Of a DNA stretch of 64,000 nucleotides, positions 1 through 64,000 are shown in pieces. Made by a program: the position numbers and the translations under genes. The stretch comes from Candidatus Omnitrophota bacterium (GTDB lineage: Bacteria; Omnitrophota; Gorgyraeia; Gygaellales; Profunditerraquicolaceae). The DNA lies in contig JBAZJY010000002.1 in the NCBI GenBank assembly GCA_041651115.1, positions 414,855-478,854 of the forward strand, written 5' to 3'. Positions within the stretch are counted from its first letter, which is position 1. Each line of letters starts with the position of its first letter. The notes below the pieces were generated by a model. That model had not been told where the DNA came from and made no database searches. It saw only the letters and a list, made by a program, of their open reading frames with translations.

Positions 1-1205
1 GCATCGGAGTGATCAGCGCGATAGACGAACAGCCGATCTGCGTGCATTCAAAATTCGGGCCGTTTGCGCTGGTGACTAACGGTTTCATTGAAAATGCCGA
101 TAAGCTGGCAGAGCAGCTCTATAAGGAAGGGCAATCGTTCAGCGAAGTAACCAACGGCAAAGTAAATCAAACCGAATTAGTAGCCAAATTAATTATTCGC
201 GGCAAGTCGTTCATTGAAGGTATTGAGGAAATGTTCCCGCTTATCGAAGGTTCTTGTTCACTTTTGTTATTGAGTAAAGACGGGATCTGCGCGGCAAGGG
301 ACAGGCTTGGCTATTCGCCTCTGATAATCGGGGAAAGATCAGGCGAATGGGCAGTAACTACAGAAAGCTCAGCTTTTCTTAACCTCGGGTTTAAGGTGGT
401 AAAAGATATCCAGCCGGGCGAGATCGTTTCATTAAACGAAGCAGGATTAAAGCCGCGCTGTAAGGGAAAAGGAAAGGCTGCTTGTCAAATTTGTTCTTTT
501 CTTTGGATCTATACCGGGTTTCCGGCTTCTTCATATGAAGGGATCAACGTAGAAATGGCAAGGGAAAGAAGCGGCTGTTGCCTTGCTAAAAACGACGATG
601 TTAAGGCAGACATGGTTTCCGGCATTCCTGATTCAGGCACTGCCCATGCCATCGGTTATGCAATGTGCTCGGATATCCCCTTGCGCCGGCCTTTAGTGAA
701 ATATACTCCCGGCTATGACCGCAGCTATACGCCGCCTTCGCAGGAAAAGCGCGACTTGATCGCGAAAATGAAATTGATCCCGGTGCCGGATATCATTAAC
801 GGCAAGCGGATCGTATTTTGCGACGATTCCATTGTCCGCGGCACGCAACTTAAAAATTATACTATTCAGAAGCTGCGCGATTGCGGGGCAAAAGAGATTC
901 ATTTACGGATCGCCTGCCCGCCGCTGATGTTCCCCTGTAAATTTAATTATTCCACGCGCAGCTTAAATGAGCTGGCAGCGCGTAAAGCAATCCGGGCGAT
1001 CGAGGGTAAGGACATTGATGATATCGGCGGGTACCTGAAAGAAGGATCAGCCCAATACAAAAAGATGGTAGAATGGATCTCTAGGGATATCGGTGTTACC
1101 ACCCTGAGATTCCAGAAACTAGCAGATATGATAAAATCTTTAGGCATGCAAAGAGAACAACTCTGCCTTTATTGCTGGACAGGCGAGGAAAAGAACGGAG
1201 CTTAA
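1..1205 (+). CDS. Amidophosphoribosyltransferase-like paralogue (divergent PurF-like; 5' end cut by the window edge)
   Basis: The frame of ORF 9..1205 stays open back to base 1. The C-terminal PRTase region (GIPDSGTAHAIGYA, CDDSIVRGTQ, EIHLRIACPPLMFPC, CLYCWTG) parallels the canonical PurF downstream, but the N-domain is divergent. Confidence 0.6.
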   Translation, partial: IGVISAIDEQPICVHSKFGPFALVTNGFIENADKLAEQLYKEGQSFSEVTNGKVNQTELVAKLIIRGKSFIEGIEEMFPLIEGSCSLLLLSKDGICAARDRLGYSPLIIGERSGEWAVTTESSAFLNLGFKVVKDIQPGEIVSLNEAGLKPRCKGKGKAACQICSFLWIYTGFPASSYEGINVEMARERSGCCLAKNDDVKADMVSGIPDSGTAHAIGYAMCSDIPLRRPLVKYTPGYDRSYTPPSQEKRDLIAKMKLIPVPDIINGKRIVFCDDSIVRGTQLKNYTIQKLRDCGAKEIHLRIACPPLMFPCKFNYSTRSLNELAARKAIRAIEGKDIDDIGGYLKEGSAQYKKMVEWISRDIGVTTLRFQKLADMIKSLGMQREQLCLYCWTGEEKNGA

Positions 1206-1206
1206 G

Positions 1207-2661
1207 ATGCGGGAAATAAATTTTAATGATGAGCCGAAAGAATATTGCGGGTTGTTCGGAGTTTACGGCTATAAACATGCCAGCTGGCTTACTTATCTCG
1301 GGCTTTACGCCCAACAGCACCGCGGCCAGGAAGCCTGCGGTATCGTCACCAATAATAAAGGTATTTTGACCATTCATAAAGAAATGGGCCTGGTCAGCGA
1401 CGTATTCAATGAGCATAATTTAAGCGCTTTAAAAGGCGATATGGCAGTCGGCCACGTGCGTTATTCTACGACCGGCTCAAGCGTCTTAAAGAATGCCCAG
1501 CCGCTGTTAATTGAATATGCTAAAGGTTCTGTCTGTATCGCCCATAACGGTAACCTTGTAAATTCTCTTGAGTTACGGCAGTACTTAGAAACCAACGGAT
1601 CCATATTTCAGACTACTACCGACTCGGAATTGATCATCCATTTAATGGCGCGGGCAAGATCTCGCGACCTGCAGGAAAGCCTGATCTATGCGCTGCGCAG
1701 GATCAAAGGCGCGTATTCGCTGGTAATGATGGATAATAATAATCTGATCGGAGTAAGGGACCCGTTGGGTTTCCGGCCTTTATCCCTCGGCAAGATCGGG
1801 AATGCCTGGTGCCTTGCTTCGGAAACCTGCGCTTTTGATTTGGTCGGCGCAAGGCTGATCCGCGAAGTTGAACCGGGAGAGATCGTTTTCATAAATAAAA
1901 ACGGCGTGCGTTCAGTGCATCCAAAGGAATTCAGTTTTAAGAACCGCCACGCCTTTTGCACGTTTGAGCACGTTTATTTTTCCCGGCCGGATTCGTCGGT
2001 ATTCGGGGAGAACGTGCATATGGTCAGGCGCAAATTAGGCGGCCAGCTTGCCAAGGAGCATCCTGTTGACGCTGATTTTGTCGTTCCTGTTCCGGATTCT
2101 GGATTTTCCGCGGCAATGGGGTATTCTACGGTTTCCGGCATACCGCTGGAAATGGGGATCATCCGTAACCACTACGTAGGCAGGACATTTATCCAGCCGG
2201 CACAGGATGCGCGCGAGCTGGGCGTCAGGGTTAAGTTTAACCTGCTTAAGGACGTAGTGCGGAAAAAACGCGTGGTGATCGTAGATGATTCCATTGTGCG
2301 CGGTACGACTTCCAAAATACGCGTAAGGAACCTGCGCCGCGCCGGGGTAAAGGAAGTGCATTTGCGTATTTCCTGCCCGCCACACAGGTTTCCCTGTTTT
2401 TATGGCATTGATTTCCATCGTTCTTCGGAATTGATCGCCAACCGTTATGAATCACTGGAAAAAATCCGCCAGTACCTGGGCGTAGATACTTTAGGATATT
2501 TGAGCCTGGAAGGCATGCTTAGCTGTTTAAAATGCCCGAAAAATAATTATTGCGCTGCCTGCTGGACGGGCAAATATCCGGTGAGAGCAGAAAAGAAGCA
2601 CAGTAAATTTTCGCTGGAACTGCGCTGCTGCGGCCAGGGGGAGATATACAAAAATGAGTAA
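1207..2661 (+). CDS. purF: Amidophosphoribosyltransferase
   Basis: 484 aa. N-terminal Cys nucleophile (MREINFNDEPKEYCGLFGVYG), HVRYSTTG and AHNGNLVN motifs, PRTase motif VVIVDDSIVRGTTS, and a C-terminal Cys cluster. Confidence 0.9.
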   Translation: MREINFNDEPKEYCGLFGVYGYKHASWLTYLGLYAQQHRGQEACGIVTNNKGILTIHKEMGLVSDVFNEHNLSALKGDMAVGHVRYSTTGSSVLKNAQPLLIEYAKGSVCIAHNGNLVNSLELRQYLETNGSIFQTTTDSELIIHLMARARSRDLQESLIYALRRIKGAYSLVMMDNNNLIGVRDPLGFRPLSLGKIGNAWCLASETCAFDLVGARLIREVEPGEIVFINKNGVRSVHPKEFSFKNRHAFCTFEHVYFSRPDSSVFGENVHMVRRKLGGQLAKEHPVDADFVVPVPDSGFSAAMGYSTVSGIPLEMGIIRNHYVGRTFIQPAQDARELGVRVKFNLLKDVVRKKRVVIVDDSIVRGTTSKIRVRNLRRAGVKEVHLRISCPPHRFPCFYGIDFHRSSELIANRYESLEKIRQYLGVDTLGYLSLEGMLSCLKCPKNNYCAACWTGKYPVRAEKKHSKFSLELRCCGQGEIYKNE

Positions 2662-3679
2662 ACTGACTTATAAAAAGGCAGGCGTGGATATCCATAAGAT
2701 GGATGCGTTTAAGGGCAATATCAAGTCCCTTGTGTGCAGGTCTTTCCGGAAAGAAGTTTTAAAAGACATCGGAGGCTTTGGAAGTTTTTTTGCCCTGGAT
2801 AAAAATAAATACCGCCATCCGGTGTTAGTTTCTTCGTCAGATGGGGTGGGGACAAAATTAAAGATTGCCGGGCTCGTTGGCTGCCACACCGGCGTGGGGA
2901 TTGACGCAGTGGCAATGAACGTAAATGATATTTTATGTACGGGCGCAGAGCCTTTGTTTTTTCTTGATTACATCGCATTCAGCAAGGTTGCGCCGAAAAT
3001 ACTTTTTGACGTGGTAAAAGGCATTAATGAAGGCTGTATCCGTTCAGGCTGTTCTTTGATCGGCGGGGAAACTGCCCAGATGCCGGGGATGTATGCCGAT
3101 GGTGAATATGACCTGGCGGGATTCTGCGTAGGGGTGGCAGAAAGGGATAAAATTATTGACGGCTCAAAGATCAAGGCCGGGGATATTGTGATTGGAATGG
3201 AATCAAGCGGCATACATTCCAATGGTTATTCTTTGGTAAGAAAAGTTTTATCTGCGCCTGAACAGAAGAAAATGGCCAAAGCTTTGCTTATGCCAACGAG
3301 GATCTATGTTAAGCCGGTGCTAAAGGTATTGGCTGTGGCAGGAAGCAAGATAACCGGCATTGCCCACATTACCGGCGGCGCGTTCTATGACAAGATCAGC
3401 CGGATCCTTCCTAAAAACATTAATGTAGAGATCAACAAAGGTTCCTGGCCTGTAGCGCAGGTATTCCGTTATATCCAGGATAAAGGCGGTATTAGCGATA
3501 AAGAGATGTACCACACCTTTAATATGGGCGTGGGTATGGTTTTGATCGTCAGGCCCGGAGCGGAAAAAAAGGTCATTGGCCGGCTCAAGGCATCCGGTTT
3601 AAAATCGTGGGTCATCGGTAAGGCGGTAAAAGGAAAAAAAGCAGTAATCGTAGGAGGTGGGCATGAATACAGCGTATAG
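2654..3679 (+). CDS. purM: Phosphoribosylformylglycinamidine cyclo-ligase (AIR synthetase)
   Basis: 341 aa with the AIRS N- and C-domain pattern (GGFGSFF, DGVGTKL, GGETAQMPGMY). Its start overlaps the purF stop. Confidence 0.9.
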   Translation: MSKLTYKKAGVDIHKMDAFKGNIKSLVCRSFRKEVLKDIGGFGSFFALDKNKYRHPVLVSSSDGVGTKLKIAGLVGCHTGVGIDAVAMNVNDILCTGAEPLFFLDYIAFSKVAPKILFDVVKGINEGCIRSGCSLIGGETAQMPGMYADGEYDLAGFCVGVAERDKIIDGSKIKAGDIVIGMESSGIHSNGYSLVRKVLSAPEQKKMAKALLMPTRIYVKPVLKVLAVAGSKITGIAHITGGAFYDKISRILPKNINVEINKGSWPVAQVFRYIQDKGGISDKEMYHTFNMGVGMVLIVRPGAEKKVIGRLKASGLKSWVIGKAVKGKKAVIVGGGHEYSV

Positions 3680-4532
3680 TTTTATTTTATTGGCAGTGGT
3701 AATTTTTATCATGGGTATCAGGATTGTCCGGCCTACGCACCGCGGCCTGATTGAGAGATTGGGTAAATATAACCGTTTTGCCGCTCGGGGCTTTAACTGG
3801 ATAATCCCGATTGTAGATAAAATGTATCTGGTGAATATTACCGAGCAAATGGTTGATGCCGAACCGCAGGAGATCATTACTTTTGATAATCTCAATGCCA
3901 AGGTTGACGCGCAGGTCTATTTCAAAGTAAAGGACGACGAGGAAAGCGTAAAAAGCTCGCAATATAATGTTTATAGCTACCAATATCAGATTGTTAACCT
4001 GGCGCGTACAACTCTTAGGAATATTATCGGCACGCTTACCCTTAAATCCGCAAACAGCGAGCGCGGCAAGATTAATGACGAGCTGCATAAGACATTGATG
4101 GATGAAACTGCGCATTGGGGCATTGATATTGTCAGGACAGAGCTGAAAGAAATTGACCCGCCCAAAGACGTACAGGAAACAATGAATAAAGTTGTAAAGG
4201 CGGAAAACGAAAAAGTCGCGGCTGTAGATTTTGCCACTGCTGCGGAAACTGTTGCTGACGGCGAGCGCCGGGCGCAGATCAAGAAGGCTGAAGGCATCAA
4301 GCAGTCAAAGATATTGGCTGCCGAAGGCGAGGCAGAGGCGATCAAGCTGGTGAATGAGGCAGCGGAAAGATATTTTGTCGGCAATGCCCAGGTGCTGCGT
4401 AAGCTTGAGGCAGTGGAAAAGTCGCTTGAGACTAACGCCAAGATCGTTATCCCGGCAAATACCGAACTGGTGAATGTGATCGGTGAAATGGCCGGTATAC
4501 TACCCTTAAAGAAAGAAACGAAAGAAAAGTAA
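3663..4532 (+). CDS. SPFH/Band-7 (stomatin/prohibitin-like) membrane protein
   Basis: AGGAGG lies 5 nt upstream of the ATG at 3663. An N-terminal TM helix is followed by an SPFH-domain pattern (IVRPTHRGLIERLGKY, ITFDNLNAKVDAQVYFKV) and a C-terminal coiled coil. Confidence 0.8.
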   Translation: MNTAYSFILLAVVIFIMGIRIVRPTHRGLIERLGKYNRFAARGFNWIIPIVDKMYLVNITEQMVDAEPQEIITFDNLNAKVDAQVYFKVKDDEESVKSSQYNVYSYQYQIVNLARTTLRNIIGTLTLKSANSERGKINDELHKTLMDETAHWGIDIVRTELKEIDPPKDVQETMNKVVKAENEKVAAVDFATAAETVADGERRAQIKKAEGIKQSKILAAEGEAEAIKLVNEAAERYFVGNAQVLRKLEAVEKSLETNAKIVIPANTELVNVIGEMAGILPLKKETKEK

Positions 4533-4542
4533 GTCGTTCTTT

Positions 4543-4765
4543 TACAATTTTGTGTCTACCTTGTCTTGTTTCTCGCAGGGACGCTCGCCCCGCCCAGCGT
4601 GCGGGGCTTCGTCCTACGCTATCGCGTAGGACTACGCACTACCTGTATAAGAGGAGCTTCGCTCGGGAGTCGGCTTTCGCTCTGCCCTAACGTAAGTGAG
4701 GGCAACCTTGCCCGCTCAAGCCTCCTACGCCCTGCTCAAAACAAGACAAGTTATCCACAAAATTG
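4543..4765. repeat. Family-C structured repeat, copy 1 (about 223 nt; imperfect terminal inverted repeats of about 38 bp, caattttgtg...cttgtcttgttt / aaacaagacaag...cacaaaattg)
   Basis: A near-identical core (ctcgcagggacgctcgccccgcccagcgtgcggggcttcg...ctcgggagtcggctttcgctctgccct...gcccgctcaagcctcctacgccctgctcaaaaca) recurs at 35417..35590. This copy carries an extra 46-nt hairpin insert (tcctacgctatcgcgtaggact...). It is intergenic between the SPFH gene and purD. Confidence 0.8.
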
Positions 4766-4805
4766 ATAACGGAATTAATGTTATATCTGTAAGTTAAGAT
4801 TTTAA

Positions 4806-4975
4806 GGTTTTTGTTCGCAGGCGCATTGCAAATTTTTGCCAGCTTCGTTCACAGATTAGTCGGCAAGGTTTTACGGCGAGCGGAAGCTCTAATGTTACGA
4901 AAGTATGCCTGAGAGCGAGCCGTAAACCGTAGCCGACGGCAAAATGTTTGCAGCGCCGAGAACAAAACCTTAAAA
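4806..4975 (+). promoter_or_regulatory. Long imperfect palindromic 5' leader upstream of purD-purE (candidate attenuator, riboswitch or structured UTR)
   Basis: ggtttttgttcgcaggcgc...gcagcgccgagaacaaaacc pair as outer arms. Inner arms are gtcggcaaggttttacggcgagcgg / gagcgagccgtaaaccgtagccgac. It ends about 18 nt before the purD ATG. Confidence 0.4.
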
Positions 4976-4992
4976 TATAAGGATTAAATATA

Positions 4993-6270
4993 ATGCGTAT
5001 ATTAATTGTCGGTTCTGGCGGCAGGGAGCATGCGCTGGTCTGGAAGATCGCGCAGTCAAAGCTTTGTGATAAGATATTCTGCGCGCCCGGCAATGGCGGC
5101 ATTTCTCAATTAGCAGAGTGCGTTGAGATTAAAGCCGATGATGTTGCCGGCCTGCTTGAATTTGCCCGCCGGGAAAAGATAGATTTTACGATTGTCGGCC
5201 CGGAAGTGGCGCTTGCCGCCGGCATTGTTGATGAATTCCGGAAACATAAGCTAAAGATATTCGGGCCGGAGAAAAAGGCTGCGCAGCTTGAAGCAAGCAA
5301 GATCTTTGCCAAGGAATTAATGGCAAAATACGGCGTGCCTACGGCAACATTCCGGATATTCGACGACGCAGCAGAAGCAAAAGAATATATAGAAAATAAC
5401 GGCGTTCCATGCGTAGTTAAGGCAGACGGCCTTGCCGCGGGTAAAGGCGTGGTTGTAGCAAAGACCATAGATGAAGCAAAGCAAGCGGTTGACGCAATGA
5501 TGCGCGATAAGATTTTCGGCGAGGCAGGCAGCCGCGTGATCATTGAAGAATGCCTGGAAGGCCAGGAAGCATCTATTTTAGTTCTAACTGATTCAAAAGA
5601 AGTTATCCCGCTTGCTTCAAGCCAGGACCATAAAAGGATATTTGATAATGATGCCGGGCCGAACACGGGCGGCATGGGCGCTTATTCTCCGGCACCGGTG
5701 GTTACTCCGGAATTATTCAAGGAGATCCTGAATAAAATAATTTATCGTACAATTAATGGCCTGGCTGACGAGGGCATAGATTATCGTGGTGTATTATATG
5801 CGGGAGTAATGCTTACTAATCACGGGCCGCAGGCCCTTGAATTTAATGTGCGTTTCGGCGACCCGGAAACCGAAGCGATCCTGCCGCGGGTCAAATCGGA
5901 TTTGCTGGAAGTTATGCTTGCGGCAAGCGAAGGCAAATTGAATAAGGTTGTAAAAAACGGCGGATTGATCTGGGATGAACGGCCGTGCGTTTGCGTGGTC
6001 TGCGCTTCCAAGGGCTATCCGGGAGATTATGAAAAAGGCAAAGTGATTACCGGGCTTGATGCAGCAGCCAAAATGGATAATATCGTCGTATTTCATGCGG
6101 GGACTAAAAAGGCAGCGGATGAATATTTTACAAATGGAGGAAGGGTTTTGGGGGTTACGGGCCTGGGTAAAACGATAAAAGAAGCAATCAGCCATACTTA
6201 CAAGGCAGTTGAGAAAATAAGTTTTGAGGGAATGCAGTATCGTAAGGACATCGGCAGGAGGGCATTATGA
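4993..6270 (+). CDS. purD: Phosphoribosylamine--glycine ligase
   Basis: 425 aa with the canonical PurD N-terminus MRILIVGSGGREHALVWK and an ATP-grasp core. Confidence 0.92.
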   Translation: MRILIVGSGGREHALVWKIAQSKLCDKIFCAPGNGGISQLAECVEIKADDVAGLLEFARREKIDFTIVGPEVALAAGIVDEFRKHKLKIFGPEKKAAQLEASKIFAKELMAKYGVPTATFRIFDDAAEAKEYIENNGVPCVVKADGLAAGKGVVVAKTIDEAKQAVDAMMRDKIFGEAGSRVIIEECLEGQEASILVLTDSKEVIPLASSQDHKRIFDNDAGPNTGGMGAYSPAPVVTPELFKEILNKIIYRTINGLADEGIDYRGVLYAGVMLTNHGPQALEFNVRFGDPETEAILPRVKSDLLEVMLAASEGKLNKVVKNGGLIWDERPCVCVVCASKGYPGDYEKGKVITGLDAAAKMDNIVVFHAGTKKAADEYFTNGGRVLGVTGLGKTIKEAISHTYKAVEKISFEGMQYRKDIGRRAL

Positions 6271-6752
6271 GCAAGCCAATCAGTATAATCATGGGCAGCA
6301 ATTCTGACTTGGAAACCGTGAATGAAGCGGTCAGCGTACTGAAAGAATTCCGTGTTGGTTTTGAGGTTAAGGTTTTATCCGCGCACCGCACACCCAAGGA
6401 CCTGGAAAAGTATGTAGAAGCTGCGCCTAAAAAAGGCGTAAAGGTTTTTATTGCCGCAGCAGGCGGAGCAGCTGCGCTTGCCGGAGTAATTGCCGCGCAT
6501 ACAACGCTTCCGGTGATCGGCATTCCCATTGAAACCAAAAGTTTGAATGGGATAGATTCGCTTTTATCCACCGTGCAAATGCCTGCCGGCATACCGGTTG
6601 CTTCTATGGCCATCGGCAAAGCCGGAGCAAAGAATGCCGCGCTTTTTGCATTAGAAATATTGGGCACAGCCGATAAAAAGATCGCCGGTAAGCTGGCAGC
6701 TTATAAAAGAACAATGCGGCAAAAGATTCTCTCGGTAAGAATCAAAATTTAG
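6267..6752 (+). CDS. purE: N5-carboxyaminoimidazole ribonucleotide mutase
   Basis: 161 aa with the PurE pattern (IIMGSNSDLETV, HRTPK). It overlaps purD by 4 bp. Confidence 0.9.
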   Translation: MSKPISIIMGSNSDLETVNEAVSVLKEFRVGFEVKVLSAHRTPKDLEKYVEAAPKKGVKVFIAAAGGAAALAGVIAAHTTLPVIGIPIETKSLNGIDSLLSTVQMPAGIPVASMAIGKAGAKNAALFALEILGTADKKIAGKLAAYKRTMRQKILSVRIKI

Positions 6753-6758
6753 AAAATT

Positions 6759-7820
6759 ATGCCTTCGACAAAAATAATCAAAGTTGATCCGGCGCACGCG
6801 GATGAAGATGTGATTAAGCAGGCAGCAGCCCTCCTGCAGCGTGGCGGCTTGGTGATCATCCCTACGGAAACGGTTTACGGGGTCGCCGCAAACATATCAA
6901 ACGCCAAGGCACTAAAAAGGCTTAGTAAAATAAAGCAGCGGCCTAAAGATAAGCCGTTTTCGCTGGTTGTAGGCAGAAAAGAGGCGATTGAGGAATACGC
7001 GGCAAACATACCGCCTTGCGCTTATAAGCTTATTGATAAATTCTGGCCCGGGCCATTGACTATCGTATTAAAATCAAAAAGCAACGGCACCGTAGGCCTG
7101 CGCATGCCCGACAGCGATATCGCGCGCAGGATCATTATGGAGGCAGGTGTGCCTTTGGCATGCCCGTCGGCAAACCTTTCCGGAAAACCCGCGCCTGCCG
7201 GATTTCAGGAAGCGGTCAAGGACTTAAACGGCCTGGTGGATATGGCGATCGACACGGGTGCCGCCAGGGTCGGGGTTGAGTCATCGGTGATTGACCTGAC
7301 GCTGGAACCGCCGGTAATATTAAGGGAAGGCGCGATAAAGAAAGACGCGATCTTGGAAGAGGCGGGAAAGAAGACCGTATTATTTGTCTGCACAGGTAAT
7401 TCCTGCCGTTCGGTCATGGCCCAGGCCTTGCTTAAGAAAAAACTGGAGGCCAGCGGCCGCAGGAACGTGGAGGTGATATCTGCGGGGATCACCATGTTCG
7501 CGGGTATGGGAGCGACAGAAGCGACAAGGGCAGTTTTAAGCGCTGAGGGAATAGATGTTTCCAGCCACCGCTCGCAAGTGGTAACCCCGTTAATGATCAG
7601 GAAATCCGACCTTATCCTCGTGATGGAGGCTTTGCATGAAGATAAAATACTGGAAATCGCCCCAGAGGCAAAAAATAGGGTGTTTTTATTAAAAGAATTT
7701 GCTAAAATAGACGATAGCGATTTAAATATTAGCGATCCCATCGGCGGTTCGCTGGAATTCTACCGCCAGACTTTTTTTGTGATAAAACAGGCAGTGGAAA
7801 GGATAATTGATATCATATGA
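6759..7820 (+). CDS. YrdC/TsaC-family threonylcarbamoyl-AMP synthase domain fused to a low-molecular-weight protein (Tyr/Arg) phosphatase domain
   Basis: N-terminal YrdC motifs (IIPTETVYGVAAN, KQRPKDKPFSLVV). The C-terminal half has the LMW-PTP P-loop VLFVCTGNSCRS and DP motif. The gene sits in ywlC-ywlE-rpiB-glyA-like synteny. Confidence 0.8.
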   Translation: MPSTKIIKVDPAHADEDVIKQAAALLQRGGLVIIPTETVYGVAANISNAKALKRLSKIKQRPKDKPFSLVVGRKEAIEEYAANIPPCAYKLIDKFWPGPLTIVLKSKSNGTVGLRMPDSDIARRIIMEAGVPLACPSANLSGKPAPAGFQEAVKDLNGLVDMAIDTGAARVGVESSVIDLTLEPPVILREGAIKKDAILEEAGKKTVLFVCTGNSCRSVMAQALLKKKLEASGRRNVEVISAGITMFAGMGATEATRAVLSAEGIDVSSHRSQVVTPLMIRKSDLILVMEALHEDKILEIAPEAKNRVFLLKEFAKIDDSDLNISDPIGGSLEFYRQTFFVIKQAVERIIDII

Positions 7821-8278
7821 AAGCCATACTCATCGGTTCTGACCACGCGGGATTTGCCTTAAAAGAACAGCTAAAGGCCCACTTATTAAAAAAGGGTTTT
7901 CAGGTAAATGACTTAGGCACGCATTCCGACGAGCGCTGCGATTATCCGGCTTTTGCCTACGGCGTGGCAAAGGGCATTTCCCGTCAAAAATACAGCCGCG
8001 GCGTGCTGATCTGCAAAACCGGCATTGGCAACTCTATCGTGGCTAACCGGCTTCCCGGGGTGCGCGCTTCACTATGTTACAACGTGGAAGCGGCCCGGCT
8101 TACGCGCGAACATAATGACAGTAATGTCCTGGTGCTTGGATCGGGGTTTGTGACGCAGAACCAGGCGAAAAGGATTTTGGACGTATGGCTGAATACGGAA
8201 TTTCTGGCCGGCAGGCACAAGAGGCGGCTTAACCAGATAAAAGAGATTGAGAAGAAGATAGGGGCAAAGGCACGATGA
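7817..8278 (+). CDS. rpiB: Ribose-5-phosphate isomerase B
   Basis: 153 aa, [19 protein letters not shown], RpiB/LacA/LacB family pattern. Confidence 0.88.
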
Positions 8279-9525
8279 AGCACATTAAAATTGTTGATCC
8301 GCAGATCTACCGGGCGATAAAAAACGAGATAAAGCGGCAGGAAGAGAATTTAGAGCTGATCGCCTCGGAAAATTTTACTTCTTTGGCAGTGCTTGAGGCG
8401 CAGGGCAGCGTCCTGACCAATAAATACGCTGAAGGTTATCCCGGAGCGCGCTGGTATGGCGGATGCGTCAATGTGGACGCGGTAGAGACGCTGGCGATCG
8501 AGCGGGCAAAAAAGCTTTTCAACGCGGAGCACGCCAATGTCCAGGCGCATTCCGGCACGCAGGCGAATATGGCGGTTTATTTTGCCTGCCTTGAATTAGG
8601 CGATACGGTGCTGGCGCTTGACCTTGCCTGCGGCGGCCACCTTTCTCACGGCCTGGCGCATAATTTTTCCGGTAAATTCTATAAGATCGTTACCTACGGG
8701 CTCAACCATAAAACCGAAATGCTGGATTACGATAATATTGCCTATCTTGCCAAGCAGCATAAACCGAAAATGATCCTTGCCGGAGCTTCCGCCTATCCCC
8801 GGATAATAGATTTTAAAAAATTCCGCGAGATTGCAGACTCCGTAGGCGCTTATTTATTCGTGGATATGGCGCACATTGCCGGCCTTGTGGCGGCGGGAGT
8901 GCATCCGTCGCCTGTCCCCTATGCTGATTTTGTCAGTTCAACCACGCATAAAACATTGCGTGGCCCGCGCGGCGGGTTTGTGCTCTGCAAAAAAGAATTC
9001 GCTAAGAAACTGGACAGCCGTATTTTTCCCGGCATCCAGGGTGGACCGCTGGAGCATGTGATCGCCGCAAAAGCCATAGCTTTTAAAGAAGCAATGGCCC
9101 CCAAGTTTCGCATTTACCAGCAGCAGATCGTGAAAAATTCCGTAGCGTTGGCAAAGGCAATGACCGAAAACAAATTCCGCATCGTTTCCGGCGGCACAGA
9201 CACGCATTTGATGCTGGTAGACCTTACCTTAAAGGGCATTACCGGCGCAGAAGCGTCAGGGCTTTTGGAAGAGGTTAATATTACTGCCAATAAGAACCTG
9301 ATCCCGTTTGATAAGGAAACCCCTGCCAGGACCAGCGGCATACGTTTAGGCACTGCTGCCGTGACCACGCGGGGAATGAAAGAGCCGCAGATGCGCCTGA
9401 TCGCGCAATTCATCCATGAAGCAATAGATGCCAGAGGCGACTATAAAAAGATGAAGGCGATTAAAAGCAAGGTTTTGGCATTGGCAAAAAAATTTCTGCT
9501 ATATCCTGAATTAAGGAACGCCTAA
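8275..9525 (+). CDS. glyA: Serine hydroxymethyltransferase
   Basis: 416 aa with the SHMT PLP-site pattern ([14 protein letters not shown]). Confidence 0.93.
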
Positions 9526-9998
9526 TGAAAAATAAGCCTTTGCACAAACATAAACGGCCAAGTTGGGATGAATATTTTTTGGAAGTTGCCGGCCTTGTTT
9601 CTAAAAGGTCAACTTGTTTACGCAGGCGCGTGGGCGCAGTGCTGGTAAGGGACAAAAAGATCCTGGCTACCGGCTATAACGGAGCGCCGTCCGGCGTAAG
9701 GCACTGCACTGACATCGGCTGCCTGAGGGAAAGACTAAAAATTCCTTCCGGCCAGCGGCATGAACTTTGCCGCGGCCTGCATGCCGAGCAAAACGTTATC
9801 CTGCAGGCGGCTTTACACGGCTCAAGCACCAAAGACAGCTGCCTTTATGTTACCAATCAGCCGTGTATGATCTGCGCCAAGATGCTGATCAATGCCGGCA
9901 TTAAAGAGATCGTTATCTCCGACGGTTATCCCGATGAAATGGCAGCCAAATTTTTAAAGGAAGCCAAAGTCAAGGTCAGGAAGTCTAACCATAAATGA
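9525..9998 (+). CDS. dCMP deaminase (ComEB-type cytidine/deoxycytidylate deaminase)
   Basis: HAEQNV...[18 protein letters not shown] zinc-binding deaminase motifs; 157 aa. Confidence 0.85.
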
Positions 9999-10477
9999 AG
10001 TGTCCCTATTGCGGTTATAAAGAAGATAAGGTTGTGGATTCGCGGGCAACGCAGGAGCAGTTTGCCATCCGCCGCAGGCGTGAATGCCTTAAGTGCGGCA
10101 AGCGTTTTACTACCTACGAATATATTGAAGAAGTTTCCCTGATGGTAATAAAGAAAGACGGCCGCCGGGAGCCATTTGACCGCAAAAAGATCCTTGCCGG
10201 GATCATCCGCGCTTGCGAAAAAAGGCCGATCAGCATGGAGAAGATGGAAGAGATCGCCACGCAGGTTGAGCGGCAGATCCAGAAAAAAACCGACCGCGAA
10301 GCGCCCGCTGCCAAGATCGGCGAGCTGGTGATGGAAAGGCTTAAAATCCTCGATGACGTTGCCTATGTAAGGTTTGCCTCGGTTTACCGGCAGTTTAAAG
10401 ACGTCGGCCAATTTATGTCGGAATTAAAAGAAATGCTCGGCAAGGAAAAAAAGGACAGCCGCACAAAAAGGAGATAG
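9995..10477 (+). CDS. nrdR: Transcriptional repressor NrdR
   Basis: [17 protein letters not shown] zinc ribbon plus an ATP-cone; 160 aa. Confidence 0.9.
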
Positions 10478-10484
10478 CGCATCT

Positions 10485-10895
10485 ATGGTTGAAATGGAGC
10501 TTTCTAAGATCGTCATCGATGAAAAAAGGCACGATCAGCTGATTGTCCTTAAAGAAAAGAACGGCGTCAAGATCCTGCCGATCGTGATCGGGCTTTCGGA
10601 GGCATCGGCGATAAAGTTGAAGATCAGCGGCATTATCCCTCCTAGGCCGGTGACCCACGACCTCCTGCATAATACGATCAGAGACCTTGAGGCGAATATT
10701 GAAAAAGTGATCATCGACAAGCTGGAAGGCGAGATATTCCACGCCAAGCTCGTCATAAAGACGAATACCGGCAGCACCAAGATCATTGATTGCCGGCCTT
10801 CAGACAGTATTGCCCTGGCAGTGAGGGCGCACGCCCCTATATTCGTGGAAGACGGGATCATCCGGCAGTCGGAAATATTTAACAAGACCAAATAA
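10485..10895 (+). CDS. Bifunctional nuclease family protein (BFN/DUF151)
   Basis: 136 aa with the DUF151 pattern (ILPIVIGLSEASAI, RPVTHDLL). Confidence 0.75.
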   Translation: MVEMELSKIVIDEKRHDQLIVLKEKNGVKILPIVIGLSEASAIKLKISGIIPPRPVTHDLLHNTIRDLEANIEKVIIDKLEGEIFHAKLVIKTNTGSTKIIDCRPSDSIALAVRAHAPIFVEDGIIRQSEIFNKTK

Positions 10896-10903
10896 AAGGC
10901 TAT

Positions 10904-12367
10904 ATGACCTTTTCCATAAGGCCCCAGGACAAGACCCTGCTCAAAGAAGTCCACTGCTTTGCCGTTTCTCAAAGAATAGAGCTTTATATTGTTGGAGGAT
11001 ATCTCAGGGACAGCGTATTAAAAAGGCAAAAAGATAACCCCGATATTGATTTTTGCCTGGCCAGGCAATCCATAAAATTCGGCAGAAGATTAGCCGCAAA
11101 GATTAAAGCCGGGTTTGTGGCCCTTGATGATGAGCGCGGCTGCTGCCGGCTGATAAAAAGGATAAACAATAAAACCTACACTTTGGATTTTGCGGATTTC
11201 CGCGCCGGTACCTTAAAACACGATCTTCTGCACCGCGATTTCACGATCAACTGCCTGGCTGTGGGCCTTGAGGAAGCGATCAATAATGAGGATTTTTCCA
11301 GATCCGTCATTGATCCTGCCTGTGGTATGCAAGACTTGCAAAAAAAGACCATCCGGGCAATAAATTCCAAAAGCTTTGATGAAGATCCATTGCGCATCCT
11401 GCGCGCTTTCAGCCTGTCCTGTATATTCGGTTTTAAGATAGATAAGCAAACACTCCGGATGATAAAGGCAAAGAAAAATAAACTGACAGTTGTTTCTCAA
11501 GAACGCATCCGCGATGAACTGTTTAAGATCCTGGCCAGGCCGGATAGCTTTGCTTGTCTTCAGGAGATGGACAAGCCGGGGGTTTTAAGGCTGGTCATGC
11601 CGGAAATAGAGGTAATGCGCGGAGTAAACCAGGGGCCGTATCACCATCTTGACGTATTTAAACATTCTATGGAAACCCTAAGGCAGCTGGAAATAATCAT
11701 CAAGGAATATGCCGATGACCGAGATGTGCAGGCTGATCTTAATACGGTCATTTCGGGGGACCGGCTGAGGCAAAGCCTGCTTAAGCTCGGCGCGTTCCTG
11801 CATGATATCGGAAAGCCAGAGGTGAAACGCCGCAAAGAAGGCAAGATGATTTTCCATGGCCATGAGCGCAGCGGCGCGGAAATTACCAAGATCATCGCCA
11901 AGAGATTGAAGCTTTCTAACGAAGAGCTGGATGCTTTAAGGAAAATGGTTTTCTGGCATTTACGGCCGGGTTATATGGGCGATAGCAAGGCCCTTACTGC
12001 CCGGGCAAAATTCCGTTATTTTCGCGACGCAGGCAAAGAGGGCGCAAGCGTGCTTTTATTGTCGCTGGCTGACCAACGCTCTACGCGCGGGCCGTTGACT
12101 ACCCGCGCCTCGCGGCTGCGCCATGAAAAAGTAGTTTCCGGATTGATTAAAGAATATTTCCGCAGGCAAAAAGAAAAAAAGGTGGCGCGGCTGGTAAACG
12201 GCAATGACCTGATGAAAAAATTCAAACTTAAGCCTTCGCCGCTTGTCGGCAAGATATTGTCCGGGTTAGAAGAGCTTCAGGCTACGGCTAAGATCAGGAC
12301 AAAGGCGCAGGCGTTTGAAGCAGCGAAAAAGATTATCAAGGGGGGAACTGAAAAATGCAAGCGTTAA
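10904..12367 (+). CDS. cca: CCA tRNA nucleotidyltransferase / poly(A) polymerase family with HD domain
   Basis: GGYLRD, DIDF and RD motifs of the Pol-beta nucleotidyltransferase head, with an HD-domain pattern (HDIGKP) downstream. Confidence 0.8.
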   Translation: MTFSIRPQDKTLLKEVHCFAVSQRIELYIVGGYLRDSVLKRQKDNPDIDFCLARQSIKFGRRLAAKIKAGFVALDDERGCCRLIKRINNKTYTLDFADFRAGTLKHDLLHRDFTINCLAVGLEEAINNEDFSRSVIDPACGMQDLQKKTIRAINSKSFDEDPLRILRAFSLSCIFGFKIDKQTLRMIKAKKNKLTVVSQERIRDELFKILARPDSFACLQEMDKPGVLRLVMPEIEVMRGVNQGPYHHLDVFKHSMETLRQLEIIIKEYADDRDVQADLNTVISGDRLRQSLLKLGAFLHDIGKPEVKRRKEGKMIFHGHERSGAEITKIIAKRLKLSNEELDALRKMVFWHLRPGYMGDSKALTARAKFRYFRDAGKEGASVLLLSLADQRSTRGPLTTRASRLRHEKVVSGLIKEYFRRQKEKKVARLVNGNDLMKKFKLKPSPLVGKILSGLEELQATAKIRTKAQAFEAAKKIIKGGTEKCKR

Positions 12368-12942
12368 AACGGCATTTTATTACCGGCTTGATCGTGATCA
12401 TACCGTTGTTCCTTACGGTTTATTTATTTATATTTATCTTTAAGTTTTTTGACGGCATTTTAGGCGGGTTTATCAATAGCTTTATTAAAGATAAGCTCGG
12501 TTTTTATATCCCCGGCCTGGGTTTGATATTATCCGTATTCATCATATTGTTTACCGGGATCATTGCCAGCCGGCTCATCGGTAAAAAAATATTTGCCATT
12601 TTCGAGAAATGGTATGCCGGCCTGCCCCTGATCAAGAACATCTATCCTGCCTTTAAGCAATTAGTCGTTTTTCTTCTGGCGCAAAAGGAAACCGGCTTTA
12701 AGCGGGTCGTCTTGGTAGAATATCCCTCCAAAGGGATCTGGTCCGTTGGTTTTTTGACCAATGAGGGGATGGAAAAGATCAATAATGCCTGCGGCCGCGA
12801 TATGGTGGGAGTATTCCTGATCCTTTCTCCCGGCCCGTTCAGCGGCTATGTTGTTTTTGTCCCCAGGGAAGAGTTAAAATTTCCCGATATATCCGTAAGC
12901 GACGCGCTGAAGATCATTATTTCCGGCGGCGTGATCAAATGA
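12355..12942 (+). CDS. DUF502-family membrane protein
   Basis: 195 aa; an N-terminal TM region and conserved DUF502-like N-terminus MQALKRHFITGLIVIIPLFLT. Confidence 0.65.
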   Translation: MQALKRHFITGLIVIIPLFLTVYLFIFIFKFFDGILGGFINSFIKDKLGFYIPGLGLILSVFIILFTGIIASRLIGKKIFAIFEKWYAGLPLIKNIYPAFKQLVVFLLAQKETGFKRVVLVEYPSKGIWSVGFLTNEGMEKINNACGRDMVGVFLILSPGPFSGYVVFVPREELKFPDISVSDALKIIISGGVIK

Positions 12943-12953
12943 GGTGAAAAATA

Positions 12954-13613
12954 ATGAATCCGACTAAGACTAAATCGCTGCAAGAGATCGAGCAAAAAAT
13001 GGAAAATATTGACCCGGCTTCGCTGCGCTACCACATTTTAAAAAACGCCAAGGATTTTAAGACTTCCTGGATTGAGCTTGGCCGCGCGCTTTATACGGTA
13101 TTTAAGGACAAGCTTTACAAAGAATGGGGCTATGGCTCGTTTGAGATCTATACGGCGCGGGAGATCGGCATAAGAAAACAGACGGCAATGAAGCTTTTAC
13201 GGTCGTATTATTTCCTGGAAAAAGAAGAGCCGCTTTATTTAAAGAAAGATTACGTAGAGTCAGCCGATGCTGCCGCGATCCCCAGTTATGAATCGGTTGA
13301 CCTGCTCAGGCAGGCAAAAAATAAAAAGGCCATTGATGAAGAAGATTATACCGCGCTTAAAAAAGAGGTATTTGAAAAAGGCAAAGATGTTTCTGAAATA
13401 AAAAAAGGCCTTACGGCGATCATCAGGCAAAGAGAAGAGCTTGAGCCGGAAGAGGCGCGGGAAAAAAGGAAGATCGCCACGTTAAGAAGGTTCCTCGGAG
13501 TGTTAAAAACGCTCAAACAGGAAATTGAAGCCGCAAAACTCGCTCCCGCAGCTCTGATTAAAGAAACAGCGGCGTTGATATCCAGGTTTGAGGCGGAAAT
13601 AGGAAAGGAGTGA
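12954..13613 (+). CDS. Hypothetical protein (charged, coiled-coil-rich, possible HTH)
   Basis: 219-aa ORF with an RBS (gaggtgaaaaataATG). I recognise no family. Confidence 0.5.
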   Translation: MNPTKTKSLQEIEQKMENIDPASLRYHILKNAKDFKTSWIELGRALYTVFKDKLYKEWGYGSFEIYTAREIGIRKQTAMKLLRSYYFLEKEEPLYLKKDYVESADAAAIPSYESVDLLRQAKNKKAIDEEDYTALKKEVFEKGKDVSEIKKGLTAIIRQREELEPEEAREKRKIATLRRFLGVLKTLKQEIEAAKLAPAALIKETAALISRFEAEIGKE

Positions 13614-13617
13614 GCAA

Positions 13618-14562
13618 ATGAAAAAAATAAACCTTTTCATCGGTATTGCAGTTCTTTCCTTAATCCTTCTTGTTGTTGCCAAAGATCAGATCATAAGGAT
13701 AGCGGTAGAGGTAGGCGCGAAACAAGTCTTGGGTGCGGATGTGCGCATCGGCGGCATGTCCATGGGGATCTTCCGCCATCGGATCGTCATAAAGGATTTA
13801 AGGGTATATAATCCGCAGGATTTCCCCGAAGGGATATTGCTGAATATTCCCAGGATCAGCGTGGATTATGACCTCGGGGCATTACTTCAGAAGAAAATAT
13901 ATATTAAACGGCTGGAATTGAACCTGAAAGAATTAGTGGTAATTAAAAATAAAAAAGGCGCGATGAATGTTGACGCGCTGAAGGTCGCGGAAAAAGAGGA
14001 TAAGCCGGCCAAAGAACAACCGGCGCCGCAGTTTAAGATAGATTATTTGTTGTTAAGTATCGGCCAGGTGGTTTATAAGGACTTCAGCACGGCAGATAAG
14101 CCGAAGATCGAAGCATTTGATATTAACGTCAAAGAGCAGGTCTATAAGAACATCACAAATCCGCAGCAGCTGGCAACATTGGCGATCACCGAGGCAATGC
14201 GCCGCACAACCATAAAGGCGGCGCGGATCTACGGCGTAGCCAGCCTTGCGGGAGTGGCAGTGCTTCCTTTTGCGGCAGCGCTCATGGTTACCGGCAGCGA
14301 TAGCGTGAGCGCTGATTTTGACGATGATTGGGATAAAGTTTTTACGGCATGCATAGAAGCGGTTAAACATGTGGGCAAGGTTGTCGCCGAAAATAAGACA
14401 AGAGGCACGATCAGCGGAGAAAGCGCAGGCGGAGATATCGCAGTTAAACTTGAAAAATCCGGCAACAAGGTAAAGGCAACCGTTTCAGTAAGAAAATATT
14501 TTCTTCCTAAGAAAGAAGCTGCCGGGGGAATATTGTTTCAGGTTTCGGAGCAGTTAAAATAA
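13618..14562 (+). CDS. Hypothetical exported or membrane-anchored protein
   Basis: 314 aa with an N-terminal signal/anchor MKKINLFIGIAVLSLILLVVA, followed by a Gly/Ala-rich hydrophobic segment. Confidence 0.5.
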   Translation: MKKINLFIGIAVLSLILLVVAKDQIIRIAVEVGAKQVLGADVRIGGMSMGIFRHRIVIKDLRVYNPQDFPEGILLNIPRISVDYDLGALLQKKIYIKRLELNLKELVVIKNKKGAMNVDALKVAEKEDKPAKEQPAPQFKIDYLLLSIGQVVYKDFSTADKPKIEAFDINVKEQVYKNITNPQQLATLAITEAMRRTTIKAARIYGVASLAGVAVLPFAAALMVTGSDSVSADFDDDWDKVFTACIEAVKHVGKVVAENKTRGTISGESAGGDIAVKLEKSGNKVKATVSVRKYFLPKKEAAGGILFQVSEQLK

Positions 14563-14575
14563 GAAGGAGAGAGAC

Positions 14576-14983
14576 ATGGTACAAAATGCGTATCTGGGTA
14601 AGGAGATCGTAGTAACCGTAACAAACCGCATCGGCATATTGGCGGACATGTCCAAGATCCTCGCTGATCACGGCATTAACATCGTGGCAGTTGCCGGCTA
14701 TGCAACAGAGAACGAAGCAAAGATAATGGTGGTTACTGAAGATAATCTGCGCGCCTCCGACGCTCTCGTCAAGGCAGGCTATAAAGGCGCCAGGGAAAAT
14801 CCCGTGTTGATCGTTGAGCTGGATGATAAGCCCGGGGCTTTAAGGAATATAACTACGAAGCTGGCAGCGGAGAATATAGATATCAGGTATATTTACGGCA
14901 CTGCCTGTTCCGTGAAATGCCCGGCAAAGATCGTGCTTTCTACAAGCAGCGACGAAAAAGCATTACTGGTATTTAAAAAATAA
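14576..14983 (+). CDS. ACT-domain protein
   Basis: 135 aa with two ACT-like beta-alpha-beta-beta-alpha-beta halves; RBS aaggagag. Confidence 0.6.
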   Translation: MVQNAYLGKEIVVTVTNRIGILADMSKILADHGINIVAVAGYATENEAKIMVVTEDNLRASDALVKAGYKGARENPVLIVELDDKPGALRNITTKLAAENIDIRYIYGTACSVKCPAKIVLSTSSDEKALLVFKK

Positions 14984-15498
14984 TGCTTAACCGCGAAGAG
15001 ATCGAGAAATTAATACAGGAGATAAAGCTGGTAGACGGCTATATGGACGCTGCTGTCCAGTTGACGCCTAATGGTTTTGACTTGACTGCCGCCAGTATTT
15101 TTGAATTTATCGGCCAGGGAAGCGTTGATTTTTCCAATAAGGAGAGGCAGCTTCCGGAATGCCGTGAGGTTGAGGCGCAAAAAGCAAGCCCGCAGGATAA
15201 ATTCGGCTGGTGGCATCTAAGGCCCGGGGTTTATAAAGTAAAAACTAACGAAGCCGTGAACCTGCCGCAGGACCTTATCGCGCTGGCATTTACGCGCACT
15301 TCGCTTCTAAGGGCAGGCGCCTTTACCCAACACGGCGTCTGGGACGCGGGTTTTAAAGGCAAGGGCGAATTTATCTTAAGCGTGCAAAACCCGGCCGGCC
15401 TGAAATTGAAACAGAATGCCCGGGTGGCACAGCTGGTATTTTTGAAGATCAACGAAACTAACCACAGCTATAAGGGGATCTACCAAAACTTAGTTTAA
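14983..15498 (+). CDS. dCTP deaminase/dUTPase-superfamily protein (Dcd-like)
   Basis: Dcd-like motifs RTSLLRAGAF...WDAGFKGKGEFILSVQN...ARVAQLVF; 171 aa. Confidence 0.65.
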   Translation: MLNREEIEKLIQEIKLVDGYMDAAVQLTPNGFDLTAASIFEFIGQGSVDFSNKERQLPECREVEAQKASPQDKFGWWHLRPGVYKVKTNEAVNLPQDLIALAFTRTSLLRAGAFTQHGVWDAGFKGKGEFILSVQNPAGLKLKQNARVAQLVFLKINETNHSYKGIYQNLV

Positions 15499-15612
15499 AG
15501 GTTAAGGTTAAGAAGCCAGTATGGTAAATTAGGTTAGGGTTAAGTATTAATGACCTAACCTTAACCTCTAATCCATACTGGCATCCTGACCCTAACCTAA
15601 TAACTTAACCGA
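15499..15612. repeat. Family-A palindromic intergenic repeat, copy 1 (about 115 nt; ggttaaggttaagaagccagtatggt ... ccatactggcatcct ... aacc)
   Basis: Nested inverted repeats. Two more copies lie at 37641..37762 and 53977..54094, all intergenic and in the same orientation. Confidence 0.85.
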
Positions 15613-15621
15613 TAAATTACG

Positions 15622-16548
15622 ATGGTTATCAGAGGCGTAGAAATTAAAGTTGTAAAAGCCGATATTACCGAATTAAAAGCCGATGCCATTGTCAATGCCG
15701 CAAATAATAAGCTGGTGATGGGCGGAGGGGTTGCCGGCGCCATCCGCAAAAAAGGCGGCAAGGAGATTGAAGAAGAGGCAATTGAGCAGGGCCCGATCAA
15801 GGTCGGCGATGCGGTTGCTACCCCGGCAGGAAGCTTGCCGGCTAAATTCGTCATTCATGCGGCAACCATGGGTATGGATTTTAAGACAGATGAGGTTAAG
15901 GTCAGGGCCGCGGCAAAAAGTGCGCTTTTGCTTGCTGAAAAATTAAAGCTGAAATCAATTGTTTTTCCGGCATTAGGCTGCGGCACCGGAGGGTTTTCTT
16001 TGCTGGCTGCTGCCAAGATCATGGCGCAGGAGGCATTCAGGGTGATCCGGCAGGGCAAGACCTGTTTAAAAGAAATAATCTTTTGCCTTTACGATCAGGA
16101 AGCCGTTGATACTTTTAATACCGGGGTGATTAAATATCTTGAACACATCACCGGTGAATTGCAGAACGGGCCGTTCGCTACGGTTGACGCGATCATTGAG
16201 ATTGACGCGGGAATAGTGATCATTAAAAGAAGCAATCCGCCGTTTGGCTGGGCGCTTCCCGGAGGTTTTCTTGATTTTGGGGAAAAATTAGAAGATGCGG
16301 TTGTGCGGGAGGCAAAAGAAGAGACCGGCCTGGATATTTACGACGTAAAACAATTCCATACCTATTCAGATCCCCGGCGCGATCCGCGCTTCCATACCAT
16401 TGCTACGGTTTTTACTGCCAAGGCAAAAGGCAAGCCCAGAGCAGGCGATGATGCTGCCGCGCTTAAGATCATTACGCAAAAAGATCTACCCAATATAGAG
16501 TTTGCCTTTGATCATAAGCAAATCTTACAGGATTATTTTCAGGTTTAG
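15622..16548 (+). CDS. Macro domain (ADP-ribose/Appr-1''-p processing) fused to a NUDIX hydrolase
   Basis: N-terminal macro motifs ([22 protein letters not shown]). The C-terminal half has a Nudix box ([23 protein letters not shown]). Confidence 0.85.
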
Positions 16549-16622
16549 GGACGGTTTTCAGCCAAGATTAAAAGTATCCCCTTCGGGGCACACTTTTTTC
16601 TTGGACTGAGAACCGTCCCTAT
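16548..16622. repeat. Family-B hairpin repeat, copy 1 (TAGGGACGGTT...AACCGTCCCTA arms; an internal small GC hairpin plus T-run terminator)
   Basis: gggacggttttcagccaag / cttggactgagaaccgtccc arms enclose tatccccttcggggcacactttttt. The left arm begins in the stop codon of the macro-NUDIX gene, as copy 2 at 19465 does with its upstream gene. Confidence 0.75.
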
Positions 16623-16625
16623 CTA

Positions 16626-16653
16626 TTGAAAATAGCATAAAATATGCTATACT
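16626..16653 (+). promoter_or_regulatory. Sigma70-like promoter (TTGAAA-16-TATACT) with an 8-bp perfect inverted repeat (ATAGCATA aaa TATGCTAT) in the spacer
   Basis: Read directly in the sequence. It sits about 7 nt upstream of the candidate sRNA start. Confidence 0.5.
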
Positions 16654-16659
16654 TTTAAT

Positions 16660-16807
16660 GTAAATTAGTTACTCACTGATAAAGGCAAACCCGGAGTAAT
16701 CCGGGGACGCAAAGCCAAGGGTCCTTTGAAAAAAGGACAGCCGGTTGCCAAAGGGGTAGAAGAGTCCGACTTTTATGAACCCTAAAGGCTAACCTTTAGG
16801 GTTTTTT
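16660..16807 (+). ncRNA. Candidate small RNA (about 150 nt) bounded by its own promoter and an intrinsic terminator, class unknown
   Basis: There is no ORF over 20 codons on the plus strand. Internal hairpins are cccggagtaatccggg and gtcctttgaaaaaaggac; it ends in gaaccctaaaggctaacctttagggtttttt. It lies between convergent genes. Confidence 0.45.
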
Positions 16808-16976
16808 ATTGGGATGGGCATGGGAGAGTGAGGGTAAGACGATGAGAAGAACGCAGAAAAAGATGCACAAAAGGGCAACGGCCAAAAGGCATCAGCGCAG
16901 AATGAGCTTTCTTGAAGCGTTGAGGCTGCATGGCGGGTTGCCGATGGCACTGTAGAATTAGGGTCGTTCCCGCGGT

Positions 16977-18854
16977 TCATCCTTCGCGCAGCTGCTTCTC
17001 GGCGTCTACGACATCGCGGTTAATGACCCTAATCGTTTCTTTTATCCTGTCTTTGAGGATATAAGAAACGACTTTGGCTTCATGGATCTCCCGCAATATC
17101 TGTATGCTCATCCGGAAATAGCGCACGACTTCACCTTCGTCGGTATCCGTAGCCTGCAGCGTCTTGTCAAAGCTCGTACCCCTTAGCCATGTCTCCACCG
17201 TATTGCTTAAATGAAAATACGGTTCTTTGCTAAAAGAATAAATGTGGAATTTGGTTTCTTTTTCTTTGATCTTGGCGTAAGTTTCCTCACAGATCCTTTT
17301 TACGTGGCGCATCGCCTTTGAGATATGCGGCGGCCGCTGGTTTTTCCGCGGTTCAAACACGCAGGCAGTAGTGACTACGCCCAATCCGAATTCATCCAGT
17401 TGCTCCAGCATTCCTGCCGCGTAAAGCTCTGAAAGTAAAAGCTCATATCCGTATATTGTCTTTGCGAATTCTCCCTTTTGCGAAAGCTCGCCGTTTTCTA
17501 TGTAACCCATATTTTTCAGGAGATTGAGTTTTGCCTCAATAAGGCGCAGCGCGTCTTTTTGCTCGTGCGGCTTTGACTGGTAATAATGCAAGGACAAGGG
17601 ATAGATCTTAAAAAGGTCATCTTTGTGTTTTTCATAAAGGTTAAGTATAGTCGCGTATGAGTTGTTGAGCTGGCTCTTGACTTCTTCGGGATTTGAATAA
17701 ATTATGCGTTTTACGTCGTCAGCCTGGACGCGGCTTAAATTAACGCGGGAATAAACAAAGCCTTCTTTATCAATGCCGCGCCTGCCTGCGCGTCCGGCCA
17801 TTTGGTAAAAATCACGGGTTTTTAAATTCCGCACGTAGCGGCCGTAAAATTTCCTTAATTCGTCAAAGATCACCGAGCGGCTGGGCATATTTATGCCAAG
17901 GGCAAAGGTTTCGGTGGTAAAGATCACTTTTAAGAGCCGGCTGGTAAAAAGCCGCTCTACGACTTCTTTTAAAGTCGGCAGCATCCCGGCATGATGATAG
18001 GCGATTCCCCGGCGGATAAGCGGGAACATATTCTGCGTGGTGCGGTCGTGTTTTAGGTCAAAGCGTTCGCAAAGGTCGTTGAACATTCGGATGATCTGTT
18101 TTTCTTCTTCGGGTTCAAGAAAATCAAAGCCGTGCATTTCAAAGGCGAGGTCTTCTGCGCGGCGCCTGCCAAAGACAAAATAAATACAGGGTAGGCCTTC
18201 TCTTTGGCGCAGGTAGTTTATCAGCATGCTTAATTTATTCGGCTTTGTTCCGCGCAGCCTCTTTAATATATGTACGTTATCCACGACTTCATTCTGGCAT
18301 TGGAAGAAGAAATGCAAGGGTACCGGCCGCTTATCTTCAATTACTACTTTTACCGGCTTGTTGTGGATAGACTCTATCCAGCCGGCGAACTGTTTGATGT
18401 TGGGAATAGTTGCGGAAAGCCCGAGCATGTTCATATGTTTAGGTAGAAAGATCAGGGATTCTTCCCAGACTGTGCCGCGCTCGTAGTTATCAATGTAATG
18501 GATCTCGTCAAAAATGATCCAGGAATACTGCTTGAGGCTGTCCGGTTCATCAAGCACTTTATTGCGGAAGATCTCCGTGGTCATGATCAGGACCGGCGCG
18601 TAAGGGTTGATTGAAACGTCGCCGGTGAGGATCCCGATATTATCTTTGAACTGGCCCTGGAAATCGCGGAATTTCTGGTTGGAAAGCGCCTTGATCGGCG
18701 CGGTATAGATCACCCCGCGCTGGTTCTCAATGCTGGTAGCGATGATATGCTCGGCAATCGCGGTTTTCCCGGCTCCGGTAGGTGCGGAAACGATCACGGA
18801 AAACCCCTGGTTGATGTAGTCGATTGCTTCCTGCTGGAACCGATCGTAGATCAT
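16977..18854 (-). CDS. Ski2/HelY-like DExH-box superfamily-2 helicase
   Basis: 625 aa. Motifs I (APTGAGKT), II (DEIH) and a SAT-like motif, then the helicase C-domain (QMAGRAGRRG) and a C-terminal Ski2-type DSHCT-like region. It is the only large minus-strand gene. Confidence 0.8.
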   Translation of the reverse strand: MIYDRFQQEAIDYINQGFSVIVSAPTGAGKTAIAEHIIATSIENQRGVIYTAPIKALSNQKFRDFQGQFKDNIGILTGDVSINPYAPVLIMTTEIFRNKVLDEPDSLKQYSWIIFDEIHYIDNYERGTVWEESLIFLPKHMNMLGLSATIPNIKQFAGWIESIHNKPVKVVIEDKRPVPLHFFFQCQNEVVDNVHILKRLRGTKPNKLSMLINYLRQREGLPCIYFVFGRRRAEDLAFEMHGFDFLEPEEEKQIIRMFNDLCERFDLKHDRTTQNMFPLIRRGIAYHHAGMLPTLKEVVERLFTSRLLKVIFTTETFALGINMPSRSVIFDELRKFYGRYVRNLKTRDFYQMAGRAGRRGIDKEGFVYSRVNLSRVQADDVKRIIYSNPEEVKSQLNNSYATILNLYEKHKDDLFKIYPLSLHYYQSKPHEQKDALRLIEAKLNLLKNMGYIENGELSQKGEFAKTIYGYELLLSELYAAGMLEQLDEFGLGVVTTACVFEPRKNQRPPHISKAMRHVKRICEETYAKIKEKETKFHIYSFSKEPYFHLSNTVETWLRGTSFDKTLQATDTDEGEVVRYFRMSIQILREIHEAKVVSYILKDRIKETIRVINRDVVDAEKQLREG

Positions 18855-18914
18855 ATATTTATTATAATCTAAATCGTTGATTTATCCAATAAAAAGAAGT
18901 AAAATGAATAAAAT

Positions 18915-19466
18915 ATGGGTTATGATATCGCCATAAATAAGTCGTGGGAAAGCCTGCTGGCGCTTAAACCAGCGGCCAGGCTTTCCGTAAAGCTGCTCGC
19001 CGATGAGTACGACATAGATATTGTCGGCAGGCGGGTGCTTTCGCTTTCCTGCAATGCTCCGGCAAAAGATTATACGGCAATATTGCTGTTGCATTATCTT
19101 GCTCAGAAAATAAAAGGATTGCCGCCCATTTCCGGGGAATGGCTGGATTTTAAAGAGCTTTCCGGAGTTGAGGGCTATCAGGATGCATTCCGTAAAAGGG
19201 TGATCGAACGGATAATCAGGAAATACGGCAGCCAGCCGGATTCTTTGTATTCTGTGCTTGAAAGGTTTCCCGGCAAAAAATCCGGCCAGGCAGATGTAAG
19301 CATCATTTTAGACGTATTCGAAGCTGTGCCTGCGCTGATCGAGCTATGGAAAGCAGATGAGGAATTCAGTCCCGAGGCAAATTTACTTTTTGACCGGAGT
19401 ATTACAAAGATATTCTGCACGGAAGATATTGTAGTCTTGGCGGAATTGATTGCTAATTATGTTTAG
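18915..19466 (+). CDS. Hypothetical protein (possibly DUF3786-like)
   Basis: 183-aa ORF; family assignment is from memory only and is weak. Confidence 0.4.
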   Translation: MGYDIAINKSWESLLALKPAARLSVKLLADEYDIDIVGRRVLSLSCNAPAKDYTAILLLHYLAQKIKGLPPISGEWLDFKELSGVEGYQDAFRKRVIERIIRKYGSQPDSLYSVLERFPGKKSGQADVSIILDVFEAVPALIELWKADEEFSPEANLLFDRSITKIFCTEDIVVLAELIANYV

Positions 19467-19543
19467 GGACGGTTCTGGGCCAAAGCGAAAAGTGTCCCTA
19501 AAAGCAGGGCATTTTTCCCTTTGTCCGCAGAACCGTCCCTAAT
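19465..19543. repeat. Family-B hairpin repeat, copy 2
   Basis: tagggacggttctgggccaaag ... ccgcagaaccgtcccta. It again starts in the stop codon (gtttag) of the upstream gene. Confidence 0.75.
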
Positions 19544-19553
19544 AAGGACTAAG

Positions 19554-20111
19554 ATGAAAAAGATAATCTTTGTTATTGCCTTATTATTGCTGCCGTTATC
19601 AGCGGTCCTTGCGGAAGATAGATTAGGTATGAGTTATGATTCCGATAAGGGGAAATTTGTTATTCCTTTTGGCAGCGCTTATGATTATTCCAATATCCTC
19701 GTTAAGCGGGTAGTAGACGGCGATACGCTGGTATTAGAGAACGGCGAGCGGGTGCGGTTGATCGGCATAGACACTCCGGAAATGCATGAATCCAATAAAT
19801 TATATAAAGACAGCCGTAAAAGCGGAGAAGACGTATCCACGATACAAAAATTAGGCAAGCAGGCCTATGAGTTTACTAGGGGCCTTGCGGAGGGTAAGCG
19901 CGTGAACCTTGAGTTTGACGTGGAGAGGCGCGATAGGTATGACCGGCTGCTTGCCTACGTATACCTAAAAGACGGTACGTTTGTGAATGCGGAGATCATA
20001 AAGCAGGGCTATGCTTCGCTGATGAGTATTCCGCCGAACATAAAATACGCCGACGTATTCCTTAAGCTTTACCGTGAGGCGCGGGATGACCGCCGGGGAT
20101 TGTGGGGCTGA
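19554..20111 (+). CDS. Secreted thermonuclease (staphylococcal-nuclease/SNase-like)
   Basis: Signal peptide MKKIIFVIALLLLPLSAVLA. SNase motifs VVDGDTLVL, RVRLIGIDTPE and YDRLLAYVY. Confidence 0.8.
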   Translation: MKKIIFVIALLLLPLSAVLAEDRLGMSYDSDKGKFVIPFGSAYDYSNILVKRVVDGDTLVLENGERVRLIGIDTPEMHESNKLYKDSRKSGEDVSTIQKLGKQAYEFTRGLAEGKRVNLEFDVERRDRYDRLLAYVYLKDGTFVNAEIIKQGYASLMSIPPNIKYADVFLKLYREARDDRRGLWG

Positions 20112-20135
20112 TAAGTTTATAATAGGAGGTAAAAA

Positions 20136-21176
20136 ATGTTGCGTTATCTGACAGCAGGTGAATCACACGGAAAAGCGCAGGTTACGATATTGGAAGGGAT
20201 GCCCGCGGGCTTAAGGCTTGACGGGGAAAAGATCAACCACGAGCTTAAGCGCCGGCAATCAGGGTTTGGCCGGGGCAAGCGCATGCAGATAGAAAATGAC
20301 CGCGCAGAGGTCATTTCCGGGGTTAAGGGAATGGTAACCTTAGGCAGCCCGATTACTCTCTGCATTAAAAATAAAGACGCCAGCATTGAAAAATTACACA
20401 AAGTGCTTTGTCCGCGGCCCGGGCATGCGGACTTAGCCGGGCTTTTAAAATATGGTTTCAGCGATATCCGAGAAGTTTTAGAGCGCGCTTCGGCAAGAAG
20501 CACGGCAGCAACTGTAGCTGTGGGCGCGCTATGCAAGGCGCTCCTTGATGAATTCAATATCAGGATCTCAAGCAGCGTATTATCCGTAGGCGGGGAAACG
20601 TCTATCGCAGCCGTGGCTAGAAAAATAAATGAGGCAATCGCTAAAAAAGATACCATCGGCGGGATCTTTGAAGTAAAGGCCAAGGGCGTAGTCGTGGGGT
20701 TAGGCAGTTATGCGCAAGCTGACCGTCGCCTTGACAGCCTCTTGGCAGCTGGGTTAATGGCTATTCCCGGAATCAAAGCAGTTGAGATTGGCCTGGGTTT
20801 GGGTTACGCAGAAAAATTCGGCTCCGAATGCCACGATGAGATCTATTATTCCAAAGTAAGGGGTTATTTCCGCGAAACAAACAATGCCGGCGGCATTGAA
20901 GGCGGCATTTCTAATGGCGAGGATATTATCCTGCGCTGCTGCATGAAACCGATATGCACCTTGATGGAGCCGCTGGCATCAGTGAATATCTCAACGAAAA
21001 ACTCCTCTAAAGCGGCAACCGAGCGCTCCGACACCTGCGTTGTGCAGGCTGCAGGGGTGGTTGGAGAAGCTGTTTGCGCCTATGTATTGGCAGCTGCGTT
21101 CCTGGAAAAGTTCGGTTCCGATTGTCTTTCCGACATAAAGCAAAATTACAAGGCCTTCCTAAAAAGAATCCGTTAG
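20136..21176 (+). CDS. aroC: Chorismate synthase
   Basis: MLRYLTAGESHGKAQVTILEGMPAGL, GRGKRM, and the AroC C-terminal pattern. Confidence 0.9.
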   Translation: MLRYLTAGESHGKAQVTILEGMPAGLRLDGEKINHELKRRQSGFGRGKRMQIENDRAEVISGVKGMVTLGSPITLCIKNKDASIEKLHKVLCPRPGHADLAGLLKYGFSDIREVLERASARSTAATVAVGALCKALLDEFNIRISSSVLSVGGETSIAAVARKINEAIAKKDTIGGIFEVKAKGVVVGLGSYAQADRRLDSLLAAGLMAIPGIKAVEIGLGLGYAEKFGSECHDEIYYSKVRGYFRETNNAGGIEGGISNGEDIILRCCMKPICTLMEPLASVNISTKNSSKAATERSDTCVVQAAGVVGEAVCAYVLAAAFLEKFGSDCLSDIKQNYKAFLKRIR

Positions 21177-21235
21177 ATAATATCGCCTCTTTCGTCTATT
21201 GAAGTGAGGGCATTAGACGAAGGGAGGTGATATCT

Positions 21236-21496
21236 ATGGATGAGAATTTGATCCAGATCAACCGGATCCACAGGTTTGACGGCGAATCCAAGCTTAAGGC
21301 GTTCGTGGACGTAACGCTGGCAGGTTTTTTGATCAAGGGCTTGCGTATAGTCGAAGGCAAGAATGGTTTGTTCCTGGGTATGCCTCGTCAGCAGGGCAAA
21401 GACGGCAAATGGTACAATTCCGTATCTACCGTAACCAAGGAAACGCATCAGGAATTGACCGATTTTATCCTGGCTGCCTATAAGGAACAGGAATGA
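21236..21496 (+). CDS. spoVG: SpoVG-family protein
   Basis: NGLFLGMPRQQGKDGKWY matches the SpoVG core. The RBS GGGAGG lies 8 nt upstream of the ATG at 21236. Confidence 0.75.
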   Translation: MDENLIQINRIHRFDGESKLKAFVDVTLAGFLIKGLRIVEGKNGLFLGMPRQQGKDGKWYNSVSTVTKETHQELTDFILAAYKEQE

Positions 21497-21502
21497 GACT
21501 AA

Positions 21503-21544
21503 AACCCCCGTTGTCCCGCATTGCGGGATAACGGGGGTTTCATT
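21503..21544 (+). terminator. Rho-independent terminator
   Basis: aaacccccgttgtcccgcattgcgggataacgggggtttcattt. Confidence 0.8.
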
Positions 21545-21572
21545 TGACAGCGTTTTAACCGTATGTTAGAAT
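21544..21572 (+). promoter_or_regulatory. Sigma70-like promoter (TTGACA-17-TAGAAT) for aroK-dprA-topA-xerC
   Basis: Read directly in the sequence; it lies 8 nt upstream of the aroK ATG. Confidence 0.5.
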
Positions 21573-21579
21573 TAGGGAT

Positions 21580-22074
21580 ATGAATAATATTTATCTCATC
21601 GGATTTATGGCTACCGGCAAAAGCATTGTAGGTAAGGAATTGGCCGGAAAATTAGGGCGAAAATTCGCAGATTTGGATGAATTGATCGAATTGAAAGAAA
21701 AGCGGTCGATCCCGGATATTTTTGCCCAAAATGGCGAACCTTATTTTCGCAAGGTTGAGAAAGCAACGCTCGCTCAAGCTGCGCAGGAAGACGAGCTTAT
21801 CTATGCCTGTGGCGGTGGCATTGTCATTGACGCGGAAAATATCGCGATAATGCGCCGGACCGGAAAAATAATTTGCCTGACCGCAGCTCCGGAAGTGATC
21901 TTAAGGAGGGTCGGTGATACTTCTCACCGGCCGCTCTTAAATGTCCCTGACCCAAGGAAACAGATTGAACTATTGCTTAAATTGCGGCAGCCTTTCTACG
22001 GCCAGGCAGATATGACCATTGACACTTCTAACCTTTCGGTGGAACAGGTAGTTGATAAAATATTAAAATGTTAA
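21580..22074 (+). CDS. aroK: Shikimate kinase
   Basis: IYLIGFMATGKS P-loop; 164 aa. Confidence 0.88.
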   Translation: MNNIYLIGFMATGKSIVGKELAGKLGRKFADLDELIELKEKRSIPDIFAQNGEPYFRKVEKATLAQAAQEDELIYACGGGIVIDAENIAIMRRTGKIICLTAAPEVILRRVGDTSHRPLLNVPDPRKQIELLLKLRQPFYGQADMTIDTSNLSVEQVVDKILKC

Positions 22075-23201
22075 GCCAAGAATTAATACACTGGTTACGT
22101 TTAGTCCTGACGCCCGAGATCGGCCCAAGGCGGGGGAAGAGCCTCTTGGAAAAGTTCAAAACCCCCAAGGCAATATCGGAAGCTTCTTTAGCAGATATTG
22201 CCGAGGTAGAAAATATCGGCAGGGAAGCTGCCAAAAAGATCATTGAGGGCAGGGAGAAGATAGATTTAGGCCGCCAGATTAAATTGATTGAAAAGAATAA
22301 TATCACGCTTATCCCGTTAGACAGCGAATCTTATCCTGTCAGCTTAAAAGCTACATTTGATCCGCCGTTAGTTTTATTCGTAAAGGGCGAACTCCTGCCG
22401 CAGGATTATTTTTCGATTGCTATCGTAGGCACGCGCCTGGCTTCTTTTTACGGCAGGGCCATGGCCGAGAAACTAAGCAGACAATTAGTTGAAAGAGGCT
22501 TTACGATTGTCAGCGGCGGAGCGCGCGGCATAGATACATTTAGCCACCAGGCTGCCTTAAAAGCAAAAGGCCGTACTTTGGCAGTATTGGGATGCGGTTT
22601 GGATATTGCTTATCCTCCGGAGAATAAAAAATTGTTTGGGCAAATCGCTGAAGAGGGGGCGATGGTCTCAGAATTTTCTTTATCTACGGAGCCGGACAAA
22701 GGAAATTTTCCTATGAGAAATAGAATTATCAGCGGTTTATCATTGGGAGTAGTGGTAATTGAAGCGCCGCACAAAAGCGGGGCCTTGATTACCGTTACTC
22801 ATGCTAATGAGCAGGGCCGCGAGGTCTTTAGCGTCCCCGGCAAAGCAGACAGTTTTATCAGCAAGGGCTCCAATCAGCTCTTGCGCGAAGGCGCAAAATT
22901 AGTGGAAGACGCGGACGACATAATTGAAGAACTTGAGCCGCTGTTAAAAAGCAAAGTAAAAGAATTTAAAGCCGGCCAGGCAGGGCCGCAACAGGAAAAA
23001 GAAGTTTTAACGCAGCCGCGGCTATCGACAGAAGAAGCCAGGTTATATGATTTATTTTCTTCCGGCCCGCTGGATTTAGATGGCATCCTTATTAAGAGCC
23101 GATTGTCCGTAAGCAGCGTCTCAAGCTTGCTTACGGCATTGGAATTAAAGAAACTGGTAAAACAGCTTCCGGGGAAGATATTTACGAAAGAGGCAAATTA
23201 A
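22068..23201 (+). CDS. dprA: DNA processing protein DprA (Smf)
   Basis: DprA Rossmann-like core (IVSGGARGIDTFSHQAAL); 377 aa, in smf-topA synteny. Confidence 0.85.
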   Translation: MLSQELIHWLRLVLTPEIGPRRGKSLLEKFKTPKAISEASLADIAEVENIGREAAKKIIEGREKIDLGRQIKLIEKNNITLIPLDSESYPVSLKATFDPPLVLFVKGELLPQDYFSIAIVGTRLASFYGRAMAEKLSRQLVERGFTIVSGGARGIDTFSHQAALKAKGRTLAVLGCGLDIAYPPENKKLFGQIAEEGAMVSEFSLSTEPDKGNFPMRNRIISGLSLGVVVIEAPHKSGALITVTHANEQGREVFSVPGKADSFISKGSNQLLREGAKLVEDADDIIEELEPLLKSKVKEFKAGQAGPQQEKEVLTQPRLSTEEARLYDLFSSGPLDLDGILIKSRLSVSSVSSLLTALELKKLVKQLPGKIFTKEAN

Positions 23202-23237
23202 ACGTAAGGCGCGATTTAGAAAAATACTGGAGAAAAA

Positions 23238-25217
23238 ATGAAAAAGAACCTGGTAATCGTGGAATCGCCGACAAAAGCAAAAACGATCAGCAAGATATTA
23301 GGCGCTGATTTTTCGGTAGTTTCTTCAATGGGGCATATCATTGACCTGCCCCAGAAAAAACTCGGCGTGGATATTGAAAAAGGCTTTGAGCCGGAGTATG
23401 ACGTGATTAAGGGCAGGCAAAAGGTCGTGGCCGCGCTGAAAAAAGAAGGCAAAGAAGCGGAAAATATTTATATGGCTACTGACCCTGACCGCGAAGGAGA
23501 GGCGATCGGCTGGCATATCAGAGACAGGATATTCAAGAAGAAAAAAGTAAAGCGGGTTGTCTTCCATGAAATAACTACTTCGGCAATCAAAGACGCATTT
23601 TCCAATCCCCGCGATTTTGACGCCAATATGGTGGAGGCGCAAGCCGGCCGCAGGATATTAGACAGGATCGTGGGTTATTTCTTAAGCCCGCTGCTTTGGA
23701 AAAAGATCGGCCGTGGCTTGAGCGCGGGAAGAGTGCAGTCCGTAGCCCTGAAACTGATCATTGACCGGGAGCGGCAGATCAGTAATTTTATCCCGCAGGA
23801 ATATTGGGAGATCGAGGCGGAATTAAAAAAGAGCAGCGGCAATTCGTTTATTGCTAAGCTTGATAAAATAGGCGAGAAAAAAGCCGAGTTAAAAGATAAA
23901 ACGGCTGCGGATACGGCAGTAGCCGATATTAAAAACAGGCAGTTCATTGTCGGCGAAGTAAAAAAGAAAGAGCGCAGGCGTTATCCTTACGCGCCGTTCA
24001 TCACCAGCACCCTGCAGCAGGAGGCTTTTAATAAGTTAAGGTTTAACGCGACCAAGACAATGATCGTCGCGCAACAGCTTTATGAAGGCATTGAGATCGG
24101 AGAAGCAGCGCCTGTCGGGTTGATCACTTATATGCGCACGGATTCTACGCACGTGGCGCCGGAAGCGATAAAAGGCGTGCGGGAATTTATCTCAAAACAG
24201 TTCGGGAAAAAATATCTGCCTGATGAGCCGAACGTTTACAAAGTGAAAAAACTGGCGCAAGAGGCGCACGAAGCGATCCGGCCGACTTCTATCGCGCACG
24301 CGCCGCGCGACGTGGAAAGTTTCCTTACGCATGAGCAATATAAATTATACGAGCTGATCTATAACCGTTTTATCTCAAGCCAGATGGCGCCCGCGGAATA
24401 CTTGATGACCAGCGTAGATATACTCGCGGGAGAGTATTTATTTACCGCATCCGGCTCAAGCCTTATTTTTGACGGCTTTACCGCCATTTACAACAAAGAA
24501 GAGAACGGCAACGGCTCCGAAGAAGAAGAAGAGAAAAAGAAAAACCCCATACCTGAGCTTCAAAAAGATGAACAGCTTCAACTGCTGGGTATTGAGCCTT
24601 CGCAGCATTTTACAAAACCGCCGCCGAGGTATTCCGACAGCTCGCTGGTAAAGGCGCTGGAAGAAGACGGCATTGGCCGGCCTTCCACTTACGCGCCGAT
24701 TATCCACACTTTGACGCTGCGCGATTATGTGCGCAGGATCAAGGGCTATTTTTATGCCACTGAATTAGGCTTCAAGGTATGCGACCTACTGGTGGAATAT
24801 TTCCCCAAGATCATGGACGTTAATTTTACCGCGACCATGGAAGAGGAATTAGATGAGATCGAAGAGGGCAGGCTTGATAAGATCAAGGTCCTGAATGATT
24901 TTTATTCGCCGTTTAAAACCACCGTTGATTTTGCCCAGACTAACATTAAGAAAGAAGTAATTACCACCGATGAGATCTGCGAAAAATGCGGCAAGCCGAT
25001 GATCATCAAATGGGGCAGGAAGGGAAAATTTTTGAGCTGTTCGGCGTATCCTGAATGCAAGAGCTCCAAGTCTATCACCACAAAAGTCAAGTGCCCGCAG
25101 GAGGGCTGCGGAGGCGAGCTGATCGAACGCCGTTCAAAGCGCGGGTTCTTTTACGGCTGCACGAATTATCCTAAATGCACGTTTACGGCAAAGAATTTGC
25201 CGGAAGAGAAATCTTAA
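23238..25217 (+). CDS. topA: DNA topoisomerase I
   Basis: TOPRIM N-terminus (LVIVESPTKAKTI), active-site Tyr region (YMRTDS) and C-terminal Zn ribbons (C-x2-C...C-x4-C). Confidence 0.92.
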   Translation: MKKNLVIVESPTKAKTISKILGADFSVVSSMGHIIDLPQKKLGVDIEKGFEPEYDVIKGRQKVVAALKKEGKEAENIYMATDPDREGEAIGWHIRDRIFKKKKVKRVVFHEITTSAIKDAFSNPRDFDANMVEAQAGRRILDRIVGYFLSPLLWKKIGRGLSAGRVQSVALKLIIDRERQISNFIPQEYWEIEAELKKSSGNSFIAKLDKIGEKKAELKDKTAADTAVADIKNRQFIVGEVKKKERRRYPYAPFITSTLQQEAFNKLRFNATKTMIVAQQLYEGIEIGEAAPVGLITYMRTDSTHVAPEAIKGVREFISKQFGKKYLPDEPNVYKVKKLAQEAHEAIRPTSIAHAPRDVESFLTHEQYKLYELIYNRFISSQMAPAEYLMTSVDILAGEYLFTASGSSLIFDGFTAIYNKEENGNGSEEEEEKKKNPIPELQKDEQLQLLGIEPSQHFTKPPPRYSDSSLVKALEEDGIGRPSTYAPIIHTLTLRDYVRRIKGYFYATELGFKVCDLLVEYFPKIMDVNFTATMEEELDEIEEGRLDKIKVLNDFYSPFKTTVDFAQTNIKKEVITTDEICEKCGKPMIIKWGRKGKFLSCSAYPECKSSKSITTKVKCPQEGCGGELIERRSKRGFFYGCTNYPKCTFTAKNLPEEKS

Positions 25218-25227
25218 AACCCGATAA

Positions 25228-26097
25228 ATGGAACGCTATATAGAAAAATTCATCCGTTATCTGCAGATCGAAAGGAATTATTCTGCTCATACGGTATTAA
25301 ACTACCACCATGACCTGGAGGATTTCCGGGCGTTCCTCGCGGATAAGAATATTGAGGATATTGATTACCTTTTTTTACGGAAGTACCTTGCGCTGCTCAA
25401 AGAGAAGAATATCTCGGCGCGCTCGGTCAGCCGCAGGCTTTCCGCCATGAGGTCATTTTTCAAGTTTCTCGCCCGCGAAGGCCTGCTTAAGGCAAATCCG
25501 ATCTCTATCGTTTCCAGCCCTAAGCAGGAAAAGCGGCTGCCGATATTTCTTACCGAGGAAGAAGTAAAGAAATTGATCGATGCCGTCATTCCCAAAGCGG
25601 AAACAGACGAGGCGGCATTGCGGGACAAGGCGATCCTGGAAACTTTTTACTCAACCGGCATGCGTATTTCCGAGCTTGTTGGTTTAAGTATGCCCGATAT
25701 CGATTTTATCAGCGGGATAATAAAAGTGATGGGCAAAGGGAAAAAAGAGCGGATCGTGCCGATCGGAGAACACGCGATCAAAGCGATCCGGCGGTATTTG
25801 CAAAAGCGCTCTACCGAGTCCGGCGCCCTGTTCCTTAACAAAAATAAACGCCGCATCACCGACAGAGGCGTAAGGAATATAGTCGCCAAATATATCCGGC
25901 TGGCAAGCCTGCGCCAGGGCGTTTCCCCGCATACGTTACGGCATTCATTCGCAACGCATTTATTGAACCGCGGCGCTGACCTCAGGAGCGTGCAGGAATT
26001 ACTGGGCCATGCCAATCTTTCCACGACACAGGTCTATACTCACCTTACCACCGAACGGTTAAAGAGTGTTTACGATAAGGCGCACCCAAGGGCATAA
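25228..26097 (+). CDS. Tyrosine recombinase XerC/XerD family
   Basis: R..HxxR..Y catalytic pattern (HTLRHSFATHLL, LGHANLSTTQVYTH). Confidence 0.88.
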   Translation: MERYIEKFIRYLQIERNYSAHTVLNYHHDLEDFRAFLADKNIEDIDYLFLRKYLALLKEKNISARSVSRRLSAMRSFFKFLAREGLLKANPISIVSSPKQEKRLPIFLTEEEVKKLIDAVIPKAETDEAALRDKAILETFYSTGMRISELVGLSMPDIDFISGIIKVMGKGKKERIVPIGEHAIKAIRRYLQKRSTESGALFLNKNKRRITDRGVRNIVAKYIRLASLRQGVSPHTLRHSFATHLLNRGADLRSVQELLGHANLSTTQVYTHLTTERLKSVYDKAHPRA

Positions 26098-26133
26098 AAA
26101 AGGCAAAAATTAAAACTTAAAAGGCAAAAGTAT

Positions 26134-27417
26134 ATGTTTTTGTTGTACGACTTGATATTTCTGATCATTGCGGTTGTTTTTCTGCCGGCTTATTTATTTA
26201 AGGGTAAATTCCACAAAGGCTTTTTAAGCCGATTGGGATTTTTACCTGCTAATCTGGCGCTGAAGCAGCCGATCTGGGTACATGCGGTCAGCGTTGGAGA
26301 GGCAATGGCGGTAAAGGGGTTGATTGATGCCTTGAGAAAGAAATTTCCCGGAAGGCAGTTGGTGATCTCAAGCGTGACGCCTACGGGCAACAAAGTCATC
26401 AGGGATTTTGCCGTAGAGAATGATTTTGTAACCTACCTGCCGCTGGACTTTAGCTTTATCACCGAAAAGGTGGTGAAAGAGATCTATCCTTCGCTGGTTA
26501 TTATCGCGGAAACCGAGCTCTGGCCGAATTTTATCTTGAGCTTATCCAAAAGAGGGATACCAGTCTTAGTCGTTAATGCCAGGATTTCAGATAAGTCGTT
26601 GCGCGGTTACCTTTGGATCAGGCAAATTTTCAAGCCTATCCTCAATAAAGTGGATCTATTCTGCGCGCAGTCAAGCCGCGACGCGGAAAGGCTCCGGGCC
26701 ATTGGCGTTGCGAAAGAAAAGGTCCGCGTAACGGGAAATATGAAATTTGACGCGATGGATCCTGCTGTCTGTCCTCCGGATGCAGCAGCCGCGGATGCAG
26801 GGTTTAAGCAGGGAATTGGGCTGGCGCCTGAAGCAAAACTCTTAGTTGCCGGATCAACGCATCCCGGGGAAGAAGAGATCGTATTGGGCGCCTATCGCAG
26901 CCTTTCTGCCAAATTTACTTCCTTAAGGCTTGTGCTTGCTCCGCGGCATCCGCACAGGTCTGCCGAGATAATAAAGCTCGTGGTTAAATACGGATTTAAC
27001 CCTTTTCGGGTCAGCCAGCTTAGCGCAAGCAGCAGGCTGCCCGCTGAAAAAGCGGTACTTATCCTGGATGTTGTGGGCAGGCTAAAACCTTTTTACGCTG
27101 CTTCCGATATAGTTTTTGTCGGAGGCAGCCTGATTAAAAAAGGCGGGCATAATATTATTGAGCCGGCTTGTTTTGCCAAGTCGATAATCTGCGGCCCGCA
27201 TATGTTCAATTTTCGCGATATCGCTGACCTTTTTGCCGGAAGCAGGGCGTTTATTATCGTAAAAAGCGGTCAGGAATTAGAAAAGGCAGCGGCTGACCTG
27301 CTGGATAATCCTTCTTCGGCAGCTGAATTAGGAAAAAGAGCCAGGGAATTGGTCGCGCAAAATCAGGGGGCAACGCTGAAAAACCTGGAATGCGCAAGAG
27401 AGCTCCTTAAATGCTGA
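26134..27417 (+). CDS. waaA: 3-deoxy-D-manno-octulosonic acid (Kdo) transferase
   Basis: WaaA N-terminal pattern (PIWVHAVSVGE) and a GT-B C-domain. Confidence 0.85.
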   Translation: MFLLYDLIFLIIAVVFLPAYLFKGKFHKGFLSRLGFLPANLALKQPIWVHAVSVGEAMAVKGLIDALRKKFPGRQLVISSVTPTGNKVIRDFAVENDFVTYLPLDFSFITEKVVKEIYPSLVIIAETELWPNFILSLSKRGIPVLVVNARISDKSLRGYLWIRQIFKPILNKVDLFCAQSSRDAERLRAIGVAKEKVRVTGNMKFDAMDPAVCPPDAAAADAGFKQGIGLAPEAKLLVAGSTHPGEEEIVLGAYRSLSAKFTSLRLVLAPRHPHRSAEIIKLVVKYGFNPFRVSQLSASSRLPAEKAVLILDVVGRLKPFYAASDIVFVGGSLIKKGGHNIIEPACFAKSIICGPHMFNFRDIADLFAGSRAFIIVKSGQELEKAAADLLDNPSSAAELGKRARELVAQNQGATLKNLECARELLKC

Positions 27418-28469
27418 ATTATATTTATAACCTAGCTACCGATAAAGATAACGGCTTACTCGCGTCATTGATAAAAATTTTCTTATATGCGCTTTCCCTC
27501 GCCTATGGCATGATCATCAGGCTGTTGATATTTTTTTATGCTCTCCGGCCTTATCAGGCGGGATGTAAAGTGATTAGCGTGGGGAATATCACTTTAGGCG
27601 GCACAGGTAAAACGCCGCTTGTTGAATATCTCGCAGCCAGGCTTAAAGGGCGCGGCCGTAAGATAGCCGTAGTTACCAGGGGTTATCTTAGCCAGGATGA
27701 GCCGCAGATGCTGGAGGCGAATTTAAGCAATGTACCGGTAATCGTAGATGCTGACAGGCGTAGGGGGATTAAGCGCGGCATAGCTGAATACGGGGTTGAT
27801 ACGGTGGTCCTGGATGACGGGTTCCAGCAATGGCGCATAAAAAAAGACCTGGATATAGTGGTGATAGATTCGCAGAATCCGTTCGGCAACCGGCAGATGA
27901 TTCCGCGCGGCATACTTCGCCAGCCGTTGTCATCGTTAAAGTCAGCGCAGGTTTTTGTCCTGACAAAAACAGACTTGGCCCCGCAGATAGACCGGCTTAA
28001 AGATTTTTTACGGGGCATTAACCCCGGGGCAGTCATTACCGAATCCCGGCACGCAGCGCTGGGATTTTACGAGCTTGGGAAAAAAGAACTCCTGGCCGCC
28101 GCAGCCGTGTTCAAGGAAAAACCCGTTGCTTTACTTTCCGGGATCGGCGATCCGGATTATTTTGCACATTCGGTAAAGGGCACGGGAATTAAAATCGGGC
28201 TGGCTTTTGAATTCCCCGATCATTACGCTTACAGCAGCCAGGATCTGGATAAAATAATAACGGCCTGCGGCGTTGAAGGCTTAGATGCCATCGTTACTAC
28301 CGAGAAAGACGCGGTGAAGCTCCGCAAATTACAAATTACAAATTCCGCCGCAGGCGGACCAGCCTACGGCTGGCACAAATTACAAATTTTTGTGTTACGC
28401 AGTGAATTACAAATTACAAAAAATGAACAAGGACTTCTGGAAAGATTATTTAAGTTGTACGGCGCTTAA
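27411..28469 (+). CDS. lpxK: Tetraacyldisaccharide 4'-kinase
   Basis: ISVGNITLGGTGKTP P-loop and TTEKDAVKL. The 3' end carries ACAAATT heptamer repeats and overlaps the next gene. Confidence 0.85.
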   Translation: MLNYIYNLATDKDNGLLASLIKIFLYALSLAYGMIIRLLIFFYALRPYQAGCKVISVGNITLGGTGKTPLVEYLAARLKGRGRKIAVVTRGYLSQDEPQMLEANLSNVPVIVDADRRRGIKRGIAEYGVDTVVLDDGFQQWRIKKDLDIVVIDSQNPFGNRQMIPRGILRQPLSSLKSAQVFVLTKTDLAPQIDRLKDFLRGINPGAVITESRHAALGFYELGKKELLAAAAVFKEKPVALLSGIGDPDYFAHSVKGTGIKIGLAFEFPDHYAYSSQDLDKIITACGVEGLDAIVTTEKDAVKLRKLQITNSAAGGPAYGWHKLQIFVLRSELQITKNEQGLLERLFKLYGA

Positions 28470-30375
28470 ACTGATCGGCCCGCTGATCCGCCTGCTGCCG
28501 TTCAGGATAAGCATGCGCCTTGGCAGGGCTGTCGGTGAATTGATGTATTGGTTTGATTTTAAGCATCGCGCCATTGCCTATGCTAACATAAAAAGGGCTT
28601 TAGGCGCAGAGCTTTCTCCCCGGGAATTAAAGAAGACAACGCGAAATTTTTTCCGCGCCTTTGGCCAGAACATCATAGATATTTTTCTTATTCCCCTGAT
28701 CGGCAAGAAGCATATGGATAAATATCTGGAGATAGAAGGCAGGGGCAATATTGCCGCAGCATTCAAAAAAGGCAAGGGCGTGATATTTTTGGCCGTGCAT
28801 GCCGGAAGCTGGGAGCTTTCCAACGTCATCTGCGCAAACCTCGGCTTTCCCTTCCGGATGTTCGTGCGCAGCCAGAATATGCCGCGGCTGAATAAATTAT
28901 TGAATTCTTACCGTCAGCAAAATGGCTGCCGCATATTTGAACGCGATGACCATGGCCAGTTGCGCGAGCTGATCAAGACATTAAAAGATAACGAGGCTAC
29001 GGGAATGACTATTGATCAAGGGGGAAGGTCCGGGATGCTCATCGATTTTTTCGGCAAGAATGCCTCGATGTCTTCCGGGGCGATAAAGCTTGCTTTAAAA
29101 TATGATGCGGCGATATTGCCGTCTTCTTACGCCCGAAAAAATGGCGCATATTATAAGCTGGTTATTGACCCGCCGTTTGAGCTGAAAAAAACAGGCGATC
29201 CGGATGCGGACGTAAAGAATAACCTGCAGGCGCTGGTGAAGTTATTTGAGGGGCATATCCGGCAATATCCCGCCGAATATCTCTGGACGTATAAGATATG
29301 GAAATATTCCAATACAAGGGACATACTTGTTTTAAGCGACGGCAAAGCCGGCCACTTAAGGCAATCAGAAGCAGCGGCTAAGGCCATAGTGGATTGTCTT
29401 AGGCAGCGCGGGATAACCGCGAGGGTTAAGACGCTTGAGGTAAAAATTTCCGGTAAGTTCGGACGTTCTTGCCTGGCGCTCTGCGGAATGTTTTCAGGAA
29501 AATATTCCTGTCAGGGCTGCCTGGCGTGTTTGCGCAGGTTTATTCCTAAAGAAAGCTACGGGTCGTTGGTTAGAGAAGCCGCGGATATTGTTATCTCCTG
29601 CGGCTCATCATTAGCGGGTATTAATCATTTTATCGCGCGGGAAAACCGCGCGAGGTCGGTAGTAATCATGCGGCCGGCATTTTTAGGCTTGAGAAGGTTT
29701 GACTTGGCAATAATACCGCGCCATGACCGTCCGCCAAAAAGGAAGAATGTGGCGGTTACCGAAGGCGCCTTGAATCTGATCGACGCCGGTTATTTAAAGG
29801 AGCAGGCGGAAAAACTAACGCAAGCGCCGGGCTTCAGTCGCCAGGCATCGGGCCTTAACATAGGCGTATTGATCGGCGGAGATGCAAAAAATTTTCATCT
29901 GGATCCCGGCGTAGTAAAGACAGTGATCAGTCAAATAAAGTCATTTGCTCAAGAAGAAAGTGCGGCCTTGCTTGTTACTACTTCGCGCAGGAGCGGCCCT
30001 GAAATTGAGGCGTTAGTCAAAAGTGAATTAGGGAATTATGCGGCCTGTAAATTTCTTGTTATCGCCGGTGAAAATAACCCTGAATTCAGCGTGGGAGGTA
30101 TACTTGGTTTAAGCGATATCGTGGTTGTTTCCCCGGAAAGCATTTCTATGGTTTCTGAAGCTGCCAGCTCCGGAAAATACGTAATTGCCTTTGATGCGCA
30201 AGTCAGCCGCCGGCACCGCAGATTTTTGTCCGGATTGGCAGAGAAAAAATATATTTATCTTCAGCCGGCGCAGGAGCTTTCCAGCCTGATGAGCAGGATA
30301 AAGTCGCAGCGGCCGGAGATCAAAATATTGAATGACAGGGATAGCCTTAAAGAAGCGATCGGTAGGATAATATGA
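28423..30375 (+). CDS. Lipid A biosynthesis lauroyl/myristoyl acyltransferase (LpxL/HtrB-like) fused to a C-terminal Elm1/DUF1022-like putative glycosyltransferase domain
   Basis: The N-terminal roughly 300 aa is LPLAT-family. The C-terminal roughly 340 aa resembles PF06258 (Elm1-like). The start is placed at MNKDFW; the upstream ATG at 28390 is also possible. Confidence 0.7.
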   Translation: MNKDFWKDYLSCTALKLIGPLIRLLPFRISMRLGRAVGELMYWFDFKHRAIAYANIKRALGAELSPRELKKTTRNFFRAFGQNIIDIFLIPLIGKKHMDKYLEIEGRGNIAAAFKKGKGVIFLAVHAGSWELSNVICANLGFPFRMFVRSQNMPRLNKLLNSYRQQNGCRIFERDDHGQLRELIKTLKDNEATGMTIDQGGRSGMLIDFFGKNASMSSGAIKLALKYDAAILPSSYARKNGAYYKLVIDPPFELKKTGDPDADVKNNLQALVKLFEGHIRQYPAEYLWTYKIWKYSNTRDILVLSDGKAGHLRQSEAAAKAIVDCLRQRGITARVKTLEVKISGKFGRSCLALCGMFSGKYSCQGCLACLRRFIPKESYGSLVREAADIVISCGSSLAGINHFIARENRARSVVIMRPAFLGLRRFDLAIIPRHDRPPKRKNVAVTEGALNLIDAGYLKEQAEKLTQAPGFSRQASGLNIGVLIGGDAKNFHLDPGVVKTVISQIKSFAQEESAALLVTTSRRSGPEIEALVKSELGNYAACKFLVIAGENNPEFSVGGILGLSDIVVVSPESISMVSEAASSGKYVIAFDAQVSRRHRRFLSGLAEKKYIYLQPAQELSSLMSRIKSQRPEIKILNDRDSLKEAIGRII

Positions 30376-32462
30376 ACATTTTACAAATATTGCCCGAACT
30401 GAACGTCGGGGGGGTTGAGACGGGTACGCTTGACATGGCAAAGTACCTGGTCAGGCTTGGCCATAAAGCAGTAGTCGTTTCAAATGGCGGGAATCTGGTC
30501 AAGGAGCTTGAGGCCTTGGGCGCTGTGCATTACCAGCTTCCCGTGCATAAGAAATCTTTTTCCACGATGATCAAATGCGTGCCTAAACTGGCGGAGATCA
30601 TTAAAAAGGAGAAGATAGATATTGTCCACGCGCGTTCGCGTGTGCCGGCCTGGATTGCTTATTTTGCCGCAAGAAAATCCGGCTGTTTGTTTATCACTAC
30701 TTGCCATGGTTACTATAAGAAGCATCCGTTTAGTTATGTAATGGGCTGGGGAAAGCGAGTTATTTGCCCCAGTAACGTGATTGCCCGGCATATGATCGAT
30801 GATTTCAACGTTCCGCACGAACGGATAAAGCTGGTTCCGCGCAGCGTGGACCTGGAAAAATTCAAATTCGTCAGCCCGGATAAAAAGCGCAAAGCGGAGT
30901 TTAACGTCGGCATAATCGGCAGGATCACGCCGATAAAAGGCCACTTGCATTTTATCAAGGCAATGGCAAAGCTTAGCCGGTCAGTGCCTCGGCTTAAGGT
31001 CTGGATAATCGGAGATGCGCCTGCTTCACGCGAAGCCTATAAAGAACAAATACAGGTCCTGGCGCGCAGGCTCGGCCTCTGGAATTGCACGCAGTTTCTG
31101 GGTACGCAGCGCGATATCCCGTCTATACTTTCCCATCTTGACCTTTTGGTGCTTCCTACGACCACGCAAGAGGCATTTGGCAGGGTGATTATCGAGGCGC
31201 AGGCAGCAGGTGTACCGGTGATCGCCACAAAGGTCGGCGGCATAGTGGATGTTATTGACGACGGAATAACCGGCATGCTTGTTCCGCCGGCTGACCCTTC
31301 GGCAATAGCAGAGGCGGCGTTGAAGATATTTAGGGACAGTGATTTTTCCGCCAGGCTTGCTGCGGCAGCCCTGGAAAAAGCAAAAGACAGGTATAACGTG
31401 GAATTAATGGTGAATAATACCATTGAAGTCTATCAGCAGGCTTTGGATAACTTTAATATACTGGTGATAAAATTAAGCTCGCTGGGCGACGTGATACTTT
31501 CCAGCGCGGCTTTGCGGGCGATCCGGAAAAAGTTCGGTCCGAATTACAAGATCGCCGTACTGGCGGGCAATGAATCAAAAGACGTGCTTTTTTCCTGCCC
31601 GTATATAGACGAGCTGCTCGTTTGCGATCTAAAGAGCAGGGATAAGGGATTAGCCGGTATCTGGAAGCTCGGCCGGGTTTTAAGAAAAAAGAATTTTGAC
31701 ATTGTTATTGACCTGCAGAATAACCGCGCAAGCCATATACTTTCTGCCTTGAGCCTGGCAATAAACCGCTACGGCTATGCCAACAAAAAATTATCTTTCT
31801 TGCTTAACCACCGGATAAAAAACGAAAAACCGGCGATCGATCCGGTCAGCCATCAGTTCAAGGTGCTTGAGATGCTGGGCATAAAACTGGAAGACCCCGC
31901 GTTAGAATTATGGCCGTCGCAGGAAGATGCGCGTTACATCGATGAATTCCTGAGCGCTCAATGGATGAGCGCAACCCAGAAGATCGCGGGGATAAATATA
32001 AACGCCAGCCAGCGCTGGTTAAGCAAGAGCTGGCCGCTTGCCCAGATGACAAAACTATGCGAAGAGCTGTCGCGGCTGGACATGCGGGTGGTTATTACCG
32101 GCACAAAGGATGACGCCCAAAAAGCGGATCTCCTTGCCGGCTCCCTGAAGAACTCGCCGGTGATAAATGCCTGCGGTAAGACAACGGTTAACCAACTGGC
32201 GTGCCTGATCAAAAAATGCGACGTCTATATTTCCGCAGATTCCGCTCCTTTGCATATTACCGCGGCAATGAAAACGCCCTTCATCGCTTTATTCGGGCCG
32301 ACTGACCCGGCCAGGCACCTGGCGCCGGCAAAGGATTATGTGCTGATAAAAAAGGATCTGCATTGCAGCCCTTGTTATAAGCCGAAATGCGGGAATAAGA
32401 AGTGTATGAACCTGATTACGGCAGAAGAAGTGCTGGCAGCAGTAAAGAAATTATTAAAATGA
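30372..32462 (+). CDS. Fusion of a GT4-family glycosyltransferase (N) and a GT9 heptosyltransferase-like domain (C)
   Basis: N: ILPELNVGGVETG plus an EX7E-type C-terminus of the GT4 half. C: ILVIKLSSLGDVILSSAALRAI...HCSPCYKPKCG, typical of WaaC/WaaF. Confidence 0.8.
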   Translation: MNILQILPELNVGGVETGTLDMAKYLVRLGHKAVVVSNGGNLVKELEALGAVHYQLPVHKKSFSTMIKCVPKLAEIIKKEKIDIVHARSRVPAWIAYFAARKSGCLFITTCHGYYKKHPFSYVMGWGKRVICPSNVIARHMIDDFNVPHERIKLVPRSVDLEKFKFVSPDKKRKAEFNVGIIGRITPIKGHLHFIKAMAKLSRSVPRLKVWIIGDAPASREAYKEQIQVLARRLGLWNCTQFLGTQRDIPSILSHLDLLVLPTTTQEAFGRVIIEAQAAGVPVIATKVGGIVDVIDDGITGMLVPPADPSAIAEAALKIFRDSDFSARLAAAALEKAKDRYNVELMVNNTIEVYQQALDNFNILVIKLSSLGDVILSSAALRAIRKKFGPNYKIAVLAGNESKDVLFSCPYIDELLVCDLKSRDKGLAGIWKLGRVLRKKNFDIVIDLQNNRASHILSALSLAINRYGYANKKLSFLLNHRIKNEKPAIDPVSHQFKVLEMLGIKLEDPALELWPSQEDARYIDEFLSAQWMSATQKIAGININASQRWLSKSWPLAQMTKLCEELSRLDMRVVITGTKDDAQKADLLAGSLKNSPVINACGKTTVNQLACLIKKCDVYISADSAPLHITAAMKTPFIALFGPTDPARHLAPAKDYVLIKKDLHCSPCYKPKCGNKKCMNLITAEEVLAAVKKLLK

Positions 32463-33553
32463 AGATATTATTATTGGCAAATCATCTTAATGTCGGCGGG
32501 ATCACCAGCTATGTTTATTCTCTTGGTTGCGGAATGAAAGCGGCCGGGCATTATGTTTATGTGGCTGCTTCCGGAGGCGAAACATTGCCGAAATTCAAAG
32601 CCGCAGGCATAGAGTTTATTCGCTTGCCGTTGAACACGAAAGCGGAAGCCGGCCCTAAAGCGCTGTTTAGCCTATTCAGGCTTTTACTTCAGCTGCGGGA
32701 GAAAAAGATCGATATTATGCATGCAAATACCCGCGTTACGCAGGTAGTAGCTTGTCTGGCTGCCAGGTTTTCCGGCGTGCCTTTTGTGTCCACCTGCCAC
32801 GGATTTTTTAAGACAAGAGTTTTTCGTAGAGTATTCCCGTGCTGGGGCAAAAGGGTCATTGCCGTCAGCCAACAGGTTAAGGAACATTTAACGGATGATT
32901 TCCGGGTTGATGCGGGAAGAATAAGAGTTATTGCCAACGGCATAGATATAGCAAAATTCAAGGCCATGGACCCGGGATCAAAAAATGAGGCAAAAATAAA
33001 ATTAGGATTAGGCAGCGGCCCGGTGATCGGCATCGTTGCCCGGCTCTCCGATGTCAAGGGCCACGTTTATCTTATTGAGGCAATGCAAAAGGTGCTTCTG
33101 GATATTCCCGCTGCGCAGTTGGTGATTGCCGGAGATGGAAAAATGAAAGATACGTTAGTGTCCTTAAGCAAACGGCTGGGTATCGCGGAAAAAGTATTTT
33201 TTGTCCCTACGCTTGCGGATACCCTGGACGTCCTTTCAGCCTTAGACCTTTTTATTCTGCCTTCGCTTAAGGAAGGCCTGGGCCTGAGCCTGATGGAAGC
33301 AATGGCCTGCGGCATCTGCAGCATCGGCTCCAATATCGGCGGCATAAAGACTTTGATACAAGACGGATATAGCGGGATTTTAGTCGAGCCTAAAAACATA
33401 AACGCGATTTATCGCGCCATAACCGGGCTTTTAAAAGATCCCGCGAAGAGGGAAATGCTCGGCGCAAACGGCCGGGAATTTATTACCGGCAGGTTTTCTC
33501 TTGAACAGATGGTATCTTCTACAGAAGGGGTTTATAAAGAATGTTTAAGTTAA
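32459..33553 (+). CDS. GT4-family glycosyltransferase
   Basis: MKILLLANHLNVGGITSYV ... EGLGLSLMEAMACG. Confidence 0.8.
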   Translation: MKILLLANHLNVGGITSYVYSLGCGMKAAGHYVYVAASGGETLPKFKAAGIEFIRLPLNTKAEAGPKALFSLFRLLLQLREKKIDIMHANTRVTQVVACLAARFSGVPFVSTCHGFFKTRVFRRVFPCWGKRVIAVSQQVKEHLTDDFRVDAGRIRVIANGIDIAKFKAMDPGSKNEAKIKLGLGSGPVIGIVARLSDVKGHVYLIEAMQKVLLDIPAAQLVIAGDGKMKDTLVSLSKRLGIAEKVFFVPTLADTLDVLSALDLFILPSLKEGLGLSLMEAMACGICSIGSNIGGIKTLIQDGYSGILVEPKNINAIYRAITGLLKDPAKREMLGANGREFITGRFSLEQMVSSTEGVYKECLS

Positions 33554-34341
33554 CGCGTAAAGTTTTAATAACTTTTTTGGCCGCAGTATTGCTGTTTACG
33601 GCTGCATTCTTCGGTTTTATGCGGGACAAATATATTATCCCGGTATTTATGTACCATTCTGTAAGCCCGCAGCAAGACCCGGGTTCTAATGCGCTTATCG
33701 TGACGCCGCAGGCATTTGAAAGGCAGATGCGCTTCCTAAAAAATTTCAGCTATAATGTCATGCCCCTTGAGGCAGTAGCGGAACTGATCAGAAATAAAAA
33801 GAAGCTTCCGCCGCGGTTGGTTGTCATAACCCTTGACGACGGATACAAGGATAATTATACCTATGCCTTTCCGGTGTTAAAAAAATACGCGCTTCCGGCA
33901 ACAATATTCATCATTACCGGCGAAGTGGGCAGGCCGGACAGGTTAAGCTGGGGCGAGATTAAGGAAATGCAATCTTCCGGGTTTATTACTTTTGGCAGCC
34001 ACTGCCTCGGCCCGGAACCGCTGATAAACATTAAATCCGGAGATGAAGTGAAGAGGCAGATATTTGAATCAAAAAGGATCCTGGAAGAAAAATTAGGCGC
34101 GCCGGTTGCGATGTTCAGTTATCCCGAAGGAAAATTCAACTTTAAAATAAAGCAACTGGTGGCCGATGCCGGATATAAGCTTGCGGTAGCCACAACCCCG
34201 GGCATAAAATATCCTGCTTCAGACGTTTTCCTGATAAAGCGGCTGCGTATTTCCGAAAACGCCGCCAATCCGTTCGTGCTTTGGTTCAAGGCAAGCGGAT
34301 TTTATAGTTTTTTCCGGGAGAGCCGGGATAAATATAAGTAA
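33541..34341 (+). CDS. Polysaccharide deacetylase (NodB homology domain)
   Basis: VITLDDGYKDNY and ATIFIITGEVG NodB motifs, with an N-terminal TM helix. Confidence 0.8.
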   Translation: MFKLTRKVLITFLAAVLLFTAAFFGFMRDKYIIPVFMYHSVSPQQDPGSNALIVTPQAFERQMRFLKNFSYNVMPLEAVAELIRNKKKLPPRLVVITLDDGYKDNYTYAFPVLKKYALPATIFIITGEVGRPDRLSWGEIKEMQSSGFITFGSHCLGPEPLINIKSGDEVKRQIFESKRILEEKLGAPVAMFSYPEGKFNFKIKQLVADAGYKLAVATTPGIKYPASDVFLIKRLRISENAANPFVLWFKASGFYSFFRESRDKYK

Positions 34342-34366
34342 TCCTTATGCAGAAAAGGAGCGAAGC

Positions 34367-35395
34367 ATGAATCCTAAACGCATATTGATCTTTAATGTTA
34401 ATTGGCTGGGGGACGTTTTGTTCTCTACGGCAGCAATCAGGAATGTCCGGCGTAATTACCCAGAAAGTTTCATTGCCTGCGTTATACCCAGCCGGTGCTA
34501 TCCGGTGCTTAAAGGCAACCCTCATCTGGATGAAGTGATCATTTTTGATGAGGCAGACCGCCATAAGGCCACGCTGGAAAAACTTAAATTCGTCAAATAC
34601 CTCAAAGATAAAAAATTCGACATTGCTTTCTTATTGCACCGTTCTTTTACCCGGGCATTGATCTGCCGGCTTGCCGGCATCCCCGAGAGGATCGGACACT
34701 ACACTAAAAAACGCGCTTTTCTATTGACGAAGAAGATCGTCCCACCTGAGCGCGACAGCCTGCACCGCATTGATTATTATTTGAACGTTATTGAGCAGGC
34801 AGGCCTGCGTATTGAAGACAGGTATACCGAATTTTTCGTGAGCGATGAAGACGATGATTTTGCCGGTACTTTTCTCAAAAATAACTCCCTGGGGAAAAGC
34901 GATTTTATAGTCGGGGTCAACGCCGGCGGGAATTGGCTTCCGAAGCGCTGGCCCGTGCATTATTGGGCAGAGCTTTGCGACCGGCTGATCTCGGAGCTTG
35001 GGTGTAAGGTCATCGTTACCGGCAGTTCAGCGGACCTTAAGCTTGCAAGGAGCATCCAGGATTCAATGAAAGCGAAGCCGGTCATTGCAGCCGGGATATT
35101 TAATATTAAGCAGATGGCGGCATTATGCAAAAAATTAGATTTGTTCATTACCGCCGATACCGGGCCGCTGCATATTGCCAATGCGGTGGGCGCCAAAAAA
35201 ATAATCGCGCTCTTCGGCCCGACGTCTCCGGCGATCACCGGCCCGTTCCCGTCTACCAACGTGGCGATCCTGCGTAAAGACGTGGGCTGCAAGATTCCCT
35301 GTTATGTAGTCAAGTGTAAAGATAACAAGTGTATGAAGGCAATTACCGTAGATGATGTTGTCAACGAAGTTAGGCAGCTTTTACCTAAGCGTTAA
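34367..35395 (+). CDS. GT9 lipopolysaccharide heptosyltransferase
   Basis: ILIFNVNWLGDVLFSTAAI ... ADTGPLHIANAVG ... C-x-PC. Confidence 0.82.
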   Translation: MNPKRILIFNVNWLGDVLFSTAAIRNVRRNYPESFIACVIPSRCYPVLKGNPHLDEVIIFDEADRHKATLEKLKFVKYLKDKKFDIAFLLHRSFTRALICRLAGIPERIGHYTKKRAFLLTKKIVPPERDSLHRIDYYLNVIEQAGLRIEDRYTEFFVSDEDDDFAGTFLKNNSLGKSDFIVGVNAGGNWLPKRWPVHYWAELCDRLISELGCKVIVTGSSADLKLARSIQDSMKAKPVIAAGIFNIKQMAALCKKLDLFITADTGPLHIANAVGAKKIIALFGPTSPAITGPFPSTNVAILRKDVGCKIPCYVVKCKDNKCMKAITVDDVVNEVRQLLPKR

Positions 35396-35416
35396 TTTAT
35401 AACTAATTATGTATTT

Positions 35417-35590
35417 CTATTTTGCGTCTGCCTTGTCTTGTTTCTCGCAGGGACGCTCGCCCCGCCCAGCGTGCGGGGCTTCGCTCGGGAGTCGGCTTTC
35501 GCTCTGCCCTAGCGCATACTCGGGCAACCGTGCCCGCTCAAGCCTCCTACGCCCTGCTCAAAACAAAACAAATCAGCCGCAAAATTATAT
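35417..35590. repeat. Family-C structured repeat, copy 2 (about 175 nt)
   Basis: It shares the core and TIR-like ends with 4543..4765 but lacks the 46-nt insert. It is intergenic between GT9 genes. Confidence 0.8.
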
Positions 35591-35600
35591 GGCATAACAT

Positions 35601-37640
35601 ATGGAGGACATTAAGAAAATATTATTCATTACTTTAAGCAACATCGGTGATGTTGTGTTGACCTTGCCGGCGCTGGACCATTTGCGGCAGAAGTTCCCGT
35701 CGGCAAAGGTCTCGGTGATGTGCGGCCAGCGGGCAAGGGAAATATTTGAAGGTGCTCCTTTTATTGAGGAAACGGTCATTTTTGATAAACACGCGGCGTT
35801 AAAAGAAAAAATAAGGCTGTTCAAAGCCTTAAAAGCCAAGAAGTTTGACGCCGTGATCGACCTGCGCAATTCTTTGTTCGGTTTGGGCCTGCCGGCAAAA
35901 TACAAGGTCCCGGTTTTGCGAAAACTTCCTGCGGGTTTGGCGCATATGAAGGATAAGCACTTGTATAAAGTAGCGGGAAAGCAGGCTGCAGATAGCCTGC
36001 GGCATTCGCTTTATATCTCTGCCGCTGATGAAGACTGCGTCGGCCGGATATTAAAGGACAGCCATATTGCTGTCGATGACAGATTGATAGTTATTGCGCC
36101 GGGAAGCCGCAGTCACACCAAGAAATGGGCTAAGGAAAAATTTGTGGAGTTGATTAATCTATTGGCTGGCGAAACAGGGGTAAAAATAGTATTAGCCGGA
36201 GATAAAGCTGATTTGGATACTGCCGATTATATTGCCGCTGCCTGCGGGGCAAAGGCGATAAACCTCTGCGGAAAAACTAATTTGCGCGAGCTCGCCTGCC
36301 TTTTAAAAAGATCAACGCTGCTAGTGACTAATGACAGCGCAGCCTTGCACATAGCGGGTTATTTAGATATCCCGGTTGTCGCGGTATTCGGCATAACCAA
36401 TGAAGTTAAGTATGGCCCGTGGTCACAGAGGCGCGCAGTGGTCAAAAGGGATATTTTCTGCCGGCCATGTGAAAAGGCGCAGTGCAGATTTGGTACTTTG
36501 AAATGTATGCAGCTGATAAAAGTGGAAGACGTATTAAGAGCAGCTAAAGAACTCTTATTCCAGCACCCAGCACCTAACACCAAACACCTGAAACCTGATT
36601 TCCGGCGTATACTTGTTGTGCGCACAGACAGGATCGGCGATGTGCTCCTTTCCACGCCTGTGTTTAAGGCGTTGCGGCAAGCCTATCCGAGCGCTTATAT
36701 TGCCGCGATGGTCAGCCCCTACGCTAAAGAGATCGTTGAAGGCAATCCTTATATTGACGACGTCATAATCTACGATAAAGATTTTAAGCACCGGAGCTGG
36801 AGCAGGTCAATGAAATTCGCTTCCCGGCTGCGTAAAAAGCATTTTGACCTGGCGCTTATCCTGCATCCTATAAACCGCAGCCACCTGATCGCCTTCTTTG
36901 CCGGCATAAAAAGAAGGATCGGTTTTGACAGGAAGCTGGCCTTTTTGCTTACCGATAAAATAAAACACGTTAAGCAGGAAGGAGATAGGCATGAATTGGA
37001 ATATACGCTTGACCTCGTAAGATACTTAGGCATTGAACCGCAGGATAAACAGCCGTTCATGCCGTTAAAGCCTGATTCGGAAAAGTGGGCTGATGAATTG
37101 TTCAGCCGTGAGTCCTTGACAGCGCAGGATAGGTTGTTGGCGATAAATCCCGCTGCCAGCTGCCCGTCTAAGATCTGGCCGGCAGAAAGGTTTGCCGAAA
37201 CAGCGGATAAACTGGCGGATAAATACGGCTTTAAGGTATTGATCTTTTCCGGGCCGAAAGATACAAAATTAGCGGAAACAGTCTTAGGCCATATGCAACA
37301 CCGGGTGATCAACCTTGCGGGAAAAACATCCGTCAGCCAGCTTGCCAGCGCGTTAAAGCGGTGCAGCCTGTTTATTTCCAATGATTCCGGGCCGGTGCAT
37401 ATTGCCGCGGCCGTGGGAGTGCCGGTGATCTCCATTTTCGGCAGGAACCAGAAGGGTTTGAGCCCGAAAAGATGGGGGCCGGTGGGGCCCCTGGATATTA
37501 TTTTGCACCGGCAGGCAGGATGCATCGAATGCCTGGCGCATAATTGCCTGAAAGATTTTGCCTGTTTAAAGTTGATCAAGGTTGACGACGTTGTTAAGGC
37601 AGCAGATACTATCTTGGAAGCACGTAGAGATCATGGTTAA
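35601..37640 (+). CDS. Tandem double GT9 heptosyltransferase (two complete GT9 modules in one 679-aa protein)
   Basis: Module 1 is ILFITLSNIGDVVLTLPAL...DSAALHIAG...CRPC. Module 2 is ILVVRTDRIGDVLLSTPVF...DSGPVHIAAAVG...CIEC. Confidence 0.82.
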   Translation: MEDIKKILFITLSNIGDVVLTLPALDHLRQKFPSAKVSVMCGQRAREIFEGAPFIEETVIFDKHAALKEKIRLFKALKAKKFDAVIDLRNSLFGLGLPAKYKVPVLRKLPAGLAHMKDKHLYKVAGKQAADSLRHSLYISAADEDCVGRILKDSHIAVDDRLIVIAPGSRSHTKKWAKEKFVELINLLAGETGVKIVLAGDKADLDTADYIAAACGAKAINLCGKTNLRELACLLKRSTLLVTNDSAALHIAGYLDIPVVAVFGITNEVKYGPWSQRRAVVKRDIFCRPCEKAQCRFGTLKCMQLIKVEDVLRAAKELLFQHPAPNTKHLKPDFRRILVVRTDRIGDVLLSTPVFKALRQAYPSAYIAAMVSPYAKEIVEGNPYIDDVIIYDKDFKHRSWSRSMKFASRLRKKHFDLALILHPINRSHLIAFFAGIKRRIGFDRKLAFLLTDKIKHVKQEGDRHELEYTLDLVRYLGIEPQDKQPFMPLKPDSEKWADELFSRESLTAQDRLLAINPAASCPSKIWPAERFAETADKLADKYGFKVLIFSGPKDTKLAETVLGHMQHRVINLAGKTSVSQLASALKRCSLFISNDSGPVHIAAAVGVPVISIFGRNQKGLSPKRWGPVGPLDIILHRQAGCIECLAHNCLKDFACLKLIKVDDVVKAADTILEARRDHG

Positions 37641-37762
37641 GTTATTGGGTTAAGGTTAAGAAGCCAGTATGGTAGTTAGGTTAGGGTTAAGTATTAATGA
37701 CCTAACCATAACCTTTAAACCATACCGGCATCCTAGCCCTAACCTTAACCATAACCTAACTA
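37641..37762. repeat. Family-A palindromic intergenic repeat, copy 2
   Basis: gttattgggttaaggttaagaagccagtatggt...ccataccggcatcct...aaccttaacc. Confidence 0.85.
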
Positions 37763-37766
37763 AAAA

Positions 37767-38744
37767 ATGAAGAAGATATTATTGATTCTTGCCTTATTTT
37801 TCTACTTTTCTCCCTGTCTTGCTGCGGACTTTGGCGCTTCGGATATGAAGAAGATATCCGACGAGCTTAAACGCGACCGGCAGGAGATGGAAAGGACCCG
37901 TCAGGCAATGAAGCAGGCAGAATGGGAAAAAAGACAGGTCGATGACGCCATAAAACGCCAGCGCGATGAGGCAAAACAATTACAGCGGCAGCTGGAAGAA
38001 GAAAAGCGCAGCGAACTTGCCAGGAGAAAGGCTGAAGAGGTCCGCAAGCCGAACAAATTCGTTGAGTTTATTGCCAGCTGGCCGGTACAATTCGCGTTTT
38101 ATTTCCTGGTCTTTGCCGGGTTCGGCACGCTGCTTTACTTTAAGGTCCTGGCGCCGCGTAAGAAGCCGGCTGAAGAAGAGCCTACCATTGAAGAGATAGG
38201 GCCGGATGTTTTGGCGGCAGCGACTCATTGGAGGTTCCGGGAAAAGGACTTTAAGAAATACCAGATGAAGCTTTCCGCTTTGGCCGATGCCAAAGTTATC
38301 GACGTGGATTCCGCGGAATTCAAAAAATATTTTATCCGGGATATGGTCATGACGGAGATCCTTTTTCAGGCTGCCGTGAGCAGGAAACTTGACAGCGATG
38401 CGGTATTTTTGGCCGAACTGAACAAGTATAAAGATTACGTATCGGGCTTAAATAAAGAAGGCGCGGCTTTTTTGAAATTATTGAATGATTATAAATCAAG
38501 TTTTGTCCCTGCCGCAGGCCAAAGGCCCGCCTATGCCGCTTATTATAAAGGCTTTTTGGACCTGCTCATGATCTTAAATGCTAACGAGGAGACCGAAATA
38601 TTTGAATTATACGAGAGGTTCCTTTTGATAAATAAGCTCGCCGGCTCAGGCGACGCTGCCGCCATGCAGCATGCGCTTGACGTCATCATCAATGAATTTA
38701 AATTAGCGCACAACGTGATCATCAAAGAGGAGGCTGCGGCATAG
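37767..38744 (+). CDS. Hypothetical signal-peptide protein with a periplasmic R/E/Q-rich coiled coil, one TM helix and a cytoplasmic helical domain
   Basis: 325 aa; signal MKKILLILALFFYFSPCLA; TM at FAFYFLVFAGFGTLLYF. I recognise no family. Confidence 0.5.
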   Translation: MKKILLILALFFYFSPCLAADFGASDMKKISDELKRDRQEMERTRQAMKQAEWEKRQVDDAIKRQRDEAKQLQRQLEEEKRSELARRKAEEVRKPNKFVEFIASWPVQFAFYFLVFAGFGTLLYFKVLAPRKKPAEEEPTIEEIGPDVLAAATHWRFREKDFKKYQMKLSALADAKVIDVDSAEFKKYFIRDMVMTEILFQAAVSRKLDSDAVFLAELNKYKDYVSGLNKEGAAFLKLLNDYKSSFVPAAGQRPAYAAYYKGFLDLLMILNANEETEIFELYERFLLINKLAGSGDAAAMQHALDVIINEFKLAHNVIIKEEAAA

Positions 38745-38749
38745 CATCC

Positions 38750-40108
38750 ATGGAAAAAAGATCAGTCTCTTTGATTTTGCCGATGTTTAACGAGAAAGAA
38801 TACCTGGAAAAAACGGTTTCCACGGTCATTTCGGTTTTAGAGCCGTCATTCCCGGACTTTGAAGTAATCGTGGTTGATGACGCCAGTAACGACGGATCCG
38901 GGATGGTCGCCGAGCGGCTGGCTGCCGGGGACAGCCGGATCAGGGTCATTCATCATAAGAAAAACCGTAAGCTGGGCGGAGTTTTAAAGACCGGGTTTTC
39001 CGCGGCTTCAAAAGAGATCGTGGTCTATACGGATATGGATATGCCGTTTGATTTGTCGCAGTTAAGCGCGGTAATCCCCCTGGTTTTTGACTCCGATATA
39101 GTAATCGGCTGCCGTATAGGTAAAAGAGAGTCCTTCCTGCGCGTAGTTTATTCCTGGGCATACAATAAGTTGATAAATGTCATATTTAAGACCCGGGTCA
39201 AAGATGTGAATTTTGCCTTAAAAATATTTAAAAGAAAAATTTTAAACGAGATTAAACTGAAGTCCGAAGGCTCGTTCATAAATGCCGAATTCCTGGCGAA
39301 AGCACGAAAGCTTGGATACTCGATAAAAGAGGTAGAAATTGATTACACGCCGCGGACCTACGGTATTTCCCGGTTGTCCACGCCGCCGGTTATATGTAAA
39401 GTATTATACGAGATCGTAAAGTTTTATCCTGAGATCATCCGGTTCTCTAAAAAAAAGGCGATCTATGGCAGGCTGCGTGATTTTTATAAAAATGCCGGGC
39501 GCAAGGCAAAAATCTATAATTTCCTGCGTTTTAAGACCTGCCCTTTTGACAAGATAGAAAAATTCATCCCGAAGACAGGCAGTATATTGGATTTGGGATG
39601 CGGCACGGGCCTCTTGCTTAATACTTTGCGGCTGGAACAGGACAAACGGGCATTATTTGGTTTTGACCGGGACGCAAGAAAAATTGGGATTGCCGCGATC
39701 AGCCTGAATGAAAGCAGGGACATAGTTTTTAAAAAAGCGGACATTAGCGGCAGCAGCCTTGATTTGCCTAAAGCCAGCGCCATTATCTTAACGGATGTCA
39801 TGTATTGCCTGGATCATGAGAAAAAAATTGGCCTGTTGGAAAAATGTTTTACTGCGTTAGATGCCGGCGGCACGCTGCTGATCAAGGATATTGATAGAAG
39901 CTTCAATATAAAGTTTTTCTGGGCCTTCCTGCAGGAGTTCCTGGCGGTAAAAATCTTCGGCCTGACTTCTGCCGACGGGATTTATTTTGAAAATAAAAAG
40001 CAGTACCTTTCACTCCTGAAAAAAAGCGGTTTTATCGCTAATCAGTATTTTGACCTGAGCAAAGGGTATTTCTATCCTCATATTCTATATGCCGGAAAAA
40101 AACCGTAG
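38750..40108 (+). CDS. GT2-family glycosyltransferase (HpnI/ArnC-like, polyprenyl-phosphate sugar transferase type) fused to a class-I SAM-dependent methyltransferase domain
   Basis: N: SLILPMFNEKEYL, VVDDASNDGS, YTDMD. C: ILDLGCGTGLL (motif I) and LLIKDID. Confidence 0.75.
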   Translation: MEKRSVSLILPMFNEKEYLEKTVSTVISVLEPSFPDFEVIVVDDASNDGSGMVAERLAAGDSRIRVIHHKKNRKLGGVLKTGFSAASKEIVVYTDMDMPFDLSQLSAVIPLVFDSDIVIGCRIGKRESFLRVVYSWAYNKLINVIFKTRVKDVNFALKIFKRKILNEIKLKSEGSFINAEFLAKARKLGYSIKEVEIDYTPRTYGISRLSTPPVICKVLYEIVKFYPEIIRFSKKKAIYGRLRDFYKNAGRKAKIYNFLRFKTCPFDKIEKFIPKTGSILDLGCGTGLLLNTLRLEQDKRALFGFDRDARKIGIAAISLNESRDIVFKKADISGSSLDLPKASAIILTDVMYCLDHEKKIGLLEKCFTALDAGGTLLIKDIDRSFNIKFFWAFLQEFLAVKIFGLTSADGIYFENKKQYLSLLKKSGFIANQYFDLSKGYFYPHILYAGKKP

Positions 40109-41525
40109 AAAAATACTCTTTATCAATCCTCCCTTAAGCATAAATCAACGTTATGGAATGTTGGGGCAAGCCGGGGGCAGCGAACCTCCCCTGGGTTTAT
40201 GCTATTTGGCTGCCGCGGTGAGAAAAGAAGGTTTTACAGCCGGAATAATTGATGCGCAGGCGCAAAGACTCGGGTTAAAAGAAACAATGGAGCTGATTAA
40301 GGCCTTTGAGCCGTGTTATGTAGGCATTACGGCTTCGACAATGGCCATAGAAAGCGCTGCGGCCTTGGCGCGGGATATAAAAGTGTCGGACCCCGGCATT
40401 AAAATTATAATCGGCGGCTGCCATATCAGCTCTTTACCCGCGGAAACTTTTGCTGAATACAAATTTTTTGATATCGGGGTAATCGGTGAAGGGGAGGATA
40501 CGGTCCGGGAGCTGCTCTTGGCCCTGGAGAACAATATGGGCTTAAAAGATATCAAGGGTATCGCCATAAGAGAAAACGGGAGTGTTTATTTATCGTTGCC
40601 GCGGCCAAGGATAAAAGACCTGGACAGTTTAGCCTATCCTGCTTTTGATCTGCTGCCTGACATACGCAGATTCTATAGGTTACCGGCGCAAAGTTTGGCT
40701 GATAGCCGCAGTTTTTCGTTAGTCACTTCCCGCGGCTGCATGGGAAAGTGTTCTTTTTGCGACAAAAAAGTTTTTGGAAATTATATAAGCATGCACAGTG
40801 CTGAATATATAACAGAAATGATTCGCATCTTAAATCAGGATTACAAAATAACCAATATAATGTTTGAGGACGATAATTTTATGGCCTCCAGGCAAAGGCT
40901 GAAGGACATAGCCGATTTAATGGCTAAAAAAAAGCTTAAGACCCGCTGTACGGTTTTAGCGCGGATGGATAACGTAGACGAAGAATCGTTAAAAATATTA
41001 AAAGGCATGGGTTGCTGGCAGATATCATACGGCATTGAAAGCGGCTCCCAAAGGATTTTAGATTTTTATAATAAAGGGATTACTGTCCAGCAAATAAGAA
41101 ACGTGGCAGGATTGACCAAAAGCGCCGGTTTAAAAGTTAAATGCTTTTTTATCTGGGGTAACCCAACGGAAGACCGGGAATCCATCAGGGAAACCGCTGA
41201 TCTTGTAAAAAATTCCGGTGTTGATGATATTTCGGTAACTTTCTTTACGCCTTTTCCCGGCTCAGAGATATGGCCGGATATAAGATCTTACGGGGATTTT
41301 GATAAAAACTGGGAAAAAATGAGCTGTTTTGAATTGGTTTTTAGGCCTTACGGGTTGGAAAAAGAATATTTAATCAACAGCAGGAAAAAAATCTTGAGAG
41401 ATTTTTATTTTCGGCCTAAACTTATATTTTCTTATTTGATCCGTATCAGATCGCTGGCGCAACTTAAAGAACTGATTTTAAGCGCCTATTGTTTGTTCCG
41501 TTATATATTAAAAGGGGTGGAATGA
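40089..41525 (+). CDS. B12-binding-domain radical SAM protein (class B; HpnJ-like)
   Basis: The N-terminal cobalamin-binding Rossmann-like region is followed by CMGKCSFC (CX3CX2C); 478 aa. Confidence 0.8.
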   Translation: MPEKNRRKILFINPPLSINQRYGMLGQAGGSEPPLGLCYLAAAVRKEGFTAGIIDAQAQRLGLKETMELIKAFEPCYVGITASTMAIESAAALARDIKVSDPGIKIIIGGCHISSLPAETFAEYKFFDIGVIGEGEDTVRELLLALENNMGLKDIKGIAIRENGSVYLSLPRPRIKDLDSLAYPAFDLLPDIRRFYRLPAQSLADSRSFSLVTSRGCMGKCSFCDKKVFGNYISMHSAEYITEMIRILNQDYKITNIMFEDDNFMASRQRLKDIADLMAKKKLKTRCTVLARMDNVDEESLKILKGMGCWQISYGIESGSQRILDFYNKGITVQQIRNVAGLTKSAGLKVKCFFIWGNPTEDRESIRETADLVKNSGVDDISVTFFTPFPGSEIWPDIRSYGDFDKNWEKMSCFELVFRPYGLEKEYLINSRKKILRDFYFRPKLIFSYLIRIRSLAQLKELILSAYCLFRYILKGVE

Positions 41526-42340
41526 GCAGGTCTTTAATCGTCAATGCCGATGATTTCGGTTTAGATAACCGGATAAACCAGGGTATAGCCGAATGCTGCT
41601 CAAGCGGGATCGTCAGGAGCATCTCGCTTGTTGCCAACGGCCCGGCATTTGAGCATGCCTTAAGCCTGGCCCGGCAAATGCCGGATACCGGCATCGGAGT
41701 GCATTTATGTTTAGTCAATGAAAAACCGCTTCTGGCCGGCATGGCCGGCCAGAACGGGTTGCTGCCGCAGGATTGTTACCGTTTATTTTTTAAGCTCTGC
41801 AGCCGGCGCTTGAACCTTTTGGATGTAGAACAGGAACTTGACGCGCAGATAAAAAAAATTTTGGACAGCGGCATAACGCCTACGCACCTTGATAGCCATC
41901 AGTATACGCATCTGATCCCTGCGATATTTGATATTGTGATGCGGCTGGGAAAGAAGTATAATATTAAATGGATACGCTGCCCGCGGGGGTGGAGGCGGGC
42001 CCGCGGCGCATCATCCGCAGACCTTTTTAAAAAAACATATCTGGCATTGTTTTCCCGCCGGCGGATAGAAGCGCTAAAAGGCAACGGCTTTCGCTGCGCC
42101 GATATTTCTTTTGGTTTTACCGGCAGTGGCCGGCTTAGTGAACAGGCGGTAAGGGAATTTTTGCAGAGATTTGGCTCCGGCATGGCGGATCTGGCTTGCC
42201 ATCCGGGATATTTACCGCAAAGCGGCAAGTACCGCGCATGGGGCTATTGCTGGGAAGAAGAAGCCGCGGTCCTTAAAAGCAAGGGCATAAGAACATTGAT
42301 TGAAAAATTGAATATTAGCCTTACCAACTATGCAGCTTAA
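41522..42340 (+). CDS. YdjC/ChbG-family carbohydrate deacetylase (HpnK-like)
   Basis: LIVNADDFGL...THLDSHQYTH pattern. The start ATG at 41522 overlaps the preceding stop. Confidence 0.75.
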   Translation: MSRSLIVNADDFGLDNRINQGIAECCSSGIVRSISLVANGPAFEHALSLARQMPDTGIGVHLCLVNEKPLLAGMAGQNGLLPQDCYRLFFKLCSRRLNLLDVEQELDAQIKKILDSGITPTHLDSHQYTHLIPAIFDIVMRLGKKYNIKWIRCPRGWRRARGASSADLFKKTYLALFSRRRIEALKGNGFRCADISFGFTGSGRLSEQAVREFLQRFGSGMADLACHPGYLPQSGKYRAWGYCWEEEAAVLKSKGIRTLIEKLNISLTNYAA

Positions 42341-44528
42341 AAAGACATTCTCTTTTTTTCATCTGTTTTTGCTCTTTCTGCTGATCGTATTTTACGGGGT
42401 GAACAATTATATTTGGCTGCATTTAAATCGTTATCCTTTTGTGGATGACGAGGCAGTGCATTTGATCTCCGCAACGCGCTATATGGAGACCCTTTCCCGG
42501 CCCGGCGCGGATATGTTTTCGGCGTTAGCCGGCGTGGACAAGCTTTACCCGCCGTTTTTCCCGTTTATAGCCTCTCTTTTTGGCCTTGCCTTTGGAGGCG
42601 GGGCTGTCAGTATTATCTTATCCAATCTCTTATTTTTATTCGGTATATTCGTTTGCCTGTATTTTATCGGATTAAAAATGGGCGACGCAAGGCTCGGGCT
42701 CCTGGCAGCGCTGATACTGTCGCTGTACCCGATGATTTTCCAGCTTGGCCGCATGTGCATGCTGGAAACCGCGTTAACTTTTACTGTAGTTGCCGCTGTC
42801 ACGGCAATGATCTATTCCGATGGCTTTAAAAGAACGAAGCCGAGCGCCCTGTTTGGGCTGATTTTCGGGCTGGGCGTCCTGACAAAACAAAGCTATGTGG
42901 TGTTGATCATCGGCCCTTTGCTGCTTATCGCGGGAGTTTCCCTTTTTAAGGGGAGTTGGCAGGACAGGAGGAGGGTGGCCGGTAATTTACTTTTATCTTT
43001 TGTAATAGGGGCAGCTGTTGCCTCTTTGTGGTATGTGCCGAATTTTAAGACAATGTTGCCTCTGGCCATAGCCGCGGCTACCGATTCGGCTTTAGTGCCG
43101 TATAACATACCGGTTTTTTCCTTCTGGTCATTTTCCTTCTACTTACGTTCGCTGGTCAACGAACAGATACTCTTTTTCTTCTTTGTGCTGCTCTTAATGG
43201 CAACCCCCGTATTTTTTAAACGGAAAAAAGATGAATTTTTCTTTCTGTTCCTCGTTTGGATCATAGTTACCTATCTTATCCGGACTTTCATCGGCAATAA
43301 ATTCCTTTATTATACTGTATCTTGCCTTCCTGCCGTGGCGCTGGTCACGGCCTGCGGCATTATGAATATGAAAAAGGATTCTTTAAGGAAGATAATAATC
43401 TGGCTTATCTTTATCGTCGGGTTTGCTCAGTATTTCCTGATTTCCTATATCCACTACGGCCATGTCAGTCTGCACATGGCTTTTCATACCGGGACCGAAA
43501 AAGACAAAAGCAGGATGTTGGATATTTTCCTGTTTCCCGGAACAGAGATCCTTGCGGGGGTAAAACATTTTCCCCGGGGCGGAAACTTCAAGCGCCTGGA
43601 GCTGGTCAACGCCATATTAAAGGGATCGCGCGGTATCATGCCGAAGATCGGGGTTTTTGGTTTTGACCCCAATTTGGAAAATAAGAAAGACCCCGGTAAA
43701 TCCGTGATCATGACCAAGCTTGATAGTTATGCCGGAGCCAATTTTGACGGCCTGAATTATTATTTATTGTCGCAGAAGATATCTTATAAGATTTTTCCGT
43801 TGAATTCCGATCTGGACATGAGGGTAAATTTTATCGTTACGCCGATCGAGCTGGAAAAGATAGACTCCGCCGATTTTAAAATTCCCATCCGGGATTTTGT
43901 GCCGGTAGAAGAATTTGCCATGCCGGATACCAGCAGCGTTTATCTATACCGGCTCAGCAAGGTAACCCCGTTTATCCTCAATTATACCCCGCAGCTTTCA
44001 CCGGAATATAAAATGTCCAGCGCCCGGATCGATATCCACAGCGCAGACATGAAATTTGCGTTTAAGGATGTTAAAAGCAACGGCGTAGCCCAGGTTGCCG
44101 AGTGGCTGCCGGAAAAAGATTGGACGAAAAGCTGGATTACGCAAATGGAACTGGTCAGTAATATGTGGCAGCAGCTGTGGATAGAATTTGTGCCGCTTGA
44201 ATCGGGTGATATGTATATACAGTTCAGGGGATCGTTTTATCCGGATAATGAATCCAACCACCATGAAGTTTATGTTGATGACGTAGCCATAGAAGGCAAG
44301 GGGCTGAAGATCGTAAACGGCAGCTTTGAAGAGCAGAACTATCTCGGTAGTCCTTTAACTTGGGATTTGCCCGTGGCATCATCCAGCCAAACTACGGAGT
44401 TGGCACGCAGCGGAAGGTGCTCGGTTCTTATTTGGCATGACAGCCCGCTGGTAAAGAAAATACCCGTAAAGGCAGGGGTGAAATACCGCCTTAGCGCGTG
44501 GTTCAAACCGTATAATCCGGTAGAATAA
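42330..44528 (+). CDS. ArnT/PMT-like (GT39/GT83) polytopic membrane glycosyltransferase with a C-terminal periplasmic beta-rich (CBM-like) domain
   Basis: About 11 predicted TM helices. A conserved acidic loop motif YPFVDDEAVHLISATRYME follows TM1. The C-terminal roughly 250 aa are soluble. Confidence 0.7.
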   Translation: MQLKKTFSFFHLFLLFLLIVFYGVNNYIWLHLNRYPFVDDEAVHLISATRYMETLSRPGADMFSALAGVDKLYPPFFPFIASLFGLAFGGGAVSIILSNLLFLFGIFVCLYFIGLKMGDARLGLLAALILSLYPMIFQLGRMCMLETALTFTVVAAVTAMIYSDGFKRTKPSALFGLIFGLGVLTKQSYVVLIIGPLLLIAGVSLFKGSWQDRRRVAGNLLLSFVIGAAVASLWYVPNFKTMLPLAIAAATDSALVPYNIPVFSFWSFSFYLRSLVNEQILFFFFVLLLMATPVFFKRKKDEFFFLFLVWIIVTYLIRTFIGNKFLYYTVSCLPAVALVTACGIMNMKKDSLRKIIIWLIFIVGFAQYFLISYIHYGHVSLHMAFHTGTEKDKSRMLDIFLFPGTEILAGVKHFPRGGNFKRLELVNAILKGSRGIMPKIGVFGFDPNLENKKDPGKSVIMTKLDSYAGANFDGLNYYLLSQKISYKIFPLNSDLDMRVNFIVTPIELEKIDSADFKIPIRDFVPVEEFAMPDTSSVYLYRLSKVTPFILNYTPQLSPEYKMSSARIDIHSADMKFAFKDVKSNGVAQVAEWLPEKDWTKSWITQMELVSNMWQQLWIEFVPLESGDMYIQFRGSFYPDNESNHHEVYVDDVAIEGKGLKIVNGSFEEQNYLGSPLTWDLPVASSSQTTELARSGRCSVLIWHDSPLVKKIPVKAGVKYRLSAWFKPYNPVE

Positions 44529-44580
44529 ATAGGGACAGACACTATTTTTCTGTAGAAAAATAGTGTCTGTCCCTATTTAT
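44529..44580 (+). terminator. Perfect 22-bp palindrome followed by a T-rich run (terminator of the LPS-core operon)
   Basis: aatagggacagacactatttttctgtagaaaaatagtgtctgtccctatttatttttc. Confidence 0.7.
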
Positions 44581-44638
44581 TTTTCTCCTATTTTTCGTTT
44601 GCTAAAGCCACTAATTTATGATAAACTGACATCTTCGT

Positions 44639-45568
44639 ATGCTCAATATTAATAAGGTAAAGACATATTCGGTTTTAAAACGCAAAAGCAAGGTAAATAT
44701 GGCTGATTTTGCTAAAGCCCCCGCTGTTGGCCGCAGCTTTGCGGCATTTTACCGTTCTTTGCCCAATATCTTAAAGGCCAAGGACTTAAGGGCCATAGCT
44801 GGCGCGGTCGCGGCCGCCCGCACGAAGAAAAGATCGGTCATCTTTATGGCCGGCGCGCACGTCATAAAATGCGGGCTTAATCCCGTGCTGATCGAACTGA
44901 TAAAGAAAAAGATAATTACCTGTATCTGCCTTAACGGCGCAGGGATAATCCATGATTTTGAGATAGCTTTTCAGGCAAAGACATCCGAAGATGTGGGAGA
45001 GGGTTTAAAAGATGGTAAATTCGGCATGGGCAGGGAAACCGCGGATTTCATCAATCACGCCGTAAATGAAGGAGTGGTAAGCGGTTTAGGCTTAGGGCAA
45101 TCCGTGGCCGCAAAGATCTCAGGCAGCAAATTACGCCATAAAGATCTAAGCCTGCTTTATAACGCGTATAAATATAAAGTTCCGGTATGCGTGCATGTTG
45201 CCGTCGGCACGGATATTATCCATCAACACCCTTCTTTTGACGCTGCTTTTGCCGGAGAAGGTTCTTTGCGGGATTTTCGCAGGCTTACCGAAGAGATCGC
45301 CGGCTTGAATAACGGCGGAGTGGTAATGAATTTCGGCTCAAGCGTCATCCTGCCGGAAGTTTTTTTAAAGGCGCTGAATCTGGCGCGCAACCTCGGCAAG
45401 CGCGTGGGAAATTTTACTGCCGCTAATTTTGACATGATCCATCATTACCGGCCGTTCCAGAACGTAGTGTCCCGGCCAACGCAGGATTCGGGCAAAGGCT
45501 ATTACATTGTCGGCCATCATGAGATCATGCTGCCGCTTCTGGCGCAGGCAATAATAGAAAGCGTTTAA
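44639..45568 (+). CDS. Deoxyhypusine-synthase-like (DS family) protein; the start may instead be at 44699
   Basis: Pattern VIFMAGAHVIKCGLNPVLIELIKKKIITCICLNGAGIIHDFEIAF resembles the DHS core (IFLG..GA.VP.G.R..I.ELI..G.ID.IVTTGAN..HD.IEA). The assignment is from memory. Confidence 0.45.
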   Translation: MLNINKVKTYSVLKRKSKVNMADFAKAPAVGRSFAAFYRSLPNILKAKDLRAIAGAVAAARTKKRSVIFMAGAHVIKCGLNPVLIELIKKKIITCICLNGAGIIHDFEIAFQAKTSEDVGEGLKDGKFGMGRETADFINHAVNEGVVSGLGLGQSVAAKISGSKLRHKDLSLLYNAYKYKVPVCVHVAVGTDIIHQHPSFDAAFAGEGSLRDFRRLTEEIAGLNNGGVVMNFGSSVILPEVFLKALNLARNLGKRVGNFTAANFDMIHHYRPFQNVVSRPTQDSGKGYYIVGHHEIMLPLLAQAIIESV

Positions 45569-45569
45569 G

Positions 45570-46592
45570 ATGGAATCAAAGCTTAAATCGGTAATACAAA
45601 AATTTGCTAAATCAAAGATATTGGTCATCGGCGACCTCATCCTTGACGAATTTGTCTGGGGCAGCGTAGACAGGATCTCCCCGGAGGCGCCGGTGCCGGT
45701 GGTCTGGGCAGGAAGGCGTTCGTATATGCCCGGAGGAGCGGCCAACGTTGCCAATAATATTGCCGCACTCGACGGAAAGGTTACCCTTATCGGCGTTATC
45801 GGTAACGACAAGAACGCGGAGATCCTTTTATCAGAAATAAAGAAAAGGAAGATTTCCGGAAAAGGGATCTTTGCCGAGCCAAAGCGCCATACTACGGTTA
45901 AGACGCGCATTGTTGCCGGCCATCAGCAGGTCGTGCGCGTTGATTGGGAGCATCGCGACAGCCTGCCGGAAGCGCTCAACGCGAAGATACTTAGATACAT
46001 TGAAAAAAATATCGCCGCTTACGATGCCATTATCATAGAAGATTATGGAAAAGGCGTGGTCAACGCGCATTTGCTGGAAGAGGTTACCCGGCTGGCGCAG
46101 AAAAATAAAAAAGTAGTTACCGTAGACCCTAAAGAGGAAAATTTTCTTTATTACCGGGGGGTGACCGCGATCACGCCCAATCGCAAAGAGTTGGAAAACG
46201 CGGTGCGGAATTTAAAGATCCAGGATAAGACAAACCGCTTCCGGGTGCACAGTGACCGGCTTTTCAGCGATAAGGAGATCGATCTGGCCTGCGATCAGAT
46301 CCTGAAGTATCTTAATCTTGATTCTATCCTTGTGACGATGGGGGAACATGGGATGCGCTTGTTTGAAAAAAACGGCCGGTTGACCAATATCCCGACCGTA
46401 GCCCAGGAAGTATTTGATGTTTCCGGAGCAGGAGATACGGTGATCGCCGCATTTACGCTGGCGCTTTCCTGCGGAGCAAGCAAGCCCGAGGCAGCGTATA
46501 TCGCTAATTTTGCCGCAGGCATCGTAGTCGGCAAGCTCGGCACGGCTACAACCACAAGAAAAGAATTGACTGAAAGGCTGGCTGTAAAATGA
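45570..46592 (+). CDS. D-glycero-beta-D-manno-heptose-7-phosphate kinase (HldE/RfaE kinase domain, PfkB family)
   Basis: ILVIGDLILDEFVWGSVDRISPEAPVPV and the GAGDT C-terminal motif. Confidence 0.82.
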   Translation: MESKLKSVIQKFAKSKILVIGDLILDEFVWGSVDRISPEAPVPVVWAGRRSYMPGGAANVANNIAALDGKVTLIGVIGNDKNAEILLSEIKKRKISGKGIFAEPKRHTTVKTRIVAGHQQVVRVDWEHRDSLPEALNAKILRYIEKNIAAYDAIIIEDYGKGVVNAHLLEEVTRLAQKNKKVVTVDPKEENFLYYRGVTAITPNRKELENAVRNLKIQDKTNRFRVHSDRLFSDKEIDLACDQILKYLNLDSILVTMGEHGMRLFEKNGRLTNIPTVAQEVFDVSGAGDTVIAAFTLALSCGASKPEAAYIANFAAGIVVGKLGTATTTRKELTERLAVK

Positions 46593-47335
46593 ACGTAATC
46601 GGCGTAATACCGGCAAGGTATTCTTCTACCCGCTTTGAAGGCAAGGTGCTGGCGAATATTTCCGGCAAGCCGATGATCCAGCACGTCTGGGAACGGGCAA
46701 AACAGGCTTTGATTTTAGATGATATCATTATTGCCTGCGACGATGAAAGGGTGGCTGACGCCGCCAATAGCTTCGGCGCGAAAGTCGTATTCACCGCCAA
46801 GGGCCATGTTTCGGGAACGGACAGGATCATTGAAGTGATCAATCCCCTTGAGGTAAAAGCCGTGATAAATATCCAGGCAGATGAGCCGCTTATCCATCCG
46901 ATGATGATCGAAGCGGTAGGCAGGGCATTGCTTGACGACCCGAAGATCTCCATGACCACCCTGATGAAAAAGATAGAAGACCCTGCCCAGGTAAACGACC
47001 CGCACGTGGTCAAGGTGGTGGTGGACAGGAATAATTTCGCGCTTTATTTTTCGCGCGCGGCAATACCGCATTATCCGGAAAATTCCGAGATCAAAGAACC
47101 GGTTTATTACAAGCATATCGGCCTTTACGGCTATACCAAGGATTTTCTTTTTACGTATAAGAATCTGCCGGTATCGCGGCTGGAAAAAACCGAACGTTTA
47201 GAGCAGCTGCGCGTGCTTGAAGAAGGATACCGCATAAAGGTCATTGAAACAAAATACGATACCGTCGGCGTGGATACGCCGCAGGATTTAGAGAAAGTAA
47301 GGGCAATAGTTTCCGCAAGCGAAGGCGTCAAATGA
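46589..47335 (+). CDS. kdsB: 3-deoxy-manno-octulosonate cytidylyltransferase (CMP-Kdo synthetase)
   Basis: VIGVIPARYSSTRFEGKVL ... IQADEP. Confidence 0.9.
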   Translation: MNVIGVIPARYSSTRFEGKVLANISGKPMIQHVWERAKQALILDDIIIACDDERVADAANSFGAKVVFTAKGHVSGTDRIIEVINPLEVKAVINIQADEPLIHPMMIEAVGRALLDDPKISMTTLMKKIEDPAQVNDPHVVKVVVDRNNFALYFSRAAIPHYPENSEIKEPVYYKHIGLYGYTKDFLFTYKNLPVSRLEKTERLEQLRVLEEGYRIKVIETKYDTVGVDTPQDLEKVRAIVSASEGVK

Positions 47336-48150
47336 AACAGGTAAAAGCAGGAAATATAAATATCGGAGATAAAAACCTACTGGTGCTGATTGCCGGGCCG
47401 TGCGTGATTGAATCGGAAGCAGCCTGTATGGATACCGCAAAGCAGCTTAAGGATATTGCCGCAAAGTCAGGCATCCCGTTTATTTTTAAATCCAGTTTTG
47501 ATAAGGCAAACCGCATGTCAGTAACTTCCTTTCGCGGCCCGGGCTTAAAAAAAGGGCTGCAGGTTCTGGCAAAGATAAAGGCAAAGTTAGGCGTTCCGGT
47601 ATTAAGCGATGTGCATTGTCGGCAGGACGTGGAGGAAGCAAAGGATGTCCTGGATATCATCCAGATCCCGGCCTTGCTCTGCCGTCAGACAGACCTTTTG
47701 CTTGCCGCGGCAAAAACCGGCAAAGCCGTAAACGTCAAAAAAGGCCAATTCCTCGCGCCGTGGGACATGCTGCCGATCATCCAAAAGATAGAATCTACCG
47801 GCAATAAGAATATCATGATTACCGAGCGCGGCGTATCTTTCGGTTATAATAATCTTGTCTCGGATTTCCGCGGCTTAAAGATCATGCGCGATCTCGGATA
47901 TCCGGTGGTTTATGATGCCACTCATAGCGTGCAGCTGCCGGGTGGAAAAGGCTCTTGTTCCGGCGGCCAGAGGGAATTTGTCGCAGGGCTTTCGCGGGCG
48001 GCGGCAGCGTTCGGTTGCGACGGCCTGTTTCTGGAAGTGCATCCGGACCCCGACAAAGCTTTATGCGACGGCCCGAATATGGTCAGCCTTAAAGAACTGG
48101 AAATTATTTTAAAACAGGTCAAAAAAATCAGGAAGGCATTATGGGAATAG
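47332..48150 (+). CDS. kdsA: 3-deoxy-8-phosphooctulonate synthase
   Basis: LLVLIAGPCVIES ... PFIFKSSFDKANR ... DATHSVQLP. Confidence 0.9.
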   Translation: MKQVKAGNINIGDKNLLVLIAGPCVIESEAACMDTAKQLKDIAAKSGIPFIFKSSFDKANRMSVTSFRGPGLKKGLQVLAKIKAKLGVPVLSDVHCRQDVEEAKDVLDIIQIPALLCRQTDLLLAAAKTGKAVNVKKGQFLAPWDMLPIIQKIESTGNKNIMITERGVSFGYNNLVSDFRGLKIMRDLGYPVVYDATHSVQLPGGKGSCSGGQREFVAGLSRAAAAFGCDGLFLEVHPDPDKALCDGPNMVSLKELEIILKQVKKIRKALWE

Positions 48151-49109
48151 ATGTCCTGAAACGCGCAAAATCAGTGCTTGATATTGAAGCAAGGGCAGTC
48201 AGCGGCCTGAAGAAAAACATTAATAATGATTTCCGGGCGGCAATAAAATATATCTTTGATTCCAAGGGCAGGATAGTGGTTACCGGCGTAGGTAAGACCG
48301 GGATCATCGGCCAGAAATTTTCCGCCACCCTTTCTTCTACCGGAAGCCCAAGCCTGTTCCTGCATTCAGCCGAGGCAATCCACGGCGACCTGGGCCGGGT
48401 GACTAAAGACGACGTTGTGGTAATCCTCTCTTACAGCGGAGAAAGCGAAGAGATAAAAAAGCTTCTGCCGGTGCTCAAAAAAATCGGCAGTAAAATAATT
48501 TCCATCACCGGCAATACAAAATCACCGATGGCCCGTTACAGCGACGTGGTCCTGAATACGGAAATAAAAAAAGAGGCCTGTCCATTGGGTTTAGCGCCAA
48601 CCTCTTCAACAACCGCGATGCTGGCAATGTGCGACGCCCTGGCAGTCTGCCTTTTAGAATTAAAAGGCTTCAAAGAAAAGGACTTTGCTTTTTACCATCC
48701 GGGCGGGGCTTTGGGCAAACGCCTGCTTTTAAAAGTAGAAGACATTATGCGTAAAGGCCGCACCAATCCCGTGGTGAATGAGAACAAAAAAATATCCGAG
48801 GTGTTGATGAAAATTACCGAGGGCAGGGCAGGCAGCGCTTCAGTAGTCGGTAAAAACGGAAAATTACAGGGCATATTTACCGACGGAGACCTGCGCCGCC
48901 ATTTAGAGATTGATCCGGATTTATCCCTGCGCAAAGTGAAAGACGTGATGACTAAAAATCCTACGACAGTCAAGCCGCAGATGCTGGCGGCAGAGGCAAT
49001 GCGCATATTAAAAGACAAAAAAATAGATGAAGTGCCGGTAGTTGACGCAAAAGGAAAGCCTGTCGGGCTCTTGGATGTGCAGGACCTCTTAAGGGCCGGA
49101 TTAGTCTGA
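48141..49109 (+). CDS. kdsD: Arabinose-5-phosphate isomerase (SIS + tandem CBS; KpsF/GutQ family)
   Basis: SIS motif GVGKTGIIGQK and a C-terminal CBS pair. Confidence 0.88.
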   Translation: MGIDVLKRAKSVLDIEARAVSGLKKNINNDFRAAIKYIFDSKGRIVVTGVGKTGIIGQKFSATLSSTGSPSLFLHSAEAIHGDLGRVTKDDVVVILSYSGESEEIKKLLPVLKKIGSKIISITGNTKSPMARYSDVVLNTEIKKEACPLGLAPTSSTTAMLAMCDALAVCLLELKGFKEKDFAFYHPGGALGKRLLLKVEDIMRKGRTNPVVNENKKISEVLMKITEGRAGSASVVGKNGKLQGIFTDGDLRRHLEIDPDLSLRKVKDVMTKNPTTVKPQMLAAEAMRILKDKKIDEVPVVDAKGKPVGLLDVQDLLRAGLV

Positions 49110-49111
49110 TA

Positions 49112-49639
49112 ATGGATCAATATATCCTGGAAAAAGCGAGAAAGATCAAGCTGTTGTTATTGGACGTGGACGGCGTTTTGACCGACGGCCGGATCATCTA
49201 TGACTGCCGGGGCCACGATATGAAATTTTTCGATGTCCACGACGGCATGGGAGTTTATCTTTTAAAAAAAGCCGGTATCCCGACCATACTTATTACTGCC
49301 AAAGGCTCGCGGGCAATCAAGCCGCGGGCGCGCGATATGCAGGTTACCGAAGTATTCGCCGATATTTCCCCTAAGACGTCTGTTTTAGAGAGGATCCTGA
49401 AAAAATACAGCCTTGATCCATCCGAGGTATGTTTTGTCGGGGATGACCTGGTTGATCTCGGGCTGCTTAAGCGCGTAGGCTTGCCGATTGCGGTATTCAA
49501 TGCCTGCCCGGAAATAAAGCAGGTTTCCGCTTACGTTACTTTAAAGCTTGGCGGCCGCGGCGCGGTAAGGGAAGTCGCGGAAATGATCCTGAAATCTCAA
49601 GGGCTCTGGGAAGGGCTGGTTAAATCTTATGAGGCTTAG
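49112..49639 (+). CDS. kdsC: 3-deoxy-D-manno-octulosonate 8-phosphate phosphatase (HAD)
   Basis: LLLLDVDGVLTDGRIIY ... VCFVGDDLVD. Confidence 0.88.
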   Translation: MDQYILEKARKIKLLLLDVDGVLTDGRIIYDCRGHDMKFFDVHDGMGVYLLKKAGIPTILITAKGSRAIKPRARDMQVTEVFADISPKTSVLERILKKYSLDPSEVCFVGDDLVDLGLLKRVGLPIAVFNACPEIKQVSAYVTLKLGGRGAVREVAEMILKSQGLWEGLVKSYEA

Positions 49640-50552
49640 CATCGTTAGGGCGGCAGCCGGATTTTTTACCGCGGCATTATTATGCGCTGATCTTTCTTTT
49701 GCCGAAGTAATGCCGGTAGCAGCACCCGCAGAATCCGACCAGCAGATCAATGATTTTTCTTTTTCCGGTTACGGGGAAAGGGGTAAAAAAACCTGGGATA
49801 TCGCCGGTAAAAGCGCGGATATCTTTGCCGATAATATCAGGCTTAAGGAAATCACCGGGAATATGTACGGCGATGAAGATGTCAAGCTTACCGCGGAAAA
49901 AGGCGATTTCAATAAAGCCGAAGGAAAGATCCATTTGGAAGAAGACGTGGTGATCACCACTGAATCCGGGGCAAAGCTTACTACCGATTCCCTTGATTGG
50001 GACAGAAAGAACGACGTAGTGACCACGAAAGACAAGGTAAATATTGTCAGGGATAACCTGATTGCCGAGGCATTGGGCGCAATGGGCAAGCCCGCCTTAA
50101 GCAAGGTTAACCTGGAAAAAGAAGTAAAAGTGCAGATCATCCCGGAAAAAGATAAGGATCAACCGCCGGCAACCGAGGCAGAGAGAATAATCATTACCTG
50201 CGACGGGCCGCTGGCCATTGATTACGCGAAAAATTTTGCCACCTTCAGCAATAACGTAAGGGTGGATAGGGACGGTTCGCAGATCTACAGCGACACAATG
50301 GACGTTTATTTTAATACAGGGGCAAAGGCAGGCGCCCAGCCCGAAACAGCCGCTCAACCCGAGGCAGGCCTTTCTAACAGTAAGATTGAAAAGATCGTCT
50401 GCCGGGGAAACGTCAAGATCATCAGGGGGCCGAATGTTTCTTACAGCGATGAGGCAATATATTCCGCCCTGGAAAATAAGATCACGCTCTTAGGCAGGCC
50501 AAAACTCGTACTTTATTCTACGGAGGAAATGGATGCACCTTCTGGAAACTAA
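49629..50552 (+). CDS. LptA/OstA-family periplasmic LPS transport protein (possibly an LptC/LptA-like tandem)
   Basis: Signal peptide plus repeated OstA-N-like beta-jellyroll pattern. It sits directly upstream of lptB. Confidence 0.65.
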   Translation: MRLSIVRAAAGFFTAALLCADLSFAEVMPVAAPAESDQQINDFSFSGYGERGKKTWDIAGKSADIFADNIRLKEITGNMYGDEDVKLTAEKGDFNKAEGKIHLEEDVVITTESGAKLTTDSLDWDRKNDVVTTKDKVNIVRDNLIAEALGAMGKPALSKVNLEKEVKVQIIPEKDKDQPPATEAERIIITCDGPLAIDYAKNFATFSNNVRVDRDGSQIYSDTMDVYFNTGAKAGAQPETAAQPEAGLSNSKIEKIVCRGNVKIIRGPNVSYSDEAIYSALENKITLLGRPKLVLYSTEEMDAPSGN

Positions 50553-51255
50553 AGACCTGTGTAAATCTTATGACGGCAGGCAAGTAGTCCGGGGAGTGGA
50601 CATACTGGTAAAGCGCGGCGAGATCGTCGGGCTTTTAGGCCCCAACGGCGCCGGAAAGACCACTACCTTTTATATGATCGTCGGGATCATCCAGCCCAAT
50701 AAGGGAAAGATAATCTTTGATAATGAAGAGATCACCTCTTGCCCCATACATGAGCGGGCGCGCTTCGGCATCGGCTACCTGGCGCAGGAACCGTCGATCT
50801 TCCGCAAGCTCACCGTAGAAGACAATATAATGGCGATACTTGAAACAATGCCGTTGAACAGCCGGCAGAGGCAGGAAAGGCTTATAAGCCTGCTTAATGA
50901 GCTGAATATCGCGCATTTACGCAAAAGCCGGGCCTATACGCTTTCCGGCGGAGAGCGCAGAAGGCTGGAGATCACCCGCGCCCTGGTAACTAATCCTTCG
51001 TTTATATTGCTGGATGAACCGTTTTCCGGCATTGACCCGATTGTCGTCAGCGAGGCGCAGGAGATCATCAAGGAATTAAGGGCAAAGGGGCTGGGTATAT
51101 TGCTTACCGACCATAATGTAAGGGAGACTCTTTCGATCACCGACAGGGCTTATCTGATCGCCGAAGGAAAAATCCTGATTTCCGGGACTGCCGATGAATT
51201 GATTAATAATTCCAAGGCAAGGGAAATTTACCTGGGTGAAAAGTTCAGGATGTAA
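50533..51255 (+). CDS. lptB: LPS export ABC transporter ATP-binding protein
   Basis: Walker A GPNGAGKTT, signature LSGGERRRLEI, Walker B ILLDEP. Confidence 0.9.
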   Translation: MHLLETKDLCKSYDGRQVVRGVDILVKRGEIVGLLGPNGAGKTTTFYMIVGIIQPNKGKIIFDNEEITSCPIHERARFGIGYLAQEPSIFRKLTVEDNIMAILETMPLNSRQRQERLISLLNELNIAHLRKSRAYTLSGGERRRLEITRALVTNPSFILLDEPFSGIDPIVVSEAQEIIKELRAKGLGILLTDHNVRETLSITDRAYLIAEGKILISGTADELINNSKAREIYLGEKFRM

Positions 51256-51279
51256 TAACAGAAAAACAACGAGGAGACA

Positions 51280-52152
51280 ATGAAAACCGAAGTCAAAAAA
51301 ATCGACAGCACTAAGAGAGAGATCAACATTGAAGTCAGCGGAGAGATCGTAAAGAATAAATTCGAGGAAGCGTTCAAAAAACTTAATCAGGAGGCAAAGG
51401 TTTCCGGCTTCAGGCCGGGCCATGTGCCGCGCGATATCCTGGAAAAGAATTTTTCTTCCGCTGCCAACGAGTTTGTGCTCAAGGAACTGATCCCGGAGGT
51501 TTACGGCAAGGCCCTGGAAAAGGAATCGCTGGACGTCATTGATATGCCCGACATTAGCGACGTAAAGCTGGACAGGAACACGCTGTCGTTTAAGGCCAGC
51601 GTAGAAGTCAGCCCCGAGATAGACATTAAAAATTATAAAGGCATAAAGGTCGGTTACAAAAAAGTAGAAGTGACCCTTGATGATATAAAGCGGTTTGTGG
51701 ATTCCCTTAAGGAATCAAGGCATATAGATACGGTAGACGATGCCTTTGCCCGCAGCCTCGGCTATCCAAGCCTGTCCCAACTTGAGAAGTTCGTGGAAAC
51801 GCAGCTTTATATCCAGAAGCAGAATCAGGAACATAAGAGGATAGAGAATGATCTGATTGAAAACCTGACCAAAGGCCTTGATTTTAAGATACCGCAGTCA
51901 ATGGTGAGCCGTCAGTTGCAGGAAATGTCACGCCAGGCAAAACTGGATATGGCGATCAAGGGAATGCCGCGCGAAGAGATTGATAAGCGGGAAAAGCAAA
52001 TCTCCGACGAATTGGCTCCCGAGGCAAAAAAGCAGGTTAAGATATACCTGGTATTGTCGGAGATCGCCCGCAAGGAGAATATACCCCTTGACGATCACAT
52101 GCCGCAAAGGGTTTTGGAATTTTTGTTGAAGGAAGCAGACTGGAAGGAATAG
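51280..52152 (+). CDS. tig: Trigger-factor-like chaperone apparently lacking the PPIase domain
   Basis: The N-terminal ribosome-binding domain (GFRPGHVPRDILEKNF) is joined directly to a C-terminal arm-like domain. 290 aa, against about 430 for canonical Tig. It is upstream of clpP, as for tig. Confidence 0.65.
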   Translation: MKTEVKKIDSTKREINIEVSGEIVKNKFEEAFKKLNQEAKVSGFRPGHVPRDILEKNFSSAANEFVLKELIPEVYGKALEKESLDVIDMPDISDVKLDRNTLSFKASVEVSPEIDIKNYKGIKVGYKKVEVTLDDIKRFVDSLKESRHIDTVDDAFARSLGYPSLSQLEKFVETQLYIQKQNQEHKRIENDLIENLTKGLDFKIPQSMVSRQLQEMSRQAKLDMAIKGMPREEIDKREKQISDELAPEAKKQVKIYLVLSEIARKENIPLDDHMPQRVLEFLLKEADWKE

Positions 52153-52180
52153 TCCCGACAGCTAATTAGAAGGAGGTAAT

Positions 52181-52789
52181 ATGGACGCGAAGATGCAGAC
52201 TTTGGTTCCTATGGTTATTGAGCAAACCAGCCGCGGTTATGAGCGGGCATACGACATTTATTCGCGGCTCTTAAAAGACCGCATCGTTTTTGTCGGCACG
52301 CCGATTGACGATTTTATCGCCAATCTGATCATTGCCCAAATGCTTTTTCTGCAGATGGAAGATTCGACCAAGGATATCAGCGTCTATATCAATTCTCCCG
52401 GAGGATCGGTTACTGCCGGCCTCGCCATCTACGATACAATGCAGTTTTTGAAATGCGACGTAGCAACCTATTGTATTGGCCAGGCAGCGAGTATGGGCGC
52501 AGTGCTTTTATCCGCCGGCACAAAAGGCAAGCGTTTTGTCCTGCCGAATTCCCGCGTAATGATCCATCAGCCCTGGGGAGGAGTGCAGGGAGCGGCAATA
52601 GACATCTCCATCCAGGCAAAGGAAATCTTAAAGCTGCGCGATAAGATCAATGAAATACTCTCTGCTCACACGGGCCAGAGCCTGGAAAAGATCCAGAAAG
52701 ACACGGACAGGGATTATTTTATGTCCGCGCAAGAAGCAAAAGATTACGGCCTCGTTGATGAGGTAGTTCCGCCAGGCAAGAAAAAATAA
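52181..52789 (+). CDS. clpP: ATP-dependent Clp protease proteolytic subunit
   Basis: [15 protein letters not shown] ... [12 protein letters not shown] ... MIHQP catalytic triad context. Confidence 0.92.
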
Positions 52790-52808
52790 TAATCAGGAGG
52801 AATTCAGC

Positions 52809-53945
52809 ATGAAAAAGAATTATTTATTGACTCCCGGGCCAACGCCTTTGCCGCCGGAGGTTTGTGAGGCGCAAGCGCGTCCGATCATTCATCACCGCAC
52901 CCCGCAGTTCCAGGCGGTATTAAAAGAGGTCACCGAGGGCCTGAAATATATTTTTCAGACTTCCGGGGACGTATTGATCCTGACTTCTTCCGGTACGGGC
53001 GCGATGGAAGCCGCGGTAGTCAATTTATTATCTGCCGGTGATACGGCGATCACCGTTGAAGGCGGAAAATTCGGCGAGAGATGGACCGAACTCTGCGCTG
53101 CCTACGGCGTTAAGGCAGAGGTAATCAAGGTAGAATGGGGCAAAGCAGTTGACCCCAAGGAAATCGAGAAAAAATTAAAAGCCAATCCCGCCATTAAGGC
53201 GGTATTTACCACTTTGTGCGAAACCTCTACCGGCGTGGCTAACGATATTGAAGCGATCGGCAAAGTCGTAAAAGATTCTGATGCGGTCCTGGTAGTGGAC
53301 GCGATCAGCGGCTTAGGCGCGATCGACCTGAAGACCGACGCCTGGCTGGTTGATGTCTGCGTTTCCGGATCGCAGAAAGGCCTGATGCTTCCGCCGGGCC
53401 TGGCATTTGTTTCGGTGAGTAAAAAGGCCTGGGCAAAAGTTGACGCCTCCAAAAGCCCGAAATATTATTTTAATTTGAAAGCGGCAAAAAAAGCCGCAGA
53501 GAAGACCGATACGACATTTACTCCGGCGATCTCGCTGGTGATGGCTTTGGCTGAAGCTTTGAAGCTGATGCGCGCGGATTCACTGGAAAATATCTTTAGC
53601 CGGCACGCGAAAATGGCGCAAGCCACGCGAGCGGCAATGCAGGCATTGGGTTTGGCATTATTCGCGCCGGATGCCGCTTCCGACGTAGTTACGGCAGTAA
53701 AAGTGCCGGAAGGCATAGACGGCGAAAAATTAGTCAAGACCATGCGCGATACTTACGGCGTAACCATTGCCGGCGGACAGTCGGAAATGAAGGGCAAGAT
53801 ATTCCGTATCGCGCATATGGGCTATATCGGTGAATTTGATATTATTATGGGTATTTCCTGCTTGGAAAAAGTCCTTAAGCAGATGGGTTATAAGTTTGAA
53901 CTCGGCGCCGGCATCAAGGCCGCAGAGGAAGTGTTCTTAAAGTAA
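52809..53945 (+). CDS. Class-V aminotransferase (phosphoserine / serine-pyruvate aminotransferase type)
   Basis: LTPGPTPLPPEV N-terminus and a PLP-lysine region (SGSQKGLMLPPGL). It sits upstream of serA. Confidence 0.75.
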   Translation: MKKNYLLTPGPTPLPPEVCEAQARPIIHHRTPQFQAVLKEVTEGLKYIFQTSGDVLILTSSGTGAMEAAVVNLLSAGDTAITVEGGKFGERWTELCAAYGVKAEVIKVEWGKAVDPKEIEKKLKANPAIKAVFTTLCETSTGVANDIEAIGKVVKDSDAVLVVDAISGLGAIDLKTDAWLVDVCVSGSQKGLMLPPGLAFVSVSKKAWAKVDASKSPKYYFNLKAAKKAAEKTDTTFTPAISLVMALAEALKLMRADSLENIFSRHAKMAQATRAAMQALGLALFAPDAASDVVTAVKVPEGIDGEKLVKTMRDTYGVTIAGGQSEMKGKIFRIAHMGYIGEFDIIMGISCLEKVLKQMGYKFELGAGIKAAEEVFLK

Positions 53946-53976
53946 AAAGAGACGCTTATTAATATTTGATACCTTT

Positions 53977-54094
53977 GGTTAAGTTATTGGGTTAAGGTTA
54001 AGAAGCCAGTATGGTGGGTAGGTTATGGTTGAGTATCAACGACCTAACCTTAACCCTTAAACCATACCGGCATCCTAACCATAACCATAACCAA
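53977..54094. repeat. Family-A palindromic intergenic repeat, copy 3
   Basis: ggttaagttattgggttaaggttaagaagccagtatggt...ccataccggcatcctaacc. Confidence 0.85.
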
Positions 54095-54136
54095 ATTTAT
54101 TCCAGGAATATAAATTTTAGCAATGGAGGTTGTTAA

Positions 54137-55723
54137 ATGATCAAAATATTAGTCAGTGACGCGCTATCGGATGAGGGCATTAAGATACTTAAGGACGTCA
54201 AGGATTTTCAGGTTGACGTCAATACCGAATTAAAGCCGGATACCCTTAAAGAAGCGATCAAGAATTATGACGCGCTGATCGTCAGGAGCGCGACCAAGGT
54301 CACCCGCGATATCATTAATGCCGCGGATAAGCTCAAAGTCATCGGCCGCGCCGGCGTGGGCCTTGATAACGTGGACCTGGACGCTGCCACGCAAAAAGGG
54401 ATCATCGTGATGAATACGCCTGCCGGCAATACTATCTCAACCGCGGAACACACGATGAGCATGATCCTTTCGCTTTCCCGTAATATCCCGCAGGCAAACA
54501 GCTCAACGAAGAAAGGCGAATGGAAGCGCTCAAAATTCATGGGCGTGGAATTATACACTAAAGTTTTGGGTATTGTCGGATTTGGCAGGATCGGCGGTGA
54601 GGTTGCCAAGCGTGCTTTTTCTTTCGGGATGAAAGTATTGGCATTTGACCCGTTCCTTTCGCGTGAGGTCGCCGAGAGCCTGGGGGTAGAGGTAGTGGAA
54701 TTAAAGGACCTCCTCGGCCGCGCGGATTATATTACCGTGCATACTCCGCTTACCGAAGAAACGCGGCATATGATCTCTGCGGAAGAATTCGCGATCATGA
54801 AAAAAGGCGTGCGCGTGGTCAATTGCGCGCGCGGAGGCATTATTGACGAGGCGGCCCTGGTGCAGGCGATAAAAGAAGGAAAGGTCGCGGGCGCGGCGCT
54901 CGATGTTTTTGAAAAAGAGCCTTTGTCGCCGGATAGCGAGCTCCTAAAAGTAGATAATATTATTGCCACTCCTCACTTGGGCGCGTCTACTGAAGAAGCA
55001 CAGGTCAATGTGGCCATTGAAGTGGCGGAGATCGTGCGCGACGCGCTTCTGGGTAAGGGTATACGTAATGCCGCTAATTATCCATGCCTTGAGGCGGAAG
55101 TATGCAATATCCTTGAGCCGTATATTAACCTTTCGGAAAAACTGGGAATATTTTCCGGCCAGTTGGTAGAAGGCAGGTTCCAGGAATTAAGCATAACTTA
55201 CAGCGGGGAAATCATCCAGTATAATTTAAGCCCGTTGACTATGGCGCTGGTAAAGGGCATACTTTCCCCGATATTAAAGGAAACGGTAAATTTTATCAAT
55301 GCCGTAAGCCTGGCGCGGGAAAGGGGAATAAATGTCCGGGAATCAAAGTCTTCCAAAGAGGGCGAATTCGTAAATTTGATCCAGCTGGAAATAAGGACCG
55401 ATAAAGAGACCAAAAAGATCGCCGGCACGCTTTCCGCGAACAAACAGCCGCGCATCGTCAAGATCGACGAGAGCTATATGGAAGTTACTCCGGTGGGAGA
55501 AATGATCGTCATGCAAAATTGGGACCGGCCGGGTATTATCGGCAGCCTCGGTACGTTGATGGGTAAGCACAATATTAATATCGCGGCAATGACCTTTGGC
55601 CGCCGGGAGCGCGGAGGCAAAGCTACTTCCGTGTTGAACGTAGACAGCCCGATCTCTCCTGAAGTATTGGAAAGCATCCGGAAAACGGAAAACGTCTTGG
55701 AAGTAAAGATTATCAGGATATGA
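54137..55723 (+). CDS. serA: D-3-phosphoglycerate dehydrogenase (with ASB and ACT domains)
   Basis: GIVGFGRIGGEVAKRA NAD site and the catalytic R/E/H pattern; 528 aa. Confidence 0.9.
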   Translation: MIKILVSDALSDEGIKILKDVKDFQVDVNTELKPDTLKEAIKNYDALIVRSATKVTRDIINAADKLKVIGRAGVGLDNVDLDAATQKGIIVMNTPAGNTISTAEHTMSMILSLSRNIPQANSSTKKGEWKRSKFMGVELYTKVLGIVGFGRIGGEVAKRAFSFGMKVLAFDPFLSREVAESLGVEVVELKDLLGRADYITVHTPLTEETRHMISAEEFAIMKKGVRVVNCARGGIIDEAALVQAIKEGKVAGAALDVFEKEPLSPDSELLKVDNIIATPHLGASTEEAQVNVAIEVAEIVRDALLGKGIRNAANYPCLEAEVCNILEPYINLSEKLGIFSGQLVEGRFQELSITYSGEIIQYNLSPLTMALVKGILSPILKETVNFINAVSLARERGINVRESKSSKEGEFVNLIQLEIRTDKETKKIAGTLSANKQPRIVKIDESYMEVTPVGEMIVMQNWDRPGIIGSLGTLMGKHNINIAAMTFGRRERGGKATSVLNVDSPISPEVLESIRKTENVLEVKIIRI

Positions 55724-57450
55724 TAAATAAATTAAAAATTATTTTCGCGTTTTTCATTTTAGGCCTTGCGTTTAATTGTTATGCCGAAGAGATAACGCTG
55801 ATCTATACCGGCGATACGCACGCAGCGCTTTATCCATGCCATTGCCCGAAGGAGCCGGATGGCGGCATCAGCCGCAGGGCGACCCTGATCAATAAATTAA
55901 GGAAAGGCTCAGCTGCCAGCCTGGTCCTGGATTCAGGCGGATTCTTTGCCGGAGGGGCCTTTGATGAAAATGCTCAAAATACCCAGCTTGACATGCAGCG
56001 CACAGCAACAAACATCCGGGCAATGGAGTTGATGCGTTATGACGCCGCCCTTGTTTCTAATGACGAATTTAATTTCGGGCCGGAGTTCCTTAAACAGTCC
56101 GCTGCCGGGGCAAAATTTGCTTTTCTTTCCTGCGATGTCGCCCTGGATGGCCTTGCCGCCTTTATTATTAAGGAAATTTCCGGGATTAAGGTCGGCATAG
56201 CCGGCGTAACCGGGATCTCCGCGCAGCGGAAAGCTGCCGGGATAAAATCCATTGATCCGAAGGCAGCGGTCAGGATGACGGTGGAGGAAATTAAAAAGAA
56301 GAACGCGGAGATTATTATCCTGCTCAGCGGATTATCGGAAAGCGATAATGCGGAACTGGCGAAAGAAGTGCCGGGCATAGACATCATTATCAGTAACCGC
56401 GGCAAGACAAAAAAGGAAAAAGCAGTAAAGTCCGGGACAGCCTTAATGCTCAATCCGGCTTGGCAGGGAAGGAAATTAACCAAGGTTGCCGTCGCGTTAA
56501 AGGGCCGTAAGCTTGCCGATTATAAATCGGAAGACCTGCGGCTTTCTTCAGAGATCGCCGATGACCCGGCTGTATCGGCAATCCGGCCGCAATGTTTTTC
56601 CGATTATGACTGCAGGAAAAAAGGCATGTCCGGCTCTTGTAAGAATCCGGGAAACGTTAATGCCGAATGCCGTTTTAGCGAACCTGCGAAGGTCAGCCTT
56701 ACCGTGGTTGTTCCCAAAGACTGCCGGGTATGCGACACCAGGCCGCTGGTGGATTATTTAAAAAACCACCTCCCCGGGCTTGCGGTCTCCCAGGTGCGTT
56801 ATCCTTCACCTGAAGCGGATAAGTTGATCAAGGCTTGCGGGGTAAAAGCCCTGCCGCTTTATCTTTTAGGCAAAGAAGTGGAAAATCAACCGTTTTTTTA
56901 CGCCCAGCTTAAAAAGGCATCTGAAGATAAAGGCGAATTTTATATGCTCAAACCGGCATATACCGGGATATCTTATCTCTTAGAGAGAGACCCGATTAAA
57001 GGCAGGCTTGACCTGTTCGTCAGCTTGTTCGGGAAAGACGCAAAAGTTTCGGTGGATGCCGCAAAGGAATTCAATCCTTCGCTGCATTTCCTGGTTTTTC
57101 AAAAAGACGGCGCATTCAGCGCTGCCAAGGGCACGCCTGAGATTGAGGAAAGCCTGCGCAGCGTTTGCGTAAAAAAATATTATCCCGGATTATTTTTAGA
57201 TTATATCGGCTGCCGGATGAAAGCCATTGACAGTACCTGGTGGCAGGATTGCGCCGCAGGCATGGATCATGCGCAAATCGCCTCCTGCGCAAAAAGCGAG
57301 GAAGGCGCCGGGCTGCTTAGGGAGAATATCAGCCTTAATCAGGAGGCCCAGGTAACGATCGGGCCGTCTTATCTTATGGATAATATTGAAATGTTCGCGA
57401 TCGAAGGTAAACCTGCTCCGGAAGACTTGAGGAAAGTCATAAAAAAGTGA
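55720..57450 (+). CDS. Secreted cysteine-rich two-part protein: N-terminal metallophosphoesterase/5'-nucleotidase-like fold and C-terminal thioredoxin/DsbA-like region
   Basis: Signal peptide MINKLKIIFAFFILGLAFNCYA. ITLIYTGDTHAALYPCHCP resembles a 5'-NT-like N-terminus. DCRVCD (CxxC) sits in a Trx-like context. The domain calls are tentative. Confidence 0.5.
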   Translation: MINKLKIIFAFFILGLAFNCYAEEITLIYTGDTHAALYPCHCPKEPDGGISRRATLINKLRKGSAASLVLDSGGFFAGGAFDENAQNTQLDMQRTATNIRAMELMRYDAALVSNDEFNFGPEFLKQSAAGAKFAFLSCDVALDGLAAFIIKEISGIKVGIAGVTGISAQRKAAGIKSIDPKAAVRMTVEEIKKKNAEIIILLSGLSESDNAELAKEVPGIDIIISNRGKTKKEKAVKSGTALMLNPAWQGRKLTKVAVALKGRKLADYKSEDLRLSSEIADDPAVSAIRPQCFSDYDCRKKGMSGSCKNPGNVNAECRFSEPAKVSLTVVVPKDCRVCDTRPLVDYLKNHLPGLAVSQVRYPSPEADKLIKACGVKALPLYLLGKEVENQPFFYAQLKKASEDKGEFYMLKPAYTGISYLLERDPIKGRLDLFVSLFGKDAKVSVDAAKEFNPSLHFLVFQKDGAFSAAKGTPEIEESLRSVCVKKYYPGLFLDYIGCRMKAIDSTWWQDCAAGMDHAQIASCAKSEEGAGLLRENISLNQEAQVTIGPSYLMDNIEMFAIEGKPAPEDLRKVIKK

Positions 57451-57457
57451 GGCAATT

Positions 57458-58693
57458 ATGGCAAAACCAAAAATCTATTTGATTGACGTTACAAACCGCG
57501 ACGGCGTGCAAACATCAAGGATCTGCCTTTCTAAGCTTGAGAAGACAATGATCAACGTGTATCTTAACGAGATGGGCGTATTCCAGTCGGAATTCGGTTT
57601 TCCCGTCACGCGCCATGAGACTAATTACCTTAACGCCAATCTCGAGCTTTCCAAGTCAGGCGCGCTTGCGCCGATAAGGCTTGAAGGCTGGATCCGCGCG
57701 ACAAAAGAAGACGTGAAGACCGCCTTTAAGCTGCTGCCGCAGATAAAACACTTGAATTTATCGATCTCTACTTCCGATCAAATGATCGTGCATAAATTCA
57801 AGGGCAAGCTTGACCATCAGTCGGTGATTGATGAAATGGGCGATGCGGTAAAGAGCGCCTACAAAGCAGGCGCTGAATCCATCGGCGTGAATGCCGAAGA
57901 TGCCTCGCGCACGCGCATGGAATATCTTATTGAGTTTGCGCAGGCCGCCAAAGCTGCCGGCGCATGCAGGATCCGTTATTGCGATACGCTTGGCTGCGAC
58001 AGCCCGTTTACGATCTATGAAAGGATAAAGCTTTTGGCGGAAGCGGTCCAGATGCCCGTAGAGATACACTGTCATAACGACCTGGGGCTGGTGGTAGCCA
58101 ATTCCATTTCCGGGGCAAAGGCTGCTAATGACGCCGGGGTGGACGCTTATATAAATACCTGCGTTAACGGGATGGGCGAACGCGCGGGAAATGCCGATCT
58201 TGTTTCCGTGATCCTCGCGCTTAAATATGCGAATGGCCTGAGCGATTATCATCTTGACGAGCGGATAAGCCTCAAGGTTGCCTGGAAAATATGCAAATAT
58301 GCCTCTTATGCGTTTGGAGTGCCGATACCGATCAACCAGCCGGGCATAGGCAGTAATGCCTTTGCGCATGAATCCGGTATACATGCCGACGGCGCTTTAA
58401 AAGACAGGCGCAATTATGAGCTTTATGATTTTGAAGAACTGGGCCGCGGGGAGCCGGAGATCATTGAGACCGGCAGGAAAATTACCGCCGGAGAATATTC
58501 CGGTATAAAGGGTTTCCGCAACGTCTATGAGAAGCTGGAAGTCGCGTTTGCCGATGATGATGAGGCGGCAAAGGTGCTGGAGTTAGTGCGTTATGCCAAT
58601 GTCCATAACCAAAAGCCTCTGGTTGACGATGAATTAAAGTTCATCGCCAAATATCCCGACATTGCCTGTAAGATATTCACCATGAACCCGTAA
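57458..58693 (+). CDS. HMGL-like DRE-TIM metallolyase (2-isopropylmalate / citramalate / homocitrate synthase family, without the LeuA regulatory domain)
   Basis: DVTNRDGVQT ... HCHNDLGLVVANSISGAKAANDAG; 411 aa. Confidence 0.7.
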   Translation: MAKPKIYLIDVTNRDGVQTSRICLSKLEKTMINVYLNEMGVFQSEFGFPVTRHETNYLNANLELSKSGALAPIRLEGWIRATKEDVKTAFKLLPQIKHLNLSISTSDQMIVHKFKGKLDHQSVIDEMGDAVKSAYKAGAESIGVNAEDASRTRMEYLIEFAQAAKAAGACRIRYCDTLGCDSPFTIYERIKLLAEAVQMPVEIHCHNDLGLVVANSISGAKAANDAGVDAYINTCVNGMGERAGNADLVSVILALKYANGLSDYHLDERISLKVAWKICKYASYAFGVPIPINQPGIGSNAFAHESGIHADGALKDRRNYELYDFEELGRGEPEIIETGRKITAGEYSGIKGFRNVYEKLEVAFADDDEAAKVLELVRYANVHNQKPLVDDELKFIAKYPDIACKIFTMNP

Positions 58694-58714
58694 GTACAGC
58701 GCGAGGAAAGATAA

Positions 58715-59986
<1,272 letters not shown>

Positions 59987-60050
59987 GAATATCGGTTGTG
60001 TTATATTAAAATCTCGACTTTTCTTAAAATAAGAAAGAAGGAGGTAACAG

Positions 60051-60719
60051 ATGAGACCCAGCGTTTTCTTAAAAATAACCGCGGTTTTATTCTTAACTTT
60101 ATCGATTAGCGGATGCACGGTGATATTCCAGTCCGGCAGGCGCTCGGATGTGGAAAAGATCGAGAAATTGTCTAAGGAACTCGACGAACTGGCGCAGGCA
60201 AAGAAGCTCCTTGAAGAGCGGTTGAGCAAGGAAATAGACGATAAACAGGTAAAACTACAGATGATGGAGAAAGGGCTGGTGATCACTTTTGTAGCCGACG
60301 TCCTGTTTGATTCCGGCAAGGCAAAGGTAAGGCCGGAGGCATATTCGATATTGGACAAAGTCGCCCGCGTGCTGCAGGAAAATGTCCCCGATCTGAACGT
60401 CGGGATTGAAGGCCATACCGACAATGTGCCGATCAAGCATTCCGGATGGAAATCCAATTGGGAACTTTCTACAGCGCGCGCTTTAAGCGTGCTGCATTAT
60501 CTTGTTGATGAGAAAGACGTTTTACCTGAGCGCATCTCGGCGATCGGTTACGGCGAATACCGGCCAGTAGCCTCAAATGACACACTGGAAGGCAGGGCGG
60601 CAAATCGCAGGGTTGAAGTTGTGATCCTGCCGAGGATAGCTAAAGCCAAGGATATGGACCGGCCGCAGGCGAGAAGTAAAAAGACGTCCATGAGAGAACC
60701 CGAGGAAAACCTTAAATAA
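60051..60719 (+). CDS. OmpA/MotB C-terminal-domain lipoprotein with a coiled coil
   Basis: Lipobox LSISGC and the OmpA-like motif NRRVEV. Confidence 0.75.
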   Translation: MRPSVFLKITAVLFLTLSISGCTVIFQSGRRSDVEKIEKLSKELDELAQAKKLLEERLSKEIDDKQVKLQMMEKGLVITFVADVLFDSGKAKVRPEAYSILDKVARVLQENVPDLNVGIEGHTDNVPIKHSGWKSNWELSTARALSVLHYLVDEKDVLPERISAIGYGEYRPVASNDTLEGRAANRRVEVVILPRIAKAKDMDRPQARSKKTSMREPEENLK

Positions 60720-60750
60720 TTAAAGTTTGCTTTACCAAAGGAGCGGGACT

Positions 60751-61146
60751 ATGGAAGAAGGGGCAAAGAATAAACTAATATTGATCCTTGGCGTGCTGAC
60801 TTTGATTTTCTTCATTACTACCGTAGGCTCCTGTGGTAATTATCGTATACAAAAAAATGCCCGCAATAAAGAAATGGCAACGCGGCTGGACCTGGAAGAA
60901 AAGATGGCTAAGTCTGCCCAGGAAAAGGGCGTGAATGAGCAAAAGCTGAATTCTGCCACGCAGGCGCTGGAAGAAGAAAAGACCGCGCATCAGGCGACAA
61001 AAAAATCCCTGCTTCAGGAACAGCTGGTTAACCAGAGCTTAAAAGAGGAGCTGCAAAAGGTCAGTAAATTAAAAGATGCTTTAGAGGAAGACCTTAAAGA
61101 AGCCTTGACCGTTGCCAACGCCGCTAAGGCCAAGCCGAAGAAATGA
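60751..61146 (+). CDS. Small coiled-coil (lipo)protein
   Basis: RBS aaggagcggg; signal with VGSC; heptad-rich K/E/Q sequence. Confidence 0.5.
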   Translation: MEEGAKNKLILILGVLTLIFFITTVGSCGNYRIQKNARNKEMATRLDLEEKMAKSAQEKGVNEQKLNSATQALEEEKTAHQATKKSLLQEQLVNQSLKEELQKVSKLKDALEEDLKEALTVANAAKAKPKK

Positions 61147-61228
61147 GATAGCCGGCCTTAAAAATTTCGCGTTGTTCTTGCGGGGGGATGATTATCCCCC
61201 CCGTATTGTTAAAAGGAGGTGGTTTGCC

Positions 61229-62254
61229 GTGGTAAAAAAACTTATCCGCAAAAAGAAAAGTCCGGCAGCAAAAAGAACAACAACTCCCGTAAAGGCACCG
61301 CGTAAAAACACCAAGAAGGCAGTTGCGAAGGCCAGGCCAGCTGCTAAGGAAGAGAAAAAAGATGTAATGGGCTCTCAGGAAGTATTTGTGGAAAAGACTA
61401 AATTTTATACTCCTGTTTCCGCAAAGCCCGCCCGGACAATGCCGCAGGACCTGCCCGGCAGCTACGGCGAAGACCTGATCATCCTGCAGATCCGCGACCC
61501 CTGGTGGCTGCATACTTACTGGGAAGTAGTGCCCGGCACATGGGATAAGCTCAAGGCAAGGCTGGGCGATGCTTTTTATTCCGCAAAAAAAGTATTAAGG
61601 GTATATGACGTCAGCGATATTATTTTTGACGGCAAGAACGCCCATAGATTTTTTGATATTGAAATACCGCTTGAAGCCAGCAATTGGTATATTGATACCG
61701 GCGGGCCGGGAAGATCATGGTGCGTGGATCTTGGCCTCAGGATGGGCAGTGGCGAATTCATTACTATTGTGCGTTCAAACACCGTGCACACGCCTTTAGA
61801 CGGCCCCTCATGGATCACGGATGAAGAATGGATGGTCCCGGAGGACATGTTCGCCCGGCTTTACGGCATGGGCTTTGGGTTCGGCAAGAGCTCCCCGGGC
61901 AAGGCCTGGCAGGAGCGGATGAAAAAGGCGCTTTTCTCAGGCGTCCTGGCTTCTCCCGGCATAACTTCCGTATCCAGCCCGGGGAAAAAAGCCAAAATGA
62001 GAAAATTCTGGTTTGTCCTGGATTGCGAGCTGATTGTTTACGGAGCTACGGAGCCGGACGCGAAAGTTACCGTGCAGGGCAAAGAGATCAAATTGCGGCC
62101 CGATGGCACGTTCACCCTGCGCTTTGTCCTTCCCGACGGCAAGCAGGTAATACCGGCAAAGGCGGTATCTGCCGACCAGATAGAAGAGCGCACCATAACC
62201 CCGATAGTCAGCAGGGAAACTAAAACTACTAATTTAATCAAAGAAACCGTTTAA
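61229..62254 (+). CDS. DUF4912-like protein with a lysine-rich N-terminal tail
   Basis: GTG start after AAGGAGG. It is adjacent to a GH57 glgB, a recurrent pairing. Family assignment is from memory. Confidence 0.55.
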   Translation: MVKKLIRKKKSPAAKRTTTPVKAPRKNTKKAVAKARPAAKEEKKDVMGSQEVFVEKTKFYTPVSAKPARTMPQDLPGSYGEDLIILQIRDPWWLHTYWEVVPGTWDKLKARLGDAFYSAKKVLRVYDVSDIIFDGKNAHRFFDIEIPLEASNWYIDTGGPGRSWCVDLGLRMGSGEFITIVRSNTVHTPLDGPSWITDEEWMVPEDMFARLYGMGFGFGKSSPGKAWQERMKKALFSGVLASPGITSVSSPGKKAKMRKFWFVLDCELIVYGATEPDAKVTVQGKEIKLRPDGTFTLRFVLPDGKQVIPAKAVSADQIEERTITPIVSRETKTTNLIKETV

Positions 62255-62275
62255 TCCAACACCGGATCCAGATTT

Positions 62276-63856
62276 ATGCATAAAGGCTACTTGTGTTTAG
62301 TGCTGCACGGCCACCTGCCGTATGTCAGGCATCCTGCCCATGAGGATTTCCTGGAAGAAGATTGGCTGTATGAAGCGATAACCGAAACCTATATACCGCT
62401 GATCAACGTTTTTGAGAAGCTGGCTGAGGATGGCGTCAATTTTCGGATCACAATGACGCTTAGCCCTACGCTTATCTCTATGCTTTCCGATCAGCTGCTT
62501 TCCGAGCGTTATTTAAGGCACATTAACCGGTTGATCGAGCTGGCGCATAAAGAAATAGAGCGTACTGCCTGGCAGCCGGAATTTCAGCGGCTGGCAATAA
62601 TGTACCTGAATACCTTTTGCCGGGCGCGCGATACATTTGAAAAATATAAGCGTAACCTCGTAACCGCGTTCAAGAATTTCCAGGATATCGGTAAGCTTGA
62701 GATCATTACCTGCGGCGCCACGCACGGCTACTTCCCCCTGATGGATGTCCGCCGGGAATCGGTACGGGCGCAGGTAAAAGTCGCGGCAAGCCACTACGAG
62801 AAGGCTTTCGGCAGAAGGCCGCGCGGGATCTGGCTTCCGGAATGCGGCTATCAGCCCGGCCACGATGAAATATTAAAAGAGGCCGGGATCCGTTATTTCT
62901 TTTCCGACGCGCACGGCGTATTGCATGGTTCTCCCCGGCCGAAATACGGGATATTTGCTCCGGTCTATTGCCGGGGAACGGGCGTCGCCTGCTTCGGCAG
63001 GGACCTGGAATCTTCCAAACAGGTATGGTCATCTATCGAAGGCTATCCCGGCGATTATAATTACCGGGAATTTTACCGCGACATCGGCTTTGACCTTGAA
63101 TATGATTATATTAAACCCTATATCCATCCCGACGGTATCAGGATCAATACGGGGATCAAATATTACCGGATCACCGGGACAGAGATGCATAAAGAACCCT
63201 ATGTTCCCGAGTGGGCAAGGCAAAGGGCAGCGGACCACGCCGGCAATTTCATGTTCAACCGCCAGAAGCAGGTGGAATACCTTTACGGCCTAATGGGCAA
63301 AAAGCCGCTTATTGTTTCTCCGTATGACGCGGAATTATACGGCCACTGGTGGTATGAAGGCCCGCAGTGGCTGGATTTTCTTTTCCGCAAGCTCGCTTAT
63401 GACCAGGACGACATCCGTATGGTTACGCCTTCGGAATACCTCGAGGAAAATCCCCGCAATCAGGTAGTTACTCCGTCAATGTCCAGCTGGGGATGGAAAG
63501 GCTACAGTGAGATGTGGCTGCAGGGATCAAATGATTGGGTTTACCGCCATTTGCACGCCGCTTCAAAAAGGATGACTGCGTTGGCCAAAGATTATCCTGA
63601 TCGTCAGGGGCTGGAGAGGCGGGCTTTAAATCAGGCGTTAAGAGAGCTGCTCCTTGCCCAAAGCTCTGATTGGGCGTTTATATTAGGCACCGGCACGCAT
63701 GTCAGTTACGCCGTCAAACGTACTAAAGACCATCTGCTGAACTTTAACCGCCTGTACGAAGATATAAGGTCGAATTCCATCGACAGCGATTGGCTTTCCG
63801 GCATTGAGTATACCGATAATATATTTCCGGATATCGATTACAGGGTCCACCAATAA
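62276..63856 (+). CDS. GH57-family 1,4-alpha-glucan branching enzyme
   Basis: YLCLVLHGHLPYVRHP N-terminus, with E and D catalytic-region pattern; 526 aa. Confidence 0.85.
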   Translation: MHKGYLCLVLHGHLPYVRHPAHEDFLEEDWLYEAITETYIPLINVFEKLAEDGVNFRITMTLSPTLISMLSDQLLSERYLRHINRLIELAHKEIERTAWQPEFQRLAIMYLNTFCRARDTFEKYKRNLVTAFKNFQDIGKLEIITCGATHGYFPLMDVRRESVRAQVKVAASHYEKAFGRRPRGIWLPECGYQPGHDEILKEAGIRYFFSDAHGVLHGSPRPKYGIFAPVYCRGTGVACFGRDLESSKQVWSSIEGYPGDYNYREFYRDIGFDLEYDYIKPYIHPDGIRINTGIKYYRITGTEMHKEPYVPEWARQRAADHAGNFMFNRQKQVEYLYGLMGKKPLIVSPYDAELYGHWWYEGPQWLDFLFRKLAYDQDDIRMVTPSEYLEENPRNQVVTPSMSSWGWKGYSEMWLQGSNDWVYRHLHAASKRMTALAKDYPDRQGLERRALNQALRELLLAQSSDWAFILGTGTHVSYAVKRTKDHLLNFNRLYEDIRSNSIDSDWLSGIEYTDNIFPDIDYRVHQ

Positions 63857-63880
63857 CAATTTAAAACTTAAAATTTTTTA

Positions 63881-64000
63881 ATGGCCGAAAAAAACAATCT
63901 TCCCCGTCACGTCGCTTTCATTATGGACGGAAACGGCAGGTGGGCCCAGGAGCGCGGGTTATCGCGCGCCGACGGCCACCGCGCAGGTGTTGATACGGTC
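63881..64000 (+). CDS. uppS: Undecaprenyl-diphosphate synthase (5' part, continues beyond the window)
   Basis: [13 protein letters not shown] motif. Confidence 0.8.

Follow-up and report, generated by a model that had tools for sequence, protein, structure and literature searches.

The window, i.e. the whole stretch of 64,000 nucleotides of Candidatus Omnitrophota DNA that was analysed, holds two related copies of a structured, non-coding repeat. Copy 1 is located after the stop codon of a Band_7/SPFH gene, upstream of purD, and copy 2 is flanked by two Glyco_transf_9 genes. Both copies were found in the places given by a first-pass annotation of this DNA, which had put them between an SPFH gene and the purD leader and between two heptosyltransferase genes, respectively. 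They point in the same direction and occupy spacers that separate plus-strand genes. The copies and their parts are listed below.

4545-4765, better-folding G-rich strand minus: copy 1, long form, 221 nt, with ends CAATTTTGTG...CACAAAATTG
4545-4580: left inverted arm of copy 1, CAATTTTGTGTCTACCTTGTCTTGTTTCTCGCAGGG, 36 nt, 83% complementary to 4730-4765; matches the arm profile
4587-4607: hairpin 1 of copy 1, GCCCCGC-CCAGCGT-GCGGGGC; folds, and covaries in the nine-copy alignment
4612-4661: 50-nt block private to copy 1; fold of -15.6 kcal/mol
4682-4703: apical variable hairpin of copy 1, TGCCCTAAC-GTAA-GTGAGGGCA; fold and covariation
4730-4765: right inverted arm of copy 1; inverted-repeat and arm profile matches
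about 35418-35587, G-rich strand minus: copy 2, short form, about 170 nt, with ends TATTTTGCG...CGCAAAATTA
35418-35452: left inverted arm of copy 2; inverted-repeat and arm profile matches
35459-35479: hairpin 1 of copy 2; fold and nine-copy alignment
35505-35526: apical variable hairpin of copy 2, TGCCCTA...TCGGGCA; fold and nine-copy alignment
35552-35587: right inverted arm of copy 2; fold and arm profile

When the extra block of copy 1 is excluded, the two copies are equal at 156 of 173 aligned positions (90%). The annotated GC-rich core was confirmed, having a GC content of 0.64 in copy 1 and 0.72 in copy 2 compared with 0.48 for the window. The imperfect inverted ends, annotated as approximately 38 bp long, are likewise present, measuring 36 nt with 83% complementarity in copy 1. 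Family arms read ATTTTGCGG...GTTTCTCGCAGGG, and the arm profile recovers the arms in every copy. Arms of 36 nt compare with the at least 10-15 bp expected of terminal inverted repeats (TIRs), and a length of 170-221 nt, which leaves no coding capacity for a transposase, lies within the range of 50-800 bp used for small elements. The open reading frames of the element are short and unconserved, and an ORF translated from it, searched with the aim of harvesting mis-called copies, had no match in 5.8 billion proteins.

A 17-mer of the element occurs at two sites only in the window when up to 3 mismatches are allowed, where 0.17 are expected, and the fold z-scores of the copies range from -4.4 to -8.0. 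No further copies were found in the window using the arm profile at E-values up to 1, and none in 19 kb of extra flanking sequence, making a total of two for the roughly 83 kb of genome covered. An independent ENA assembly of the same organism reproduces copy 1 without a single base difference. Together with the differences of about 10% between the copies and their unlike flanks, this excludes the assembly duplication artefact that the annotation had named as a way in which it could be wrong. Chance similarity or artefact as a general explanation, favoured by the low copy number in the window and by nothing else, has practically no probability given an identity of 90% instead of 100%, unrelated flanking sequences, the independent assembly and homologues in other genomes.

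The 46-nt hairpin insertion annotated in copy 1 stood in part. The extra block is real; its length is 50 nt, and the hairpin is limited to the first 20-22 nt, with 9 bp formed by bases 4611-4632 (GTCCTACGC-TATC-GCGTAGGAC). The block is bracketed by a 6-nt direct repeat, GCTTCG (4606-4611 and 4656-4661), and is missing from all eight other copies. As to its source, no second copy was found in any sequence compared. Two further hairpins had been drawn in the core. The first, ccccgc/gcgggg, is real and covaries, while the second, gggcaacc-ttgccc, competes as drawn with a conserved helix, namely the adjacent apical hairpin, the sequence of which is variable between copies.

Copies in related genomes

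The annotation had allowed for the case that no further copies exist. Seven more were found in other Omnitrophota MAGs and metagenomes; their gene contexts are unrelated, and both orientations occur. Scanning one genome per species with an exact 20-mer gave two true copies together with 22 matches to a 25-mer in unrelated contexts; both true copies are full copies on different contigs of Omnitrophica MAG A4_bin-512 (L004:3778-3953 and L008:1-166), and the latter terminates its contig. An exact 21-mer scan of JGI metagenomes gave another two true copies (L026 and L027) and two chance matches. The remaining three were found in the purD neighbourhoods of relatives, where they directly precede purD in reverse orientation (L030:2080-2252, L029:72-244 and L034:2311-2478). 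Neither an exact-pattern scan of viral contigs nor a BLAST search of plasmids and phages returned any copies.

None of the loci outside the window is syntenic with the window copies. The same Gfo/Idh/MocA-lpxB operon is found downstream of the element in L008 and L026, with the element in opposite orientations and at different distances. The insertion sites are AT-rich spacers between genes, occupied in either orientation.

The junction of copy 2 was compared with three relatives. The spacer from heptosyltransferase II to the next gene is 205 nt in the window and 27 nt (86% protein identity, from gene coordinates only), 1 nt (84%) and 32 nt (75%) in the relatives. All three lack copy 2 at the orthologous junction, so that it represents a lineage-specific insertion. 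The site of copy 1 is occupied in every relative examined, and copy 1 may therefore be old and vertically inherited instead of recently moved.

What occupies the copy 1 site differs among relatives. L040, with 80% PurD identity, has a 75-nt hairpin consisting of the same arms without the core, and L031 and L034 carry minis of a similar kind with lengths of 75-85 nt. The loops of the minis retain unlike remnants of the core ends, GACGC in L040 and TACGC-T in L031, which suggests that the minis arose by independent internal deletions of the full element. In L030 the order is a 27-nt left-arm fragment, orthologous to the left end of copy 1, followed by an element with the same arms and a different core (L030a), a 328-aa gene and a full copy in reverse. 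Another element combining the same arms with a different core is L027b, and solo arm fragments are present in L030, L004 and L033. The copies in L029 and L030 share the left half and differ in the right half, so one of them is a mosaic, probably the L029 copy, composed of two subtypes. As judged from these loci, the repeat family inserts, inverts, recombines between copies and erodes into solo arms and core-less minis. At some sites the element persists for long periods, decaying there.

The spacer between Band_7 and purD is a hot spot of gene content in the relatives and is gene-free in the window. The 328-aa gene (L030:1070-2056) and a 154-aa gene (L031:9201-9665) both lie between hairpin elements and have no Pfam match on record. 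The 'purD leader' of the window, at 4797-4980, is a second, unrelated long-hairpin element with ends TTTTAAGGTTTTTGTTCGCAGGCGC...GCAGCGCCGAGAACAAAACCTTAAAA and a fold of -76 kcal/mol (z = -7.4). A homologue in L033 is found upstream of purD with a left-arm fragment of the present family nested inside it, and other relatives have different hairpin elements at this position, just before the purD ribosome-binding site.

Fold and strand asymmetry

Nine copies were aligned on the G-rich strand (alignment A6), and a consensus structure was calculated using RNAalifold. In this structure, a long stem formed by the arms closes off a junction from which two hairpins emerge. Covariation of the stems, which the annotation had proposed as a check, was observed: 94.3% of the cells hold standard pairs, compared with 34-48% when the partners are slid by 1-3 columns, and 16 pairs have changed on both sides, compared with 2-6 in the slid controls, in an alignment of nine related copies from about seven insertion events and with a structure derived from the same sequences. 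The observed pairing values were attained in 0 of 500 shuffles.

The two-sided changes are found in three helices. Six pairs of the arm stem have changed on both sides, with 95.7% of the cells paired (e.g. GTCTTG/CAAGAC, GGCTTG/CAAGCC and GGGTAG/CTACCC). For hairpin 1 the figure is five out of eight pairs, as in CCCCGC/GCGGGG, GCCACGCC/GGCGTGGC and TTTGCC/GGCAAA, and for the apical hairpin (helix 4) it is five out of seven across the copies. The two short junction helices show no covariation, and the unpaired blocks between helices are invariant. Two sequence types, GGGAGTCGGCTT with AAGCCTCC and GGCTTTCGGCC with GGCCTGCAAA, suggest that there may be a further long-range pairing, the two types amounting to essentially one evolutionary event. 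According to this model the whole element is predicted to form one long imperfect stem, the 'TIRs', capped by two conserved sub-hairpins and kept by compensatory changes.

The two strands are not equivalent. The G-rich strand, which is the minus strand of the window, folds better by 7-18 kcal/mol in eight out of eight copies, copy 1 being taken without its extra block, and is again the better one when DNA parameters are used (-48.9 versus -40.8 kcal/mol). Within the structure there are 35 G.U cells, belonging to 11 pairs, versus 5 A.C cells, and the transitions from arm to arm comprise 23 of the G.U type versus 4 of the A.C type, these counts coming from few and related sequences and being partly an effect of base composition. 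A tandem G.A/A.G loop is invariant and occurs on the G-rich strand only. Altogether, these asymmetries point to selection acting on a single strand in its folded form.

Eight of the nine copies carry four GAGCG pentamers on the G-rich strand, and L030b carries three; there are none on the other strand, and 0.4 are expected. Their positions are conserved and flank the two inner hairpins; on the minus strand of copy 2 they are element positions 53, 88, 106 and 134. These pentamers may be recognition tags.

Mode of propagation and competing readings

We regard the element as a non-autonomous, non-coding repeat of the MITE/REPIN kind that belongs to a clade of Omnitrophota and is propagated via a folded single strand, with a probability of about 0.7. 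The annotation had called it MITE-like, and this description is supported by the lack of coding sequence, the inverted ends, the non-syntenic sites, the two orientations, the polymorphism of copy 2 and the presence of fragments and minis.

In mechanistic terms, propagation or retention would depend on the folded single strand and not only on two double-stranded ends bound by a transposase. The folded strand would most likely be single-stranded DNA at the replication fork and less likely RNA, and the enzyme moving the element in trans would be the product of a gene at another place in the genome. Candidate recognition sites in such a process are the four GAGCG pentamers that lie on the same strand around the inner hairpins, and effects on neighbouring genes, through a hairpin in the mRNA or through insulation, would be a by-product. 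For the mobiliser itself we tentatively put forward a hairpin-recognising HUH/Y1 enzyme (IS200/IS605-, RAYT- or TIRYT-like), at somewhat less than an even chance; a DDE transposase is possible. A precedent has been documented in families of the TIR type, whose long inverted repeats are associated with Y1 TIRYT transposases (PMC3733652).

No consistent target-site duplication was found in the flanks of the nine copies and the empty sites of copy 2, where the flanks are AT-rich and the spacers diverged, and no defined target can be read from the seven independent insertions. A transposase of any kind is absent from the 64-kb window and from about 19 kb of extra flank, in which the sole recombinase is a XerC/D-type gene beside topA and dprA. 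Among all loci compared, there was neither an autonomous partner with matching ends nor a RAYT gene flanked by the repeat. The 328-aa gene of L030 was considered as a transposase and rejected, having no Pfam domain on record and not being transposase-like.

The element could instead be a classical cut-and-paste MITE, i.e. an internally deleted DDE insertion sequence in which the 36-nt ends are duplex binding sites and the stem is a side effect. This would agree with the inverted ends, the small size, the lack of coding capacity and the AT-rich intergenic sites, and arms that are shared between elements with unlike cores (L030a, L027b) or no core (L040, L031) are typical of MITE families; the dimorphism of 170 versus 221 nt also recalls the 105 and 155 bp forms of Correia elements (PMC2649163). 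However, no target-site duplication is visible in the AT-rich flanks of any copy, and no DDE gene was seen in the window. In every copy the same differences separate the left arm from the right one, the invariant tandem G.A/A.G loop among them, and neither the compensation of arm changes across the stem nor the bias of mismatches towards G.U on one strand is predicted by a protein binding two duplex ends. The inner hairpins covary as well, and we consider a DDE-derived MITE unlikely. We give similarly low weight to a composite origin, in which an older, arms-only hairpin repeat of 75-85 nt received a GC-rich, REP-like module in its loop. Core-less minis with the same arms do exist, even at the copy 1 site, the core side begins with 20 nt (CTCGCAGGGACGCTCGCCCC) identical to a portion of a 25-nt motif from other phyla, and REPs nested within longer palindromes have been documented (PMC3733652). 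On the other hand, the core was never seen alone without arms, and the unlike remnants of the core ends in the mini loops fit independent deletions better.

A dispersed small-RNA gene, offered as the alternative in the annotation, found no support. The copies would then be paralogous genes for a small RNA, or a cis-acting structured RNA, with a function for the host. The multi-helix structure with covariation, the invariant unpaired blocks between the helices and the one-strand G.U bias are all as expected of an RNA. REPINs, too, form a hairpin in which compensatory changes across the stem are common (PMC3116915), and for this reason covariation alone does not indicate an RNA gene. A consensus scan revealed no sigma-70-type promoter and no intrinsic terminator in or beside either copy. 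Nothing relevant was obtained from Rfam, either for the whole window at the gathering score or for both copies at E-values up to 10, the best scores being 12-19 bits where the cut-offs are 35-78. For copy 1, copy 2 and L004 the favoured strand runs antisense to the operon, and for L008 and the L030/L029/L034 insertion it is sense, while L026 and L027 lie in divergent spacers; such mixed orientation relative to the neighbouring genes speaks against an RNA for which transcription in a single sense is required. Close relatives lack copy 2 at the orthologous site, the contexts are non-syntenic and the element decays to fragments and minis, and we hold a small-RNA gene to be very improbable.

Several other identities were tried and rejected. 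Integron attC sites do not fit because the flanking genes are syntenic housekeeping genes (purine and LPS-core synthesis), and the arms have no RYYYAAC/GTTRRRY arrangement. As an intrinsic terminator the element would be reversed, the arms reading T-run, stem, A-run. A ribozyme or retrozyme and a retron were both rejected on anatomy.

Known repeat systems and other features of the window

The element is a new family of a known kind, that of the bacterial MITE/REPIN-like structured palindromic repeats. PATEs, which are derived from IS200/IS605, make no target-site duplication and require strand-specific folded single-stranded DNA. The element is similar to them in its strand-specific fold, and no target-site duplication could be read from its AT-rich flanks. 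It differs in that each end of a PATE has a subterminal hairpin, long terminal inverted repeats being absent, and in that PATEs insert 3' of a fixed tetra- or pentanucleotide; no such fixed sequence is apparent here.

The likeness to REPINs (PMC3116915) is that of a non-coding intergenic repeat whose whole length is one long imperfect hairpin, with common compensatory changes in the stem, long persistence in a lineage and decayed remnants; for REPINs, too, inner hairpins have been proposed, in an alternative clover-like fold. In contrast to REPINs, the element is about twice as long (170-220 nt versus about 70-110), has two inner covarying hairpins and a GC-rich core, and lacks a conserved GTAG or CGTC tag beside a short REP stem. 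GTAG is found in 'type 1' copies only (GGGCGTAGGAGG) and is replaced in L026, L027, L029 and L034, and CGTC is found at a distance of 5 nt from hairpin 1 instead of beside the stem. Furthermore, no RAYT was found for the element, and few copies have been seen so far.

TIR families associated with TIRYTs (PMC3733652) are moderately abundant repeats that, like the element, are defined by long inverted repeats and not by REPs; some are self-complementary, and they are reported in phyla outside Proteobacteria. Unlike in these families, no TIRYT gene flanked by the element arms was found, and the motif GGGGWSAS, common to several TIRYT ends, is missing from the arms. The Correia (CREE, nemis) elements of Neisseria (PMC2649163) are also intergenic, bounded by inverted repeats and 100-160 bp long; their sites are filled or empty depending on the strain, the two size classes differ by about 50 bp, and the transcript forms a hairpin. 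They have 26-bp repeats and duplicate a TA target, whereas no TA duplication is evident in the element. In CREE the long form is ancestral and the short form an internal deletion, whereas the 50-nt block of the element is private to copy 1 and looks derived.

A literature search returned no paper linking Omnitrophota with MITEs, and a MITE survey of 183,232 genomes makes no mention of the phylum. The repeats of Omnitrophota, and of uncultured PVC bacteria generally, are essentially uncatalogued. Current views of how such elements work are unchanged by the present family. The points worth following are the covarying fold on one strand, the GAGCG tags and the 20-mer shared across phyla; with its covarying inner helices, its bias towards one strand and its repeated GAGCG tag, the long hairpin provides a tractable substrate for finding a mover of TIR- or REP-like elements outside Proteobacteria.

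There are practical consequences as well. Such elements break assemblies, point to hot spots at which gene order changes (the Band_7-purD spacer, for instance), and cause false N-terminal extensions and spurious ORFs in annotation. A PurD homologue of 495 aa (P0007) has a 70-residue N-terminal extension (..FEQHVENSSGHG..) that reads like a translated upstream element of the superfamily, and the copy in L004 is accompanied by spurious ORFs of 90 and 96 aa (3703-3975 and 3782-4072). In the independent ENA assembly, the contig with the right end of the window stops at about 57,085 (the start of L038), where the NCBI contig is continuous; this position falls inside a 576-aa ORF (55720-57450) without a Pfam match.

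The 20-mer CTCGCAGGGACGCTCGCCCC at the boundary of arm and core is part of a 25-nt motif, GGCTCGCAGGGACGCTCGCCCCACC, which is present in MAGs of Verrucomicrobiota, Acidobacteriota, Methylomirabilota and Planctomycetota as singlets or as head-to-head doublets 25-130 nt apart. A literature search for the 25-mer string found no paper. The REP/REPIN-like behaviour of the motif hints at a module or a recognition system that may be shared across phyla. It is rather improbable that the element is the Omnitrophota branch of phylum-spanning, strand-folded repeats sharing this 20-mer and served by an enzyme that reads four GAGCG-flanked hairpins, or that its G-rich strand is a functional mobile RNA. Exact conservation of the 25-nt motif was observed among L001-L024, e.g. 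L002:795-865, L015:693-764 and L010:1243-1314. It lies within a tandem array of about 70 nt in L011 and L013 and inside an ORF in L001 and L010 (...LAGTLAPP...), in one case in frame within a gene.

The window contains additional repeats. A third family, with the sequence GGTTAAGGTTAAG..., has members at 15487-15604, 37634-37751 and 53976-54093; they are approximately 118 nt long, internally palindromic and intergenic, with 69-91% identity. Repeats of 35-38 nt with the sequence GTTTAGGGACGG..., both direct and inverted, are found at 16543-16621 and 19461-19498 and bracket a minus-strand helicase gene (16977-18854). A c-di-GMP-I-GGC riboswitch aptamer is located at 16675-16753 on the plus strand (68.4 bits, cut-off 59). 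It is followed by no plus-strand ORF of at least 90 codons before 18915, and the DEAD/DSHCT helicase gene next to it is encoded by the minus strand. Finally, a palindrome at 44524-44581, with perfect arms of 28 nt and a 2-nt gap (AATAAATAGGGACAGACACTATTTTTCT/AGAAAAATAGTGTCTGTCCCTATTTATT), is situated at the 3' end of the gene at 42330-44528.

Follow-up and report, generated by a model that had tools for sequence, protein, structure and literature searches.

Three intergenic hairpins on an Omnitrophota contig as probable gene-less miniatures of a palindromic element resembling rRNA intervening sequences

Introduction

Three similar palindromes of about 115 nt stand at three gene junctions of a Candidatus Omnitrophota contig, and the question raised by this locus is what kind of element they are and how they came to these junctions. 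The window, by which we mean the whole stretch of 64,000 nt that was analyzed here (contig JBAZJY010000002.1, positions 414,855 to 478,854 of the forward strand), contains the three copies, which are referred to as c1, c2 and c3. An earlier note on this DNA regarded them as REP/BIME- or MITE-like repeats that could act as terminators, mRNA stabilizers or recombination sites; the link to the rRNA intervening sequences (IVSs) and to a four-helix-bundle protein, which is described below, is absent from that first reading.

Intervening sequences of rRNA have been known since 1990. Those bearing an ORF are found in Leptospira, Coxiella, Brucella and in the 16S and 23S rRNA of the CPR, and those without an ORF are found in Salmonella and other Enterobacteriaceae. 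The IVS of Coxiella, with a length of 428-444 nt, is closed by a terminal stem of 28 bp, contains an S23p/PF05635 ORF and is excised by RNase III; a suspicion of long standing is that it is a mobile element and that the ORF helps it to move (PMC4990558). For rRNA IVSs in general, the origin, the mobility and the function of PF05635 have been open questions since the early 1990s (PMC4990558). ORFs of the 23S_rRNA_IVP type are present in insertions of CPR 16S and 23S rRNA (PMC11270868), and the PF05635 structure 2GSC resembles that of Avd, 4DWL (PMC10053308). The results given below indicate that c1-c3 are probably miniatures, without an ORF, of a selfish palindromic element of the IVS type, with MITE-like behavior.

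The three copies and their fold

In a repeat search of the window, c1, c2 and c3 were obtained as one direct-repeat family at 15487-15604, 37634-37751 and 53976-54093. The three-way alignment has a mean column identity of 80%, and the identity between c2 and c3 is 91%. A profile of family members (nhmmer) gives the three copies 106-120 bits on the plus strand and 75-80 bits on the minus strand. The 16-mer AAGAAGCCAGTATGGT has three exact occurrences in the window, where the chance expectation is 0.45 with up to three mismatches, and its imperfect complement also occurs three times, in the other arm. The three same-orientation copies of the earlier note were recovered as such, with bounds, as read from the sequence (15499-15610, 37635-37760 and 53977-54092), that differ by a few bases from the earlier ones. 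The profile search gave no further copy in the window, in the adjoining 10 kb on each side (L139, L140) or in an 82% relative, of which 21 kb were searched.

Copy c1 extends over 15487..15610 on the plus strand, where a degenerate outer arm (15487-15498), which overlaps the last codons and the stop of dcd, precedes the core hairpin (15499-15610). The conserved 5' arm core at 15506..15524 (+) is GGTTAAGAAGCCAGTATGG; the inner hairpin at 15531..15567 (+) consists of AGGTTAGGGTTAAG, the loop TATTAATG and ACCTAACCTTAACCT; and the 3' arm core at 15573..15591 (-), with the reverse complement GGTCAGGATGCCAGTATGG, has two mismatches relative to the 5' arm core. Copy c2 (37635..37760, +) is supported by alignment, repeat search, fold and profile. 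Its 5' arm core lies at 37654..37672 (+), as given by the 16-mer match and the profile, and its 3' arm core at 37720..37738 (-), where the reverse complement is GGCTAGGATGCCGGTATGG. Copy c3 (53977..54092, +), which lies between the serC-like gene and serA, is supported by alignment, repeat search, fold and profile, with a 5' arm core at 53996..54014 (+; 16-mer match and profile) and a 3' arm core at 54062..54080 (-; reverse complement GGTTAGGATGCCGGTATGG).

In the computed fold, each copy forms the long imperfect hairpin with an inner hairpin that had been described before, at a minimum free energy of -50 to -63 kcal/mol. The z-scores range from -5.6 to -8.5, and none of 200 shuffled sequences was as stable on either strand. 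The fold of the window copies is more stable on the minus strand than on the plus strand because A.C mismatches turn into G.U pairs there. No PF05635 ORF was found in the window, and c1-c3 themselves are without an ORF.

Gene junctions and empty sites in relatives

All three copies follow a stop codon, as stated in the earlier note, each in its own manner. The core of c1 abuts the stop of dcd (15496-15498), starting on the first base past it, and the Macro/NUDIX gene downstream starts at 15622. Copy c2 contains the stop of the double-GT9 gene, whose last codon and TAA stop (37638-37640) are the first GGTTAA of the element, and the next gene starts at 37767. Copy c3 lies 31 nt past the stop of the serC-like gene (53943-53945), is flanked on each side by about 30 nt of extra sequence that does not belong to the family, and is followed by the serA start at 54137. 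The end of the c2 element thus supplies the stop codon of the upstream gene, and probably the same is the case for c1. The genes after c1 and c2 start 11 and 6 nt past the element, with no recognizable Shine-Dalgarno sequence (15611-15624 and 37761-37769), and serA, downstream of c3, retains GGAGG.

The spacing of the same gene pairs in relatives differs clearly from that in the window. The serC-serA spacer is 191 nt here, as against 14 nt in L021 (93% amino-acid identity of serC) and 22 nt in L022 (91%), and the two genes overlap in L019 (82%; alignment A2 in all three cases); the gene coordinates of five contigs of 90% relatives give 27 nt. The dcd-macro spacer is 123 nt here, as against a 4-nt gene overlap in an 89% relative (gene coordinates), and it is 44 nt, without the element, in the 79% relative L138. 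The gap from the GT9 gene to the next gene is 126 nt here and 24 nt in 90% relatives, where the latter value was taken from gene coordinates and not from DNA. Because these orthologous junctions are empty in the relatives, c1-c3 are recent, lineage-specific insertions at tight operon junctions, which postdate the split from relatives with 79-93% identical flanking proteins. A distance of 120-190 nt now separates gene pairs that appear to have overlapped or been tightly coupled before.

The earlier note had held that copies confined to this contig and absent from related genomes would speak against its reading. Absence at the same sites in relatives is indeed observed, and confinement to the contig is not, since the family is widespread, as described below. 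In view of this wide distribution, the absence at the sites of relatives is a sign of mobility.

No target-site duplication is visible at c1 and c3 when the filled and the empty sites are compared, and neither a target motif nor a duplication could be defined from the three filled/empty comparisons or from the flanks of subfamilies, among which the flanks of the L030 type are repetitive. Insertion into the loops of pre-existing hairpins was considered and is not supported, as the empty sites of L021 and of the 89% relative are too short to contain a hairpin. A contig from another sample, which encodes an identical dcd protein (L002, Logan SRR8542065), ends 30 nt into c1 (2296-2325), as is typical of assemblies at repeats.

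Two further observations concern the surroundings of the copies. Five genes lie right after c2 (37767-44528), up to a perfect palindrome, at a place where the gene coordinates of 90% relatives give a single 344-aa gene between the GT9 and the DS-like/PfkB genes; this region may be an indel of about 6 kb bounded by c2. The assembly that holds L139 (ENA ERZ27247363, contig k141_3108270) has the last gene of the window a second time, on a separate contig of 107 kb, whose end corresponds to about position 57085 of the window. This duplication may be due to two closely related strains in the sample or to an assembly join.

Distribution of the family and conservation of its arms

The distribution of the family was determined by scanning GTDB, with one genome per species, for the exact 19-mer GGTTAAGAAGCCAGTATGG. 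The scan gave 16 loci, which consist of 13 homologous hairpins and 3 chance matches, where about 4 of the latter were expected. The 13 true copies are found in MAGs of Patescibacteria (5 contigs of one bin), Roizmanbacteria (2), Planctomycetales (3), Nitrospiraceae (2) and Omnitrophota (1). These MAGs are labeled as four phyla, the labels being those of the MAG record titles, where binning errors are possible. In the JGI metagenomes, a scan with a slightly degenerate 19-mer gave at least 115 family loci. A phage or plasmid origin was rejected, as viral contigs gave 0 matches and plasmids and phages gave no blastn match.

The conserved part of the element consists of about 25-30 bp in each arm, and the interior is variable. 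The 3' arm, which was not part of the search query, is present downstream in 101 of the 139 copies, where about 4 are expected by chance. Most members were retrieved by the exact 19-mer, so that part of the conservation of this arm follows from the way the copies were selected, and covariation was assessed only outside the query 19-mer. When 61 non-redundant copies were aligned over their arms only, 72.7% of the cells were paired in register, as compared with at most 50% when the partner is slid by 1-3 columns. In these copies, the core has 13 of its 19 positions invariant and paired, and six regularly spaced positions are mismatched in about half of the copies. The outer-stem positions covary, with GC<->UA switches on both sides. 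The pairing of the arms is thus maintained in the family.

Concerning the position of the family relative to genes, 86 of 92 distinct sites are intergenic, and, where the flanks are unambiguous, 24 of 27 sites lie between co-directional genes and only 1 of 27 between convergent genes.

Long forms and the enclosed gene

The interior length of the 139 copies is bimodal, being 25-100 nt in most of them and 419-470 nt in 8. The full-length element has a size of about 0.52 kb and consists of two imperfect inverted arms around one gene, where each arm is composed of a core of about 19 bp, GGTTARGAAGCCRGTATGG, with outer and inner repeats of the GGTTAR type. All eight long interiors hold a PF05635 frame, in either orientation; seven frames are intact (131-141 aa), and that of L025 is interrupted. 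Three of these ORFs were scanned, and they match Pfam PF05635 (23S rRNA-intervening sequence protein; E from 4e-18 to 4e-21), NCBIfam TIGR02436 (four helix bundle protein) and PDB 2gsc. The match of the long-form protein to Avd of the diversity-generating retroelements (DGRs) is weak (NF033474, E 3e-3). The Rfam scan covered the eight long-form loci, where no rRNA was found, and L060, which is the only locus with an rRNA IVS; a primer-motif screen of the other 0.7 Mb or so of loci gave no rRNA motif.

The protein subfamily of the long forms has more than 3,400 cluster representatives, several of which are named from Omnitrophota MAGs. Two more long forms, L141 and L142, were located by protein similarity alone. 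The former is in an NCBI Omnitrophota MAG, between genes of the cdh/acetyl-CoA synthase operon, and the latter comes from the sequencing run that also yielded L002; arms of the family enclose each of the two, GGTCAGGAAGCCAGTATGG...CCAAACCGGCATCTTGACC and GGTAAAGAAACCAGTATAG...CCATACCGGCTTCCTTACC. With these two, all ten gene-bearing forms (seven intact, one interrupted, L141 and L142) carry PF05635.

The long-form ORFs have pS values of 0.62-1.0, which are saturated, pN values of 0.10-0.28 and, where it can be calculated, a dN/dS of 0.04-0.17. The low pN against the saturated pS indicates that the long-form gene is under purifying selection, i.e., that it is maintained. The arm core is identical at 15-19 of 19 positions even in the loci found via the protein alone, and the non-coding arms are better conserved than the synonymous sites of the ORF, which argues that the arms are recognized by their sequence, and not by their shape alone.

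No long form was found in the 84 kb of the host genome that was read. Several candidates for full-length partners were rejected: L013 is a truncated arm beside an unrelated small ORF, and L006 and L018 are forms of about 270 nt with nested hairpins and no gene.

Short forms as deletion derivatives

The relation between the short and the long forms was obtained from alignments. The short forms L030, L108 and L047 match the long form L094 in two stretches, namely its first 100 nt or so, in which the ATG is followed by some 9 codons, and about 95 nt at its end; what they lack is exactly the 385-nt rest of the ORF (alignment A4). Copies c1-c3 can be aligned with L141, the long form from Omnitrophota, at both of its ends, where the outer GTTATTRGG motif is also shared (alignment A7), and with L059, where 44 of 51 positions of the 5' arm region are identical (alignment A5). 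The ATG in the loop of c1 (15550-15552) and c2 (37697-37699) seems to correspond to the start codon of the long form. On these alignments, the short forms read as internal deletions of long forms. Parsimony is the reason for taking deletion of the ORF as the direction of the change, as against a hairpin that existed first and captured an ORF.

Comparison with known elements and rival explanations

The family of c1-c3 resembles the rRNA IVSs in several respects. The terminal inverted repeats pair into a stem of about 28-30 bp, the long versions of about 0.43-0.55 kb hold one PF05635 (S23p/IVP) gene, and the versions of about 100 nt are gene-less. Like the rRNA IVSs, the family is sporadic and apparently horizontally spread (PMC4990558; PMC11270868). 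In contrast to the rRNA IVSs, the family lies between protein-coding genes and not in helices of 16S or 23S rRNA, it is multicopy with many deletion derivatives, and its arms differ in sequence from those of the rRNA IVS at L060. The long-form ORF is under purifying selection, whereas the ORF of the Coxiella IVS has been reported to be decaying (PMC4990558).

The locus L060 has both kinds of element side by side. Its positions 1-633 (-) contain the 5' part of a 16S rRNA gene, which covers only positions 1-201 of the SSU rRNA model, with an insertion of about 430 nt that carries a PF05635 ORF (E 1e-26) 34% identical to that of the c1-c3 family. The arms of this rRNA IVS (GGAGGTGGGAGGTAAGAGGTGAGAAG...) are unrelated to those of the family, of which a short copy is present on the same contig, some 150 nt upstream of the IVS-bearing rRNA gene.

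The long-form protein also belongs to the same four-helix-bundle family as Avd of the DGRs. Unlike the DGRs, the c1-c3 family has no reverse transcriptase, no pair of template and variable repeats and no adenine-specific mutation pattern; DGR-like adenine-specific mutation among the copies was rejected, as the mutation spectra are dominated by transitions.

The description of the copies as MITE-like in the earlier note was right in spirit. As in MITEs, c1-c3 are short, non-coding, multicopy, bounded by inverted repeats, absent at the sites of relatives and apparently deletion derivatives of a longer element; in contrast to MITEs, the parent element encodes no recognizable transposase but only PF05635/TIGR02436. 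An ordinary MITE, whose arms would be the terminal inverted repeats of a DDE-type IS located elsewhere, with the four-helix-bundle gene as passenger cargo, agrees with the inverted arms with a conserved core, the variable interior, the insertion polymorphism and the many non-coding copies, and another cargo, a HEPN-MNT gene pair, adjoins an arm at L072. However, no transposase gene lies between or beside the arms in the 139 copies and the 0.7 Mb or so of loci, the same PF05635 gene, under purifying selection, is found in ten of ten gene-bearing forms, no target-site duplication is visible at c1-c3, and the architecture of a gene within a stem recurs with unrelated arms inside the rRNA gene of L060. 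We therefore regard an ordinary MITE as improbable.

The ERIC/IRU elements, the Correia elements of Neisseria and the palindromic elements of Rickettsia are imperfect palindromes of 100-150 nt, which are intergenic or at gene ends, co-transcribed, polymorphic and derived from longer elements. Copies c1-c3 resemble them in these traits; in contrast to them, no TA or other target duplication was seen at c1-c3, and the family is found in MAGs of several labeled phyla.

A cis-acting RNA selected by the host at the three operon junctions, for instance a terminator, an mRNA stabilizer or a regulatory hairpin, would explain the very stable hairpins, their position exactly at gene junctions and the family-wide conservation of pairing, but the empty sites in the 79-93% relatives speak against it, and it is, as a whole, very unlikely. 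No Rfam family corresponds to the copies: at gathering thresholds, the scan of the whole window gave no match to them, and an E-value scan of the c2 region gave only look-alikes of microRNA precursors, far below threshold. The sole match in the window at gathering thresholds is a c-di-GMP-I-GGC riboswitch aptamer elsewhere, at 16675-16753 (+) (RF03167, 68.4 bits as against a gathering threshold of 59), and the next long ORF past it (16977-18854) is on the opposite strand.

Concerning termination, which was one of the functions proposed earlier, an intrinsic terminator consists of a G+C-rich hairpin with a U-run immediately after it. Past the stems of c1-c3, the sequence is not T-rich, no U-run or terminator-like site is found on any copy, and the prevalence of co-directional neighbors (24/27) also speaks against this role. 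A promoter role was rejected as well, as no such site was predicted on c1-c3. An orientation bias of the element relative to genes, which the earlier note had raised, was not observed at the 92 sites, where the elements at co-directional sites lie in either orientation, 14 vs 10. The family-wide ratio of G.U to A.C is 93:62, while 63:37 is expected for neutrality from the arm composition. There is no strand asymmetry, and therefore no strand is marked as a selected RNA. The minus strand as the functional RNA was rejected for the same near-neutral ratio and because the orientation of the ORF relative to arm type is 5 vs 3.

REP units have a length of 20-40 nt and often occur as clustered inverted pairs. 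Repeats of the REP/BIME type, mobilized by a RAYT (an IS200/IS605-like Y1 transposase), would, like c1-c3, be palindromic, intergenic and multicopy with no target-site duplication seen. The present family differs in the size of its unit (110-125 nt with nested hairpins, not 20-40 nt), in its density of single copies (3 in 84 kb, with no clustered inverted pairs) and in its associated gene, which is PF05635 and not a Y1 transposase. The cognate RAYT suggested earlier as a check was not found between the arms of any of the 139 copies. On the differences in unit, density and gene, the REP/BIME assignment is extremely unlikely.

Integron-like recombination sites are hardly tenable: although c1-c3 are imperfect hairpins with conserved mismatches and the HEPN-MNT pair of L072 stands between direct duplicates of about 100 nt, each with a 5' arm, attC core sites have RYYYAAC ... 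GTTRRRY in that order, in a cassette array beside intI, whereas the arms have GGTTAAG...CTTAACC on both strands (as read from the sequence and not from an attC model), the neighbors are housekeeping operon genes rather than cassettes, and no integrase is found beside any copy.

Proposed origin, movement and significance

The reading of c1-c3 as gene-less miniatures of an IVS-type element suggests the following course of events. Internal deletion of the gene would reduce the element to about 115 nt, namely its two arms with a short hairpin between them. The resulting short copies would be moved in trans by whatever mobilizes the long forms. For this movement, two candidates may be ranked, namely the four-helix-bundle protein acting on the arms in trans, and then an unlinked conventional transposase. 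The former, with the conserved arms as its target, is the favored candidate, although PF05635 is not known to have nuclease, recombinase or transposase activity. A route via a reverse transcriptase is suggested by the homology to Avd (PMC10053308), and the mutation spectra of the copies give no support for it.

After insertion, the copies would be read through within operon transcripts, because the sites lie between co-directional genes and have no terminator features. A transcribed copy would form a hairpin of about 45-50 bp in which 1x1 mismatches recur at regular intervals, and which RNase III, by analogy with the rRNA IVSs, would probably cut. Such a cut would split or destabilize the polycistronic mRNA and uncouple the once-overlapping genes. 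An effect of the copies on mRNA stability or processing is plausible.

In a wider and more tentative view, which we consider somewhat unlikely, the IVS-type elements might form a distinct class of hairpin-ended mobile element, where the PF05635 protein recognizes the folded arms, as DNA or RNA, and drives the movement together with host enzymes. In that case, the rRNA IVSs would be those members of the class whose insertion was tolerated in rRNA helices, and families such as that of c1-c3 would have spread in mRNA spacers across phyla and spawned gene-less miniatures. The c1-c3 family is a far richer system than the single-copy rRNA IVSs for testing protein binding and the movement of the element because it offers hundreds of metagenome copies, selected intact genes, pairs of long and short forms, empty sites and conserved arms. 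The literature found, whose coverage is incomplete, had nothing on IVS-type elements outside rRNA or on miniature derivatives. For annotation, the family accounts for one kind of large hairpin between the genes of Omnitrophota, CPR and further uncultured lineages; such hairpins break assemblies, add new stop codons and separate formerly overlapping genes.

Other hairpins in the window and at family loci

The window contains two further families of hairpins. A second palindromic repeat family is found at 4542-4766 and 35414-35586, with copies of about 225 and 175 nt that are 88-94% alike; they have 36-nt inverted ends (CAATTTTGTGTCTACCTTGTCTTGTTTCTCGCAGGG...), folds of -105 and -76 kcal/mol and a MITE-like look. 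A third hairpin family, at 16546-16621, 19464-19498 and 44524-44581, has TAGGGAC(G/A)G... arms, and its members may be terminators; at 44524-44581, the palindrome is perfect over 28 bp, its loop has only 2 nt, and a T-run comes next.

At the family loci, small palindromes such as CTCGAAGCGAGTCTCAGCGAAGAGTCGCATCGAC and CCCTGCCTGCCGGCAGGCAGG are nested in the arms or interiors of several copies (L064, L078, L085, L088; L027, L127; L040, L050, L099, L112, L131). The copies of the L030 type lie inside outer inverted flanks of low complexity, aaatcccaaattacaaa ... tttgtaatttgggattt. At L072, the reverse-oriented segment 452-1650 holds a toxin-antitoxin-like pair of HEPN (PF05168, E 1e-32) and nucleotidyltransferase (PF01909) genes, where each of the two direct duplicates of about 100 nt that enclose it contains the end of the upstream gene and a 5' arm of the family, and the second duplicate is followed by a truncated PF05635 ORF.

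Follow-up and report, generated by a model that had tools for sequence, protein, structure and literature searches.

The stretch of DNA analyzed here (64 kb in length, referred to as the window) has its relatives among Candidatus Omnitrophota MAGs. The element under study lies between two large genes that face each other, a Macro-NUDIX fusion gene on the + strand and a DEAD/DSHCT helicase gene on the - strand, and this convergent arrangement had been correctly described in an earlier reading made from the letters of the sequence (the sequence-only reading). The gap between the two genes is 428 bp in the window versus 0-90 bp in most relatives. The features of the locus, in order of position, are:

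15622-16548, + strand: Macro-NUDIX fusion gene, the large gene upstream of the element
16546-16621, no strand assigned: long hairpin with imperfect pairing, which contains a smaller GC hairpin, has T-runs on either strand and begins on the Macro-NUDIX stop codon
16626-16653, + strand: sigma-70-type promoter (-35 box TTGAAA at 16626-16631, 16-nt spacer, -10 box TATACT at 16648-16653)
16632-16650, no strand assigned: 8-bp perfect palindrome in the promoter spacer, ATAGCATA-AAA-TATGCTAT (arms 16632-16639 and 16643-16650)
16670-16758, + strand: c-di-GMP-I (GEMM-I) aptamer, supported by Rfam and a five-locus alignment
16747-16789, + strand: candidate anti-terminator, from a predicted fold
16777-16807, + strand: intrinsic terminator serving as expression platform (GAACCCTAAAGG-CTAA-CCTTTAGGGTTT, then a T-run)
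16830-16834, + strand: Shine-Dalgarno sequence GAGGG, 22 nt past the T-run and 7 nt upstream of the ATG
16842-16955, + strand: 37-codon ORF, MRRTQKKMHKRATAKRHQRRMSFLEALRLHGGLPMAL, supported by orthologs and dN/dS
16977-18854, - strand: Ski2-like helicase gene (DEAD, Helicase_C and DSHCT domains by Pfam), convergent with the above

The sequence-only reading had proposed a stand-alone small RNA with a TTGAAA-16-TATACT promoter, an 8-bp perfect inverted repeat (arms 3 nt apart) inside the promoter spacer, and a canonical intrinsic terminator. All three sequence features were found to be present: the promoter agrees with the consensus at 10 of 12 positions and carries a TG, the inverted repeat is as described, and the terminator has a 12-bp stem (16777-16804) followed by a T-run to 16807 (a 6-U tract).

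The long hairpin that separates the Macro-NUDIX gene from the promoter is an inverted repeat with 36-nt arms that are 75% complementary. It is likely a bidirectional terminator that insulates the riboswitch unit from the Macro-NUDIX gene, and it is context, outside the conserved unit described below. The motif in its arm, GAGAACCGTCCC, was also observed at 19466-19539 and 50269-50280, and in the relative L006 this motif occupies the entire intergenic gap. Matches to microRNAs at 16540-16627 were rejected as artefacts of the long hairpin.

The conserved unit and its distribution

The promoter, aptamer, terminator and ORF were observed to be conserved as a block in four further loci, which belong to Omnitrophota or to related metagenome contigs; one of the four ends before the ORF. 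There are five loci in all, four with the ORF, and they are closely related. The closest relatives with the riboswitch are L082/L083 and L084 (80-81% Macro-NUDIX identity), and L087 and L088 were found by a metagenome scan with the small protein. The conserved block spans from the -35 box to the stop codon of the ORF, and the upstream neighbours differ throughout. In the window the neighbour is the long hairpin, in L082 and L084 it is a gene for a secreted C1q-like protein of 181-185 aa with its own terminator, in L087 it is an IS transposase, and in L088 the Macro-NUDIX stop codon lies inside the promoter spacer. The tail-to-tail arrangement with the helicase gene is kept in all four loci that extend that far.

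The convergent Macro-NUDIX/helicase synteny itself is much more widespread, being found in about 70 species-level relatives, and some 80 syntenic Omnitrophota loci (~70% amino-acid identity) were searched. The riboswitch was not found in these relatives by regex searches, by Rfam searches of the 17 loci with larger gaps, or with a covariance model, and the covariance model R1 found the unit in only 5 of 87 sources. The element is restricted to a narrow Omnitrophota clade.

Aptamer class and predicted ligand

At the Rfam gathering thresholds there was a single hit in the whole window, an aptamer of the c-di-GMP-I clan (CL00126). The match, to RF03167, lies on the + strand at 16675-16753 and is full-length (model positions 1-80 of 80). 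Its score is 68.4 bits, the gathering score being 59, and its E value is 4.6e-14. Two further matches of the clan, with lower scores and presumably to RF01051 and RF03168, are suppressed in gathering mode. What had been taken for an unknown stand-alone sRNA is thus identified by Rfam as a c-di-GMP-I-clan riboswitch aptamer. This outcome reclassifies the element, as the sequence-only reading had itself allowed if an Infernal scan should return a hit.

Folding of the 156-nt stretch gave -54.5 kcal/mol, well below shuffled versions (z = -4.35). The extended P1 helix is formed by UACUC (16670-16674) and UG (16677-16678) pairing with CA (16749-16750) and GGGUA (16754-16758), and it encloses P1a (16685-16710), which is closed by a GUAA tetraloop, and P1b (16713-16746). 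The GUAA loop, at 16696-16699, is present in all orthologs and is a candidate for the GNRA loop that docks into P1b in type 1 members of the class. A covariance model comprising the extended P1, P1a, P1b and the terminator was built from five sequences, which were then realigned to the model. In the resulting five-locus alignment, 98% of the cells were in standard pairs, and when the partners were slid by 1-3 columns as a control the pairing fell to 31-60%. Compensatory double changes were observed in five pairs, of which P1a and P1b have one each and the terminator has three, and two pairs of the outer P1 alternate between wobble and Watson-Crick. Values as high as these were reached in 0 of 500 column shuffles; the covariation counts are from five closely related sequences in an alignment fitted to the model. 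The comparative alignment that had been named as a check did return compensatory changes among the five loci, and the claim of a structured RNA is supported.

The best-scoring model for the window is a variant of the class, c-di-GMP-I-GGC (RF03167). Equivalent matches, at 67.6-74.1 bits, were found for the orthologous aptamers of L082, L083, L084, L087 and L088, and the L088 aptamer scores best on a different variant, c-di-GMP-I-UAU (RF03168), at 74.1 bits versus a gathering score of 65.9. That variant models are the best-scoring ones, and by scores that exceed gathering in both cases, would speak for a variant riboswitch that binds another ligand, as the GGC and UAU labels suggest. The nucleotides at the binding site, however, make this very unlikely. 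The meaning of the variant names is taken here from the model consensus lines. The positions corresponding to G20, A47 and C92 were read by aligning to the consensus of the GGC model and to that of the UAU model and are G16684, A16711 and C16748 in the window; the same three bases are present in all five orthologs. These are the bases that contact c-di-GMP in Vibrio cholerae Vc2 (PMC5888326, PMC11218506).

The GGC variant is characterized by G47, in the consensus GACGCGAA. The window and all orthologs have an A at this position, in the sequence GACGCAAA (GGCGCAAA in L087), and the window accordingly reads GACGC-A-AAGCC where the RF03167 model has its defining GACGC-G-AA. G47 is absent despite scores of 67.6-68.4 bits on the GGC model. 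The UAU variant is characterized by U20 together with U92, and both L088 and the window have G and C there. The c-AMP-GMP (GEMM-Ib) subtype, for its part, reportedly has A20 (Kellenberger 2015, Nelson 2015), and the G at 16684 speaks against this assignment as well. PMC7266159 makes reference to this class of riboswitch.

Orthologous aptamers whose only differences are in the P1b loop and in two bases of the 5' flank were found to flip between the GGC and UAU models. Such flipping of the label between orthologs indicates that it reflects overall sequence similarity and not the binding site. The ligand is predicted to be c-di-GMP because the three contact nucleotides are canonical in all five orthologs, and the element should not be annotated as a GGC or a UAU variant. 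This has a practical side, in that a riboswitch with canonical contacts passes the gathering thresholds of two variant families, and automatic pipelines would mislabel it as one of unknown ligand. A motif scan of the ORFs of the 64-kb window for GGDEF, EAL and PilZ returned nothing convincing and no GGDEF motif, which counts against the reading preferred here; one loose 'EAL' match was rejected because it belongs to chorismate synthase.

Promoter, terminator and the downstream small gene

In a consensus scan, the promoter was also seen to carry a TG extended -10 at 16645-16646, and transcription would be expected to start near 16660. The promoter match by itself is not beyond chance (2 matches per 1 kb versus 1.4 expected). 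The orthologous loci are more informative: TTGAAAA and AAAATATGnTATACTTTTA are invariant in a four-locus alignment, L084 is intact except for one spacer base, and the -35 and extended -10 boxes are invariant across all five diverged loci. Conservation starts exactly at the -35 box, and the sequence 5' of it is unrelated between loci. That the block begins at the -35 box even though the upstream context differs at each locus speaks well for a promoter belonging to the unit itself.

The palindrome in the spacer fared differently. The sequence-only reading had suggested that a repressor controls the promoter, with the palindrome as its operator, and the position of a perfect 8-bp inverted repeat exactly within the spacer of the window's promoter is in keeping with that idea. 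The orthologs, however, do not bear this out. The 5' half differs in each of the four orthologs L082, L084, L087 and L088, where the sequences ATACGCCA, ATACCCGA, ACCACGCA and AGCGCATA are found, and the 3' half (TATGCTAT), which is the conserved one, belongs to the extended -10 element TATGnTATACT. No ortholog has the palindrome in perfect form, and only 3-5 of its 8 pairs survive in the four of them, in which the promoter boxes do not vary. Inverted repeats of this kind (8 bp, perfect, short spacer) are common, being found at 17 places in the 64-kb window (23 hits unmerged), and ~9 hits would be expected by chance. Since the 5' half differs in every ortholog and the 3' half is the extended -10, repressor control is unsupported. 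We judge the palindrome to be fortuitous from this comparison, and consider control by a repressor highly improbable.

The terminator was kept in all five loci. Three of its pairs show compensatory changes, and in L087 an A and the T with which it pairs have been deleted together. Directly past the terminator, the sequence-only reading had overlooked a Shine-Dalgarno sequence and a 37-codon ORF, and its statement that the RNA is not a 5' UTR is therefore wrong. The T-run is separated from the ATG by 34 nt in the window, which leaves no room for a second promoter. GGAGG-like boxes were observed at the equivalent site in L082, L087 and L088. The spacer between terminator and Shine-Dalgarno sequence is unconserved and has a 66-nt insertion in L087.

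The small ORF was not called by gene finders in the source contig, and its ortholog in L082 was called (P0121). Orthologs of 38 aa are present in L082 (P0121), L087 and L088. The ORF has an overall dN/dS of 0.09-0.17 among the four orthologs, with many synonymous changes, and over the C-terminal 17 codons dN/dS is 0.00-0.19 (≤0.05 in 5 of 6 pairwise comparisons). The C-terminus is invariant except for Ser/Gly at codon 23, and when L087 and L088, which both have Gly at that codon, are compared, the C-terminal half has no amino-acid differences and six synonymous ones. The other frames of the region have stops or vary freely. These substitution patterns demonstrate that the 37-codon ORF is a real protein-coding gene under purifying selection. 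The earlier proposal therefore stands in one part, that of an independently promoted, structured RNA with a terminator, and falls in the other, that of an unknown stand-alone sRNA, as a conserved gene for a small protein lies downstream.

The small protein is very basic, with 10 Lys/Arg and 2 His in its first 21 residues, and has no hydrophobic segment. AlphaFold2 predicted a single helix over residues 2-29 (mean pLDDT 80). An exact look-up of the 37-aa protein found it not to be on record, and searches for homologs with a word index (5.8 billion clusters) and with HMMER (1.84 billion representatives) returned only P0121. Pfam, NCBIfam and PDB gave no match; hits in PDB and to YonT were at the level of noise (E ≥ 0.3). 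A likeness of the N-terminus to ribosomal protein L34 (MKRTFQP..KR..HGFR.RM) was considered and rejected, as there is no Pfam or NCBIfam match at E ≤ 10 and the C-terminus is unrelated. From its composition, our guess would be that the protein binds nucleic acid or the ribosome.

Switch direction and alternative readings

The analysis demonstrates the identity and structure of the aptamer, the conservation of promoter, terminator and ORF as one block, and the coding nature of the ORF. On this basis, we consider it probable that the element is a c-di-GMP-I riboswitch leader that has its own promoter and a terminator platform and that controls the gene for a 37-codon basic protein in Candidatus Omnitrophota.

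The direction of the switch was considered from its layout. The terminator stem starts 19 nt past the extended P1 and has no nucleotides in common with the aptamer. Because the two do not overlap, ligand binding cannot sequester the terminator, and the usual ON design was rejected on these grounds. A candidate anti-terminator was found in which GCC...GGGGU (16747-16757, comprising C92 and the 3' strand of P1) pairs with ACCCU...GGC (16779-16789, the 5' arm of the terminator and the first base of its loop), and this pairing is mutually exclusive with both P1 and the terminator. It was compared with a fold in which P1 was enforced, using the nascent transcript up to the terminator loop, that is, before the 3' arm of the terminator. 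The anti-terminator is in the unconstrained minimum-energy nascent fold of three of the five orthologs: the window (-43.4 versus -31.3 kcal/mol with P1 enforced), L082 (-39.6 versus -33.8 kcal/mol) and L088 (-42.6 versus -33.0 kcal/mol). It is marginal in L084 (-34.5 versus -33.4 kcal/mol) and disfavoured in L087 (-36.6 versus -39.7 kcal/mol). The pairing is weak, consisting of 3 + 5 bp around a 3x3 loop, and because its aptamer side is invariant it is without covariation support. Another candidate, a 5' 'anti-P1' hairpin (AUUAGU/ACUGAU), was rejected, being predicted in the window and L088 and absent from L082, L084 and L087.

The architecture and the predicted alternative pairing together point to an OFF switch. 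At low c-di-GMP, GCC (including C92) and the P1 strand GGGGU would pair with the 5' arm of the terminator, and with this anti-terminator formed the polymerase would read through and the small protein would be made. At high c-di-GMP, the ligand would lock the extended P1, which would block the anti-terminator and free the terminator arm; the 12-bp terminator would then form, transcription would end at ~150 nt and the gene would be OFF. As the terminator is strong, most transcripts may end there irrespective of ligand.

The same strong terminator also bears on whether the RNA is a product in its own right. With a 12-bp stem and a 6-U tract set against a weak anti-terminator, and with a strong promoter of its own that has an extended -10, the locus could be expected to make chiefly a ~150-nt RNA that serves as a c-di-GMP sponge or store or acts as an sRNA in trans. 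There is precedent for this in merRNA, a c-di-GMP-I riboswitch that has no regulated ORF (PMC3627812). We regard such a stand-alone role as quite unlikely here, however, as merRNA is defined by having no conserved downstream ORF, and in the present unit a Shine-Dalgarno sequence and an ORF follow within 35 nt, the ORF being under purifying selection in every locus that reaches that far. A secondary role for the terminated RNA, as a sponge or trans-acting sRNA, is conceivable. The read-through RNA raises a different question, that of the helicase gene. Only 21 nt separate the stop codon of the small ORF from that of the helicase gene, no + strand terminator-like site was found between the small ORF and 18033 (~1 kb), and read-through from the riboswitch unit would run antisense to the 3' end of the helicase gene. 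The unit might thus be an antisense-acting riboswitch whose c-di-GMP-controlled read-through RNA lowers expression of the convergent Ski2-like helicase, and both the conserved tail-to-tail arrangement and the fact that no riboswitch class is more enriched in antisense positions than that of c-di-GMP (152/2,706, P = 4.6e-62; PMC9943018) are consistent with this. Against it, the intervening conserved coding ORF is sufficient to explain the unit, and the shared arrangement may simply go back to one insertion in a narrow clade. Moreover, ~80 relatives keep the Macro-NUDIX/helicase synteny without the riboswitch, which means that the helicase does not generally need riboswitch control. We therefore find antisense control of the helicase an improbable main function, although an effect on the helicase is a possible side-effect of read-through, and we infer that the small ORF, rather than the helicase gene in antisense, is the main target.

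The two outputs might also be combined. In a dual-purpose unit, a c-di-GMP-repressed, Arg/Lys-rich helical peptide of 37 aa would be a new c-di-GMP output of Omnitrophota, and at low c-di-GMP the same transcription would send an antisense RNA into the helicase gene. Were this reading true, RNA-helicase activity would be coupled to c-di-GMP, and the peptide might possibly act on RNA or on the helicase. We consider this combination unlikely. The reading that we prefer, that of a leader controlling the small gene, places a c-di-GMP riboswitch in the uncultivated phylum Omnitrophota and brings to light, as its target, a strongly conserved 37-codon gene that had not been called. It also resolves a candidate novel sRNA into a known class of element, so that what was found is an ordinary element in an unusual host.

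Comparison with known systems

The element resembles Vc2 and the family RF01051 in having the three-helix architecture of P1, P1a with a GNRA loop, and P1b. It shares with them the junctions AAAGGCAAAC, GGGACGCAAAGCC and UGCC and the canonical G20/A47/C92, and likewise lies in a 5' leader that is followed by an intrinsic terminator. It differs from them in its host, Candidatus Omnitrophota, in its target, a 37-codon orphan ORF, and in having its best Rfam score on a variant model. With the variant families RF03167 and RF03168 it has in common an overall sequence close enough to exceed their gathering scores, but it is without the G47 of the former and the U20 and U92 of the latter.

In Bdellovibrio bacteriovorus, merRNA is a riboswitch-containing sRNA that has been proposed to be a c-di-GMP sponge (PMC3627812). 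The present unit is similar to merRNA in that a c-di-GMP-I aptamer is part of a short, intergenic, independently transcribed RNA, and dissimilar in having a conserved downstream ORF with a Shine-Dalgarno sequence and purifying selection, of which merRNA has none. Antisense-acting riboswitches have been delimited as those that face the 3' end of a gene within 500 nt (PMC9943018), an example being the B12 riboswitch/AspocR in Listeria. The unit lies in such a position, as its aptamer ends at 16758 and the stop of the convergent helicase gene is at 16977 (<500 nt), with no terminator between. Unlike those riboswitches, it has a sense coding target in the intervening sequence, and its antisense effect is putative.

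A parallel is provided by Clostridioides difficile, in which class I c-di-GMP riboswitches that precede unannotated small-protein genes repress by premature termination (bioRxiv 10.64898/2026.06.10.731418). Among these, Cdi1_6 and Cdi1_8 to Cdi1_11 precede the CD1980.2 family, whose members are 58 aa, membrane-associated, multicopy and sporulation-linked (bioRxiv 10.64898/2026.06.10.731418). As in the CD1980.2 units, a class I riboswitch here stands before a short unannotated ORF that has no domains or outside homologs, and the predicted OFF logic matches. The proteins themselves are not alike, those described here being 37-38 aa, highly basic, not hydrophobic and encoded once per locus, and the profile search of 1.84 billion representatives, which returned only P0121, gave no homology to the CD1980.2 family. 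The Omnitrophota unit would thus be a second case, unrelated to that of C. difficile, in which a class I c-di-GMP riboswitch has a tiny unannotated protein under its control.

Rfam variant labels of the aptamer

Comparison of the c-di-GMP-I aptamer in the window (16675-16753) with that of L088 (953-1032), another locus having the riboswitch unit, revealed that these orthologous aptamers share the same binding-site bases and are placed in different Rfam variant families, c-di-GMP-I-GGC (RF03167) or c-di-GMP-I-UAU (RF03168). Both assignments exceed the gathering score, and aptamers with either label carry the canonical ligand-contact bases G20/A47/C92 (Vc2 numbering). Such a split of orthologous aptamers is a pitfall for automated annotation pipelines.

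Sequences flanking the riboswitch in relatives

The surroundings of the riboswitch varied between the loci, with the following features observed:

L082 4476-5033 and L084 4672-5217: additional gene, 181-185 aa, between the Macro-NUDIX gene and the riboswitch promoter
L087 276-1505: putative DDE/integrase-type transposase ORF (IS element), 409 aa, based on motifs recognized by eye
L087 1640-1745: 66-nt insertion, located after the riboswitch terminator and before the small ORF's Shine-Dalgarno sequence

The additional gene is an extra in the closest relatives (L082 and L084) that is absent from the window, and its product, hydrophobic at the N-terminus, shows a weak resemblance to C1q and BclA_C that stays below threshold. 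At L087 the putative transposase ORF lies directly 5' of the riboswitch promoter, in place of the Macro-NUDIX neighbourhood, and the insertion further downstream, which may be a small inserted repeat or provide an extra level of regulation, holds two more hairpins (AAACTTACG...CGTAAGTTT and CCCC...GGGG). At L088 (880-920), the riboswitch promoter has its -35 box inside the final codons of the Macro-NUDIX gene, whose stop codon falls within the promoter spacer. The L088 riboswitch could also be fed by upstream read-through, because there is no terminator between that gene and the promoter.

Intergenic hairpin repeat and convergent helicase gene

A long hairpin repeat was found between genes, both in the window and in L006, a relative with the Macro-NUDIX/helicase gene pair:

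window 16546-16621 and 19463-19541; L006 4929-5006: full copies
window 50269-50280: half-site only

Its layout is TAGGGACGGTTyT...(inner GC hairpin with T-runs)...AGAACCGTCCCTA, and each of the three full copies begins on the TAG that ends the preceding gene; at L006 the repeat occupies the entire Macro-NUDIX/helicase gap. The repeat resembles a bidirectional terminator specific to the clade, or a REP-like element. It also gave spurious Rfam matches to plant and animal microRNA.

On the opposite side of the riboswitch is the convergent helicase gene, and a terminator scan detected minus-strand sites within the aptamer:

window 16977-18854, minus strand: bacterial helicase, 625 aa, DSHCT (NUC185) C-terminal domain
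window 16690-16705 and 16721-16738, minus strand: terminator-like sites, reverse complements of aptamer hairpin P1a and of the P1b tip (CCCGGATTACTCCGGG then TTTGCCTTTA)

As no terminator is present in the 21-nt gap past the helicase stop codon, helicase transcripts may end inside the riboswitch, in which case their 3' UTR would be fully antisense to the small ORF. The helicase gene is kept beside the Macro-NUDIX fusion gene in many Omnitrophota, and its DSHCT domain is typical of the Ski2/Mtr4 helicases of eukaryotes and archaea.

Follow-up and report, generated by a model that had tools for sequence, protein, structure and literature searches.

In Escherichia coli the late acyltransferase LpxL is a stand-alone protein. 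The plant factor ELM1, which acts in mitochondrial fission, belongs to the family PF06258 and is the source of its name Mito_fiss_Elm1. Polypeptides that carry related or consecutive steps of a glycan pathway are known from WbdA (with two GT4 domains), tandem KpsC and bifunctional HldE, which serve O-antigen, capsule or precursor synthesis. To our knowledge neither a core glycosyltransferase fused to a late acyltransferase of lipid A nor a core GT9 fused to another core GT9 has been characterised, and the PDB has no entry that covers two GT9 modules together. A bacterial relative of ELM1, GtrOC1 from Acinetobacter baumannii, is predicted to join the outer core to the inner core by forming their first linkage (PMC4172580) and groups with lpt genes in chemical genomics (PMC11975115). 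A literature search found no demonstrated glycosyltransferase activity for any member of the ELM1/GtrOC1 family.

Omnitrophota are abundant, largely uncultured bacteria. In the literature search no published data were found on their envelope chemistry and no mention of LpxL+ELM1, GT4+GT9 or GT9+GT9 fusions. Here, we describe a region within a window of 64 kb (the whole stretch of Omnitrophota DNA that was analysed) that we read, with a probability of roughly three in four, as a conserved lipid A/inner-core operon of Omnitrophota in which three genes encode genuine bi-domain enzymes. These fusions are uncharacterised architectures made from known families.

The operon and its surroundings

The genes and other features of the region are the following:

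26134..27417, + strand: waaA/kdtA Kdo transferase, upstream context (PF04413, E 3.1e-60)
27411..28469, + strand: lpxK tetraacyldisaccharide 4'-kinase, upstream context (PF02606, E 2.2e-71)
28423..30375 (upstream start 28390), + strand: F1, LpxL-type late acyltransferase joined to an ELM1/GtrOC1-type GT-B domain (Pfam)
30372..32462, + strand: F2, GT4 retaining-type glycosyltransferase joined to a GT9 heptosyltransferase-like module (Pfam, NCBIfam)
32459..33553, + strand: single-domain GT4 glycosyltransferase (Pfam match; ATGA overlap with the stop codon of F2)
33541..34341, + strand: CE4 polysaccharide deacetylase with an N-terminal hydrophobic segment (PF01522, E 2.2e-23)
34367..35395, + strand: single-domain GT9 heptosyltransferase-like gene (PF01075, E 1.5e-35; TIGR02195, 146.6 bits against a cut-off of 134.6)
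35407..35599, + strand: structured dispersed intergenic repeat between the single GT9 gene and F3 (RNA fold MFE -75.9 kcal/mol, z = -4.95)
35601..37640, + strand: F3, two complete GT9 modules (two PF01075 stretches, E 1.2e-80)
45570..46592, + strand: heptose-7-phosphate kinase, rfaE domain I (TIGR02198, 375.5 bits against a cut-off of 345)

Relatives of F2 are found in 420 species-level genomes. Among the best 80 of them the gene order topA-xerC-waaA-lpxK-F1-F2-GT4-[CE4]-GT9-F3 is kept wherever the contig reaches, and the titles of these 80 genomes are almost all Omnitrophota. The gene waaA matches the NCBIfam models for lipid IV(A) Kdo transferase (E 6.6e-108) yet stays under the equivalog cut-off; lpxK exceeds that of TIGR00682 (177.9 bits, cut-off 91.95). 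Since F1 follows directly after these two genes, it takes the position expected for a Kdo-dependent late acyltransferase. Downstream of the fusions lie the heptose-7-phosphate kinase, kdsB, kdsA, kdsD, kdsC, an LptC-LptA-like gene and lptB. The kinase is the sole gene of the ADP-heptose pathway within the 64-kb window, which showed no GmhA, GmhB, adenylyltransferase or epimerase; in two deep relatives (L081 and L091) a PfkB-family gene comes after the GT9 genes. This operon context supports a role of the fusions in lipid A and core assembly, as predicted from gene content.

Operon genes are joined by 4-nt ATGA overlaps, including F1/F2 and F2/single GT4. The original prediction had placed the three fusions in consecutive ORFs, but this applies to F1 and F2 only, since the GT4, CE4 and GT9 genes separate F2 from F3. 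The single GT4 (33% identity to the GT4 of F2 by blastp) is found in every related locus that reaches its position; the CE4 gene is the variable member of the operon, being present in 40 and absent from 24 of the related loci that cover its position. In total the operon presents a compact and very stable list of lipid A/core parts for Omnitrophota, namely one Kdo transferase, one late acyltransferase, one ELM1-type domain, two GT4 modules and four GT9 modules.

The gap of 205 nt between the single GT9 gene and F3 is structured and not part of the enzymes. Its repeat has no match in Rfam; a second copy is located at 4538-4768 and further copies occur in other Omnitrophota loci. A scan of 25900-38900 for promoters and terminators gave sites no more numerous than in shuffled sequence.

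The LpxL+ELM1 fusion

F1 comprises 650 aa from the ATG at 28423, its first 47 nt being shared with the end of lpxK. It has an exact 650-aa database entry (P0121) and at least 120 full-length homologues, for which NCBI uses the name 'ELM1/GtrOC1 family putative glycosyltransferase'. The description of F1 as a late acyltransferase with an Elm1/DUF1022-like domain is borne out by PF03279 and PF06258. The LpxL half (about 28480-29304) matches PF03279 Lip_A_acyltrans with E 9.6e-48 (163.3 bits, cut-off 22.3). It resembles E. coli LpxL and Acinetobacter baumannii LpxM (PDB 5KN7) in this membership and in the H-x4-E dyad, and in structural comparison its model fits LpxM and PatA. The dyad (H126/E131, in the form H-x4-D/E) is kept in 120 of 120 homologues. 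Unlike LpxL and LpxM, F1 stays under every NCBIfam equivalog cut-off (17 of 17 matching models, the best being NF006270 with 132.8 bits against 248) and is covalently joined to a GT-B domain.

The ELM1/GtrOC1 half (about 29347-30258) matches PF06258 Mito_fiss_Elm1 with E 1.6e-44 (152.7 bits, cut-off 27); the isolated domain has no match among the NCBIfam models. It shares this family with GtrOC1, which unlike F1 stands alone and is encoded in the OC locus; to the Acinetobacter copies the F1 half has about 27% identity. The motifs DGKxGH, TSRR and ESxSMxSEA are invariant among F1 homologues, and the ELM1 domain of Omnitrophota has a conserved CxxCxxC loop, which falls in a low-confidence part of the AF2 model. 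As a whole this model reaches pLDDT 87.7 and pTM 0.84, and Foldseek matches it to LpxM/PatA and to GT-B folds. Residues 298-650 form alternating strands and helices, mostly with pLDDT >85, corresponding to GT-B (double Rossmann). GT-B matches of the ELM1 domain (2-epimerases, TreT, MGD1) have E-values of 1e-7 to 1e-6, and the best of them, UDP-GlcNAc 2-epimerases, are of low similarity.

The junction is gap-free in the homologue alignment with a linker of at most six residues. Full-length relatives reach down to 29% identity, and 121 of the 150 best representatives have at least 600 aa. F1 is intact in 61 of 64 related loci (of the best 80); one lineage (L085/L086) has ELM1 without LpxL. An apparent natural split of LpxL and ELM1 in L033, L070 and L071 was rejected, because the breaks lie within domains and at three differing positions, which points to frameshifts.

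These three loci, in which F1 appears as two ORFs, bear on the explanation that the fusions are errors of sequencing or assembly, through which a stop codon was lost or the frame shifted between genes that are in fact separate. With genes that overlap by only 4 nt (ATGA) a single-base error could indeed join neighbours. Against such an origin stand the at least 120 independent full-length clusters for each of the three fusions, the continuous ORFs in 80 species-level genomes, which equally contradict mis-joined gene calls, and the gap-free and conserved junctions of F1 and F2; and the frameshifts in the 'split' loci are local ones rather than traces of ancestral separate genes. For the family this explanation is already refuted, and its probability is negligible: conservation among homologues, as far as aligned sequences can tell, excludes a frameshift or assembly artefact.

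The homologous protein clusters come from independent metagenomes and are Omnitrophota wherever they are named. Across lineages, two intact domains are co-inherited as one ORF in all three fusions; F1 and F2 keep their fused state even at about 30% identity, and F3 is either split or fused in deep relatives. The original prediction had proposed to survey whether the fusions recur in relatives, and they do so across hundreds of independent assemblies, with at least 120 full-length clusters per fusion and 80 syntenic genomes. The fusions are thus, judged by their homologues, genuine and conserved across Omnitrophota.

Distribution beyond Omnitrophota was sampled via a plasmid collection only. 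There, the architecture PF03279+PF06258 of F1 recurs in a protein of 674 aa (WP_226069883.1) of Methylophaga pinxianii plasmid pWTT2411, the gene of which adjoins genes for two GT4, one GT9 and an O-antigen ligase. In contrast with F1, to which it has 24% identity and which has almost no linker, it has about 75 aa between the two domains; it is plasmid-borne in a cultured gammaproteobacterium, and the neighbouring GT4 and GT9 are separate genes. An apparent match across the F1 junction on a Hyphomicrobiales plasmid (L088) was discarded since its ORF stops after the LpxL domain and no fusion is present. The statement that such fusions are rare in model bacteria holds for E. coli, as far as is known, but in Omnitrophota they are the rule and LpxL+ELM1 extends to Methylophaga pinxianii.

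The GT4 and GT9 modules

F2 is composed of GT4 (aa 1-358, 30372-31445) and GT9 (aa 362-695, 31455-32456) with no linker, and has at least 120 homologues at 69-83% identity. Its assignment as GT4 plus GT9 was confirmed by PF13439 and PF00534 in the first half (E about 1e-34 to 1e-39) and PF01075 in the second (E 1.6e-37). The best 80 relatives all match residues 1 to about 696, and the junction is gap-free and conserved among homologues. In the GT4 half E267 and E275 of the EX7E motif are kept in 120 of 120 homologues. The GT9 half has conserved GD, KxW, DSxxxH and four-Cys motifs (97-100% for the first three in 120 homologues). The AF2 model of F2 (pLDDT 87.2, pTM 0.81) superposes in its GT4 part on the GT4 structures 7MI0, HepE and BshA.

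F3 consists of an N module (aa 1 to about 320, 35601-36560) and a C module (aa 336-672, 36606-37616). The 15-20 aa that link them vary and show indels among the at least 120 full-length homologues of F3. As predicted from the first reading, both modules are full GT9 units, each with its N-terminal motif and C-terminal Cys end, both of which hardly vary among 120 homologues. Of the 57 loci (from the best 80) that show anything past the single GT9 gene, 52 have F3 in the fused form. In three of five deep relatives (L081, L082/L083 and L090) its halves are separate adjacent genes, orthologous to the two halves and in the same order. F3 is a patchily distributed fusion that unites two such neighbouring genes. 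Seeming GT9+GT9 fusions on Burkholderiales and Azospirillum plasmids (96-99% coverage of F3) were dismissed because both halves align to one single GT9 gene of about 1 kb.

The GT9 modules share (S/T)xxGD(V/I) at the N-terminus and a cluster of four Cys at the C-terminus, both nearly invariant among 120 homologues. They resemble E. coli WaaC/WaaF/WaaQ (2H1F, 1PSW) and a Veillonella GT9 (3TOV) in keeping the N-terminal Asp (GD), KxW and the donor-site motif DSGxxH, the roles of which are known from E. coli HepI. These three are 97-100% conserved in both F3 halves (120 homologues) and are also present in the single GT9 gene of the window, as read from that gene alone. On 3TOV and 1PSW the modules reach TM-scores of 0.82-0.87 (target-normalised) in superposition. 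Unlike the E. coli and Veillonella enzymes, three of the four Omnitrophota modules reside in fusions (GT4+GT9, GT9+GT9), and the four-Cys cluster found in all of them is lacking in 3TOV.

Scanned separately against TIGR02195 (HepII, cut-off 134.6), the two F3 halves reach 145 and 168.6 bits and the other two modules 137.2 and 146.6 bits. All four score best on this model and none reaches the cut-offs of HepI (185.3) or HepIII (170.2); they all look HepII-like, and the scores give no order of steps among them. An assignment of the F3 halves as WaaC-like (N) and WaaF-like (C), drawn from PDB matches, was therefore abandoned. The N module, which has a weak WaaC match in the PDB, is the most divergent GT9 module and matches the HepII model in two pieces.

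This divergence, like the merely putative activity of the ELM1 domain, would fit one degenerate, non-catalytic module in each fusion that serves as a scaffold or binds the acceptor. Such degeneration is nevertheless very improbable: GD, KxW and DSxxxH persist in F2 and the two halves of F3, and EX7E of GT4, the H/E pair of LpxL and the three ELM1 motifs are invariant. Each module is a full-length family member with intact catalytic or binding motifs, with a conservation of the catalytic motifs of 97% or higher throughout, and the claim that each of the three ORFs holds two full enzyme domains stands, with all of them far above the Pfam cut-offs.

Another target than LPS, i.e., an exopolysaccharide (in a PelF-like role) or proteins (BAHT-type heptosylation), is improbable, too. 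Some F2 homologues carry the NCBI name 'GT4 family glycosyltransferase PelF', F2 itself lies above the PelF cut-off (114.7 bits, cut-off 100), weak TibC/Aah matches occur and specificities of GT4 and GT9 cannot be read from sequence. However, the PelF match is limited to the C-terminal half of the model, the HepII cut-off is passed by all GT9 modules and a late acyltransferase of lipid A takes part in one of the fusions; the genes always have waaA-lpxK on one side and the heptose kinase, kds and lpt genes on the other. Automated annotation gives these proteins single-domain names ('heptosyltransferase II', 'PelF', 'ELM1/GtrOC1') and therefore the enzymes are under-counted in name-based pathway reconstruction.

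Proposed mechanism and possible channelling

In a lipid A/inner-core operon the growing Kdo-lipid A would be the acceptor for all modules, which would act on it at the inner membrane, on its cytoplasmic side. A secondary acyl chain would be transferred by the LpxL domain and an early core sugar by the ELM1 GT-B domain, comparable to the proposal for Acinetobacter GtrOC1. ADP-heptose may serve the four GT9 modules as the heptose donor, and hexoses may be added by the two GT4 modules. Most probably the fusions originated from loss of stop codons at the 4-nt ATGA overlaps of a tightly coupled operon; they would fix the stoichiometry at 1:1 and keep the partners close together on the same membrane-bound substrate.

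The most useful piece is the LpxL+ELM1 fusion, which links a glycosyltransferase-like family to the stage of Kdo2-lipid A. True substrate channelling between the fused domains, as in the streamlined assembly line of the original prediction, is possible. The linker-free junctions of F1 and F2 and the pTM values of 0.81-0.84 of the predicted models are compatible with coupling and fixed geometry and may be taken as a hint in this direction. A bolder proposal treats the linker-free LpxL+ELM1, conserved in the Omnitrophota sampled, as Rosetta-stone evidence that ELM1/GtrOC1 acts directly on Kdo2-lipid A at late acylation and, in addition, has three two-headed inner-core enzymes pass on a membrane-bound intermediate in a truly channelled manner; taken together, these two parts are unlikely.

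The split F3 and the ELM1 domain without LpxL count against fusion being required. Fusion is dispensable in nature because F3 is split in L081, L082/L083 and L090 and ELM1 occurs alone in L085/L086. Fusion could come about simply and neutrally through the ATGA overlaps within the operon, and the fusions may be real but mere by-products of compaction in an overlapping operon, with neither kinetic coupling nor channelling. The patchy state of F3 among deep relatives, its variable linker, the ELM1 lineage lacking LpxL and the presence of several other bi-domain fusions within the window all agree with such an origin; it accounts less well for F1 and F2, with their high pTM, their invariant junctions free of a linker and a fusion that persists to about 30% identity, and for the gammaproteobacterial LpxL+ELM1, the quite different linker of which (about 75 aa) suggests that the pairing itself is favoured. 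We regard this neutral origin as a serious though doubtful candidate, held at less than even odds. The fused, split and domain-loss variants found in nature can be used to test the link of ELM1 with the Kdo2-lipid A stage.

The other bi-domain fusions in the 64-kb window are Sua5+LMW-PTP, Macro+NUDIX, GT2+methyltransferase and LptC+LptA-like.

Domain content and order of the gene run

The LpxL+ELM1/GtrOC1 fusion (F1), the GT4+GT9 fusion (F2) and the GT9+GT9 fusion (F3) are genuine bi-domain proteins that are conserved across the sampled Omnitrophota and encoded in a lipid A/Kdo/core operon. In the window they belong to a single plus-strand gene run (26134-37640):

26134-27417, +, waaA
27411-28469, +, lpxK
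28423-30375, +, F1 (Lip_A_acyltrans, E 9.6e-48; Mito_fiss_Elm1, E 1.6e-44; Pfam/NCBIfam)
30372-32462, +, F2 (complete GT4, residues 1-358; complete GT9 from residue 362)
32459-33553, +, single GT4 (most likely start)
33541-34341, +, CE4 polysaccharide deacetylase
34367-35395, +, single GT9 (205-nt gap downstream)
35601-37640, +, F3 (two GT9 stretches)

Pfam and NCBIfam bear out the two-domain content that the original prediction had read from the three fused ORFs. They are not consecutive, as had been assumed, since three single-domain genes keep F2 and F3 apart. F1 and F2, as well as F2 and the single GT4 gene, overlap by 4 nt (ATGA).

Conservation and age of the fusions

Conservation in independent assemblies served to judge whether frameshifts or assembly errors simulate these fusions. 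For each of the three an identical database entry exists on a 579-kb contig that bears the label Candidatus Omnitrophota, and the suggested survey of relatives recovered each of them in at least 120 further clusters at ~100% length coverage (identities 49-68% for F1, 69-83% for F2 and 58-74% for F3); all named clusters bear the name Omnitrophota or Omnitrophica. In alignments of 120 homologues the junctions of F1 and F2 are free of gaps and strongly conserved; the F3 linker (~15-20 residues) is variable and contains indels. A scan with the F2 alignment, comprising one genome per GTDB species and with both search patterns placed in the GT4 half, detected F2 relatives in 420 genomes, the best 80 of which all match residues 1 to ~696. 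In these 80 loci ORF-level synteny reveals the order topA-xerC-waaA-lpxK-F1-F2-GT4-[CE4]-GT9-F3 as far as the contig extends, with CE4 present in 40 loci and missing from 24. Of 64 loci, 61 have an intact F1; the other three were rejected as true splits because the breaks lie inside domains at differing positions, which points to frameshifts. Among the 57 loci showing anything beyond the single GT9 gene, 52 have a fused F3. Judged by these sequences, an artefact is excluded for the family as a whole. Several loci (L013, L022, L024, L037 and others) carry the operon at 67-70% identity in public MAGs whose titles, “uncultured Planctomycetales bacterium” or “Patescibacteria group bacterium”, are probably wrong taxonomic labels of the records.

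A HMMER search with F1 among 1.84 billion representatives yielded 592 clusters at E <= 1e-30. At least 600 aa are found in 121 of the 150 top-ranked matches, and single alignments over the whole F1 reach down to 29% identity. The named member at 31% identity, among the most distant named ones, belongs again to Omnitrophota. Five deep relatives (F1 identity 31-40%) all retain lpxK-F1-F2-GT4-GT9 with F1 and F2 each fused; dprA, xerC and waaA precede lpxK in all four loci with upstream contig, and topA in three of them. F3 is fused in the deep relatives L089 and L091; in L081, L082/L083 and L090 it corresponds to two separate adjacent GT9 genes that are reciprocal best matches of its N and C halves in unchanged order. 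On this distribution F1 and F2 can be regarded as old within the phylum and F3 as a fusion of gene neighbours with patchy occurrence.

One metagenomic lineage represented by two assemblies (L085 1893-2990; L086 1867-2964) encodes a stand-alone ELM1 protein of 365 aa directly after lpxK, followed by F2. The start of this protein is exactly the F1 junction position, and no LpxL domain was found between lpxK and the GT4+GT9 gene. The latter is split into two ORFs in L085, probably through a frameshift, and is intact in L086.

Catalytic motifs and predicted structures

By their motifs the parts of all three fusions look catalytically competent, with diagnostic residues conserved to 97-100% (120 homologues per fusion). 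F1 shows the LpxL dyad H126-x4-E131 and the ELM1 motifs DGKxGHxxQ, GG, TSRR and ESxSMxSEA plus a CxxCxxC loop, and the GT4 motif of F2 is E267-x7-E275. The fused GT9 modules (both F3 halves and the F2 GT9) share the N-terminal GD motif, the motifs KxW and DS(G/A)xxH and a C-terminal C-x2-C-x4-C-x4-6-C cluster. The single GT9 has the same motifs with C-x3-C in its Cys cluster, as read from its own sequence. A four-Cys cluster terminates all four GT9 modules and is invariant in the three fused ones; the solved GT9 structure 3TOV lacks it. The CxxCxxC loop of ELM1 (window 29507-29530, F1 residues 363-369) has C363 and C366 in 118 of 120 homologues, is of low model confidence and is missing from the Methylophaga homologue. 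Both the loop and the GT9 clusters are possible metal sites.

In separate scans all four GT9 modules exceed the HepII equivalog cut-off (137-169 bits vs 134.6) and none reaches those of HepI and HepIII, hence no step order can be assigned. With pairwise identities of only 28-35% among the GT9 modules and 33% between the two GT4 domains, they are old paralogues and not recent duplicates.

AlphaFold gave confident predicted models of F1 (pLDDT 87.7, pTM 0.84) and F2 (pLDDT 87.2, pTM 0.81); in the latter the final GT4 helix (343-359) is directly followed by strand 361-367, the first of the GT9 module. Foldseek matched the N-terminal half of F1 with LpxM and PatA in the PDB, and its ELM1 half at low similarity with GT-B proteins (UDP-GlcNAc 2-epimerases at the top, then TreT and MGD1). 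The F2 GT4 resembles a Rickettsia GT4 (7MI0, 31% identity), HepE and BshA, and its GT9 resembles 3TOV and WaaF. No PDB chain was found by Foldseek to cover both halves of F1 or of F2, and a search by sequence revealed no solved relative of the ELM1 domain.

Pathway context and meaning of the fusions

Further genes of the window are:

6759-7820, +, Sua5/YciO/YrdC + low-molecular-weight phosphotyrosine phosphatase fusion
15622-16548, +, Macro+NUDIX fusion
within 38750-44528, +, GT2 (ArnC/PgaC-like)+SAM methyltransferase fusion
within 38750-44528, +, B12-binding radical SAM enzyme
within 38750-44528, +, YdjC-family deacetylase
within 38750-44528, +, PMT_2/ArnT-like membrane glycosyltransferase, 732 aa
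downstream of F3, GSU2086-family protein
downstream of F3, heptose-7-phosphate kinase (rfaE domain I; 375.5 bits vs cut-off 345)
downstream of F3, kdsB, kdsA, kdsD, kdsC
49629-50552, +, LptC+LptA-like protein, 307-aa ORF (LptC aa 14-169, E 2.5e-17; LptA/OstA-like aa 197-293, E 2.5e-10)
after this ORF, lptB

The downstream LPS genes, together with a PfkB-family gene located directly 3' of the GT9 genes in relatives, support a putative role in the LPS inner core with heptose as donor; other ADP-heptose genes were not found within the 64-kb window. The LptC+LptA-like ORF would provide the periplasmic LPS bridge with a fused component. The 38750-44528 gene set resembles lipid-carrier-based systems for aminosugar modification of lipid A or core (ArnC/D/T, Francisella FlmF2/NaxD/FlmK). 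It is missing from L091, in which F3 is soon followed by the heptose kinase and kdsB, so the block is apparently a variable insertion.

In F1 one polypeptide would combine late acylation with early ELM1-type glycosylation, in F2 hexosyl with heptosyl transfer, and in F3 two heptosyl transfers. The fusions plausibly arose by loss of stop codons at ATGA overlaps. The channelled assembly line originally envisaged is a hypothesis: the rigid F1 and F2 junctions, their retention to ~30% identity and a Methylophaga LpxL+ELM1 protein with a very different linker speak for a favoured pairing, but the separate F3 genes, the variant with ELM1 alone and numerous further fusions in the window suggest that fusion as such is dispensable. 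Gene fusion seems to be common in the source genome.

This Methylophaga protein (674 aa) was found in a plasmid collection and belongs to Methylophaga pinxianii, a cultured gammaproteobacterium (plasmid pWTT2411, NZ_CP095734.1; locus L087 5950-11002). It is 24% identical to F1, has a linker of ~75 aa and is annotated solely as “ELM1/GtrOC1 family putative glycosyltransferase”. GT4, GT4 and GT9 genes follow, with an O-antigen ligase on the opposite strand, forming a plasmid-borne LPS-core module whose gene content recalls that of the Omnitrophota operon. Genes for an LTA-synthase-family protein and for a PAP2 phosphatase are located nearby. Plasmid candidates for GT9+GT9 fusions were rejected, as both F3 halves align to one single-domain gene.

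GtrOC1 is described as a predicted glycosyltransferase only (PMC4172580; PMC11975115), and no description of these fusion architectures or of Omnitrophota LPS was found in the literature searched. The fusions, already in databases under single-domain names, represent known enzyme families in uncharacterised architectures and not a new kind of system. Their use lies in Rosetta-stone evidence on what the ELM1/GtrOC1 family does and in reconstruction of the Omnitrophota envelope.

Between the single GT9 and F3 the gap is taken up by a GC-rich, strongly structured element of ~190 nt (35407-35599, +) with a predicted MFE of -75.9 kcal/mol (z = -4.95). Its fold shows internal hairpins and a long closing stem, with compensatory changes at 9 base pairs across 5 copies; Rfam gave no match. 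Further copies are located at window 4538-4768, in the related loci L021 (9041-9240), L042 (17080-17284, -) and L048 (16993-17196), and in L034, L030, L035, L060, L058 and L064. It is a dispersed repeat with 14 nhmmer matches on both strands of 1.45 Mb Omnitrophota DNA. As the single GT9 and F3 adjoin without a gap in most relatives, it represents an insertion here and may belong to the MITE/REP-like elements or to an undescribed family of ncRNA. A c-di-GMP-I-GGC riboswitch aptamer (RF03167; 16675-16753, +; 68.4 bits vs gathering score 59, E 4.6e-14) is situated in the gap that follows the Macro+NUDIX gene, opposite the end of the minus-strand DEAD/DSHCT helicase gene (16977-18854).
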